Translations under genes and position numbers: made by a program
Part shown: piece after piece, positions 1 to 17,106 of the stretch
Position numbering within the stretch: position 1 is the stretch's first letter
Layout of the letters: the number at the start of each line of letters is the position of its first letter
DNA from: Phycisphaerae bacterium SG8_4
GTDB taxonomy: Bacteria > Planctomycetota > Phycisphaerae > Sedimentisphaerales > Anaerobacaceae
Length of the DNA: 17,106 bases
Assembly (NCBI GenBank): GCA_001303465.1
Contig: LJTR01000041.1
Coordinates: forward strand, 1 to 17,106
Direction: 5' to 3'
Notes under the pieces: model-generated
The model's database searches: none
The model's input: only the letters and a program-made list of their open reading frames with translations
What the model was told of the DNA's origin: nothing

Positions 1-2
1 TC

Positions 3-211
3 GAAATACATGAGGATATCAAGGAGAACAAGCGGCCTTACACGTTCGCTGAGCTTCGGGCGGTCGGCTTCCACAGAGCCGGAGTGAGATCTTGCACGCC
101 ATGCCACAATGCAAGCGATCCCGGCAAAGAGCCCGGATACCATTTCAACTACGAAGAGGAAAGGAAAGAGGACCAGCACGAGAACATTGAGTTGAAATAC
201 CGCCAGGATTA
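3..211 (+). CDS. 5'-truncated CDS: C-terminal fragment (~69 aa) of a c-type cytochrome. The gene begins left of the window.
   Basis: Frame 3 is open from the window edge to TAG at 209-211. Its translation ...AELRAVGFHRAGVRSCTPCHNASDPGKEPGYHF...KYRQD* contains a CXXCH heme-binding motif (C-T-P-C-H). It is absent from the ORF track because it has no start codon inside the window. Confidence 0.35.
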
Positions 212-604
212 GAGGATCCGCCGATAGTGTCTCTGCCCGTGCTGCGATTCCCGCGGACAAGCAGGCCGAGCCAAAAGATAAAGGTACGCCGGCCGATCGC
301 CCCTTTTGCATATCCAATATCTCCACAGGACGCCTTGCGGCGGAACAAGGAAGATCCAATGTCGAAGTGTGGGGATGACGCACGTGGACCGATTTGCGCA
401 TTCGCAGGTCTTCCTTCTACAATACTTCTGAACTCATCATTCACCAGTCGACATTTGATATTGCACCACGTCAAACAAACAAGGAAGCTTCAATGGTTTA
501 GTCACCCACTTTTGAAACCTTGCCGAAAGGCGCAGAACTTGAAAAGATGAGGGGAACTGGCTATTATCACAGACATCCGAGAAATGATTTACAGGAGATT
601 GGCC

Positions 605-1738
605 ATGAGATCGAGGCAGTTCGGACTGTGGATCTTGGCGGGCCCGGGCGCAGGGGATCAGTCACTTCTACGCCGAGCGTGGTGCGCCCGTGCCGTAGTG
701 ATTCTATCTGTGCTGGTGATCCTCTCGGTATTTTCGGCGACTGCAACTTGTGGTCCTCCTTATCCACCCAGCACGGTTATCCGAAAGATGATCTGGGCTC
801 CGGCCAACACGATTATTCGTAAGGCGGCCGGCGGCGATAACTGGCCGATTACCTGGGCGGATGATGATGCGATATACACCACATGGGGAGACGGCTGGGG
901 CTTCGAGCCCAAGGTGCCGAAGAAGCTCAGCTTGGGATTCGCCCGTATCGTCGGGACACCCGGAGATTTTGTTGGCACGAATATCCGGTCGCCAGCCGAG
1001 CAATCCGGCGGCGGGCGTTCCGGGCGAAAGGGCTGGGGTATTATCTCGATCGATGGTATGCTGTATCTACTGATGGGGCACGCCGATCGACAGGGCGGTC
1101 AAACCCAACTGGCCTGGTCTGGCGATTATGCTCGAACGTGGACGTTCGCGAACTGGCGATTCCCGCAATTTGGCCTGGTAGGATTTGTGAACTACGGCAA
1201 GGATTACGAAGGGGCTCGGGACAATTACGTGTATGCTTATTCGCATGACGGGCCATTGGCCGATACGCCTGCGGATCGCTTTATAATCATGCGCGTACCA
1301 AAGGACCGAATCACCGAACAAGGATTCTGGGAATTCTTTGAACGAGCAGACCAGGCCGGCAACGCAGTCTGGTCGCGTGACTTCAAACGCCGCGGAGGGG
1401 TTTTCAGTCATGCCGACTGTTGCCTTCGCTCTGCCATTACCTATAGTGCGCCGCTGCGTCGTTACCTTTGGTGGCAACAGATCCCGGCACCGAAGGGCAG
1501 TGCCGATCGCGGTGACACCAGGTTCGAAGGTGGTTTTGCCGTATACGATGCACCGCAGCCCTGGGGCCCCTGGTCCACAGCCTTCTACACTGAAGCTTGG
1601 GATGTCGGCCCCGGAGAGCACGGTGACTTTCCGGCCAAGTGGATGAGTGCCGACGGACGCGAACTCTACCTGGTGTTTTCCGGTGACGATTCCTTCAGCG
1701 TCCGAAGGGCAACTCTCGTTCTAACTCGAGAGGAGTGA
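605..1738 (+). CDS. Secreted or membrane-anchored hypothetical protein with an Asp-box (BNR-like) motif; possible beta-propeller (sialidase-like fold).
   Basis: The 384-aa ORF runs 584..1738. The ATG at 605 (MRSRQFGLW...) is preferred because AGGAG lies 7 nt upstream at 596-600. The N-terminus has a basic stretch followed by a hydrophobic helix (AVVILSVLVILSVFSATA). The motif SGDYARTW matches the Asp-box consensus S-x-D-x-G-x-T-W. The protein is rich in W, G and D (WADDDAIYTTWGDGWGF). It is much longer than the competing antisense ORF 1067..1621. Confidence 0.55.
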   Translation: MRSRQFGLWILAGPGAGDQSLLRRAWCARAVVILSVLVILSVFSATATCGPPYPPSTVIRKMIWAPANTIIRKAAGGDNWPITWADDDAIYTTWGDGWGFEPKVPKKLSLGFARIVGTPGDFVGTNIRSPAEQSGGGRSGRKGWGIISIDGMLYLLMGHADRQGGQTQLAWSGDYARTWTFANWRFPQFGLVGFVNYGKDYEGARDNYVYAYSHDGPLADTPADRFIIMRVPKDRITEQGFWEFFERADQAGNAVWSRDFKRRGGVFSHADCCLRSAITYSAPLRRYLWWQQIPAPKGSADRGDTRFEGGFAVYDAPQPWGPWSTAFYTEAWDVGPGEHGDFPAKWMSADGRELYLVFSGDDSFSVRRATLVLTREE

Positions 1739-1756
1739 CGGCTATCTTGGGGAAAT

Positions 1757-2440
1757 TCAGCCGCCCTGAATCTTTCGCTTCATCTCATCCAGACGTCGAT
1801 CAACCTCGGCATCCGATTCAAGAACTTTCACACGTTCGTATGGAAAGCTGATTCCCAGCGTCCGCGTTATCTCGTCTGTGATCTCTATTTCGGCCTCCGC
1901 CTCATCGACCTTGGCTTCCATCCTTGCAACCATATCAAGGATGCTTTTGCCGGCGCCGCCTGAGAAGCTGTCCAATTTCTCATTGAGCGACAGCTCTCTT
2001 CTGATTTCCCTGCTTCTCTTTACAATATCATTCTGCTTGAGCTTCAGCTCTTTAAGGCTTTGCCGCAGTTGCTTGCGCGCCTGGGTGGCGGAATTGTAAG
2101 CCGATTCTGAAGTAGCAAGATCGTTTCTGCACTTGTTCACTTGCCTTTCCGCCTGGATTTGGGCTGCGATTGCTTGCCTGGCAGTATCCATTTCGTTGGC
2201 TTTCACCGCCAAGACGGCACCCTCTTTAAACCGAACAATCTTTCCCAATCCGGCATCCAATCTTCTGCGATCGCCTTTGACTGCCGAAAGGGCTTTTGCC
2301 TCCGCTCGGGCTGCTTCCCTGACCTTCTCTTCCATTTCCCTCATCAATTGAGGCAGGATCATTTCAGGCTCTTCCAGAGAAGCGAGAAATGCTTCGATCC
2401 GTGATTTTGTTATGGCTCTTAACCGACTTATGCGTCCCAT
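1757..2440 (-). CDS. pspA: PspA/IM30/Vipp1-family protein, paralog 1 (ESCRT-III superfamily).
   Basis: The N-terminus MGRISRLRAITKSRIEAFLASLEEPEMILPQLMREMEEKVREA matches the canonical PspA start (compare E. coli PspA [27 protein letters not shown]...). The protein is helical and coiled-coil rich (AIAAQIQAERQ...). An alternative TTG start at 2473 would overlap the upstream TGA by TTGA. Confidence 0.85.
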   Translation of the reverse strand: MGRISRLRAITKSRIEAFLASLEEPEMILPQLMREMEEKVREAARAEAKALSAVKGDRRRLDAGLGKIVRFKEGAVLAVKANEMDTARQAIAAQIQAERQVNKCRNDLATSESAYNSATQARKQLRQSLKELKLKQNDIVKRSREIRRELSLNEKLDSFSGGAGKSILDMVARMEAKVDEAEAEIEITDEITRTLGISFPYERVKVLESDAEVDRRLDEMKRKIQGG

Positions 2441-2469
2441 GTGTGGTGGTCGCTCGATTGGAGTCGACC

Positions 2470-5400
2470 TCAATTTGCCTTCTTTGGTTTCGCCGGACTA
2501 CTTGTCTTCTTTGTCACCTTCGCCTTGACCTGCCGTCTTTTTTCTTTCGACGCCAGAGGTTCCTTTTCGGGCTCATACTTGCTCTTCAGGACGTCGATCA
2601 ATTTTTTGTAGCCTTTGACCATCGCCTCAAAGCGTTCCATCAAATCGGCGATGACCTTTTGCTTACTCTTCTTCTCCTCATGCGACATCGGCAAGAGCCA
2701 GGTCTCCATGGCTCTGAATTGTTCTTCCAGAACAGACGTCAGCATATTGATGTCTTTCTGAGCCTTCAGCTCGATCGCCGTCTTGGGCACCTTGGATTGC
2801 TCGGCTCGCTGAAGTTTCATTTCGTCGATCATCTCCGACATTCTGCTGAGAACCTGTTGACCGACCTCTCTGAATGCATCCCTCGTCGGTTCTGCGTGCT
2901 CAGCTTCCTTCTTGCTCCTGATATCTGAAATCCCGTCGGCGATAACATCCTTCAAAGATTCCAGCCCGGCGCTAAAGGCGTTCAATTGCCGAATTACCTT
3001 ACCGACATTATCTTCAGCATCGCCGCCCAGCAGAAGATTCCTTGCGAACGTCTTCTTTATGTCTTGCCAGCGTTGAGCCTGCTCGGGCGTCAATCTGCCG
3101 GTGAGCTCTCTGAACTTGAGTAGATTTGACTCGGTGCCTGTGGTAAGCGTTTGAGCATCCTGCTCGTAGGTTGAATAGATCAGGTTCCACAACTCCTGGT
3201 CGTTCATAATCGGCAGGACTCTGCCGGCAATGCGGTTCATGTTTCGATAAGATCCCTGGAGCAGGAATGGCGGCTCGGTCCTGTATTGCTCTGATTGTCC
3301 GGCGGACAGTATGTACTGGCGATTCACCTTCAGGACGACATCGCGGACCACGTAGAGCTTTTTCATTGTGGAGAGATGTTCGTCGAGTTCCTCTGCCGAG
3401 TAGCTGTCCTCAAATTCTATGCCCTCCTGCTGTCCTGTCTCTGCGACGCGCATTATCATGTACACATCGTTCTGGCTTCGACGAGCGAGCTTTTCGAGAA
3501 CAGGGTTCGAGGTCAGGCAGTTCTCAATATAGCTTGCGACGAATTGATCATAGTTGTCGCCGACAATGTCACCGATGTTGTAGACGTCCGCTCTGTTAGC
3601 AAGCATGTCAGGTATCCTGAATCTCTCGCCGCTTTCGGTGTAGGGGTTGCCGGCCATGACGACGCAGACACGCTTGCCGCGCAGATCGTAAGTCTTCGAG
3701 CGCCCTTTGTAGACACCTTCGACCTTTCTCTGGGCGTCGCAGAGCGAAATGAATTTCTGCAGGAATTCTGGGTTTGTGTGCTGAATATCATCGACATAGA
3801 TCATCACGTTATCGCCCATCTCGAAGGCCAGGTTGAGCTTCTTGAGCTCTTGCCTCGATGCGGCATTGGGGGCCTCGTCAGGATCGACGGACGAAACCCT
3901 ATTGCCCACGGCCGGGCCGTTTATCTTGATGAAAGTCAAGCCGAGACGATTGGCAACATATTCCATAAGCGTTGTCTTGCCGTAGCCTGGGGGAGAGATC
4001 AAGAGCAGCAGCCCCTGCCGGTCGGTTCTCTTGTCCTGGCCTTCGCCGCCGATCTGTTTGGCGAGGTTGTCGCCGATCAAAGGCAGATATATCTGGTCGA
4101 TTAGCTTGTTTCGGACAAACGTCGTGAGCACGCGAGGTTGAAATTCTTCGAGATGCAGCTCGTGACTGTAGGTTTCGACCAGTTCGTTCCTGCATCTCTG
4201 ATACTGGTGAAATTTCGGCGCAAACTCCTCATCGTGGCGCCGGAGCTTCTTCATAAAGTGGCAGTAGTTCAGGTCATAGAGCCCATTGCTTATCAACGCA
4301 TGAGTGCCGAGCATCTCGGCGATTTGACGCTCAGTGCTCTCTTCGAGGGCGGCGTCGGACGAGTTTGGCGGCAGAAGCAGCGCCGCAGCTTCATCGGCAT
4401 ATTCGATTCTCGATGCATCGCCGGCGCGCAGAACATACGAGTGTACCCAGTCGCGCAACAGTCTGTAATTGCCCGCGGGATCCGCCGAGACCGCATCGAG
4501 TGAGTTGGTGAATCTGGTGCTGTAATTCTTCTGCTCTATGTGGGATTCAAAGTCGTCTTTTAGGGCGACTGCACACGGATCGATAATGAATTTGTCATCG
4601 CCTGCAAGTTCGTAGAACAAATATTCAGCCGCCTCGTCGATCAAATCAGCATCGAACAGAGCCGTCGTCTCCACAAATTCGGATAGAGAGTCCGCGATTT
4701 GCTCAACATAATTCTCTTGTTTGTCGCTGCCGCCGAACAATTCACCGGCTTGCCCCATGCTCTTAATCTTGGCGTTCAGCAGTTGTTTGCCTTCGTTGTT
4801 CTCGCTCAATTTCCAGAAAACCGTCCCAAGGGCTCTCGCCTGCGTGGAGTACTTCAAAAGGCCAATCCTGCTCCTGAGGTCAACCAGGGCCTTCAGTATT
4901 CTTGCGGCATCGCAGTCGTGCACGCCTTTTACGTAGCCCTCATCATACCGAGGCCCCATATATGCCTGAACTCGACTTAAGACAGCGTCTAGATCCGATG
5001 TTTGAACAAACTCGAGTTCCTCGCAAGCGGCCTCGATCTGGCGGAAGAGCTTGTAGGCAAGATACTCGGCCCTGTAAACATCATTCGTCTCAGAGACGAT
5101 ATTGGAATCCCAGACGTCTCTCGTTTCGTTCAATCGTTCATCGTCTATCCGTTCAAAAAATCCGGTGCCTGTCAGATGAAAATACATATCGTCTTCTTTG
5201 CGGACGATCGTGCCCTCCAGATCCTGACGATTGACCGCAAAACGCTGATTGCCGAGGCGAATGATGTTCTCTCCATCCTCGTAGAGGGCCTGCCTGTCCT
5301 TAAGCTGCCTTATGGAGTCCTGATGTATCGTCTTGAGCTTGCTCTTGAGATCCTCGGCCTTTACGTTGTCGCCGAGGTCGATCAACTGCTGGATAGTCTG

Positions 5401-7827
5401 ACGGATCCTGTCGATCATCAGGTCACCAGCAAAATACCCGTTTATCTCATCTATAGCCGTAAAGCTCTGAATCCGGTTCTGTATGCCTTTTAGAATCCTC
5501 TCCGCCGATGCCATCAGGGCCGATGCCCGCTGGTTGTGCTCGGCTACCAGTTGCACTTTTCTCGACTCAAAGGCATTGTATAATTGCTCTCTCTTTTCAG
5601 CAAGTTGCACAATGAATTGCTCAAAATCCGCGAACTTGCTCTCTAGTGTTTCGAGTTGAACCGTTACCTTCGTAAGATACTCATCGCATTTCTCAGGCGT
5701 GTTGCAGATGTCGAGATAATTGATGACCGACTGGCCAATCAGTTTTAACTGGGAACTGAATTCTGCCTGTCCCTCAATCCTCCCCAGCTCGTTAAGCTTG
5801 TTCTTCAGCGAGGATTTGACCTGATTGACCTGAGAGTAGACCAGCGAAATATTGTCGATAATCGCTATCGTTTCCGTCGCATCGGCAATCTTAAGATTGC
5901 TGACTATGTCTGTCAGCATTTCCAGTTCGTTCGCGGTCTTTTCCACTTCGGATTCGAGTTCTTTTGCCTCGGCAGCCTTGGATACCTGCGGCACCTTCTC
6001 GCCACTGCATTTGATGCTCTCTCGATAGGGATCCAACGACTGGGCTGTAAGAAGAAATTCCGCGCACATCTCCGAGAGCTTGTCGGTATGCTCGGCGACC
6101 TCCTTCTCCAGCGACTCAACGGCCTCGACGTCGGCATACTGCAGGTCTTTGAGCGATATCACTTCGCCCCGCGTGGCGCGCAGCTTCGTCAGGTGCTCGA
6201 CAAATTGATCTATATCGTCTAACTGCTCGTAGTCTATATCGCCGATCATCTCGCGCAAGTTTCGGGCAGTCTCTTCTATTCGCAGGCTGGTATTGCGCTT
6301 GGTCCTAACGACCTTTTCGAATTCATCGACGGCGGCACTTGCGGCCTCGTTTATCTGAGCCAACGGCTGCGACAGAACGAAGGTATCCTTTGAGGCGATC
6401 CAAAAATAGCTGTCTTGAATCTCCTCAGCCTTCTTCGCAACCTCGAGGTACAGGCCCGAATAGACTTCTTCCCGGTCCACGAGATTCATCAGCTCATGGC
6501 ATTCAGCCATGCAGGTGACGATATCTTTGTTGCCGATCTTATAGAGTTCCGAGTCACTCTTAACCGGTATCGAGAAATCCGGGCCATAGTAGGGGGTCTG
6601 CCATATCTGTATGGCATGATGCTTTTTTGCCTCCTCGTCCGCCCTGAAATAGATCAGAGTGCCATCGTCAAAAAACGAATAGCCATTGCACAGGACCGGC
6701 GGGCTGGCCTGTTGTTCGATTATGTTGTACGAAAGGAGAATATAAACGCCGCTGTCGCGATTGTAGAAAATGTACAAGTAATCCTCTCCGTTGGGAGAGG
6801 CGATGCGCTTTTCAAATACCATATCCTCCATTTGGGTCTCAAATTGCTTCAGCGCACCAGTTTGCAGATAATAACCTCTCGGGAAAACAATGCCGTGGTC
6901 TTCCGGGAGCAATACACACGAGTCTTTGATAGCATCGAGCCGCAGCGCTTTCTGCAACTTCTCATTGTAAAGGATGTAGCGAAACTGCCGTTCCTGGTAG
7001 GGCCGGATTTTCATCAGGATAACGTTGCCGACCACGGCATAATAGATCTCGGCGTCATTGAGTGTCTGATCAGGATCATCCACCGGTTCGCAGTAGATTC
7101 CCTCGCCCGTCTCTGTGTTGTCCTCGATCTTTACCGTCAGGTCCCCGCCGATGGTCTCCACAAATACTCTGTCTTCGATTGAAGCGTGCGGATTCCTACC
7201 GCTTCGATGCATGTCCTGAGTCACGCGCCTCCATTCGAATTCGTGCTGCGGTGGAAATACATATTCGTGGTCACTGCGGTTGTCGAGATACTGTATGCTG
7301 TCTTCTCTGATCAACCACTTGAAAGTCTTAACGTCCGAAACGCTCTTTCCGACACGGAACACCATGAACAAATGATTTCCTATGACGGCAAACTTCACAA
7401 ACCTCGTGAGCCTGTAGAACTTGTAGAGATGTTGGAAGTCCTCCTCGAATCGACGGTCAGTGATCAGATCCAGCGCGCAGGGCACAAACGTGCCGTCTTT
7501 CCATTCGTAGACCGAGAAAACATCCTCAAGCGTGGTCTCAGTCCTGAGCCCGATAAACACGTTGTAGCCGAAAATGAACTTGTCAGCGACCGGAACCACA
7601 TCTCGCGGGACGCAGTTGTTCCTGGTGGATATTCTCTTGCTTGACAGGAGTCTGCTTTCGACCGCGCCAAAGACGTCTTTTCTGGCATTGTTGAGTCTCT
7701 GCAGTCTCTGCAGAAGCTCTTTGCTGTGGGCTTTGAGCCGGTTGGTGATTATCTCGTAGGTGCCGCCCTGCAGTTGGACCTTGTCCTGACTTTCGCCCCT
7801 GGCATTGTTCGGGTCGTTCTCTGCCAT
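2470..7827 (-). CDS. Giant (1785 aa) multidomain AAA+ P-loop ATPase of unknown function, with long coiled-coil regions and a Lys-rich C-terminal tail.
   Basis: A single uninterrupted ORF with ATG at 7825-7827 and a GAGAGG Shine-Dalgarno-like element upstream. Walker A is LLLISPPGYGKTTLMEYV and Walker B is VMIYVDDIQH. A sensor-1-like VCVVMAGNP and an RFRIPDMLANRADVYNI segment follow, resembling the ...LPEALLDRFDV sensor region of MoxR/AAA_5 ATPases. A 400-500 residue central region rich in E, K, L and Q is predicted coiled coil. The C-terminus is basic (KEKRRQVKAKVTKKTSSPAKPKKAN). No TM segments are obvious. Confidence 0.8.
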   Translation of the reverse strand: MAENDPNNARGESQDKVQLQGGTYEIITNRLKAHSKELLQRLQRLNNARKDVFGAVESRLLSSKRISTRNNCVPRDVVPVADKFIFGYNVFIGLRTETTLEDVFSVYEWKDGTFVPCALDLITDRRFEEDFQHLYKFYRLTRFVKFAVIGNHLFMVFRVGKSVSDVKTFKWLIREDSIQYLDNRSDHEYVFPPQHEFEWRRVTQDMHRSGRNPHASIEDRVFVETIGGDLTVKIEDNTETGEGIYCEPVDDPDQTLNDAEIYYAVVGNVILMKIRPYQERQFRYILYNEKLQKALRLDAIKDSCVLLPEDHGIVFPRGYYLQTGALKQFETQMEDMVFEKRIASPNGEDYLYIFYNRDSGVYILLSYNIIEQQASPPVLCNGYSFFDDGTLIYFRADEEAKKHHAIQIWQTPYYGPDFSIPVKSDSELYKIGNKDIVTCMAECHELMNLVDREEVYSGLYLEVAKKAEEIQDSYFWIASKDTFVLSQPLAQINEAASAAVDEFEKVVRTKRNTSLRIEETARNLREMIGDIDYEQLDDIDQFVEHLTKLRATRGEVISLKDLQYADVEAVESLEKEVAEHTDKLSEMCAEFLLTAQSLDPYRESIKCSGEKVPQVSKAAEAKELESEVEKTANELEMLTDIVSNLKIADATETIAIIDNISLVYSQVNQVKSSLKNKLNELGRIEGQAEFSSQLKLIGQSVINYLDICNTPEKCDEYLTKVTVQLETLESKFADFEQFIVQLAEKREQLYNAFESRKVQLVAEHNQRASALMASAERILKGIQNRIQSFTAIDEINGYFAGDLMIDRIRQTIQQLIDLGDNVKAEDLKSKLKTIHQDSIRQLKDRQALYEDGENIIRLGNQRFAVNRQDLEGTIVRKEDDMYFHLTGTGFFERIDDERLNETRDVWDSNIVSETNDVYRAEYLAYKLFRQIEAACEELEFVQTSDLDAVLSRVQAYMGPRYDEGYVKGVHDCDAARILKALVDLRSRIGLLKYSTQARALGTVFWKLSENNEGKQLLNAKIKSMGQAGELFGGSDKQENYVEQIADSLSEFVETTALFDADLIDEAAEYLFYELAGDDKFIIDPCAVALKDDFESHIEQKNYSTRFTNSLDAVSADPAGNYRLLRDWVHSYVLRAGDASRIEYADEAAALLLPPNSSDAALEESTERQIAEMLGTHALISNGLYDLNYCHFMKKLRRHDEEFAPKFHQYQRCRNELVETYSHELHLEEFQPRVLTTFVRNKLIDQIYLPLIGDNLAKQIGGEGQDKRTDRQGLLLLISPPGYGKTTLMEYVANRLGLTFIKINGPAVGNRVSSVDPDEAPNAASRQELKKLNLAFEMGDNVMIYVDDIQHTNPEFLQKFISLCDAQRKVEGVYKGRSKTYDLRGKRVCVVMAGNPYTESGERFRIPDMLANRADVYNIGDIVGDNYDQFVASYIENCLTSNPVLEKLARRSQNDVYMIMRVAETGQQEGIEFEDSYSAEELDEHLSTMKKLYVVRDVVLKVNRQYILSAGQSEQYRTEPPFLLQGSYRNMNRIAGRVLPIMNDQELWNLIYSTYEQDAQTLTTGTESNLLKFRELTGRLTPEQAQRWQDIKKTFARNLLLGGDAEDNVGKVIRQLNAFSAGLESLKDVIADGISDIRSKKEAEHAEPTRDAFREVGQQVLSRMSEMIDEMKLQRAEQSKVPKTAIELKAQKDINMLTSVLEEQFRAMETWLLPMSHEEKKSKQKVIADLMERFEAMVKGYKKLIDVLKSKYEPEKEPLASKEKRRQVKAKVTKKTSSPAKPKKAN

Positions 7828-7877
7828 CCTCAGCCTCTCACAAAATCACCAGCCACACCCATTCGACTTCGCTCAGA

Positions 7878-7908
7878 GCCTGCCCTGAGCTTGTCGAACG
7901 GGGCAGGC
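7878..7908. promoter_or_regulatory. GC-rich inverted repeat (8-bp stem, 15-nt loop) in the 89-nt spacer between the flotillin and giant ATPase genes.
   Basis: GCCTGCCC (7878-7885) pairs with GGGCAGGC (7901-7908). It is not followed by a U-tract on the - strand transcript. It could be an RNA stability or processing element, or an attenuator. Confidence 0.25.
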
Positions 7909-7916
7909 CCAGCGGT

Positions 7917-9905
7917 TTACAGCCCCAGTTCCTTGACGGGCTTGTTCGCCATGCCAAGATCCTTGACGGTACTCAGCAGGTTGCTCAAAACGCCCTTGTT
8001 CTCTTTGTCGGATTTTGCTATCAGTTTGGCAACCAACGCTGAAATTGTAAGGTTCTTAATGTCTTCGGACTTCAATCCGAACTGAGAGACAAACCGTCTG
8101 ATCTGCTGTGCTGTGGTCTGCTCATCGGAGCCGATCAGGCTTTCCTTGAGATCGGTCAGCACGCCACTGTTGTTGACCGCTCTGTCCACACTCTTGCCGG
8201 TCGTTATGGCATTGACCAGCCGTTCGAAGAACTGGTTCTCGCCGCCAATGATTTCGATGTTGGCCGCCTTGAGTGCTTCAGCCACTATCTTGGCCTGCTC
8301 GGCCGCAATCTCTTTCCTGATGTTTATTTCAGCAAGTTCGATTTCCAGGTCCTTGTTGAGTCGCAGTTTGAATTCCTCGTGCTCTTTTCCGACTGCGTCA
8401 AATATCTTCATGGCCTCGGCCTTATCTCGGATGCCGTCGGCGTCGGCATGGTACTTCAACTCGAGGACCTTTGCTTCGGCAGTACCCTCCTTCTCAAGTG
8501 CAACAGCCTTTGCCTCCATCACTTCGGCCTCCGCCGTGCCCGCAACGGCATGTTCTTTCACAGAAGCCAGCGCGAGTGACTTCTTTGCCGCGGCGTTCTT
8601 CTCCGCCGCCTTGAGATTCGCATCGGCATCTATCAGTTTCTGTTCGGCGTAGAATTCCTCGGCCTTCTTCGCAGCCTCTGCGGCTTTGATGTCTTTGACG
8701 AGTGCCTGCTCGGCTTCTTCCTCGGCCTTTGTGATCTGTACGCTCTTGTGACGTTCGGCGGTCGCAAACTCCCGCGTATCCTTGATCTTCTCTTCCTCTG
8801 TCACGACGGTCTTCTCAACCATCACCCTCTCGCGGATGACAGCCTGCAGCTCCTTTTTCTCCGCCTCGACCGCTTTTTCCTTGTCGACCTGAGCTATCGA
8901 CACTACGCGTTCTCGCTCGGTGGCCTCCAACCCTCTGTCTCGCTCGACTCGCTCCAGTTCGATGGCGTCCGTACGCTCCTTGTTTCTTGTGGCGACGATA
9001 ACCTGCCGCTGCTTGTTTTGCTCGGCAACGAAGATTTCTTCCTCGGCGCTTATTCTAGCCTTCTCCGCCTTCTCTCGCTCGGCCTCCTGGACCCTCTTCG
9101 TCTCGGCCTCTTCTCTGGCCTGAATCGAGGCGATTTCGCGTTTCTGTTTTGCATCCGCCTCGGCCAGTTGCTTGTTAAGCTCAAGTATCGCTTCGTCGGC
9201 CTCTACGTTCTGTTGTGTGATGGTCTTGTCTTTTTCACGCTCGCGATCATTGGCCAGCTCATACTGTTCGGCGGTCAGCACAGTAATCTTCTTGATACCC
9301 TCGGCATCGAGGATGTTGTCGGGATTAAGCAGCTTCTTGTCAGTCTGCTCGAGGTAGTCGATGGCCGCATCCTCGAGGACATAGCCGCTCAGGTCGGTTC
9401 CAATCACTTCGAGTATCTGCTCTCGGAACCGCACACGGTCGGTATACAGTTCGACGAAGTCAAACTGCTTGCCGACTGTCTTGAGGGCTTCGGAGAACTT
9501 CGCATCGAACAGCTCGACCAATGCCTGGCGGTCGGAGGCTCTCTCACAACCCAGCGACTGAGCGACCTTGATTACGTCTTCGACCGTGTTATTGACCCGA
9601 ACAAAGAATGCGACCACGATATCCGCGCGAAGATTGTCTTTGCAGACAAGACCCTGCACGGCGCGCCGGTCGATCTCGATCCGCTTGACCGATACATCCA
9701 TGTATTCGACGCGGTGCATTATCGGTATTACGAACTTGCCTGAAAAGCTGACCTGAGTTCCGCCGACACCGTTTCGAATCAGGGCCTGCCCTTGCGACAC
9801 CTTCTTGTAACACTTGAGAAGTAAAGCAAAGAAGCCCGTGCCGACGATGGCTAAGACAACTACAGCTACAATGAATAATTCTTGTGCAAATGCAAGCATG
9901 GTCAT
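7917..9905 (-). CDS. Flotillin-like SPFH/band-7 protein (YqiK/FloT-like), 662 aa.
   Basis: N-terminal membrane hairpin LFIVAVVVLAIVGTGFFALLL. An SPFH-like region follows (GGTQVSFSGKFVIPIMHRVEYMDVSVKRIEIDRRAVQGLVCKDNLRADIVVAFFVRV). Then comes a very long Glu/Ala/Lys-rich coiled coil (EAEKKELQAVIRERV..., AEEEAEQALVKDIKAAEAAKKAEE) typical of flotillins. The ATG at 9903-9905 overlaps the NfeD stop TGA (ATGA). The ATG at 9897-9899 (third residue) has better spacing from the GGAG. Confidence 0.9.
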   Translation of the reverse strand: MTMLAFAQELFIVAVVVLAIVGTGFFALLLKCYKKVSQGQALIRNGVGGTQVSFSGKFVIPIMHRVEYMDVSVKRIEIDRRAVQGLVCKDNLRADIVVAFFVRVNNTVEDVIKVAQSLGCERASDRQALVELFDAKFSEALKTVGKQFDFVELYTDRVRFREQILEVIGTDLSGYVLEDAAIDYLEQTDKKLLNPDNILDAEGIKKITVLTAEQYELANDREREKDKTITQQNVEADEAILELNKQLAEADAKQKREIASIQAREEAETKRVQEAEREKAEKARISAEEEIFVAEQNKQRQVIVATRNKERTDAIELERVERDRGLEATERERVVSIAQVDKEKAVEAEKKELQAVIRERVMVEKTVVTEEEKIKDTREFATAERHKSVQITKAEEEAEQALVKDIKAAEAAKKAEEFYAEQKLIDADANLKAAEKNAAAKKSLALASVKEHAVAGTAEAEVMEAKAVALEKEGTAEAKVLELKYHADADGIRDKAEAMKIFDAVGKEHEEFKLRLNKDLEIELAEINIRKEIAAEQAKIVAEALKAANIEIIGGENQFFERLVNAITTGKSVDRAVNNSGVLTDLKESLIGSDEQTTAQQIRRFVSQFGLKSEDIKNLTISALVAKLIAKSDKENKGVLSNLLSTVKDLGMANKPVKELGL

Positions 9906-10588
9906 TTCTCCAATTCTAACGGTGCAATTGTATATGTTCCCTTTTCATTGTCCTTTCCAACTATCACCGCCTCATCGCCCTTGTGAAATACGTGCGCACC
10001 GTCTGAAATCACGTTAAGAACAATGGGGGCTCCCTTGGTCTTGACTTCGGCTTGCCCCATCTTGTCTGAAACCGAGGTTGTCACGACAGTGCAAATGCGA
10101 CCTATGACTTTCCTTGGGGCGTTGTAGTCCTTGTTGAACATTTCGTAGACTTTCTTAAGCGGCATGGCAAAGATCCTGCAAATAAAAAGACTCGCTACTA
10201 AGCTTATCGCGTATACCGGCACGGCGAGAAGTAATGAACTGCCCGGATTGAAGTAATGGTTGCCGAACATGCACAGCATCCACATACTCAGGATCAGAAT
10301 GCTGGACAGCAGCATGATCGGCACCTCGCCGACATAGAAGAAATGCATGATCGAACGCAGAACGCCGTGCTGACTCATATCAAGGTCGAGGTCGCCCTCC
10401 GCATCGACATCGACATCCACGTCAACGTCGCCGCCCGCCTCAAGGCCGGAATCGAAGAGTTCAACATCAAGAAAGTCAACATCCAGCGCACCCAGAATGA
10501 CGGTGATCCAGTAAATCACGTTCAGGATCAAGAGAACCGTCACAACTGCGTTTACCGGCGAAAAGGCAGTTTGGATCAAGTCAATCAT
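9902..10588 (-). CDS. NfeD/YqiJ-like membrane protein (228 aa); the usual partner of SPFH/flotillin proteins.
   Basis: Three predicted TM helices (VVTVLLILNVIYWITVILGAL, IMLLSSILILSMWMLCMFG, LLLAVPVYAISLVASLFICRIFA) and a C-terminal soluble beta-rich domain (GRICTVVTTSVSDKMGQAEVKTKGAPIVLNVISDGAHVFHKGDEAVIVGKDNEKGTYTIAPLE) resembling the NfeD OB-fold. It lies immediately upstream of flotillin, the same gene order as yqiJ-yqiK and yuaF-floT. It contains an acidic (DV)n stretch. Coordinates are taken from the ORF track. Confidence 0.75.
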   Translation of the reverse strand: MIDLIQTAFSPVNAVVTVLLILNVIYWITVILGALDVDFLDVELFDSGLEAGGDVDVDVDVDAEGDLDLDMSQHGVLRSIMHFFYVGEVPIMLLSSILILSMWMLCMFGNHYFNPGSSLLLAVPVYAISLVASLFICRIFAMPLKKVYEMFNKDYNAPRKVIGRICTVVTTSVSDKMGQAEVKTKGAPIVLNVISDGAHVFHKGDEAVIVGKDNEKGTYTIAPLELEK

Positions 10589-10606
10589 CTCATGGCCCCT
10601 TCGGTT

Positions 10607-11281
10607 CTACTGCTGCTTCTCCTCCAGCAGGTCCTTCATCGCCTCTAACTCGGCCTCAACCTGCAGGTCTCTGGATCTCTCGGCAAGTTGAATATCGGTC
10701 AGGGCGTCACTGTGGATTTCCTGCCGTATCTCCACTTCCGCTTCGGTCTGCAGGACTTCATCTTCAAGGCGATCGAAAGCGACCCCTTCTCCACTCACTG
10801 CCGCCGTTTTGTCTAAATGTTGTTCGAAGGCGTTCTGAGCTTCCGCGACTCTCTTTCTCGCTCTCAGATCCTGCAGTTTCAATTTCGCAGCCTTTAACTG
10901 CTCCTGCAGCTTCACGATGTTGTCACGCAAAACATCGTATGTCTTGCAGCCGTGTTCGACGCCCGGTTGAATCTGGCTGATCCGCTCGGCGAGCTTGACT
11001 TTTTCAGTCAGGGCCTTGCGAGCCGCCTCTTCGTCGCCCGCCTTGAGGGCTCTCTCGGCCTTGGCCTTCAACTCATCCTGTTGGGCCTTGAGCTGCTCAA
11101 GCTCTCGTTGCATGCGCTTGAATGTCGCCCCGTATGATGCGGCACTCTCGCGACCTTCCAGCACGGTCTCCTCAAGCTCTTTGATCTTTGACTCAAGTTC
11201 TTGTTCTGGAGGTTCGACCTTGTCCAGAAGCCAGTTTATGTTGGCTTTTGTGATTCTTCGCATTCTATCGAATATGGACAT
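10607..11281 (-). CDS. pspA: PspA/IM30-family protein, paralog 2, the one closest to canonical PspA.
   Basis: MSIFDRMRRITKANINWLLDKVEPPEQELESKIKELEE closely parallels the E. coli PspA N-terminus. GAGGAG lies 8 nt upstream of the ATG. The protein is all helical coiled coil and ends ...LLEEKQQ. Confidence 0.9.
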   Translation of the reverse strand: MSIFDRMRRITKANINWLLDKVEPPEQELESKIKELEETVLEGRESAASYGATFKRMQRELEQLKAQQDELKAKAERALKAGDEEAARKALTEKVKLAERISQIQPGVEHGCKTYDVLRDNIVKLQEQLKAAKLKLQDLRARKRVAEAQNAFEQHLDKTAAVSGEGVAFDRLEDEVLQTEAEVEIRQEIHSDALTDIQLAERSRDLQVEAELEAMKDLLEEKQQ

Positions 11282-11371
11282 TTCTCTATCTCCTCATTTC
11301 TCGGACCATAGGCGTAACAAATCAAAAGACTAAGAAATCATCTCAAAGACAAGTCAGACGCGGGACGGATT

Positions 11372-12070
11372 CTATTGCCCGCCGCCTTCTGTCTCACCAG
11401 CCTTTTGCCTAAGTTCGGCCAGACGTCTGTCAATTTCTGCCTCGTTGCTCAATTCCTGAAGTCTCTTCTCCAATGAGGCGCTCGCCGTCCCCTCGCCCGT
11501 GAAGCTTGCCTGGATTTCAAGCTCCGCCTCGGCCTCTTCGATTTTGGCTTCCAGTCGTGCGACTGCGTCAAGAATGCTGTCACCGGAACCGACCGTGCCA
11601 GAAACAGTGCTCTGGATCTTCTTCTGAACCTTGGCGACTCTTGCGCGGGTCAGTATCTCCTCCTTTTTGGTGCGAAGCTCTGCGAGCTGCTCCTGGATCC
11701 TCTTGCGTGACAGCGTCGCCCGCTCAAGAGAGCCTTGGGCTATTTCAAGATTCTTTTGTGAGAAGTCTGAAGCACGCTCTGCCTGAATCTGGGCATCGAG
11801 AGCCTGTCGGGCGGTCTCCTCATCACCCTTCTGCAGCGCCATGTAGGCACCGTCTCCGTACTTGTCGATCGTAGCCTTGTGCTTCTGGACTTCGCGTTCG
11901 GAATGCTTGACTGTCGCGGTGGCTTTGGCTTCGGCCTCGGTGGCAGCTTCGAGCTGTTCTTCCATCTCCTTGACCAAAACAGGAAAAACAAGCTCAGGAT
12001 CTTCAAATCTGCTTAGAAATGCCTCAATCTTACCTACGGTGACGCGGTGCAAACGTGTGAAAAGTCCCAT
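11372..12070 (-). CDS. pspA: PspA/IM30-family protein, paralog 3 (232 aa from the preferred start).
   Basis: MGLFTRLHRVTVGKIEAFLSRFEDPELVFPVLVKEMEEQLEAATEAEAKA...QKGDEETARQALDAQIQAE. The start at 12070 is preferred over the ORF-track 12094 because AGGAG lies 6 nt upstream and the N-terminus is then canonical. It is more similar to paralog 1 than to paralog 2. Confidence 0.9.
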   Translation of the reverse strand: MGLFTRLHRVTVGKIEAFLSRFEDPELVFPVLVKEMEEQLEAATEAEAKATATVKHSEREVQKHKATIDKYGDGAYMALQKGDEETARQALDAQIQAERASDFSQKNLEIAQGSLERATLSRKRIQEQLAELRTKKEEILTRARVAKVQKKIQSTVSGTVGSGDSILDAVARLEAKIEEAEAELEIQASFTGEGTASASLEKRLQELSNEAEIDRRLAELRQKAGETEGGGQ

Positions 12071-12120
12071 TGCTCTCTCCTTTCCGGCTTCCACTAAAGT
12101 ATTTAGAGAATTACCGACGA

Positions 12121-12138
12121 CGGAGGGACGATTCCCTC
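12121..12138. promoter_or_regulatory. Perfect 7-bp palindrome GGAGGGA-cgat-TCCCTCC in the leader about 50 nt upstream of PspA paralog 3.
   Basis: Read directly from the sequence. It is either a leader-RNA hairpin containing a GGAGGG pseudo-Shine-Dalgarno sequence or a dyad operator for a DNA-binding regulator. Confidence 0.2.
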
Positions 12139-12325
12139 CTTATCGTTATACCCTTGAGGGTAGTAAATCCTCGCGAGCAAGATCATAAACTGTTGTTGTA
12201 AAACCACTTGCCCGCGGAATAACGGGAACTTTCAATCGGGATCACTACAACAATGCCCATAAGACATTATCCCGGCATCTCATATGTGTAAAGAACAAAG
12301 TTGCGAACTCTTTCTGGACTCCTGC

Positions 12326-12343
12326 CCCCGCGCAGGCGCGGGG
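12326..12343. terminator. GC-rich hairpin CCCCGCG-cagg-CGCGGGG (7-bp stem, 4-nt loop) in the 415-nt intergenic region; a possible U-tract-less terminator or RNA structure.
   Basis: Read directly from the sequence. It lies about 170 nt downstream of the lipoprotein stop in the - strand direction. No adjacent T-run on either strand, so intrinsic-terminator function is uncertain. Confidence 0.25.
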
Positions 12344-12510
12344 TCGTCATTTCAATGGCCCACCTAAAATCGCTTGTCTCATCGCTACTACATAGACTAC
12401 TTCTGGCTGCAAGAAATTCAATGATTCTTAGAAAAATTTTGCTCTTTCGCTAAGGTGATATGGAGCAGCTCTTTGGCTGCTGCGCCAATATGCCGATCGA
12501 GACCGAACTG

Positions 12511-12690
12511 CTACTCTCTAACACGCTCGATATCCTCCCATCGATCCCAGCTTTCATTTGGGTTTCCGTGTATCCTGCGATCGTCCTCCATTTGACGTTC
12601 CAGCCACAGAGACTCTGTCCGGTCACAGCAGGATGAACATCCTGGCAGCAACACTGTCAGAAATAGAATAATGATCATCAGAATCTTCAT
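12511..12690 (-). CDS. Small (59 aa) putative lipoprotein.
   Basis: The ATG at 12688-12690 is preceded by GGAGAGGAGG. The signal peptide MKILMIIILFLTVLLPG|CSSCC has a lipobox-like LPGC. The mature part is short, acidic and Trp-rich (ESLWLERQMEDDRRIHGNPNESWDRWEDIERVRE). The ORF-track start at 12735 adds 15 residues with no RBS. Confidence 0.5.
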   Translation of the reverse strand: MKILMIIILFLTVLLPGCSSCCDRTESLWLERQMEDDRRIHGNPNESWDRWEDIERVRE

Positions 12691-12777
12691 AGTACCTCCT
12701 CTCCGGCACGCAGCATTTAGCACTCGACAGTTCACCTCGTGATATGCAGCGGCGCTAAGCCGATTCTGGACTTGACT

Positions 12778-14226
12778 CTATTGATCAACAGTGCTTTCAT
12801 CGGGTGAAAGCTCACTGTCGCCGCTCCTTGCCTGTCCAGCTGCATTATCCATCAGTATCCGTTCGTGATGGCGCATTGCGCCGAGCGCGACCTCACAGGG
12901 AAAGGTAAACAGCTGAAACGACTCGGCTGAGATCCTGTCCTCGTCGAGGTCTTCGAGCACTCTTCTAAATATGTCAAAGAGTTTCTGGCGGACCTCGCGA
13001 AGCTCATGAATGTTCTCGATCTTGCGTGCCTGCTCGATAAGGCCCAGAATCTCCAGGTTGTACATGTCTGCCCGGTTCTTCTGTCGCTGCTGGAGACGCA
13101 ATCGAATGTGCCATATCCCGGATGCACACAGAACGATAACGGAAAGAAACAGCGCCAGAGGCTCTGCATATGTCACTATGAAGGCCGGTCTTTCACGGCG
13201 ATAGAAAGCCTTGGCGCCGGCGTGCAGGGGCACACCAAGGTCCTGGCTTGAACCGGCCAGTCGCATAGTGGCCGCACGAGGGTTTTCTGCCATCAGTTTG
13301 TTGCGATGTTCATACAGGATCTTTGTGATTACCCTGATGGCCTCTTTGTCGACTCGCTTGTGGGTTAGCAGGAGCGCTTGGACCGAAACCGAAGGAACGT
13401 CCTTCTCCGGTACGGCCGGCTCACCCCAGAATGCCGCTCTGTGGATAGCCGCGTCCGCCACGTACGGATACCATGTTCGGACGGCGTTGGCGTCAATGGC
13501 AAGCAGTCCGGCAGGCCTGTTGCTCTGCCTCAGCAGTCTGCTCATGCACTGGTTGCCGACTGCTATGAATGTGATAATTGCATCTACTTCGTTGCGAAGA
13601 AACGCATCATTGGCATCTTCAAGGCTGAGGACCTTGGAAACCGTGAGTTCATCTTCCATGCCGTAGCGCTCGACAAACCTGTAAAAGAAGGAGCCGTGGT
13701 CGTTAGGATCTGCCTCTTCGCCTAGGAGACTAGACATCACCGCAATACGTTTACCTCTGAGTCCACCGATGCTCTCGATTTCTTGGTCAGCTACAAGGTG
13801 GAGAATTTCCGGGAACAACGAAGCGACCCCCTGAACCGACGGCTTTGTCAGCGTATCATCCTGAACAATGGCAAGCTCGACTTCGCCATCTTCTAGCAGC
13901 TGCATGTTTCTGCAAGATCCGGGCGTTGGTTTGGTCTCAATTCGCACCCTCTTTTGATTATCGTTGATTACCTGTTTGAGGGTCTCGCCAAACGCGTAGT
14001 ATTCTCCGCCCTTTCCTGCTGTCGCCAGGGTTATCGACACGGGCGAATGCACGCGGATCAATTTCACTGCGAAAACCACAACCATCACGATACTTGCCAG
14101 TGCAATTGTGGCAATCAGCCTGGCGTAGAGAGATGTCCCTTCCTTGCCCTGTGGAGCTCGTGATCGCCCGGTAATCCATCGCAGCAGCGACGAGATGGTA
14201 CCGGCAAGGCTTCTAAATATTCGCAT
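12778..14226 (-). CDS. Membrane protein carrying a periplasmic TAXI-family (TRAP-associated) solute-binding domain between two TM helices, plus a cytoplasmic helical C-terminal domain; sensor or receptor-like.
   Basis: The ATG at 14226 (MRIFRS...) has AAGGAG 8 nt upstream; the ORF-track start at 14247 is TTG. TM1 is IATIALASIVMVVVFAVKLI. The TAXI signature is ATAGKGGEYYAFGETLKQV...PGSCRNMQLLEDGEVELAIVQDD...LRGKRIAVMSSLLGE. TM2 is LALFLSVIVLCASGIWHI. About 115 cytoplasmic residues follow (QQRQKNRADMYNLEILGLIEQARKIENIHELREVRQKLFDIFRRVLEDLDEDR...). No kinase or permease domain is present. Confidence 0.75.
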   Translation of the reverse strand: MRIFRSLAGTISSLLRWITGRSRAPQGKEGTSLYARLIATIALASIVMVVVFAVKLIRVHSPVSITLATAGKGGEYYAFGETLKQVINDNQKRVRIETKPTPGSCRNMQLLEDGEVELAIVQDDTLTKPSVQGVASLFPEILHLVADQEIESIGGLRGKRIAVMSSLLGEEADPNDHGSFFYRFVERYGMEDELTVSKVLSLEDANDAFLRNEVDAIITFIAVGNQCMSRLLRQSNRPAGLLAIDANAVRTWYPYVADAAIHRAAFWGEPAVPEKDVPSVSVQALLLTHKRVDKEAIRVITKILYEHRNKLMAENPRAATMRLAGSSQDLGVPLHAGAKAFYRRERPAFIVTYAEPLALFLSVIVLCASGIWHIRLRLQQRQKNRADMYNLEILGLIEQARKIENIHELREVRQKLFDIFRRVLEDLDEDRISAESFQLFTFPCEVALGAMRHHERILMDNAAGQARSGDSELSPDESTVDQ

Positions 14227-14335
14227 AGGTGTTGCTCCTTTTGTCAAGCATCTGTGCGGAGTTCTCAGTCAACGTCTTGTAGTCACTCATACAGGAAAGC
14301 ACTACTGACGATTCTTTCGCCCATTGAGGCCCTCT

Positions 14336-15097
14336 CTATGTCATCTGATCCACAGTCTGTGCGGCCTTGTCCACAACATTCATGAATCTACTATAAAGCT
14401 CCTCTGCGTCTTTTGGCGGTAATGAGGTGTCACGATCACGCAGATCGCTGACATCTCGGAGCGTGCCGGCATCGAGATCAAGTTTCTCAGCCGCAACATC
14501 GACAATCTCGTCTCTCGAAGGTAAATCCTGCCCAGTGAGAGATACGACCACACGCAGCGTTTCAAGAAGACCACCAATTGCCCGCGACATCATCTGGGTC
14601 AGCGCCCGGCCACTTGCCATTATGTAATGCCGGCGCATACGAAGCAGAAGGTTCTTGATCTGCTGCTCGCATCGCAAGCGCAGGTGCTCGCGACCGATCT
14701 TGAGGTTTCCGAGCAGATCCGAACCTGACAGCACTCTGTACGATTCCTGCATGGCAAGGAATTTAACTGGAAACACATCTGCCGATGAACGCAGATTCAT
14801 CTCGGTGATGAAGAAGGGGGCAATGCCGTGACGGCGTCCTCGCAAAACCGGATCCAGTACCTTCTTCAGGATAGGCACGTCAATGCGCTCAAGAACGACG
14901 AGAATATTGATGTCACTCTTGCCCGGCCTGTAGTCGTTGCGGGCAGCACTCCCGTAAAGACAGATGCACTTGACGTCAATATCTGATATGTCACTTAGAG
15001 TACGACAGAGTGCTGTAAGTGAGTCCTTCTCTTGTTCTGAGAGCTTTGTTCCCGACAGGTCACTTGGTTCGTTCATTTTGTTTCCCTTCACAATCAC
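14336..15097 (-). CDS. Polbeta-superfamily nucleotidyltransferase, about 246-253 aa, similar in size and architecture to KNTase/ANT(4') (N-terminal NTase domain plus C-terminal helical domain).
   Basis: The NTase motif is hG[GS]x9-13Dh[DE]h: CICLYGSAARNDYRPGKSDINILVVL. Candidate starts are GTG at 15097, 10 nt after the radical-SAM stop, or ATG at 15076 with AAGGGAAA upstream. It is co-directional with, and tightly spaced after, the radical-SAM gene. Confidence 0.8.
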   Translation of the reverse strand: MIVKGNKMNEPSDLSGTKLSEQEKDSLTALCRTLSDISDIDVKCICLYGSAARNDYRPGKSDINILVVLERIDVPILKKVLDPVLRGRRHGIAPFFITEMNLRSSADVFPVKFLAMQESYRVLSGSDLLGNLKIGREHLRLRCEQQIKNLLLRMRRHYIMASGRALTQMMSRAIGGLLETLRVVVSLTGQDLPSRDEIVDVAAEKLDLDAGTLRDVSDLRDRDTSLPPKDAEELYSRFMNVVDKAAQTVDQMT

Positions 15098-15106
15098 GTG
15101 AGCATA

Positions 15107-16168
15107 TTACTTTTTGACCAATTGGCTGTACACGGATCTTTTGCTGACGCCACCTCGGGAGCCACCCTCTGATCTTCTTTTGATATGCGCCAACAACCCG
15201 GATCGGCCTTGAACGGATCGCCGCTCGTTGCGTAGGAGAGACACTTTAGACAAGAGGTCACTGTGGTAGTATAGTTCAGCGAGCGGCGTTTCGGTGAGGT
15301 TCCCCACACGAATCGGCATGCGACGACATGGGTAGAGGTCGCCGTTAGCCTGGACCGTCAGAAGTGAATCGCCGGCAGTGCAGTGATAGGGTCTGCCGCC
15401 TGCCACGAGGAACTGAAGGGCCCGGTGCATTGCGATTTCGGTTCTCCCGAACCAGCGGCGCCTCGCCTGATTGCGGGCCTTGAGCATAGTCTCGAAGAAC
15501 TCTCGTGTTTCATCGGGCGTGAGCATCTGCTCGTGCAAACTCGAGCCGCTCCCTGTAGGGATGAGCCGGTCAGCCCAGAGGCGTGAGATTCTGAGCTTGC
15601 TTGCCAGCCGGGCAACCTCGGCAAACTCCCGGAAGTTGTCACGATGGGCCGTAAACGAGATGAAGGTTTCGATGCGCTCTGCCCTCAGAGATCTCACCGC
15701 CGCAACTGTTCGATCAAAGTTGCCTGGCCCGCGAATTCTGTCATGCGTTTCATGCGTACCTTCGATGCTCACCTGCACAAAGGCCGGGCCCAATCTGCGC
15801 AGCCGTCTGGCCATAACTGTATCGATGAAGCTCCCATTGGTGAGGATTGCAAAGCTGAAGTTCTCTCGCTTGGCCGCGAAAACCTCAAGCAAATCCAGAA
15901 AGTCCCGGCGAATAAAGGGCTCACCGCCGGTTACAGTCACATGTCCTCGAACCCGGCGTCCGCAGTCCTGTCTCCATGATTTCAGCAGATCAGTGAACTG
16001 ATCCAACACTTTGAGCAACTGCTTGAATCCGAGTTCAAGGCCGGCGTACTTGTCCTGGTAGCAGTGGGCGCACCTGAGGTTACATTGCTCAGTCAGGTGC
16101 CATTGAAGCAGCAATCCCGGCGGCACGTATCGCTCTTGACAACATATCCTCACTGTTTCCGTACTCAT
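15107..16168 (-). CDS. Radical SAM enzyme with a C-terminal twitch/partial-SPASM auxiliary-cluster motif; a putative peptide-maturase.
   Basis: The true start is ATG at 16166-16168 (MSTETVRICCQERY...), preceded by GGAGGA 9 nt upstream. CX3CX2C is CNLRCAHCY, followed by GGEPF. The C-terminal motif is CTAGDSLLTVQANGDLYPC (CX13GX4C). The ORF-track N-terminal extension MRGRLWRRRWLWRRW... is an alternate-frame reading of the upstream gene's GGC-rich tail and is not real. Confidence 0.9.
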   Translation of the reverse strand: MSTETVRICCQERYVPPGLLLQWHLTEQCNLRCAHCYQDKYAGLELGFKQLLKVLDQFTDLLKSWRQDCGRRVRGHVTVTGGEPFIRRDFLDLLEVFAAKRENFSFAILTNGSFIDTVMARRLRRLGPAFVQVSIEGTHETHDRIRGPGNFDRTVAAVRSLRAERIETFISFTAHRDNFREFAEVARLASKLRISRLWADRLIPTGSGSSLHEQMLTPDETREFFETMLKARNQARRRWFGRTEIAMHRALQFLVAGGRPYHCTAGDSLLTVQANGDLYPCRRMPIRVGNLTETPLAELYYHSDLLSKVSLLRNERRSVQGRSGLLAHIKRRSEGGSRGGVSKRSVYSQLVKK

Positions 16169-16173
16169 CAGGA

Positions 16174-17070
16174 CTATCCTCCACAACCACCACATCCGCC
16201 ACAGCCGCCGCCACCACAGCCACCGCCACCGCCGCCACAGCCACCTCCTCCTCCACAGCCGCCCCCGCAACCTCCATCGAAGTGACCACTGTGTCTGTCG
16301 GTCGCCGAAAGAACCGCCGTGCCAAAGATCGCGACGGAGAAGACAGGATTAACTTCGGAACTTCTCCAGAACCAATCGTGAGAGGTCGGCCTTCTTGGGC
16401 GGCCAAAGTGCCCTTTGAGGGCCTTGAGATAGCGACGTCCCAGTCGGGTCAGTTCAGTCCAGGGTTTCAAGGTAGCACACAGTACGATCAATGAAACGGG
16501 CAGCAGAACGGCGAGAAAGGTCGAAGGTTTTTGGCGTGTAATTCCCAGGTAGAGCTTCGTTCCTCCCACGGCCCCAATCACCAGAGCCGCGGCCAGCGCG
16601 ATCGCCCATGCCCGAGTCCTCTGGGCAGCGGTTCGCGTCAGATTCAGATCTGCAAATTCCTTATTGGTCGGTTCGAGCAGCCGTTCAATTGTCTCCTGAA
16701 GACCGGCAATGCGGGATACGGCTTGCGGGCTTGTCGATTTCTGCAGGCATTCGTAGACCGCCTTTTCAAAAGGATTCAAGAGCACTCTTCGCGCCGGTGC
16801 ATTTGTGGCCTCAAGTTCATCGTTGTAGATCTCGATTATCTTGCGGTCGCGCAGACTGAAGGCTGCGGTCTGGATCACTGCGGCCGGCCCTCCGCGCAGT
16901 GCCGCAATGGCAAATGGGTCAAAGCGGGCCAGATCCGGAAGAGGGCAGGAACCGGTACCGTCTGCATTGACGCACGCCCAGCTGCCGGCGATGCAGACAG
17001 CCGACAGGCCTGTAAAAACCAACAGAAAGGTCGGTCCCGGAATTCTCTTGAGCATCTCCACGGGCAGCAC
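16174..17070 (-). CDS. Polytopic membrane protein (at least 293 aa) with a C-terminal Gly/Cys low-complexity tail. It is possibly 5'-partial because the frame is still open at the window edge.
   Basis: Hydrophobic helices: TFLLVFTGLSAVCIAGSWA, AWAIALAAALVIGAVGG, FLAVLLPVSLIVLCATL, VFSVAIFGTAVLSA. The tail is HFDGGCGGGCGGGGGCGGGGGGCGGGGCGGCGGCGG, with stop TAG at 16174-16176. The ATG at 17055 (MLKRIPGP...) gives a signal or TM-like N-terminus. The GTG at 17070 is the ORF-track start. No in-frame stop occurs upstream through 17106. Confidence 0.8.
   Translation of the reverse strand: MLPVEMLKRIPGPTFLLVFTGLSAVCIAGSWACVNADGTGSCPLPDLARFDPFAIAALRGGPAAVIQTAAFSLRDRKIIEIYNDELEATNAPARRVLLNPFEKAVYECLQKSTSPQAVSRIAGLQETIERLLEPTNKEFADLNLTRTAAQRTRAWAIALAAALVIGAVGGTKLYLGITRQKPSTFLAVLLPVSLIVLCATLKPWTELTRLGRRYLKALKGHFGRPRRPTSHDWFWRSSEVNPVFSVAIFGTAVLSATDRHSGHFDGGCGGGCGGGGGCGGGGGGCGGGGCGGCGGCGG
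16177..16275. repeat. Imperfect (GGN/TGY)n low-complexity tract encoding the Gly/Cys tail. It causes spurious Pro-rich (+ strand) and Trp/Arg-rich (- strand) ORFs in the other frames.
   Basis: The tract ccacaaccaccacatccgccacagccgccgccaccacagccaccgccaccgccgccacagccacctcctcctccacagccgcccccgcaacctcc uses mixed Gly codons (GGA, GGT, GGC, GGG) and both Cys codons (TGT, TGC). The protein sequence is therefore conserved without the DNA being a pure microsatellite. Confidence 0.7.
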
Positions 17071-17106
17071 GTATTCAGCTTCAACCCGCTCGGATGACTC
17101 AAATTC

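Follow-up and report, generated by a model that had tools for sequence, protein, structure and literature searches.

The six genes described here form one conserved co-directional unit, which is probably a form of a widespread membrane-maintenance operon that has become enriched in PspA in one lineage. The invariant core of this operon consists of a YqiJ-like protein, a YqiK-type flotillin and a DUF3686 ATPase, encoded in that order. Some lineages have added PspA to the core: in Bacteroidota and Pseudomonas it came together with CesT/YjfI, and in the lineage examined here it is present as three old paralogs without CesT.

The ORF listing of the window, the whole 17,106-nucleotide planctomycete stretch that was analysed, places all six ORFs on the minus strand in the order PspA, PspA, YqiJ-like protein, YqiK-type flotillin, 1785-aa AAA+ ATPase and third PspA, which agrees with the gene identities and positions given in the initial annotation. 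The full order recurs in six other Phycisphaerae-type loci (L081/L082, L083/L084, L089, L090, L091 and L092), whose ATPases are 58–90% identical to that of the window and whose flanks are unrelated; an identical six-gene order in unrelated surroundings argues that the clustering is not due to chance. No promoter or terminator can be assigned to the window operon and no sigma-54-like motif is found upstream of it, and co-transcription here is predicted. The operon contains neither a CesT/YjfI gene nor a PLD gene.

The YqiJ-Flotillin Pair

The 228-aa YqiJ/YuaF-type (NfeD-like) membrane protein (9902..10588, minus strand) scores 22.7 bits against YqiJ_N as a single sequence, where the cut-off is 23. 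A profile built from 27 members of its family matches E. coli YqiJ (hhalign 96.4%, E 1.3e-9, 132 columns) in an alignment that takes in the C-terminal domain; YqiJ_N is matched by 11 of the 27 members and NfeD, weakly, by two. The protein has an acidic DVDVDVDVD loop, hydrophobic segments and a small beta domain at its C-terminus. Its stop codon overlaps the flotillin start by 4 nt (ATGA), an overlap noted at the outset that follows from the ORF coordinates and recurs in relatives.

The 662-aa flotillin (7917..9905, minus strand) has no Pfam, NCBIfam or PDB sequence match at full length. Residues 1–233 alone match Band_7/SPFH with 45.8 bits (E 9.5e-12, covering residues 35–176), and BLASTP aligns the protein with E. 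coli YqiK at 31% identity over 437 residues (E 6e-45). An N-terminal membrane anchor precedes the SPFH/Band_7 domain, which is followed by a Glu/Ala/Lys-rich coiled coil of about 250 aa and a helical C-terminal region in which no separate 'Flot' Pfam domain is detected. Database labels for this protein in Streptomyces and on Pseudomonas plasmids are 'flotillin family protein' and 'SPFH domain-containing protein'. The window flotillin is thus homologous to E. coli YqiK and the gene upstream of it, at the profile level, to YqiJ, and the pair shares gene order and tight junction with E. coli yqiJK and B. subtilis yuaF-floT (NfeD-like protein plus flotillin). Unlike the window, the E. coli K-12 yqiJK locus has no ATPase and no PspA.

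The 89-nt spacer between the flotillin and ATPase genes encodes a long RNA hairpin (7847..7914, minus strand; MFE −41.3 kcal/mol, z −3.1), present once in the window. The initial annotation had pointed to this hairpin, and none of 200 shuffled sequences is as stable. On its 3' side lie GAUUUUG and then GAGAGGCUGAGG, a ribosome-binding-like stretch. The hairpin is an insertion of roughly 50 nt relative to L081, a 90%-identical relative that keeps the flanks only, while L074, L090, L091 and L092 have stable hairpins of unrelated sequence at the same junction.

Three Position-Specific PspA Paralogs

All three PspA ORFs score above the gathering score of PF04012 (PspA_IM30). The outermost upstream gene (up2, or PspA-3 in the initial annotation; 11372..12094, minus strand) reaches 85.9 bits and a TIGR02977 E-value of 1.8e-28. 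Its ORF begins at a GTG at 12094, but the true start is most likely the ATG at 12070, giving 232 aa as in orthologs; MGLFTRLHRV opens there with GGAAAGGAG sequence ahead of it. Orthologs of 227–232 aa occupy the equivalent position in L081, L083 and L089–L092, and up2 forms a separate clade in the PspA tree. The 224-aa product of the second gene (up1, formerly PspA-2; 10607..11281, minus strand; PF04012 106.3 bits), which lies 18 nt upstream of the YqiJ-like gene, clusters in the tree with PspAs whose genes immediately precede YqiJ in Kiritimatiellota (L024), Omnitrophota (L016) and L074.

The PspA behind the ATPase (down, formerly PspA-1; 1757..2473, minus strand; PF04012 57.2 bits) had been credited with a possible TTGA overlap with the ATPase gene; this overlap probably arises only because the ORF was extended too far upstream. 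The ORF begins at a TTG at 2473, but the profile match starts only at residue 12; the ATG at 2440, 29 nt past the ATPase stop, opens with MGRISRLRAITK, which corresponds to the N-terminal helix typical of PspA, and orthologs of 224–229 aa begin 12–47 nt past that stop. The true start is therefore likely the ATG at 2440, giving 227 aa. These orthologs follow the ATPase in L081–L084, L089–L092, L002 and L074 and form a separate clade of their own.

Pairwise identities are 32% between up1 and up2, 27% between up1 and down, and 39% between down and up2. The three PspAs are old paralogs, each specific to one position that it retains relative to the rest of the operon, and not the mere tandem duplicates that had been considered as an alternative.

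The Giant ATPase and Its Regular Partner

The 1785-aa ATPase (2470..7827, minus strand) has more than 5000 homologs in databases. The domain-by-domain profile search proposed for it returns DUF3686 (residues 37–475, 6403..7719; E 1e-186), DUF7902 (residues 597–679) and AAA (residues 1274–1364). AF2 models predict an N-terminal helix, a beta-rich propeller-like domain, helical repeats spanning about 700 aa, a single AAA+ module, a helical tail and a Lys-rich C-terminus. The DUF3686 region itself comprises one long helix followed by about 30 beta strands and resembles a divergent beta-propeller-like domain.

The AAA+ module (residues about 1265–1600, 3028..4035; PF00004 E 1.3e-7, AAA_5 22.6 bits) carries the Walker A motif ISPPGYGKTT, the Walker B motif YVDDIQH and AGNPY...PDMLANR, all kept in 82–86 of 86 homologs across phyla. 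In the model, a beta-hairpin (model residues 219–232) lies ahead of the sensor 1 strand (238–244). Target-normalised TM scores are 0.53–0.58 for MoxR-type NorQ/CbbQ2, 0.34–0.40 for RuvB and 0.36–0.42 for Vps4. The module is therefore best fitted by MoxR-type ATPases and not by the Vps4 clade, and the hairpin, the MoxR-like motifs and the TM scores bear out the earlier description of the protein as non-Vps4-type. The likeness to NorQ, CbbQ and RavA extends to the AAA_5 match and a 'GNP...P..L.NR' motif, and JGI annotations label homologs 'MoxR-like ATPase'. MoxR proteins, in contrast, have about 250–500 aa and a VWA-domain partner; the window encodes no VWA-domain partner, and its ATPase has about 1250 extra residues before the AAA+ module and an Asp-Asp Walker B. 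Asp-Asp replaces Asp-Glu in 82 of the 86 homologs, which may mean slow hydrolysis and a switch rather than a motor.

The neighbourhood survey that the initial annotation had called for covered 80 loci with ATPase homologs from at least seven phyla. A flotillin gene lies directly upstream of the ATPase and co-directional with it in 70 loci, or 70 of the 73 in which the upstream sequence is long enough; seven of the ten loci without it are contig ends, and in L018, L027 and L047 upstream DNA is present but the flotillin is absent. The YqiJ-like gene occurs in 56 of the 80 loci, and the YqiJ-flotillin-ATPase triad is also annotated on Pseudomonas, Streptomyces and Deinococcus replicons. PspA, scored within 10 kb, is found in 22 of 80 loci, always adjacent and with clearly bimodal detection, and the PspAs that occupy the module come from different clades of the tree. 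The possibility raised at the outset, that ATPase homologs generally occur without PspA or flotillin neighbours, is not borne out, since nearly all of them have a flotillin gene beside them. With flotillin in 70 of 73 loci and PspA in 22 of 80, the ATPase has its regular partner in the YqiJ-flotillin pair, with PspA as an addition.

What Does the ATPase Act On?

The initial annotation proposed a disassembly or remodelling motor, or a scaffold, for PspA or flotillin polymers. In the PspA form of the motor idea, the giant ATPase would be devoted to taking apart and recycling ESCRT-III-like PspA polymers, as a non-homologous bacterial counterpart of Vps4, with flotillin and YqiJ as its membrane platform. 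PspA genes flank the ATPase on both sides in the window clade, the downstream copy lies 12–47 nt past the ATPase stop in every relative, and the presence of three old paralogs, each in its own position, suggests a polymer of mixed composition. The published remarks that bacteria have no Vps4-like ATPase and that PspA is duplicated in few lineages (PMC7619361) speak for the same idea, as does the ATP-dependent remodelling proposed for PspA-AAA+ associations (Ravi et al., PMC11237479). The parallel is with ESCRT-III/Vps4 in archaea and eukaryotes and with Cdv, in which several ESCRT-III-superfamily paralogs are likewise encoded with an AAA+ ATPase and the working logic is composite polymers plus ATPase. 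However, the window ATPase is four to five times larger than Vps4, falls outside the classical AAA clade, has an Asp-Asp Walker B, and shows no MIT-like domain in the domain search of the window proteins. Its family, unlike ESCRT-III/Vps4, is linked to flotillin and not PspA in most genomes: PspA is missing within 10 kb in 58 of the 80 loci, against a nearly constant flotillin, and the close Phycisphaerae relatives L008 and L028, with ATPases 64% identical to the window's, are among these 58. The PspA half of the proposal is thereby weakened and a dedicated PspA motor appears unlikely, while the flotillin half fares better: an ATPase that acts on assemblies of flotillin and YqiJ, and to which PspA has been joined as effector or client, would fit the data more closely.

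A second possibility, more doubtful still, is that the protein is mainly a structural coat or scaffold, its beta-propeller and long helical region recalling membrane-coat proteins, and that the AAA+ module is no motor but only a slow nucleotide-dependent switch that governs how the protein assembles on flotillin domains. Foldseek matches, however, reach a TM of at most 0.35 with large rmsd, and strict conservation of the Walker A, sensor-1 and Arg-containing motifs across phyla argues for a working active site.

An anti-phage or abortive-infection system acting on the membrane is very improbable. Large NTPases beside membrane effectors are common in defence islands and copies of the module lie on megaplasmids, but PADLOC gives no meaningful match for the six proteins (best 18.6 bits, on the P-loop), the flanking genes have housekeeping or metabolic roles and vary among relatives, and the family is broadly and stably distributed. 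That the ATPase is a DNA repair enzyme with incidental membrane-gene neighbours is scarcely credible: the Pfam description of DUF3686 reads 'ATPase involved in DNA repair', weak RuvB_N-type matches occur at the P-loop region and recJ lies three genes downstream in P. aeruginosa, but domain searches detect no nuclease, helicase or DNA-binding domain, the RuvB/RFC matches span about 45 residues around Walker A only, the genes that stay beside it in at least seven phyla encode membrane proteins, and recJ is not kept beside the module in other loci. No support was found for the NCBI name 'DNA repair ATPase', and the literature searched made no mention of DUF3686, or of flotillin together with a 'DNA repair ATPase'.

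Relation to Known Operons

The arrangement had been taken as uncharacterised, which no longer holds for its core. The comparative genomics study of Ravi et al. 2024 (PMC11237479) describes an operon of PspA, YqiJ/YuaF, band-7/flotillin and a "beta-propeller + coiled-coil + AAA+ ATPase", with Dokdonia donghaensis ANH61663.1 as an example, and thus the same four protein families in the same order. That class has a CesT/Tir-PspA pair with a single PspA, whereas the window has two PspAs upstream, one downstream and no CesT/Tir. At least 15 Bacteroidota loci of the survey (cHTH <- CesT_Tir_1 -> PspA -> YqiJ -> flotillin -> ATPase), with ATPases 45–52% identical to that of the window, reproduce the Dokdonia context, and the PspA-less loci correspond to the shortened flotillin-YqiJ(-ATPase) operons also noted there.

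The same module is present in P. aeruginosa as bacABCDEF (PA3732–PA3727), where DUF2170, PspA, a 213-aa protein, a 688-aa protein, the DUF3686 ATPase and PLDc_2 are encoded in sequence beside yaeQ, recJ and lasB. BacE/PA3728 (P0123, 1746 aa) is the ortholog of the window ATPase, with 40% identity over 1744 aa, and the order PspA, YqiJ-like protein (213 aa), flotillin-like protein (688 aa) and ATPase is shared. The bac operon, however, has one PspA after the DUF2170/YjfI (CesT-like) BacA, ends with the PLD-family BacF and has a proposed upstream sigma-54 site; the window has three PspAs and none of these features. The bac genes are co-transcribed and co-regulated (Wallart et al. 2024, PMC10948618), and the PspA, PA3731, is induced by osmotic shock and required for biofilm formation, virulence, rhamnolipid synthesis and swarming motility (Mace et al. 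2008, PMC2587700). Both papers leave the nature of BacE undescribed. What appears new is the PspA-PspA-YqiJ-flotillin-ATPase-PspA arrangement only.

Two further systems pair similar components. B. subtilis pspA-ydjGHI, like the window, encodes PspA with a membrane-linking SPFH/band-7 protein, and YdjI is cited in PMC9239133 and PMC7619361 as recruiting PspA to the membrane, which provides a precedent. It differs in its single PspA, its lack of a giant ATPase and YqiJ-type partner, and the short, cytoplasmic nature of YdjI. The window operon may also be analogous to HflK/C-FtsH, which combines an SPFH-family scaffold with an AAA+ enzyme. FtsH, in contrast, is a protease anchored in the membrane and belongs to the classical AAA clade, whereas the DUF3686 protein has neither a protease domain nor a predicted membrane span.

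A Model for the Operon

The model for this PspA-enriched membrane-maintenance operon reads the target of the ATPase, be it flotillin, PspA or another protein, from gene neighbourhoods. The flotillin would be anchored in the inner membrane, have the YqiJ/NfeD-like protein as its partner, and form an oligomeric SPFH scaffold that faces the cytoplasm. The ATPase would oligomerise via its AAA+ module and dock on the scaffold with its propeller-like head and long helical arms, and nucleotide-dependent cycles would allow the scaffold and its clients to be assembled, remodelled or released. Counted against this explanation are the Asp-Asp Walker B, the missing VWA partner, the three loci without flotillin and the lack of an assignable promoter or terminator.

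The three PspAs would be membrane-sealing effectors recruited to the scaffold, possibly in the form of a mixed polymer, and could themselves be among the clients of the ATPase. By analogy, the P. aeruginosa bac phenotypes and osmotic induction suggest that the operon would serve as an envelope and membrane stress module.

Organization of the operon

The - strand of the window carries six head-to-tail ORFs. In order of transcription they encode PspA-3 (11372-12094, 240 aa as an ORF), PspA-2 (10607-11281, 224 aa), a YqiJ-like protein (9902-10588, 228 aa), a flotillin (7917-9905, 662 aa), a giant ATPase (2470-7827, 1785 aa) and PspA-1 (1757-2473, 238 aa as an ORF). Pfam matches, homology to YqiK and a profile match to YqiJ show that the initial annotation had named these genes correctly, and the 4-nt ATGA overlap that it read between the YqiJ-like and flotillin genes is real and kept in relatives. 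A TTGA overlap between the ATPase and PspA-1 genes, by contrast, is rejected because PspA-1 very probably starts at ATG 2440, which gives a protein of 227 aa beginning 29 nt past the ATPase stop. The PspA-3 start is most likely ATG 12070 (232 aa).

Between PspA-3 and the gene for a TAXI-family TRAP solute-binding protein (12778-14247, - strand, 489 aa) lie a 74-aa lipoprotein-like ORF (12511-12735, - strand), which begins MKILMIIILFLTVLLPGCSSCC... from ATG 12690, and, following it, a GC-rich hairpin (CCCCGCGCCTGCGCGGGGG, ~12325-12350); the two are probably the upstream boundary of the operon. A scan for sigma-70 and terminator consensus sequences gave no usable operon boundaries, and a simple pattern test for sigma-54 TGG-N9-TGC found no match on the - strand of 12095-12777. 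The family match of the TAXI TRAP protein stops at residue 350, and the ~140 residues beyond it, among them a hydrophobic segment plus a charged helical tail, form an unusual extension. Further upstream, an unrelated cluster (14336-17070) encodes, all on the - strand, a nucleotidyltransferase-domain protein (14336-15097), a radical SAM/SPASM protein that is closest to SbtM-like proteins and far under the cut-off (15107-16270), and a TIGR04222-domain membrane protein (16174-17070). Downstream of PspA-1, a convergent gene on the + strand (584-1738) encodes a 384-aa protein without a family match; the closest relative has a syntenic counterpart with 82% identity (L082 9445-10578), but more distant loci that share the six-gene order lack it there.

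The full-length flotillin (662 aa) had no match in Pfam (E up to 10), NCBIfam or PDB sequence searches, a miss probably caused by its long low-complexity coiled coil. Scanned alone, its N-terminal 233 residues match Band_7 with 45.8 bits (cut-off 23.6) at residues 35-176, and a hydrophobic stretch at residues 10-30, seen in the translation, lies ahead of this SPFH/Band_7 domain. The protein is 31% identical to E. coli YqiK over 437 aa (E 6e-45), the alignment stopping at residue 444; neither its C-terminal 205 residues nor the whole protein matches a Pfam family at E < 0.1. The YqiJ-like protein reaches 22.7 bits against a YqiJ_N cut-off of 23, and a pairwise BLASTP comparison with E. coli YqiJ was not significant. 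Among 27 members of its family, 11 match YqiJ_N at E < 0.01 (best 3.6e-8), with weak matches to the NfeD Pfam model in only two, and an hhalign comparison of the 27-ortholog profile with E. coli YqiJ gave 96.4% probability (E 1.3e-9) over 132 columns, reaching residue 214 of 228 and thereby taking in the small beta domain (NfeD-type) at the C-terminus. In some relatives an extra short Band_7 gene (~184 aa) lies between the YqiJ-like and the long flotillin genes (L091 3331-3885; L012 6954-7505).

A conserved YqiJ-flotillin-ATPase core

Gene neighborhoods of the ATPase were surveyed in 80 loci, one genome per species, drawn from Planctomycetota, Bacteroidota, Verrucomicrobiota, Desulfobacterota, Kiritimatiellota, Omnitrophota and Clostridia and annotated with HMMs from the window proteins. 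The co-occurrence with flotillin anticipated from the window is borne out, with a co-directional flotillin homolog directly upstream of the ATPase in 70 of the 80 loci. Seven of the ten others have < 1.6 kb of upstream DNA, leaving as truly flotillin-less only L018, L027 and L047 (one Desulfobacteraceae, one Cytophagaceae and one Bacteroidia), in whose upstream DNA of at least 7.6 kb neither flotillin nor YqiJ was detected. A YqiJ homolog stands 5' of flotillin in 56 of 80 loci, as it does in the window and in E. coli. The anticipated co-occurrence with PspA holds only in part: PspA lies within 10 kb of the ATPase in only 22 loci, detection being clearly bimodal, and the other 58 lack it, among them those of the Phycisphaerae relatives L008 and L028, whose ATPases are 64% identical to that of the window. 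Where present, PspA is placed directly upstream of YqiJ (19 loci), downstream on the same strand (two) or downstream on the opposite strand (two).

Annotated replicons show the same arrangement. Streptomyces replicons carry a hypothetical protein, a 'flotillin family protein' and a 'DNA repair ATPase' in that order, and the triad of Deinococcus replicons is identical. On the P. fluorescens SBW25 megaplasmid pQBR103 (84437-97641), the order YjfI-PspA-rhomboid-DUF2491-DUF350-DUF1190-glutathionylspermidine synthase-YqiJ-like-SPFH-ATPase runs in one direction. Together with the survey counts, these replicons define YqiJ-flotillin-ATPase as the invariant core and PspA as a recurrent add-on. The universal partner of the ATPase is the YqiJ-flotillin pair and not PspA, whose association with the locus is not obligatory; nonetheless, chance adjacency of PspA is roughly estimated at well below 1%, so an association of 27% is meaningful. 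The pQBR103 locus also joins the polyamine-type and flotillin/ATPase-type PspA contexts that Ravi et al. kept apart (PMC11237479).

The exact order PspA-PspA-YqiJ-flotillin-ATPase-PspA recurs in six other loci, with ATPase identities to the window of 90 (L081/L082), 70 (L083/L084), 67 (L089), 67 (L090), 61 (L091) and 58% (L092), and the flanking genes of these six loci are wholly different.

The hairpin noted in the 89-nt spacer between flotillin and ATPase genes is real (7847-7914, - strand; -41.3 kcal/mol, z -3.1). It is a ~50-nt insertion relative to the 90% identical relative L081, which has the flanking spacer sequence only (6448-6486), and its single copy in the window speaks against a repeated element. 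Unrelated hairpins of equal stability occupy the same junction in four more distant relatives, L074 (3877-3983), L090 (5918-6000), L091 (5911-6000) and L092 (5944-6000); none was found in L083, L008 or L028, and the fold in L089 is weak. Such junction hairpins may be a recurrent device for expressing scaffold and ATPase unequally.

Three old PspA paralogs

All three PspAs exceed the gathering cut-off of PF04012 PspA_IM30 (33.9 bits), PspA-1 with 57.2, PspA-2 with 106.3 and PspA-3 with 85.9 bits, each covering ~216 of 220 profile positions. None reaches the cut-off of TIGR02977, the proteobacterial PspA equivalog (75-107 bits vs 243), or of the LiaH model (31-57 bits vs 380). By these profile scores the three are PspA-family members and orthologs of neither E. 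coli PspA nor LiaH. Their N-termini (MGLFTRLHRV.., MSIFDRMRRI.., MGRISRLRAI..) align with one another and, read as sequence only, resemble the pattern of PspA alpha0, the amphipathic helix with which PspA binds membranes. The ESCRT-III fold and polymer formation of PspA are known from the literature (PMC7619361).

Pairwise identity among the three is 27-39%, and a neighbor-joining tree resolves three PspA clades, each defined by gene position. The PspA next to YqiJ clusters with the only upstream PspA present in loci of Kiritimatiellota and Omnitrophota, while the distal upstream clade is the sister of the downstream clade. The low identity and the three separate orthologous clades identify the PspAs as old, retained paralogs and rule out recent tandem duplication; the concern raised in the initial annotation, that the genes might be mere tandem duplicates, is thereby removed.

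Architecture and class of the giant ATPase

Profile searches on the ATPase, proposed at the outset as the way to place it, identified DUF3686 (PF12458, E 1.2e-186), DUF7902 (PF25472, 1.3e-24) and AAA (1.3e-7), an architecture found in all 240 homologs listed. Its nearest homologs, at 52-100% identity, belong to Planctomycetota (Phycisphaerae, Sedimentisphaerales and Anaerohalosphaeraceae MAGs). The AF2 model of residues 1-720 (pLDDT 83) has a long helix (21-53), ~30 strands (59-410) and helical repeats from 427, and that of residues 1150-1785 (pLDDT 73) has one AAA+ core, a lid domain and a low-confidence helical tail; the C-terminal end is a Lys-rich stretch. A Foldseek search with residues 1-720 (window 5668-7827) listed clathrin heavy chain, IFT-A, Vps18 and ROD (E 1e-6 to 3e-4). 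These coat and tether matches are propeller-plus-helical-solenoid proteins with low TM scores, so the N-terminus is like a coat in architecture only.

In the AAA+ model, a beta-hairpin (fragment residues 219-232) separates helix 3 from strand 4, ahead of sensor 1. Target-normalised TM scores in Foldseek were 0.53-0.58 for the MoxR-type NorQ/CbbQ2, 0.36-0.42 for Vps4 and 0.34-0.40 for RuvB, and AAA_5 was matched with 22.6 bits (cut-off 22). By these two measures the predicted module fits the MoxR type best, by small margins. MoxR proteins typically have a VWA partner; no VWA-domain protein was found among ten window proteins scanned or the called genes of relatives. Vps4 combines a classical AAA core, lacking the pre-sensor-1 hairpin, with an N-terminal MIT domain, whereas the window ATPase has the hairpin and no Pfam match to MIT, its N-terminus consisting of a helix and then a beta-rich domain. 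By these differences and the lower TM scores to Vps4 the module is not Vps4-like, in agreement with the earlier description of a non-Vps4-type ATPase.

The motifs SPPGYGKTT, DDIQH and AGNPY...PDMLANR hardly vary among 86 homologs, which span all phyla sampled. Walker A and the sensor-1 region do not vary across phyla. Walker B is Asp-Asp (DDIQH) rather than the Asp-Glu of MoxR-type ATPases in 82 of the 86 (L001-L093); D1346 and D1347 are invariant, residues 1341-1347 (VMIYVDD) lying at window 3787-3807 on the - strand. The Asp-Asp motif may confer slow hydrolysis or switch-like behavior.

Relation to the bac operon and other known systems

Ravi et al. (2024) described operons in which three additional genes, one of them for a YqiJ/YuaF-type membrane protein, accompany a CesT/Tir-PspA pair (PMC11237479, section 19), gave Dokdonia donghaensis ANH61663.1 as an example and found PspA-less shortened versions to be more widely distributed (PMC11237479). 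Popp et al. (2022) reported PspA with Band_7/Flot and NfeD in Acidobacteriota (PMC9239133). In the Bacteroidota loci, the 131-aa gene 5' of PspA is CesT_Tir_1 (188.6 bits) and is preceded by a divergent cHTH regulator; these loci are the Dokdonia-type context of Ravi et al., and their ATPases are homologous to that of the window.

The P. aeruginosa homolog P0123 (1746 aa) is 40% identical to the window ATPase over 1744 aa and lies in the order DUF2170 - PspA - 213 aa - 688 aa - ATPase - PLDc_2 - yaeQ - recJ - lasB. We take this locus to be PA3732-PA3727 (bacABCDEF), from the recJ and lasB gene numbers and published protein sizes. BacE is, by this sequence match, a DUF3686 ATPase, its nature not being given in PMC2587700 or PMC10948618. 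The bacABCDEF genes are co-transcribed and their products rise jointly in a bacA mutant (PMC10948618), and biofilm, swarming, rhamnolipid production and virulence all depend on PA3731, which accumulates upon osmotic shock (PMC2587700). The last bac gene, bacF (L093 12260-12952), encodes a PLDc_2 protein of the phospholipase D family, in agreement with the HKD hydrolase that Ravi et al. found added in some Proteobacteria (PMC11237479).

The window shares with the Ravi class and the bac operon, as do the Bacteroidota and P. aeruginosa loci, co-directional genes for PspA, YqiJ/YuaF, band-7/flotillin and a propeller-coiled-coil-AAA+ ATPase. The class has a CesT/Tir-like gene (YjfI/DUF2170 or CesT_Tir_1) 5' of PspA, whereas the window has no such ORF or Pfam match, only the 74-aa lipoprotein-like ORF and the TAXI TRAP gene lying upstream of PspA-3; nor was one found in L081-L084 or L089-L092. 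The bac operon has a proposed sigma-54 promoter, with no such pattern match upstream of the window operon, and ends in a PLDc_2 gene, which the window lacks. Because the class is published and one member has phenotypes, the arrangement is uncharacterised only in part. Apparently new in the window-type locus are the three old PspA paralogs, the absence of CesT/YjfI and the Planctomycete host.

A model for the operon and its alternatives

The reading that we consider probable, with confidence moderately above even, is that the ATPase services the flotillin/YqiJ scaffold and that the PspAs are recruited effectors. The ATPase would act on a scaffold of flotillin and YqiJ at the inner membrane, oligomerising via its AAA+ module and reaching the scaffold with long arms and propeller-like heads, and the PspA paralogs would be effectors recruited to this platform and possibly clients as well. 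The proposal of a membrane-remodelling machine in the initial annotation is partly supported, its gene identities and operon standing and its claim of novelty reduced. For the Phycisphaerae lineage of the window, an extension that we put forward tentatively and think rather unlikely is that the three PspAs form a composite ESCRT-III-like polymer, which would nucleate on the platform of flotillin and YqiJ and which the DUF3686 ATPase would remodel or recycle.

Among the rivals, the tight bracketing of the ATPase by PspAs in the window favors a dedicated PspA disassembly motor, yet 58 of the 80 loci are PspA-less, and we hold this reading to be unlikely, at perhaps one chance in five. That the large protein serves chiefly as a structural coat, its nucleotide switch being slow, seems less likely again. 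A defence system is highly improbable and is set aside because PADLOC returned only P-loop or coiled-coil noise for the six proteins. Least probable of all is a DNA repair enzyme, which the names 'DNA repair ATPase' (NCBI, thousands of proteins) and 'ATPase involved in DNA repair' (Pfam DUF3686) imply and which, like the unrelated role in DNA metabolism that the initial annotation had weighed against itself, is backed by neither domains, context nor literature: no DNA-related domain was found in the ATPase, no conserved DNA-repair neighbor at homologous loci, and no paper in searches on DUF3686, on YqiK/YqiJ with ATPase or on flotillin with 'DNA repair ATPase'.

Significance

The survey found no support for the 'DNA repair ATPase' label carried by thousands of proteins. 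Bacteria appear to be without Vps4, and how PspA polymers are disassembled is a question for the field, as are mixed bacterial polymers, PspA duplications occurring in < 10% of lineages (PMC7619361). One operon here encodes three PspAs that have diverged from one another, a scaffold flotillin and an AAA+ ATPase of very large size and strong conservation, which makes the locus a natural candidate for both questions. P. aeruginosa is genetically tractable and its BacE is, by sequence, a DUF3686 ATPase, so the hypotheses are testable in that organism. The locus bears on the regulation of bacterial ESCRT-III-like polymers. If the three PspAs do form a composite polymer that the ATPase remodels, the operon would represent an independently evolved bacterial counterpart of ESCRT-III/Vps4 built on a non-classical AAA+ enzyme, with the broader flotillin-ATPase module as its ancestral platform.

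Follow-up and report, generated by a model that had tools for sequence, protein, structure and literature searches.

A DUF3686-AAA+ ATPase encoded beside flotillin, YqiJ/NfeD-like and PspA genes in a planctomycete

Introduction

What does a 1785-residue ATPase do when its family bears the NCBI name 'DNA repair ATPase' and its gene lies among genes for membrane proteins? This question is raised by a 17,106-nucleotide stretch of DNA from Phycisphaerae bacterium SG8_4 (hereafter the window), which encodes the protein on the reverse strand at 2470..7827 (stop codon 2470-2472). A sequence-only reading of the gene described an unusual architecture, with a long N-terminal region, a low-complexity central coiled coil, a single MoxR-like module and a basic tail, and proposed a link to the membrane that emphasized the neighbouring PspA genes. 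An operon type with PspA, a flotillin and an AAA+ ATPase had already been described computationally by Ravi, Anantharaman, Aravind, Gennaro et al. in 2024 (PMC11237479). Our literature search found no experiment on any member of the ATPase family, no paper containing the term 'DUF3686', and none describing an ATPase that acts on flotillin cages in bacteria.

Results and Discussion

An ordinary member of a widespread family

The open reading frame starts with ATG and its M1 is invariant in 101 homologs, bearing out the gene as first delimited. Pfam recognizes three regions in the translation: DUF3686 (E 1e-186; 621 bits, a full-length match to positions 1-448 of 448), DUF7902 (E 1e-24; 86.6 bits) and AAA (E 1e-7; 32.6 bits). 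These domains define the family, namely PF12458/PF25472 (DUF3686, DUF7902) with one AAA+ module. More than 5000 homologs in at least five phyla share the same domain set. The listed homologs are similar in length and combine DUF3686 with DUF7902, nearly all of them also matching AAA or AAA_5, and DUF3686 is N-terminal in every full-length match (about 1600-1930 aa). Pseudomonas aeruginosa PA3728 (P0393) is a member, with DUF3686, DUF7902 and AAA, and a homolog on the P. fluorescens plasmid pQBR103 is 38.7% identical to the window ATPase. The protein is thus an ordinary representative of a bacterial family that Pfam already indexes. Its layout, first taken to be unusual, is the fixed and standard one, and was described by Ravi et al. 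2024.

The gene product is a soluble cytoplasmic member of this DUF3686-AAA+ family. A hydropathy scan detected no transmembrane segment (maximum 1.14 over 19 residues), and AF2-type models of the protein reach a pLDDT of 82-84. In the models, an N-terminal beta-propeller is followed in turn by a spectrin-like helical rod, by the linker domain and by a single MoxR-class AAA+ module.

Propeller, rod and linker

Far from being featureless, the N-terminal region is occupied by DUF3686 (residues 37-475; 6403..7719, reverse strand), followed by DUF7902. DUF3686 is modelled as a helix (21-53) followed by a propeller of about 28 strands (59-410; pLDDT mostly 85-93, AF2). Foldseek matches of this propeller include prolyl oligopeptidase, WD40 and kelch proteins, and clathrin/IFT-A/Vps18, with E-values from 1e-5 to 1e-3. 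The rod predicted at residues 427-845 (5293..6549, reverse strand) includes DUF7902 (residues 597-679; 5791-6039), and in structure comparison it matches spectrin repeats best. Its modelled helices are 20-58 residues long and interrupted by loops, a bundle rod in place of the long SMC- or tether-like coiled coil first envisaged. Nor is the central segment of low complexity: measured over 40 residues at a time, entropy there falls no lower than 3.3 bits (median 3.76), and the protein-wide lowest value (3.27) falls in the C-terminal tail. A small beta domain (855-893) and a helical linker domain together span residues 855-1260 (4048..5265, reverse strand; AF2 secondary structure) and lead into the AAA+ module. 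Sequence searches with this span returned no family and no solved structure, and the conservation profile identifies residues 1001-1200 as the least conserved part.

This anatomy bears directly on the database label. Were the label correct, the protein would be an SbcC/SMC-like DNA repair ATPase, a reading that we consider most improbable. It draws only on the source names ('DNA repair ATPase', 'ATPase involved in DNA repair') and on the basic tail, and the literature search found no paper behind the name. The protein has one C-terminal AAA+ P-loop, not a split ABC head, and no match to an SMC or SbcC family; its rod is spectrin-like by model, not an antiparallel coiled coil. Across 43 neighbourhoods, no nuclease partner was found. 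A zinc hook at C708-x5-C714, in the apex loop of a helix hairpin, was considered and rejected, C708 being a cysteine in only 33 of 66 homologs. The SbcC/SMC reading is therefore discarded for want of an ABC head, a nuclease partner or a true long coiled coil. No midasin-like region was found either, and thus neither of the known families that could have accounted for the architecture apart from the membrane does so.

A single MoxR-class AAA+ module

The protein has a single P-loop module, preceded by about 1260 residues, in agreement with the initial description. The module covers residues 1264-1630 (2938..4038, reverse strand), a longer span than the approximately 1290-1450 first assigned. 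All four motifs of the sequence-only reading were located where it had placed them: Walker A GYGKTT at 1281-1286 (within SPPGYGKTT, 3970-3996, reverse strand), the hhhhDD element as YVDD at 1344-1347, AGNP at 1392-1395, and RFRIPDMLANRADV at 1402-1415. Walker B comprises D1346-D1347 and sensor-1 is N1394; R1412 is a candidate arginine finger and R1528 a candidate sensor-2. Seven residues (K1284, T1285, D1346, D1347, N1394, R1412, R1528) are invariant in 83 homologs, and judged by this conservation the module is catalytically intact. Its Walker B reads DD, the usual form being DE.

The MoxR-like assignment holds by fold, the modelled module being nearest to CbbQ/NorQ in structure comparison. 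This places in a class an AAA+ domain that Ravi et al. left unassigned. Profile evidence is less specific: AAA_5 matches marginally (22.6 bits, cut-off 22) and is outscored by the generic AAA model, AAA_3 gives no match in Pfam, and profile matches in the PDB cover no more than the Walker A region of p97 and RuvB. Two structural elements of MoxR members were also looked for, the pre-sensor-1 beta-hairpin and the helix-2 insert. The model has a hairpin at 1368-1381, ahead of the strand that bears sensor-1. Residues 1304-1321, at the helix-2 position, form a conserved loop with no predicted hairpin.

MoxR proteins usually have a VWA/MIDAS-domain partner encoded nearby. Pfam found no VWA-domain gene in the window, and none recurs in the 43 neighbourhoods. 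The ATPase also departs from the MoxR-family proteins CbbQ and NorQ, and by analogy RavA, in being five to six times longer, in the approximately 1260 residues before its module, and in its Walker B DD.

Genes of the cluster

The cluster genes all lie on the same strand and are tightly spaced or overlapping. A simple promoter and terminator scan, itself uninformative, returned no terminator-like site between them. Directly upstream of the ATPase gene, at 7917..9905, is a gene for a 662-aa protein with an N-terminal membrane anchor. Neither Pfam nor phmmer against the PDB returned anything for this protein, which we identify as a YqiK-type flotillin because its profile matches that of Escherichia coli YqiK (hhalign probability 100%, E 2.4e-39). 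Its C-terminal 180 or so residues are conserved within the group and unlike E. coli YqiK. The next gene upstream (9902..10588), the stop of which overlaps the flotillin start by 4 nt, encodes a 228-aa membrane protein. This protein scores 22.7 bits with YqiJ_N, just below the Pfam cut-off of 23, and its YqiJ/NfeD-like identity is tentative since it has no significant match to E. coli YqiJ in pairwise BLAST.

Three PspA/IM30 paralogs complete the cluster. The middle copy (10607..11281; 224 aa; Pfam PspA_IM30 E 2e-30) is 27-32% identical to the other two. The first gene of the cluster (11372..12094; Pfam E 4e-24) probably has its true start at 12070 (MGLFTRL..., 232 aa), judging from a homolog of 232 aa at another locus (L003), and its product is 40% identical to the downstream copy. 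That copy lies directly downstream of the ATPase gene (1757..2473; Pfam E 2e-15) and probably starts at the ATG at 2440 (MGRISRL..., 227 aa). PspA homologs of 195-229 aa occupy the same downstream position in three loci (L003-L005), and close relatives are the only ones to have a PspA gene there.

Conserved partners across loci

Further loci of the family were collected from metagenomes and by a plasmid tblastn. In 39 of the 43 loci compared, the ATPase gene is immediately preceded by the flotillin gene; YqiJ-like homologs are upstream of flotillin in 40, and all three form a core in 38. PspA is present in 15 loci and absent from the remaining 28, which keep the flotillin-ATPase pair. The only other recurrent neighbour is CesT/Tir. 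Pseudomonas, Proteus and Deinococcus have the triad of YqiJ-like, flotillin and ATPase genes, Streptomyces has flotillin and the ATPase, and Flavobacteria and Bacteroidia are likewise carriers. The conserved partners are therefore a YqiK-type flotillin and a YqiJ/NfeD-like protein, with PspA optional. The proposed membrane link thus stands, in the form of a same-strand, conserved cluster with flotillin, YqiJ/NfeD-like and PspA genes, and its emphasis shifts from PspA to flotillin/NfeD as the invariant partner. The ATPase is more likely to act at the membrane than in DNA repair, because its gene almost always follows a flotillin gene.

The operon of Ravi et al. (PMC11237479) and the window have in common the ATPase family, the flotillin type and a YqiJ-like gene. 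Their 'abbreviated operon' of flotillin, YqiJ and ATPase is the same as the core of our 38 loci, and their full operon was recovered in flavobacterial loci and in P. aeruginosa. The full operon is headed by a CesT/Tir-PspA dyad; in the window, Pfam found no CesT/Tir gene among the open reading frames scanned. Three PspA paralogs are present instead, two upstream and one downstream, and the PspA of the flavobacterial operon of this type is about 25% identical. CesT/Tir occurs as CesT_Tir_1 in the flavobacterial loci, and the P. aeruginosa locus has DUF2170.

In P. aeruginosa, the family member PA3728 follows the bac ('biofilm-associated cluster') genes PA3732-PA3729, which encode a DUF2170 protein (BacA), PspA (BacB), a 213-aa protein and a 688-aa flotillin-like protein (PaFlo3). 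This operon has one PspA gene, against three in the window, and a PLD-family gene downstream. Co-induction of PA3728-PA3732 is seen in the transcriptome of a phage infection (PMC12041424), and a proteome shows it as well (PMC13637947). Published experiments in this species concern BacA, BacB and PaFlo3, not the ATPase. Deletion of PaFlo3 causes mild phenotypes only, and paFlo3 is patchy among pseudomonads (PMC13086221).

Alternative functions raised by the neighbourhoods

The neighbourhoods suggest three alternatives to a motor of the flotillin/NfeD scaffold. In one, the ATPase would be an analogue of Vps4 dedicated to PspA, disassembling or recycling PspA polymers, with flotillin/NfeD serving as a platform only. 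An AAA+ gene beside genes of the ESCRT-III superfamily, as in Vps4/ESCRT-III, makes a polymer-recycling role conceivable. The cluster has three PspA genes, one directly downstream of the ATPase gene, and two PspA types, distant at about 25% identity, accompany the module in different phyla. A 2025 review reports that a Vps4-like ATPase for PspA/Vipp1 polymers is apparently absent from bacteria (PMC7619361). In addition, two of the PspA paralogs have a C-terminus that appears by eye to resemble a MIM1-type helix. Set against this are the 28 loci with flotillin and ATPase and no PspA, the different AAA+ clade of the ATPase, and the lack of a MIT domain in Pfam searches and the structure model. 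As the ATPase has no MIT domain, there is no ground for a MIT/MIM route, and we regard dedication to PspA as quite unlikely.

A second alternative is that the ATPase is a chaperone of membrane-protein clients, which it would unfold, assemble or supply with cofactors within flotillin microdomains, leaving the scaffold itself untouched. Such activity would correspond to the MoxR-like role of 'maturation factor'. Its nearest folds, CbbQ and NorQ (PDB entries for a Rubisco activase and a MoxR AAA+ ATPase), are consistent with such a role, as are the CesT/Tir chaperone-like genes of the flavobacterial and Pseudomonas operons. [quoted passage not shown] We judge this unlikely, as no client gene or VWA adaptor is conserved in the neighbourhoods and the linkage is specific to scaffold genes.

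Thirdly, the locus could be an accessory or defence module triggered by stress or phage, in which the propeller senses and the NTPase switches on an effector such as the PLD-family protein. This would suit the induction of PA3728-PA3732 on phage infection (PMC12041424), the PLDc_2 gene directly downstream of PA3728, the copies of the family found on megaplasmids by plasmid tblastn, the patchiness of paFlo3 among pseudomonads, and weak matches of the ATPase to nSTAND_NTPase5 and PADLOC mad8. Several results weigh against it. Phage induction of PspA is a general envelope-stress response, and no effector gene is conserved across loci. Three of the 'plasmid' records are of chromosome size (4-12 Mb; two of Proteus mirabilis at 4.1 Mb and one of Nonomuraea at 11.9 Mb), and no family copies occur in viral contigs. 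No cluster gene has a significant match in PADLOC 2023: the best ATPase matches (mad8, E 2.6e-4; IetA, E 8e-4) cover the P-loop region only, and there is nothing for the flotillin or the YqiJ-like protein. A defence role is, on this balance, very doubtful.

A lineage-specific extension and basic tail

The conserved core ends near residue 1630 in homologs. Beyond it lies a lineage-variable helical extension (residues 1631-1753; 2569..2937, reverse strand), ranging from 0 to about 230 aa across homologs and modelled here as three long helices (pLDDT 63-76). The protein ends in a tail, EKEPLASKEKRRQVKAKVTKKTSSPAKPKKAN (residues 1754-1785; 2473..2568, reverse strand), predicted to be disordered (pLDDT <50 from residue 1754 onward). 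Its final 25 residues, KEKRRQVKAKVTKKTSSPAKPKKAN, have a net charge of +10, as basic as initially described. The tail is a feature of certain lineages, not of the family: at least eight K/R occur in the last 30 residues of 61 of 101 close homologs and of no homolog lacking the extension, and this composition is lost in distant homologs. Extension and basic tail also distinguish the window ATPase from that of the Ravi et al. operon. Of 40 loci with the extension, 7 have a PspA gene downstream; of 35 without it, none does. A tie between the two was nevertheless rejected, all seven loci being close relatives and not independent evidence.

Proposed function

Domain anatomy, AAA+ class, conservation of the catalytic residues and gene linkage form the observed basis for a functional proposal. 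We propose, with confidence evenly balanced, that the ATPase is an ATP-driven factor that remodels or builds membrane assemblies of flotillin/NfeD and, in some cases, of PspA; Ravi et al. 2024 made a similar prediction from context (PMC11237479). It would be the energy-consuming partner of the membrane scaffold formed by the upstream-encoded YqiK-type flotillin and YqiJ/NfeD-like protein. By analogy with MoxR proteins, it probably forms a ring through its AAA+ module. The rods would then extend the propellers like arms, to grip either the scaffold or the proteins that it retains, and ATP hydrolysis may assemble, remodel or dismantle the membrane-attached oligomers. In the planctomycete-type lineage, three PspA (ESCRT-III-like) paralogs would have joined the module, and the gained extension and basic tail may help keep the ATPase at the acidic inner membrane surface.

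FtsH is a membrane-anchored AAA protease of the classic clade, and the ATPase differs from it in being soluble and in lacking both a protease domain and a transmembrane segment. The pairing itself is nonetheless similar, since HflK/HflC and FtsH also join an SPFH-family scaffold with an AAA+ enzyme, genetically or functionally (PMC13086221).

Several observations run counter to the proposal. The VWA partner normal for MoxR proteins is missing at flotillin-ATPase loci, Walker B reads DD, the PaFlo3 deletion is mild, and one AAA-only, stand-alone homolog (L060) lies outside any flotillin context. Patchy distribution and plasmid carriage are also compatible with an accessory role in stress or defence.

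A more specific version of the proposal is possible but tentative. Here the ATPase would be a MoxR-built counterpart of Vps4, the propeller arms of which extract subunits from flotillin/NfeD cages and from co-encoded PspA polymers.

Significance

The window itself contributes one more family member, in a PspA-rich variant. The DUF3686 family is the most consistent flotillin-neighbouring ATPase found, and 'DNA repair ATPase' is currently a mislabel in thousands of genomes. Members occur in genetically tractable organisms, including P. aeruginosa (PA3728), Proteus mirabilis and cultured flavobacteria. If remodelling of flotillin or PspA assemblies proves true, the family would provide the first dedicated motor for bacterial membrane microdomains, and a widespread annotation would be corrected. 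Should the counterpart of Vps4 be real, the version with three PspA paralogs and a basic tail would be a specialised machine for membrane remodelling in bacteria of the Planctomycetota type, and the ATPase family would supply the missing energy for the dynamics of membrane scaffolds in bacteria.

Domain architecture and distribution of the ATPase

The ATPase encoded at 2470..7827 on the minus strand is matched by Pfam DUF3686 (PF12458) over residues 37-475 (E 1e-186) and by DUF7902 over residues 597-679 (E 1e-24), with weak AAA, AAA_22 and AAA_5 matches to residues 1264-1397. The N-terminal region, which the sequence-only reading had left without a family identity, is therefore assigned to DUF3686. 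A word-indexed search retrieved 5274 homologs, the closest in Planctomycetota, Phycisphaerae and Sedimentisphaerales genomes; those listed combine DUF3686 and DUF7902, nearly all with AAA or AAA_5. When the propeller region (the DUF3686 beta domain) alone served as query, an exhaustive search gave 733 clusters at 50% identity, including 259 with E 1e-30 or better. The propeller is N-terminal in all full-length matches (about 1600-1930 residues), and the shorter matches look like fragments. As the domain set and N-terminal propeller are shared across homologs, the architecture once thought unusual is standard for a large Pfam-indexed family and no oddity of the window gene.

Source databases label these homologs “DNA repair ATPase” or “MoxR-like ATPase”, and PF12458 itself is titled “ATPase involved in DNA repair”. 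Apart from the name, nothing supports a role in DNA repair, which we consider hardly credible.

Full-length relatives (37-51% identity) were found by tblastn in plasmid records from Hymenobacter, Pseudomonas fluorescens (pQBR103), Proteus mirabilis and Streptomyces, and likewise from Nonomuraea, Deinococcus, Photobacterium, Halomonas and Vibrio. Searches seeded with flavobacterial and Pseudomonas sequences recovered many cultured hosts, P. aeruginosa among them.

Two comparison loci carry reduced forms. In L060 (9794-11584), a stand-alone 597-aa homolog corresponds to ATPase residues 1062-1622 only (linker and AAA+) and has unrelated neighbours (PorV, a histidine kinase and an AraC regulator) with no flotillin. 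L020 (7615-11773) holds an apparently decayed copy of the module, with a shortened flotillin and an ATPase that has lost large internal segments and is interrupted by an in-frame stop.

Active site and predicted structure

The reading frame is real, with 1785 residues from an ATG whose methionine is invariant in a 101-homolog alignment. All motifs proposed from the sequence are located in the translation: GYGKTT (residues 1281-1286), hhhhDD (YVDD, 1344-1347), AGNP (1392-1395) and RFRIPDMLANRADV (1402-1415). The claims of a single nucleotide-binding module and a basic C-terminus also stand: there is one P-loop module, preceded by ~1260 residues, and the final 25 residues have a net charge of +10. 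The MoxR-like assignment of the AAA+ module is judged good, with a Walker B of DD rather than DE. Across 83 family sequences (53-95% identity), K1284, T1285, D1346, D1347, N1394, R1367, R1412, R1516 and R1528 are invariant, so the site is strongly constrained. By analogy with MoxR motifs, R1412 is a putative arginine finger and R1528 a putative sensor 2. Hydropathy over 19 residues peaks at 1.14 in the whole protein, too low for a transmembrane segment, so the ATPase is soluble.

From 101-sequence alignments, AlphaFold2 gave one model for residues 1-1190 (mean pLDDT 84.3) and one for 1101-1785 (mean pLDDT 82.4). In these, a helix at residues 21-53 precedes a beta domain (59-410, ~28 strands). 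Residues 427-845 form consecutive helices, each 20-58 residues long, with short loops between them; a small beta domain (855-893) and then a helical one (919-1260) lead to the AAA+ module. The C-terminus consists of three long helices and a tail predicted to be disordered (pLDDT <50 from residue 1754). No sequence matches to solved structures were found beyond the Walker A region, and thus no family member has been solved.

The conserved core stops near residue 1630, and homologs extend 0 to ~230 residues past it. A basic tail, defined as at least 8 K/R within the last 30 residues, is present in 61 of 101 close relatives. In the more diverse loci, 12 of the 40 ATPases that carry an extension have such a tail, against none of the 35 that lack one. 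The basic tail is a lineage feature.

Gene cluster and genetic partners

Six genes lie on the minus strand, overlapping or closely packed: two for PspA (11372..12094, the first of the cluster, and 10607..11281), a YqiJ-like membrane protein (9902..10588), a 662-aa protein (7917..9905), the ATPase and a third PspA (1757..2473). The set is kept in close relatives, and flanking genes vary. The mechanical calls at 1757-2473 and 11372-12094 probably start too far upstream; the likely starts are ATG 2440 (MGRISRL, 227 aa) and 12070 (MGLFTRL, 232 aa), since these lengths match genes called in relatives.

The 662-aa protein has no match in Pfam. A profile of 28 orthologs aligns with E. coli YqiK (probability 100%, E 2.4e-39), identifying it as a YqiK-type flotillin. 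The C-terminal ~180 residues (480-662; window 7920-8468, minus strand) are group-conserved but do not resemble E. coli YqiK; no DUF3686-type ATPase is encoded in the yqiK operon of E. coli. Invariant positions of this region in flotillins encoded beside the ATPase include HEE 509-511 and GG 554-555. Residues 480-662 are a candidate docking element.

We surveyed 80 loci from one metagenome scan and five from other look-ups, of which 43 with a full ATPase gene and at least 3.2 kb upstream were counted. A flotillin gene lies directly upstream in 39 and a YqiJ-like gene is present in 40, with both in 38. Clustering of all other neighbours revealed only one further recurrent family, CesT_Tir_1. The YqiJ-like/flotillin/ATPase triad also occurs in annotated Pseudomonas, Proteus and Deinococcus records and, without PspA, in a Bacteroidia genome; Streptomyces has the flotillin and ATPase. 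PspA is present in 15 of the 43 loci. That the ATPase is a Vps4 analogue dedicated to PspA is quite unlikely, given the 28 loci without PspA and the lack of an MIT domain.

The window PspAs are ~25% identical to that of a flavobacterial operon, whereas the ATPases and flotillins are ~50% identical. These identities suggest that different PspA types may have been recruited separately to the module, which, if true, would strengthen the functional tie.

Insertions were seen in two loci. In L005, a relative on a 4.9-Mb contig, the YqiJ-like and flotillin genes are separated by an extra short Band_7 gene (7331-7885, 184 aa), which the window lacks. In L069, a flavobacterial-type locus, an ORF with a GIY-YIG domain (6106-6534), taken to be a mobile endonuclease, separates the flotillin and ATPase genes.

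Other genes in the window

A TIGR04222-domain membrane protein (16174..17070, minus strand, 114.8 bits) ends in a tail solely of Gly and Cys (GGCGGGCGGGGGCGGGGGGCGGGGCGGCGGCGG). It is followed directly by a radical SAM/SPASM maturase-like gene (15107..16270, minus strand), and the two may form a substrate/maturase pair. As listed, the radical SAM ORF opens with a W/R-rich stretch that is probably the GGC repeat translated in a different frame; its real start therefore likely lies further in. Outside the conserved cluster, a nucleotidyltransferase-domain protein (14336-15097, minus strand) shows a modest match, confined to the N-terminal 50 residues, to PADLOC candidate family PDC-S09 (E 5e-8). 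A 384-aa ORF convergent to the cluster (584-1738, plus strand) has no match in Pfam or NCBIfam.

Relation to described operons

The window system is of the operon type described by Ravi et al. (PMC11237479), which flavobacterial loci reproduce exactly. Shorter operons without PspA are commoner than those bearing it, and some Proteobacteria have a downstream PLD-family gene (PMC11237479). In the P. aeruginosa locus L091, the gene immediately after the PA3728 homolog encodes a PLDc_2 protein (HKD phospholipase D family; 13260-13952); the window has none. On the P. fluorescens SBW25 megaplasmid pQBR103 (L087, 1-12205), the triad is joined on one strand to a second set, PspA - rhomboid - DUF2491 - DUF350 - DUF1190 - glutathionylspermidine-synthase-like, uniting two classes of PspA operon that are treated apart in Ravi et al. 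(PMC11237479).

Our literature search found no experiment on the ATPase and no occurrence of the name “DUF3686”. The P. aeruginosa member P0393 is preceded by DUF2170, PspA and genes of 213 and 688 aa. Downstream come a PLD-family gene, yaeQ, recJ and a gene of the Peptidase_M4 family, presumably lasB given the known gene order. P0393 is thereby identified as PA3728, adjoining the bac cluster PA3732-PA3729. That cluster has been described (PMC10948618, PMC13086221), and PA3728-PA3732 rise jointly during phage infection (PMC12041424) and in a mutant proteome (PMC13637947). The phage induction, the plasmid carriage and the adjoining PLD gene of P. aeruginosa would suit an accessory module for stress or defence, but PADLOC and viral contigs lend this no support, and we regard it as very unlikely.

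Proposed function

The sequence-only reading is largely upheld. The ATPase is an ordinary member of a computationally described family and operon type; specific to the window are its three PspA genes in the absence of CesT/Tir and the basic C-terminal extension of the ATPase. The evidence favours a catalytically active ATPase of the MoxR class. Its constant genetic partners, a flotillin and an NfeD-like protein, make up a cytoplasm-facing membrane scaffold, with PspA as a frequent addition. The AAA+ modules would assemble as a ring, with the propellers held out as arms by spectrin-like rods (helices 427-845). ATP hydrolysis would then assemble, remodel or dismantle the scaffold or polymers attached to it. 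Docking arms on a MoxR ring have a precedent in RavA with LdcI, and an SPFH-AAA+ pairing in HflK/C with FtsH. A chaperone for client proteins would fit the data equally but is considered unlikely. For the missing ATPase behind flotillin/PspA dynamics in bacteria, this family is a reasonable candidate.

Follow-up and report, generated by a model that had tools for sequence, protein, structure and literature searches.

Organization of the locus

The 17,106-nt stretch of DNA analysed in this study, the whole of which is called the window below, carries three co-directional genes on its minus strand, encoding a TIGR04222 membrane protein with a C-terminal Gly/Cys tail, a radical-SAM/SPASM enzyme and a protein of nucleotidyltransferase (NTase) fold. 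The features are listed in Table 1. As reported in the initial annotation, the TAG of the membrane-protein gene (16174-16176) and the ATG of the radical-SAM gene (16166-16168) are 5 nt apart; the final two Gly codons of the tail, GGA GGA (16177-16182), form a Shine-Dalgarno-like GGAGGA located 8 nt before this ATG. The NTase gene follows, also as reported, but the distance of 10 nt given for it is actually 9 nt and belongs to the spacer of a frameshifted ORF. In the original 3' frame, the TGA of the radical-SAM gene overlaps the NTase GTG as GTGA, and the same 4-nt overlap is found in the related contig L003. Read from the sequence, the 5-nt spacer with its GGAGGA and the GTGA overlap appear to be signs of translational coupling. 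No match to MNIO (PF05114) was obtained for any window ORF tested.

Table 1. Coordinates of the features identified in the window
Feature	Position	Strand	Evidence
TIGR04222 membrane protein gene, 298 aa	16174..17070	(-)	NCBIfam match, AlphaFold, hydropathy/charge statistics, 1395 homologs
Gly/Cys tail GGCGGGCGGGGGCGGGGGGCGGGGCGGCGGCGG, 33 aa, 7 Cys	16177..16275	(-)	Direct reading and codon table
Radical-SAM/SPASM gene, 5' part, original frame	15252..16168	(-)	PF04055, PF13186, 94% aa identity to P0121
74-nt deletion junction	15250..15251	(-)	DNA alignment, blastn coordinates, protein alignment
Radical-SAM gene, original 3' frame, LKCLSYATSGDPFKADPGCW...NMLT, then stop	15094..15250	(-)	ORF 15094..15309; matches P0121 C-terminus
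NTase-fold protein gene	14336..15097	(-)	PF01909, AlphaFold, Foldseek, motif statistics

Membrane protein and its C-terminal tail

The membrane protein scored 114.8 bits against the NCBIfam model TIGR04222 (cut-off 43), its residues 21-254 covering positions 4-228 of the 229 in the model, and the initial annotation was therefore right to point to this family. Its AlphaFold model (pLDDT 83.7) comprises a first transmembrane helix (TM1, about residues 12-35), a soluble helical domain with a beta-hairpin (about 36-147), TM2 (148-178), TM3 (184-201), a Lys/Arg-rich loop (202-240), a short hydrophobic 'AIFG' segment (240-262) and a disordered tail. The soluble domain includes a helix-helix-hairpin element, and a structural search with this domain returned no significant match.

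The low-complexity Gly/Ser/Cys-rich region expected after a TIGR04222 domain is represented by the 33-aa Gly/Cys tail GGCGGGCGGGGGCGGGGGGCGGGGCGGCGGCGG, which runs to the stop codon. A Gly/Cys tail had been described with eight Cys; the tail is present, and direct reading gives seven. It was retained in 118 of the 120 best homologs, usually as ...CGGGGCGGCGG, which answers the earlier question of its conservation, and in 52 of the 57 TIGR04222 genes adjacent to radical-SAM orthologs in genome loci. The radical-SAM enzymes share 62-94% identity versus 24-86% for the membrane proteins, and the tail pattern is nevertheless retained. Judged by these sequence comparisons, the tail is a hallmark of the family, far beyond chance. 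The Gly codons of the tail are mixed (GGC 11, GGT 8, GGA 7 and GGG 1) and it varies in frame only among relatives at 98% and 88% DNA identity; the tail is therefore a selected peptide and not the decaying microsatellite considered in the initial annotation. No selenocysteine codons were found in the tails.

According to the positive-inside rule, the loop before the last hydrophobic segment is cytoplasmic by charge statistics. Should this segment really span the membrane, the tail would lie outside the cell, where the tails of TIGR04222 proteins are likewise placed in PMC12452194, and a cytoplasmic enzyme would have to act prior to insertion. A periplasmic tail had been regarded as incompatible with radical-SAM modification, but this is not decisive, since bufferin precursors carry Sec signal peptides that, according to one proposal, their partner protein keeps shielded until modification is complete (PMC12452194).

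Radical-SAM enzyme and the 74-nt deletion

The radical-SAM enzyme contains the CNLRCAHC motif noted previously and matched PF04055 with 80.8 bits (cut-off 29.5) and PF13186 with 28.9 bits. Only about 24 aa of the enzyme precede its radical-SAM core, and Pfam search and alignment revealed no additional domain, such as the PqqD-like RRE that recognises the leader peptide in classical RiPP pathways. The 5' part retains the first two SPASM cysteines (YHC...GDLYPC), and the seven-Cys motif CX9-15GX4C ... CX2CX5CXnC ... C is complete in intact orthologs such as P0121. Relative to L003 (98-99% identical) and to L001 and L002 (88% identical), a stretch of 74 nt is absent from the window at about 15250/15251. 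It encodes RALRDRSRVVDGCQGCFYSQLCRGG, with the CxxCx5C part of the SPASM cysteines, and its loss shifts the frame, so that three SPASM cysteines are removed, two more are frameshifted away and the first two alone remain in frame. The frameshifted ORF ends at a stop at 15107. By its motifs, the family is SPASM and the window copy is damaged. The earlier reading of the CX13GX4C motif as a twitch domain is an artefact of the deletion; assignment to the twitch subfamily was rejected, the truncation being specific to the window contig and the full motif being found in 8 aligned orthologs and 3 related contigs.

The module is probably inactive in the window, unless the deletion is an assembly error. 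The chances appear evenly balanced that the locus is a decaying remnant, with a real deletion, a dead radical-SAM enzyme and a membrane protein that stays unmodified or is served in trans by another enzyme. The three related contigs do not have the deletion, it costs five of the SPASM cysteines as described above, and over 8.6 kb the window otherwise aligns with L003 at 98-99% identity, with a single further gap. However, the membrane-protein and NTase genes are intact, the NTase being 100% identical to P0241; a lone indel in a metagenome assembly can arise from misassembly or from a mixture of strains; and the original 3' frame downstream is still fully open, which suggests that the deletion is recent or not real.

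The initial annotation had allowed for membership of a characterised radical-SAM family with an unrelated substrate, and this was not borne out, as the best 25 of 75 NCBIfam matches were all far below their cut-offs. The top match was SbtM (TIGR04082), with 142.7 bits for the window enzyme and 161.3 bits for intact P0121 against a cut-off of 350; only model positions 199-515 were matched and the N-terminal extension of about 200 positions was absent, and SbtM membership was consequently rejected. ACGX (TIGR04340) was second (128-153 bits, cut-off 400). TIGR04053, with 146 bits, is near SbtM (161) and ACGX (152), and SbtM is thus not clearly the nearest family; for the ortholog in L038, MftC was the highest-scoring one. 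The sactisynthase, anSME (65 bits, cut-off 349), PqqE, MftC (123 bits, cut-off 265) and ACGX families were all rejected on these scores, and GrrM was absent among the best 25 of the 75 matches.

NTase-fold protein

The NTase-fold protein is 253 aa long from its GTG and 246 aa from an ATG at 15076, which may be the real start because most homologs have 246 aa. It consists of an N-terminal Pol-beta-type domain with the motif YGS...SDIN and a C-terminal helical domain. The PF01909 score was barely over the cut-off (23.9 versus 21 bits). Its AlphaFold model (pLDDT 94.6) was matched by Foldseek to AadA (E = 4e-6), ANT(4')/KNTase, AAD(9) and HalB, with TM-scores of 0.61-0.65 to ANT(4') structures (1kny, 1kan and 6nmk), in line with the KNTase-like architecture suggested earlier. 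The catalytic pattern hG[GS]x9-13Dh[DE]h is replaced by YGS...SD(I/V)N; the first metal-binding position is Asp in 43 of 59 family members and the second is Asn in 50 of 59. Because the motif is D-x-N, nucleotidylation of the tail, as proposed in the initial annotation, is doubtful. The family is small and dedicated, with 110 matches. An MntA/HEPN type VII toxin-antitoxin assignment was rejected, the MntA model giving 18.2 bits against a cut-off of 60 and an adjacent HEPN gene being absent.

Distribution and genomic linkage

Among 80 loci of radical-SAM orthologs, 64 had a TIGR04222-like or Gly/Cys-tailed ORF within 2.5 kb, as did 56 of the 67 loci with both flanks of at least 1 kb. The NTase-fold gene was found in 31 of the 80, always with the membrane protein and in several gene orders, so that of the conserved trio anticipated earlier the pair stands and the third gene is a recurrent accessory of the module. 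The pair of radical-SAM enzyme and membrane protein is conserved across at least 10 phyla; the loci include Desulfobacterota, Planctomycetota, Nitrospinota, Thiotrichales, Verrucomicrobiota, Chloroflexota, Acidobacteriota and Bacillota, as well as archaeal MAGs, namely a Candidatus Methanogaster MAG (isolate label ANME2) and an unclassified archaeon. The remaining 16 loci have no tailed neighbour; some of them are truncated at contig ends, and others, among them the Albibeggiatoa loci, have instead a small membrane protein that lacks Cys. Next to the orthologs in L038 and L041, short free peptides with the C-terminus GGCGPGCG or GCGGGCGCGCGGGCG are encoded, so that the Gly-Cys motif is what the products of the neighbouring genes have in common.

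When loci were reached through the membrane protein, a maturase was nearby in all 15: this same radical-SAM enzyme in eight (L085-L090, L099 and L095, the last with a divergent copy 1.7 kb away) and a BufB-like MNIO in seven (L084 from Nostoc PCC 7107, L091-L094, L100 and L101). The gene set NTase-TIGR04222-MNIO was observed in L091, L093, L094 and L096, and the L096 MNIO is closest to BufB (250 bits), then HvfB. We read this alternation of radical-SAM and MNIO enzymes at TIGR04222 loci as non-orthologous displacement. The radical-SAM version also occurs in some aerobic or microaerophilic hosts, for example Nitrospina and Pirellulaceae, and the oxygen argument for one enzyme or the other is a tendency only.

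Proposed modification of the tail

The target of the adjacent radical-SAM enzyme is very probably the tail of the full-size membrane protein and not a free peptide, as the initial annotation had proposed and as the multi-phylum conservation of the pair suggests. Taken as a whole, the module is best explained, with somewhat more for this account than against it, as a protein-tethered, RiPP-like maturation system, in which the radical-SAM/SPASM enzyme would modify the cysteines of the (Gly)n-Cys tail as an oxygen-independent functional equivalent of the BufB-like MNIO (DUF692). The most likely reaction would be a four-electron oxidation and cyclisation turning each Gly-Cys unit into a 5-thiooxazole, and the product may be a membrane-anchored string of heterocycles chelating soft metals of the Cu(I) type. 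The 5-thiooxazole is favoured because no other modification is known from both enzyme classes: in systems such as the bufferins and oxazolin, Cys residues are converted to 5-thiooxazoles by MNIO enzymes that work with PME-type 1 partners (PMC11626156, PMC13097082), and the radical-SAM/SPASM enzyme SbtM forms this heterocycle at the Gly-Cys/Sec unit of a GGUG motif, as summarised in PMC9204691. By analogy, this substrate motif is compatible with the GGCGG units of the window tail. The NTase-fold protein would be an accessory partner common to the radical-SAM and MNIO versions, and in view of its degenerate catalytic motif its role may lie in presenting or binding the substrate rather than in nucleotide transfer.

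More tentatively, and with the balance leaning against it, the multi-phylum radical-SAM/SPASM clade as such may be an anaerobic, non-orthologous replacement for the BufB-type MNIO, with both enzymes turning the (Gly)n-Cys tail of TIGR04222 membrane proteins into a membrane-anchored poly-5-thiooxazole metal chelator and the degenerate NTase-fold partner presenting the substrate in either route. If true, a RiPP-type modification of a full-size membrane protein would have an aerobic and an anaerobic enzyme, in the manner of the FGE/anSME pair. Our literature search found no paper on radical-SAM or NTase links of TIGR04222; the TIGR04222-MNIO link was published in 2025.

The initial annotation had proposed sactionine-type crosslinks. 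Sactionine- or ranthionine-type thioethers from tail Cys sulphurs to Gly alpha-carbons, giving a rigid crosslinked tail, would suit a Cys-rich substrate; Cys thioethers are formed by many SPASM peptide maturases, and the enzyme shows weak HMM similarity to SkfB, StsB, PapB and AlbA. However, these families score under SbtM, ACGX and MftC, all of them far below cut-offs, and BufB-like MNIO enzymes serve the same NTase and TIGR04222 pair; none of the MNIO chemistries listed in PMC12452194 is a thioether of the sactionine type, which speaks against this chemistry if the product is shared. We therefore consider thioethers unlikely, and less probable than oxidation of Cys to a heterocycle.

It is quite improbable that the tail is unmodified low-complexity Gly/Cys sequence, serving as a direct metal or Fe-S ligand or as a flexible linker akin to the Gly-rich tails found in TPM and DUF2207 proteins, with the radical-SAM enzyme or MNIO acting on another molecule or another part of the membrane protein. 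Distant NTase homologs do adjoin LemA and TPM-domain proteins with Cys-free Gly/Phe tails, the membrane protein weakly matches DUF2207_C, and PMC12452194 reports more than a quarter of TIGR04222 proteins without C-proximal Cys and one third of TIGR04222 genomes without MNIO. Nevertheless, every one of the 15 tailed loci examined has one or the other type of Cys-modifying enzyme nearby, the free peptides of L038 and L041 resemble the membrane protein in the Gly/Cys core only, and small, unrelated membrane proteins beside the enzyme (L046 and L083) end in the same tail.

Comparison with known systems

A 2025 survey (Microb Genom, PMC12452194) finds TIGR04222 proteins mostly in Actinomycetota and proposes them as substrates of MNIO (DUF692) enzymes. 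The same membrane-protein family is involved here, it bears the same low-complexity C-terminal tail containing Cys, and in both cases modification is envisaged on the tail of a full-size membrane protein; TIGR04222-MNIO loci were confirmed directly (L084, L091-L094, L096, L100 and L101), whereas the neighbour in the window is a radical-SAM/SPASM enzyme without MNIO. The main text of PMC12452194 does not mention radical-SAM partners or an NTase-fold gene in TIGR04222 clusters.

The NTase-fold protein has the two-domain layout of AadA, ANT(4'), AAD(9) and Hailong HalB, with the Pol-beta NTase domain first and the helical domain second (Foldseek E-values 4e-6 to 1e-4, TM-scores up to 0.65), but sequence identity is 10-16%, D-x-N replaces DxD/E in 50 of the 59 members, and its gene lies in a module for membrane-protein maturation rather than in a resistance or defence context. 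The ACGX-repeat system (TIGR04340) has substrates with repeated Cys-Gly units, but as free repeat peptides. The SbtM/SbtA thio(seleno)oxazole system (TIGR04082; Lewis et al. 2021, summarised in PMC9204691) likewise involves a radical-SAM/SPASM enzyme, and its GGUG motif resembles the GGCGG units; it differs in that the window enzyme and intact P0121 score 143-161 bits against 350, that the first ~198 SbtM model positions have no counterpart, and that its substrate is a free peptide rather than the tail of a 300-aa membrane protein. With the bufferins (BufA/BufB/BufC), the module shares a proposed conversion of Cys to 5-thiooxazole and a proposed binding of Cu at the envelope; the MNIO enzymes beside TIGR04222 homologs are closest to BufB, and PMC12452194 places the TIGR04222-linked MNIOs near those of bufferins and oxazolins. 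Bufferins, however, are small, Sec-exported soluble peptides with DUF2063-RRE partners, whereas the window module has a membrane-anchored putative substrate, another enzyme class and an NTase-fold accessory.

Membrane protein and its Gly/Cys tail

The gene trio proposed in the initial annotation, in which a membrane protein with a Gly/Cys tail is accompanied by a radical-SAM enzyme and a nucleotidyltransferase (NTase), is real, with corrections to details, and its features are listed together with their surroundings in the table.

Features identified in the window, with positions, strands and domain matches
Feature	Position	Strand	Remarks
TIGR04222 membrane protein	16174-17070	minus	298 aa; NCBIfam TIGR04222 'TIGR04222 domain-containing membrane protein'
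Radical-SAM gene	start, ATG at 16168	minus	CNLRCAHC; PF04055 80.8 bits; PF13186 (SPASM) 28.9 bits
NTase-fold gene	14336-15097	minus	borderline PF01909 nucleotidyltransferase match
NMT1_3/TAXI-like protein	12778-14247	minus	directly downstream of NTase gene
PspA/IM30 paralogs (n=3)	11372-12094, 10607-11281, 1757-2473	minus	cluster 1757-12094
YqiJ_N-like membrane protein	9902-10588	minus	in PspA/IM30 cluster
662-aa protein	7917-9905	minus	no Pfam match
1785-aa DUF3686 + DUF7902 + AAA ATPase	2470-7827	minus	in PspA/IM30 cluster
384-aa ORF	584-1738	plus	no Pfam match

The membrane protein matched NCBIfam TIGR04222 at 114.8 bits (cut-off 43), with a weak DUF2207_C match as well, and its C-terminus, GGCGGGCGGGGGCGGGGGGCGGGGCGGCGGCGG up to the stop codon, was found on direct reading to contain seven Cys and not the eight previously counted. 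A tail of Gly and Cys (sometimes Ser) was present at the end of 118 of the 120 best membrane-protein homologs (24-86% identity; from Planctomycetota, Cyanobacteria, Desulfobacterota, Bacillota and archaea), the tailed ones nearly all terminating in ...CGGGGCGGCGG, and to judge from these sequences the tail is a hallmark of the family. The Gly codons of the window tail are mixed, and between close relatives the tails show in-frame changes and synonymous codons alone, with no out-of-frame length variation. No in-frame TGA (selenocysteine) codon, sought by analogy with SbtA, was found in the Gly/Cys tails of any locus searched. At <90% identity, NCBI nr holds over 3,500 TIGR04222 sequences (PMC12452194); for this large uncharacterised membrane-protein family, proposed modification by MNIO (DUF692), an oxygen-dependent iron enzyme, is the sole functional lead so far.

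Radical-SAM gene and its lesion

The 5-nt gap between the membrane-protein TAG and the radical-SAM ATG was confirmed, and the two last codons of the tail, GGA GGA, form a Shine-Dalgarno-like GGAGGA located 8 nt upstream of this ATG. In the protein alignment, the window enzyme departs from its orthologs past ...LYYHSDLL and is devoid of the CxxCx5C...C cysteines, which are present in all 8 aligned orthologs. Comparison with the related contig L003, which aligns at 98-99% over 8.6 kb with one other gap, revealed that 74 nt are missing from the window, and the same 74 nt are missing relative to L001 and L002, both 88% identical. The deletion takes out RALRDRSRVVDGCQGCFYSQLCRGG and causes a frameshift; the 3' frame of the undamaged gene (15094-15250, minus strand) remains open, coding LKCLSYATSGDPFKADPGCW...NMLT before a TGA that overlaps the NTase GTG as GTGA, an arrangement identical in L003. 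The absence of the 74 nt may be a biological event or an assembly error. Because the window carries this deletion and frameshift relative to intact relatives, the 'CX13GX4C twitch' motif, on which the enzyme had been called a twitch maturase, is an artefact of the lesion, and the orthologs are full seven-Cys SPASM enzymes.

A longer radical-SAM gene, represented by a TTG-start ORF (15107-16270, minus strand; MRGRLWRRRW..., MRGRLWRRRWLWRRW...), was rejected, as its extension is the Gly/Cys tail in another frame; the orthologs begin with MSTETV, not at TTG 16270. Arg/Trp-rich out-of-frame tail artefacts of this kind also occur in the related loci L011 and L041 and could mislead gene callers.

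Genomic linkage of tail, maturase and NTase-fold protein

Hundreds of homologs match the highly conserved radical-SAM enzyme at 62-94% identity. One genome per species was scanned with it, which yielded 80 loci spread over ten or more phyla, and the ORFs of these loci were called and then searched with HMMs built from homolog sets. A TIGR04222-like gene adjoins the enzyme in 57 loci, usually immediately upstream and overlapping, and a divergent or short membrane protein carrying the same Gly/Cys tail does so in 7 further loci, giving 64/80 in total and 56/67 among the loci with 1 kb or more on each side. The NTase-fold gene (N) was found in 31/80 loci, in every case with the membrane protein (T), and the gene orders with the radical-SAM gene (R) included N-T-R, T-R-N, T-N-R, R-N-T and divergent arrangements.

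In two loci, L038 (6974-10148) and L041 (7712-10101), with enzyme orthologs at 58-61% identity, short free peptides, one to three in number, take the place of the membrane protein. Their leader-like region (YVEPxVLATYSKEELEExIRPHG) is conserved, their cores are of the Gly/Cys type (GGCGPGCG, GCGGGCGCGCGGGCG), and an HprK-related kinase comes next after them. No NCBIfam model matched the short peptides.

Other variants were recorded at individual loci. Immediately upstream of the enzyme ortholog, L040, L045 and L059 (Albibeggiatoa/Thiotrichaceae) encode a membrane protein of only about 77-93 aa whose terminal tail is acidic and Cys-free (...NSTFGIDDDDDEDFDD...), an exception to the substrate pattern. 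The 88%-identical relative L001 (1984-5731) has three tandem TIGR04222-like genes upstream of the radical-SAM gene, one of which encodes 484 aa and faintly matches a zinc ribbon. Since the window stops at 17106, shortly upstream of its TIGR04222 gene, additional paralogs may lie beyond its end.

From the substrate side, TIGR04222 proteins were proposed in 2025 as MNIO substrates (PMC12452194), in a paper whose main text makes no mention of radical-SAM or nucleotidyltransferase genes. Fifteen TIGR04222 loci were examined, namely six homologs selected because their contigs are long and nine from a scan of metagenome contigs with the tail pattern GGCGGCGG, which gave at least nine confirmed loci. 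A maturase was found near the TIGR04222 gene in all 15: a radical-SAM/SPASM enzyme at 8 (including Heliobacterium undosum, a Methanobacteriota archaeon, L087-L090, L099 and L095, the last a divergent copy 1.7 kb downstream) and an MNIO at 7 (Nostoc sp. PCC 7107, with three TIGR04222 genes in tandem, L091-L094, L100 and L101). NTase-fold homologs precede TIGR04222 in the MNIO loci L091, L093, L094 and L096, and the L096 MNIO is closest to the bufferin enzyme BufB (250 bits), followed by HvfB. The substrate, and often the NTase-fold partner too, is thus conserved, and the oxidative enzyme beside it is one of two unrelated kinds, the O2-dependent MNIO or the O2-independent radical-SAM enzyme, a pattern read as classic non-orthologous displacement.

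The surrounding genes were also considered. The PspA/DUF3686 neighbourhood is syntenic in L003 and not conserved with the module in other phyla, and a functional link was rejected, PspA being near the enzyme in 1/80 loci, about 7 kb off and on the opposite strand. With synteny confined to close relatives, L003 among them, this downstream arrangement is regarded as specific to the lineage. In their annotation, the closest relatives are Planctomycetota MAGs. Next to the module, L002 and L003 have NMT1_3/TAXI-like homologs, and L012 and L026 have more distant ones (L002, L012 and L026 are annotated as Planctomycetota). A promoter/terminator scan of 12000-17106 gave chance-level counts and defined no operon boundaries.

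NTase-fold protein

The NTase-fold protein gave nothing above cut-off in NCBIfam and, apart from the borderline PF01909 match, no named family in Pfam, and its own family is small (110 matches). The AlphaFold model (pLDDT 94.6) has a two-domain ANT architecture, with AadA, ANT(4')/KNTase (TM-score 0.61-0.65), AAD(9) and Hailong HalB as best PDB matches. This architecture is shared with ANT/KNTase-type enzymes; however, in the family motif, YGS...SD(I/V)N, the second metal-binding carboxylate of the canonical motif is mostly Asn (50/59 members); Asp occupies the position of the first in only 43/59. Canonical nucleotidyl transfer is doubtful from this loss of motif carboxylates, and the nucleotidylation of the tail suggested initially is probably wrong. 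No RRE-like domain was found in the radical-SAM enzyme, and the NTase-fold protein occurs with either type of enzyme; it may plausibly act as an adaptor or chaperone.

Distant NTase-fold homologs (26-38% identity) are followed by TPM-domain proteins and then LemA at two other loci, L097 (5001-7290) and L098 (5001-7206), the TPM-domain proteins ending in Gly/Phe-rich tails (GGGFGGGFGG...GGGW), which hints at a broader link of the fold to Gly-rich-tailed membrane proteins.

Topology of the membrane protein

Three clear transmembrane helices (residues 12-35, 148-178 and 184-201) were indicated by the AlphaFold model and hydropathy. Beyond them come a loop rich in Lys/Arg, averaging 6.75 K/R over 77 homologs, and a short hydrophobic segment ('AIFG'), which the model shows as two short helices (242-249 and 252-262). 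If this segment spans the membrane, the tail would be outside the cell, where TIGR04222 tails have been placed (PMC12452194); if not, the tail would be cytoplasmic. Only three transmembrane segments were detected in 28/111 homologs by a crude scan. Modification by a cytoplasmic enzyme is possible under either topology. The tail is synthesised last, and the precursors of bufferins carry Sec signal peptides, proposed to be shielded by a partner protein until the modifications are in place (PMC12452194).

Likely chemistry and comparison with known systems

The protein-tethered, RiPP-like system envisaged at the outset is right in outline, and the tail is probably the substrate of the radical-SAM enzyme. 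The sactionine-type or other crosslinks suggested initially are probably wrong; the argument on the chemistry rests mainly on the enzyme swap with a BufB-like MNIO and on the Gly-Cys-Gly substrate. MNIOs with a PME-type 1 partner (bufferins, oxazolin and others) convert Cys to 5-thiooxazole, a very high-affinity chelator of Cu(I) and Cu(II) (PMC11626156, PMC13097082). We tentatively suggest 5-thiooxazole as the product on the tail and, with a little more reserve, metal binding as the function of the modified tail.

Earlier publications already cover the TIGR04222 family and its link to MNIOs; in the searchable literature, no description was found of a radical-SAM alternative, of an NTase-fold partner common to both versions or of variants with free peptides. 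The two-enzyme pairing provides an independent argument for the tail cysteines as the real target and a concrete, testable product prediction, and it gives a radical-SAM clade and an NTase-fold family, neither of them named, a context. The pair of MNIO and radical-SAM enzyme would allow an experimentally tractable comparison of two unrelated routes to one heterocycle, and if true, thiooxazole metallophore biology would reach anaerobes, archaea and membrane-anchored proteins, beyond free peptides.

SbtM is the top NCBIfam match of the window enzyme and its intact orthologs (143-161 against a cut-off of 350). As this score is far below threshold and ACGX, TIGR04053 and MftC are close behind (MftC being first for the L038 ortholog), similarity alone is weak evidence for chemistry. 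SbtM forms the same heterocycle at Gly-Cys/Sec in GGUG, via the preceding Gly carbonyl (PMC9204691). SbtM and the window enzyme's family are both of the radical-SAM/SPASM type, and the GGUG motif of SbtM resembles the Gly-Cys-Gly units of the tail, here the putative substrate.

Follow-up and report, generated by a model that had tools for sequence, protein, structure and literature searches.

A compact operon junction links the gene for a membrane protein with a Gly/Cys-rich tail to a radical-SAM/SPASM gene in Phycisphaerae bacterium SG8_4. The DNA analyzed here (the window) comprises positions 1 to 17,106 of contig LJTR01000041.1. The reading that we favor, and that we hold to be reasonably probable as a whole, has four parts: the junction belongs to a conserved cassette, the tail is a selected peptide, the terminal GGAGGA acts as a Shine-Dalgarno (SD) sequence with facultative translational coupling, and the radical-SAM enzyme is most likely the maturase of the tail cysteines. 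The use of the SD, the coupling and the role of the tail as enzyme substrate are what we infer from the arrangement of the genes and from their relatives. In itself the junction is no more than ordinary operon economy, within a protein-modification cassette that has received little study.

The cassette consists of one or more TIGR04222 tail proteins, an unnamed radical-SAM/SPASM enzyme and a nucleotidyltransferase-like protein, and it occurs from Planctomycetota to archaea. The pairing of these genes is widespread and apparently undescribed in the searchable literature; searches for DUF2207 with radical SAM, for ACGX with SPASM and for a Gly-Cys tail with SPASM returned nothing relevant.

Junction between the tail gene and the radical-SAM gene

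All features of the junction lie on the minus strand and were read directly from the window. The tail gene ends with ...GGT GGT TGT GGA GGA TAG, which is followed by tcctg and then by ATG. The last two Gly codons form the SD-like hexamer GGAGGA (16177..16182). The stop codon TAG of the tail protein (16174..16176) is separated by the 5-nt intergenic spacer tcctg (16169..16173) from the ATG of the radical-SAM/SPASM gene (16166..16168), and GGAGGA lies 8 nt from this ATG. This is the layout of a translationally coupled pair, and the coordinates bear out the first-pass annotation, which had built the SD of the radical-SAM gene from the terminal Gly codons and had placed TAG and ATG 5 nt apart. The start at 16168 is supported by its position 28 residues before the CxxxCxxC motif, which is the modal position among the homologues (46/120) and points to this ATG as the probable start. 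The other genes in the window have GAGGAG or AAGGAG 6-8 nt ahead of their ATG, and the 8-nt spacing of GGAGGA agrees with this. A GGAGG-stop-5nt-ATG module is also present at the preceding junction of the same operon, as seen in the public contig L084, and the 85%-identical relative L002 has TGY GGA GGN, a stop, 5 nt and ATG at three junctions.

The window alone does not indicate that GGAGGA exceeds chance, because its count equals the expectation (12 observed vs 12.0 expected), because the codon usage of the tail (GGA is 7/26 of Gly) gives a prior of about 0.27 for a terminal GGAGG and about 0.07 for a terminal GGAGGA, and because GGAGG is also found inside the tail (16243-16254). Modest support for the motif comes only from the comparative data. 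We collected 44 distinct tail-to-radical-SAM junctions and took the first ATG past the tail stop as the start of the radical-SAM gene; a rule based on the 28-residue distance to the motif was dropped after it had picked artefactual starts within the tail. Tight junctions (-4 to +6 nt) account for 24 of the 44 and loose ones, with spacers of 13-187 nt, for 19; the modal spacer is 5 nt (10/44). Of the 24 tight junctions, 11 (46%) have GGAGG among the final 9 nt of the tail, compared to 21% for windows inside the tails (p = 0.009 in a Fisher test that takes no account of phylogeny). The loose junctions have it in 4 of 19 cases, and the difference between tight and loose is not significant (p = 0.12).

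These data bear on the alternative that GGAGGA at the tail end merely results from Gly-rich coding and has not been selected as a ribosome binding site. Translation of the radical-SAM gene would then rely on termination-reinitiation across the 5-nt gap or on weak SD-independent initiation. The prior of about 0.27 for a terminal GGAGG, its presence inside the tail and the lack of GGAGGA enrichment in the window are in line with this explanation. The same is true for the many tight junctions that have no GGAGG (e.g. L005, L006, L052, L140, L141, L148) and for the TGY GGA GGN endings, which are frequent also in loose junctions and in tails with no close downstream gene. However, at tight junctions GGAGG turns up in the final 9 nt of the tail about twice as often as it does in internal windows, and the hexamer is spaced like the SDs of the window's other genes. 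Furthermore, GGA makes up 44% of the Gly codons among the last three codons of tight junctions vs 21% elsewhere, an excess that is absent in loose junctions (29% vs 27%). We therefore regard a mere by-product as the less likely explanation, albeit one of some weight, and we continue with GGAGGA as a probable SD.

In the trp and ribosomal-protein operons, the textbook cases of coupled junctions, the final part of the upstream gene contains the SD. The junction described here has a similarly short gap or overlap (5 nt, with -4, -1 or +1 in relatives), and its SD is likewise found in the last codons of the upstream ORF. The mechanism would be the same; the only oddity is that a Gly (GGN) tail makes an SD-like sequence almost cost-free. 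Because Gly codons are GGN, the DNA of the tail readily supplies GGAGG(A). With GGA GGA, TAG, 5 nt and the radical-SAM ATG in succession, a ribosome could start de novo on the SD or re-initiate after terminating 5 nt upstream. Facultative coupling of the two genes is therefore plausible, and it would help to produce the enzyme together with its neighbor.

The first-pass annotation had gone further and had argued for obligate coupling, with no enzyme made unless the tail has been translated. In such a system the radical-SAM start would be inaccessible to any ribosome that had not just translated the tail, and synthesis of the enzyme would have to follow that of its substrate. The 5-nt gap, the location of the SD within the upstream ORF and the fact that tight junctions are the majority class are what one would expect from such a system. 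In addition, the SD/AUG region is paired in the minimum free energy structure predicted from the window sequence (P(unpaired) of the SD 0.27), and folding of the junction RNA gave z = -2.9 (171 nt). However, the hairpin rests on AGGAUA at codons 7-8, which is AGCCUA in the 99.5%-identical contig L084 and in L001, where P(unpaired) of the SD rises to 0.62. Consistent sequestration is also lacking in nine further orthologous junctions, and the SD-containing hairpin was rejected as a basis for obligate coupling. The 19 loose junctions have the same implication. The annotation had named orthologues with a long spacer and an independent ribosome binding site as evidence that would contradict it, and such orthologues exist: L101, L118 and L150 carry their own GGAGG in the spacer. 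In L085-L094 another gene even lies between the tail gene and the radical-SAM gene. Because of the loose junctions, several with their own GGAGG, and because no start-hiding RNA structure is conserved, the term "obligate" is unsupported, and we consider obligate coupling very unlikely. A comparison of the orthologous loci, along the lines proposed as a check, found the tail frame conserved and the junction tight in 24 of the 44. The tight junction is common and not universal among relatives, and it is therefore an ordinary operon feature.

The Gly/Cys tail and its membrane protein

The C-terminal tail (16177..16275, minus strand) comprises 33 codons for 26 Gly and 7 Cys and ends with ...CGGCGGCGG. 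The codon counts are GGC 11, GGA 7, GGT 7, GGG 1, TGT 6 and TGC 1; all four Gly codons and both Cys codons are thus in use, as the first-pass annotation had noted. From this mixture it had concluded that selection acts on the peptide and that replication slippage does not explain the tract. Judging from its conservation, the tail is indeed under peptide-level selection. A G/C/S/D-rich end persists in 114 of 120 homologues, which are 25-50% identical, and the tail of L002 differs by 11 synonymous and only 4 non-synonymous codons, compared to 37 and 36 in the gene body. The dismissal of slippage was nevertheless too absolute. Tandem Repeats Finder (TRF) detects degenerate repeats in the tract with periods of 9-27 nt, all multiples of 3, and a related lineage has a live in-frame length polymorphism, (GGA)8-10.

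The extreme form of the slippage argument is that the tract is a non-functional low-complexity repeat made by slippage, or an assembly artefact, and that the tail frame is not real. The degenerate repeats and the copy-number variation of GGA could be quoted in its favor. However, the frame together with the terminal motif CGGCG... (CGGCGG) is kept in 110 of the 120 homologues in spite of their low identity, all observed indels are in frame, and the codons are heterogeneous, with synonymous changes in excess. Moreover, the tract differs by a single substitution from the near-identical, independent assemblies L001 and L084. This explanation is hardly credible, and an artefactual tail ORF as such is ruled out by the family-wide conservation of frame and terminal motif. 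We hence treat the tail as a selected peptide.

Three ORFs in other frames, which are present in the window at exactly the coordinates given by the first-pass annotation and which it had correctly attributed to the tract, are artefacts. The first is a Pro/Gln-rich (PQPPP) ORF on the plus strand (16064..16285), antisense to the GGN/TGY tract; the conserved frame is the tail frame on the opposite strand. The second is a W/R/L-rich (WRRRW) N-terminal extension of the radical-SAM protein (16169..16270, within the minus-strand ORF 15107..16270), which begins at a TTG at 16270 and reads the tail DNA in the radical-SAM frame. The third is a V/A/E-rich ORF in the remaining sense frame (16089..16406, minus strand). 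N-terminal extensions of the W/R/L- or V/A/E-rich type are found in the gene calls of at least 14 of the 120 public radical-SAM homologues. Because GGN/TGY tracts are free of stops in the other five frames, gene callers often extend the radical-SAM gene into the tail or call antisense Pro-rich ORFs. Recognition of the true junction corrects the annotation of the radical-SAM start site.

The tail is the end of a TIGR04222-domain membrane protein. The body of this protein (16276..17106, minus strand) is incomplete, because the window ends inside the gene and lacks its 5' end. Against the NCBIfam model TIGR04222 (cut-off 43), the portion in the window scores 114.8 bits and the full-length copy from L084 112.2 bits; both are thus members of the family. 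The 114 nt of L084 that extend past the window end reveal the true ATG 76 nt past position 17106, and the full gene encodes 335 aa. With the true ATG outside the window, the GTG at 17070 can be dismissed as a start codon. Hydropathy analysis gave four strong hydrophobic segments and a weak fifth, and the AF2 model (pLDDT 81) consists of helices and a disordered tail with pLDDT below 50. The protein is hence a multi-pass membrane protein with a low-complexity Gly/Ser/Cys C-terminal tail. With the AF2 model as query, Foldseek found nothing in the PDB at E below 0.2; the model provided no functional clue and did not settle the topology. The hydropathy profile would place the tail in the cytoplasm if only the four strong segments cross the membrane, and in the periplasm if the weak fifth one does too. 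A periplasmic location has been predicted for TIGR04222 tails (PMC12452194). A periplasmic tail would be out of reach of a cytoplasmic radical-SAM enzyme after membrane insertion.

The radical-SAM/SPASM enzyme and its cassette

The radical-SAM ORF (15107..16168) has lost 73 nt at about position 15251, a deletion that removes RALRDRSRVVDGCQGCFYSQLCRGG and shifts the reading frame; the reference for this is L084, the 99.5%-identical public contig. For the copy in this window the frameshift counts against the favored reading. The part that remains in frame (15251..16165, minus strand) was assigned by Pfam and orthologues and contains CNLRCAHC together with the initial portion of SPASM. The former C-terminal coding part (15094..15250, minus strand; ..LKCLSYATSGDPFKADPGCW..) is now out of frame, as seen in a three-frame translation against the orthologue P0121 and in a BLASTN comparison with L084. 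The CxxxCxxC motif and the Radical_SAM domain (PF04055, 1.7e-22) are both present, and SPASM (PF13186, 1.4e-06) matches only over residues 263-308. The SPASM domain of the window protein is incomplete and lacks the C-terminal Cys-rich motif, which provides ligands of the auxiliary Fe-S cluster, because the deletion removes ...GCQGCFYSQLC... and shifts the frame; the 94%-identical P0121 and L084 have the whole domain. The orthologues are 60-94% identical.

The best named NCBIfam matches of the enzyme are SbtM and then the ACGX-system radical-SAM family, both under their cut-offs. By sequence, its nearest PDB relatives are the peptide/protein maturases SkfB, PqqE, CteB and anSME (E 1e-15 to 2e-07). 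A profile search of genome contigs with the full radical-SAM alignment picked up generic patterns and mostly distant radical-SAM proteins, with at least about ten true orthologues among the matches listed; a sub-alignment specific for the orthogroup worked better on metagenomes.

The third gene of the cassette encodes a 253-aa nucleotidyltransferase-fold-like protein (14336..15097, minus strand; Pfam NTP_transf_2, 23.9 bits). Its start codon GTG and the stop codon of the intact radical-SAM frame overlap in the sequence GTGA. The gene is a recurrent neighbor, which adjoins radical-SAM orthologues in many loci and in an archaeon. A PDB sequence search with this protein gave nothing significant.

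Among the 37 unique metagenomic loci of radical-SAM orthologues with enough upstream DNA, 23 have a G/C tail that ends at most 400 nt upstream on the same strand, and a strict search found no tail gene in about 11. TIGR04222 is followed directly by radical-SAM/SPASM in Electronema, in Heliobacterium and in a Methanobacteriota archaeon. In Nostoc sp. PCC 7107 (L164) three tandem tail genes are followed, after 3 nt, by the ATG of an MNIO gene (Pfam PF05114, MbnB_TglH_ChrH).

From this context and from its relatives, the radical-SAM/SPASM enzyme is most likely a maturase, which would modify Cys residues of one or more tails. Alternatively, the enzyme might not act on the tail at all; the two proteins would then share some other function, and the unmodified tail could for example bind metal or Fe-S or serve as a flexible linker. 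The sub-threshold scores of all named radical-SAM families, the loci with no tail gene in the strict search and the possible periplasmic location of the tail are compatible with this alternative. However, the synteny is strong across bacteria and archaea, the closest named radical-SAM families are maturases of Cys-rich peptides, and in Nostoc an MNIO stands in the place of the radical-SAM enzyme. The alternative is therefore unlikely. If the enzyme is a maturase, the chemistry of the tail is directly testable in anaerobes.

Comparison with known modification systems

The closest known arrangement is that of the MNIO-TIGR04222 clusters, in which TIGR04222 membrane proteins with Cys-rich tails adjoin MNIO (DUF692, MbnB_TglH_ChrH) enzymes (Microb Genom 2025, PMC12452194). 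The protein family is the same, with several transmembrane segments and an unstructured Gly/Ser/Cys tail, and a candidate modifying enzyme is encoded downstream of tandem paralogues. The difference is that the neighbor here is a radical-SAM/SPASM enzyme; no MNIO (PF05114) was found in the 11 scanned ORFs of the window (the annotated genes and one unmatched plus-strand ORF), and the window stops short of the DNA upstream of the tail genes. The same study reports that one third of the genomes with TIGR04222 have no MNIO, and it does not mention radical-SAM partners (PMC12452194). The position of the radical-SAM gene downstream of the tail genes is thus taken by an MNIO gene in Nostoc and in the published Actinomycetota clusters.

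The best-scoring named family is that of the SbtM/SbtA thio(seleno)oxazole RiPP system (TIGR04082), which is likewise radical-SAM/SPASM. The window protein scores 142.7 bits and the intact P0121 161.3 bits, far under the cut-off of 350, and neither is assigned to the family. SbtM has 516 residues, and only profile positions 199-515 match here while 1-198 remain unaligned. Also, the SbtA system uses a short precursor peptide, whereas the substrate proposed here is a tail carried by a 335-aa membrane protein. The second-best named match, the ACGX-system family (TIGR04340), is radical-SAM/SPASM by name; with 128.3 bits for the window protein and 152.5 bits for the intact orthologue against a cut-off of 400, membership is again not indicated. 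The ACGX-system enzyme pairs with a peptide of Ala-Cys-Gly-X repeats, which is a low-complexity Cys/Gly-rich substrate. The tail described here differs in its irregular C(G)2-6 spacing, the lack of an ACGX repeat and its fusion to a membrane protein. The enzymes anSME, SkfB, PqqE and CteB are all radical-SAM proteins with SPASM-type auxiliary clusters and with peptide or protein substrates. However, the similarity is distant and their chemistry cannot be transferred; the present genes have no sulfatase, PQQ or sactipeptide context.

MNIOs turn Cys into thiooxazole (bioRxiv 10.64898/2026.06.05.730506). As a tentative extension, the radical-SAM/SPASM subfamily may be an oxygen-independent counterpart of the MNIOs, a possibility that we rate below the even chance. 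In anaerobes and in organisms of sediments, it would turn tail Cys residues into metal-binding groups of the thiooxazole or another type. Its substrate would be anchored in the membrane, the nucleotidyltransferase-like protein would be a partner, and the tight SD-in-tail junction would tie synthesis of the enzyme to that of the substrate. If true, this would be a non-orthologous enzyme replacement, similar to that between the aerobic and the anaerobic sulfatase maturases.

Anatomy and conservation of the tail-radical-SAM junction

All genes relevant to the junction lie on the minus strand. The upstream open reading frame reads ...SATDRHSGHFD, then GGCGGGCGGGGGCGGGGGGCGGGGCGGCGGCGG and then a stop, and ends at 16174. 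The junction sequence is ...GGT GGT TGT GGA GGA TAG tcctg ATG AGT ACG; direct reading places the GGAGGA hexamer at 16182-16177, the TAG stop of the tail protein at 16176-16174, the spacer tcctg at 16173-16169 and the ATG of the radical-SAM (rSAM) gene at 16168-16166. The 33 tail codons are mixed (GGC 11, GGA 7, GGT 7, GGG 1, TGT 6, TGC 1), and both this mixture and the junction layout were described correctly in the first-pass annotation. The window contains 12 copies of GGAGGA, 12 being the expected number, and 3 of these fall within the 99-nt tail. Since 27% of the Gly codons of the tail are GGA, a GGAGG at the tail end is to be expected in about 1 of 4 cases. Taken as a single-sequence event, the Shine-Dalgarno-like (SD) motif is unremarkable.

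Relatives of the rSAM gene were collected from genomes (among the matches listed), from metagenomes by means of an orthogroup-specific sub-alignment, and by exact-protein look-ups. Thirty-seven unique metagenomic loci reached 700 nt or more upstream of the rSAM motif. In 23 of them a Gly/Cys tail ended no more than 400 nt upstream on the same strand, and in 3 more it was found elsewhere in the locus. All sources together provided 44 non-identical tail-to-rSAM junctions. In 24 of these the junction is tight (-4 to +6 nt), with a modal spacing of 5 nt (10 cases), an ATGA/GTGA overlap in 4 and a 1-nt gap in 4; 19 are loose (13-187 nt), and the remaining one (locus L012) has a 7-nt overlap. Long spacers with an independent ribosome-binding site, which the first-pass annotation had named as evidence against its reading, do occur: a separate GGAGG lies inside the loose spacer of L101 and L118 (17 nt) and L150 (13 nt). 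In the contigs L085-L094 the nucleotidyltransferase-like gene, with its own AAGGAGGA, is placed between the tail gene and the rSAM gene. Because 19 loose junctions and this intervening gene stand against 24 tight junctions, the tight arrangement is the commonest, yet it is not obligatory for the system. Conservation of the layout thus holds for the clade of the window, where it is retained in L001, L002/L003, L004, L091 and L099, but is not universal.

In L085 (about 2528-2580) the tail stop TAA, 5 nt and an ATG open a 9-codon mini-ORF (MKQKNQITI), which directly precedes the nucleotidyltransferase-like gene with its own motif. This mini-ORF may be what is left of an earlier coupled start, or it may be a short leader ORF.

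The last 9 nt of the tail contain GGAGG in 11 of 24 tight junctions, compared with 103/496 (21%) of codon-aligned internal windows (Fisher p = 0.009, in a test that ignores phylogenetic relatedness). The corresponding values for loose junctions are 4/19 versus 13% (p = 0.3), and the direct contrast of tight with loose junctions is not significant (p = 0.12); phylogeny is ignored in both. Of the Gly codons at the last three positions of tight-junction tails, 44% are GGA, compared with 21% at other positions; the respective shares in loose-junction tails are 29% and 27%. At other genes of the window, GAGGAG or AAGGAG stands 6-8 nt ahead of the likely ATG. SD-led initiation is therefore in use in this organism, and a spacing of 8 nt, as at the rSAM gene, is typical. 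These comparisons offer modest evidence that the SD is under selection. The proposal that terminal Gly codons build the SD is borne out as far as the hexamer itself and the enrichment of GGAGG at tight-junction tail ends are concerned; its use as an SD is plausible.

The first-pass annotation had also argued for obligate translational coupling. Folding of the 171-nt junction region was somewhat better than that of shuffled sequences (z = -2.9), and the SD is mostly paired in the window (P(unpaired) 0.27). The pairing partner is AGGAUA in rSAM codons 7-8; the 99.5%-identical L084 and L001 read AGCCUA, and their SD is mostly open (P(unpaired) 0.62). Two adjacent substitutions at 16147-16148 separate the window from these relatives, with codons 7-8 encoding Arg-Ile here and Ser-Leu there; the only partner predicted to pair with the spacer/SD region arises from them. 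Folding of nine other orthologous junctions revealed no consistent sequestration of the SD or the AUG. Obligate coupling is not sustained by these results, since no sequestering fold is conserved in L084, L001 or the nine orthologues and 19/44 junctions are loose. The best reading is that coupling would be facultative, the rSAM start being reached by re-initiation, by direct SD-led initiation, or by both. As a junction it is ordinary for a compact operon, and more interest attaches to the cassette around it, made up of TIGR04222, rSAM/SPASM and nucleotidyltransferase-like genes.

The Gly/Cys tail and the TIGR04222 protein

The first-pass annotation had attributed the mixed codons to selection on the peptide rather than to replication slippage. 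Selection is evident: in 114/120 homologues (25-50% identity) the last 25 residues are rich in G/C/S/D with at least 2 Cys, and 110/120 have CGGCG... at the C-terminus. Compared with the 85%-identical relative L002, the tail has 21 identical codons, 11 synonymous and 4 non-synonymous differences and one in-frame codon indel, while the gene body has 37 synonymous and 36 non-synonymous differences. The near-identical L001 and L084 differ from the tail by one G-to-A change without any indel; the codon at 16212 is GGC (Gly) in the window and AGC (Ser) in both. Slippage also plays a part. TRF detected degenerate repeats in the tail with periods of 9-27 nt, every one a multiple of 3, and a homogeneous (GGA)n run in the L085-L094 tail of a related population has 8, 9 or 10 copies, always in frame. 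The copy-number variants (L085-L089 and L094, about positions 2450-2530) are otherwise near-identical contigs from related samples. This length polymorphism is typical of what slippage would produce in a homogeneous-codon tract, and the mixed codons of the window tail would fit a tract stabilised against slippage.

The upstream protein matches NCBIfam TIGR04222 with 114.8 bits (cut-off 43). At 99.5-99.9% identity, the window closely matches L084, the public contig Ga0209536_100006876, which extends 114 nt past the window end (L084 1-114) and places the true ATG 76 nt outside the window. The full gene encodes 335 aa with the N-terminus MRLEMTGLF...; it is cut by the window end (17070-17106), and the GTG at 17070 is ruled out as its start. 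It is preceded in L084 by a second Gly/Cys-tailed gene, whose junction (GGA TGT GGA GGC TAA gcgac ATG) has the same layout of GGAGG, stop, 5 nt and ATG as the tail-rSAM junction. L002 contains three tandem TIGR04222 paralogues (1258-5005; 366/284, 484 and 334 aa) with the rSAM gene last; all three end in CGGCGG, and each tail is followed by a stop, 5 nt and an ATG. At the first tail, where the stop is TAG, this ATG opens no more than a short ORF (MRLRTIN...), which may be the remnant of a start; the called second paralogue begins 182 nt downstream of this tail.

Hydropathy of the TIGR04222 protein indicates four strong transmembrane segments and a weak fifth hydrophobic segment. An N-terminal zinc-ribbon region in the middle paralogue of L002 hints that its N-terminus is cytoplasmic. 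Four strong segments together with this zinc ribbon would put the C-terminal tail in the cytoplasm; the weak fifth segment and the prediction in PMC12452194 would put it outside.

The radical-SAM gene and genes downstream

The downstream protein has Radical_SAM and SPASM domains. It reached none of the named NCBIfam families, all matches being below cut-off; the best were SbtM (142.7 bits, cut-off 350) and then the ACGX-system rSAM. Among solved structures, the nearest in sequence are SkfB, PqqE, CteB and anSME. The start at 16168 precedes CxxxCxxC by 28 residues, the distance most often seen among homologues (46/120). Three off-frame ORFs (16064-16285, plus; the N-terminal extension of 15107-16270; 16089-16406, minus) were found exactly where the first-pass annotation had placed them, and they are indeed artefacts, because no stop codon can arise in GGN/TGY DNA in either remaining sense frame or in any antisense frame. 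At least 14/120 rSAM homologues in public gene calls have W/R/L-rich or V/A/E-rich N-terminal extensions; these indicate independently that the rSAM gene follows a Gly/Cys tract in those genomes as well.

Relative to L084 (1971-2043) and the intact, 94%-identical orthologue P0121, the rSAM gene (15107-16168, minus) is missing 73 nt at ~15251. The deletion takes out RALRDRSRVVDGCQGCFYSQLCRGG, including three SPASM cysteine ligands, and shifts the frame; the remaining C-terminus (..LKCLSYATSGDPFKADPGCW..) persists as a separate ORF in another frame (15094-15309). The deletion may reflect either genuine variation or a fault in the assembly.

The TAXI-family TRAP solute-binding-like protein (NMT1_3; 12778-14247, minus) has an extra C-terminal part of ~140 residues with a hydrophobic segment, and its gene stands beside the cassette only in the closest relatives (L001, L003, L104). 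Its true start is likely the ATG at codon 8, which AAAGGAG precedes. The genes downstream of the cassette (1757-12094), all on the minus strand, encode three PspA/IM30 paralogues (1757-2473, 10607-11281 and 11372-12094), a 1785-aa DUF3686/AAA ATPase (2470-7827), an unannotated 662-aa protein (7917-9905) and a YqiJ-like membrane protein (9902-10588). This set looks like a membrane-stress module.

Partner enzymes of the cassette

The third cassette gene (14336-15097, minus) encodes a 253-aa protein with a weak nucleotidyltransferase-fold signature, for which the search by sequence found no PDB relative. Such proteins of ~250 aa (..LYGSAARNDYRPGKSDINILVV..) recur beside the rSAM gene at many loci, from Planctomycetota to a Methanobacteriota archaeon (L167, 7024-7764), and in intact relatives their start overlaps the rSAM stop (GTGA).

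TIGR04222 proteins have been proposed as substrates of Cys-modifying MNIO (DUF692) enzymes, although one third of the genomes bearing them have no MNIO; rSAM partners go unmentioned there (PMC12452194). In Nostoc sp. PCC 7107 (CP003548.1, 4156959-4167942) an MNIO gene (MbnB_TglH_ChrH) begins 3 nt after a tandem array of three TIGR04222 genes with Gly/Ser/Cys tails, whereas in the anaerobe and archaeal loci L165-L167 (Candidatus Electronema, Heliobacterium undosum and an archaeon) one tail gene is directly followed by an rSAM/SPASM gene. This suggests that the two enzymes may be alternative maturases, oxygen-dependent and oxygen-independent respectively. Given this alternation and the NCBIfam name of SbtM, thio(seleno)oxazole maturase, the most parsimonious hypothesis is that the rSAM protein would be an oxygen-independent maturase of the tail cysteines. 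This reading is qualified by the sub-cut-off scores against every named rSAM family and by the two possible placements of the tail, inside or outside the cytoplasm. The TIGR04222-rSAM pairing is apparently not described in the searchable literature; the cassette itself is a new member of known families.
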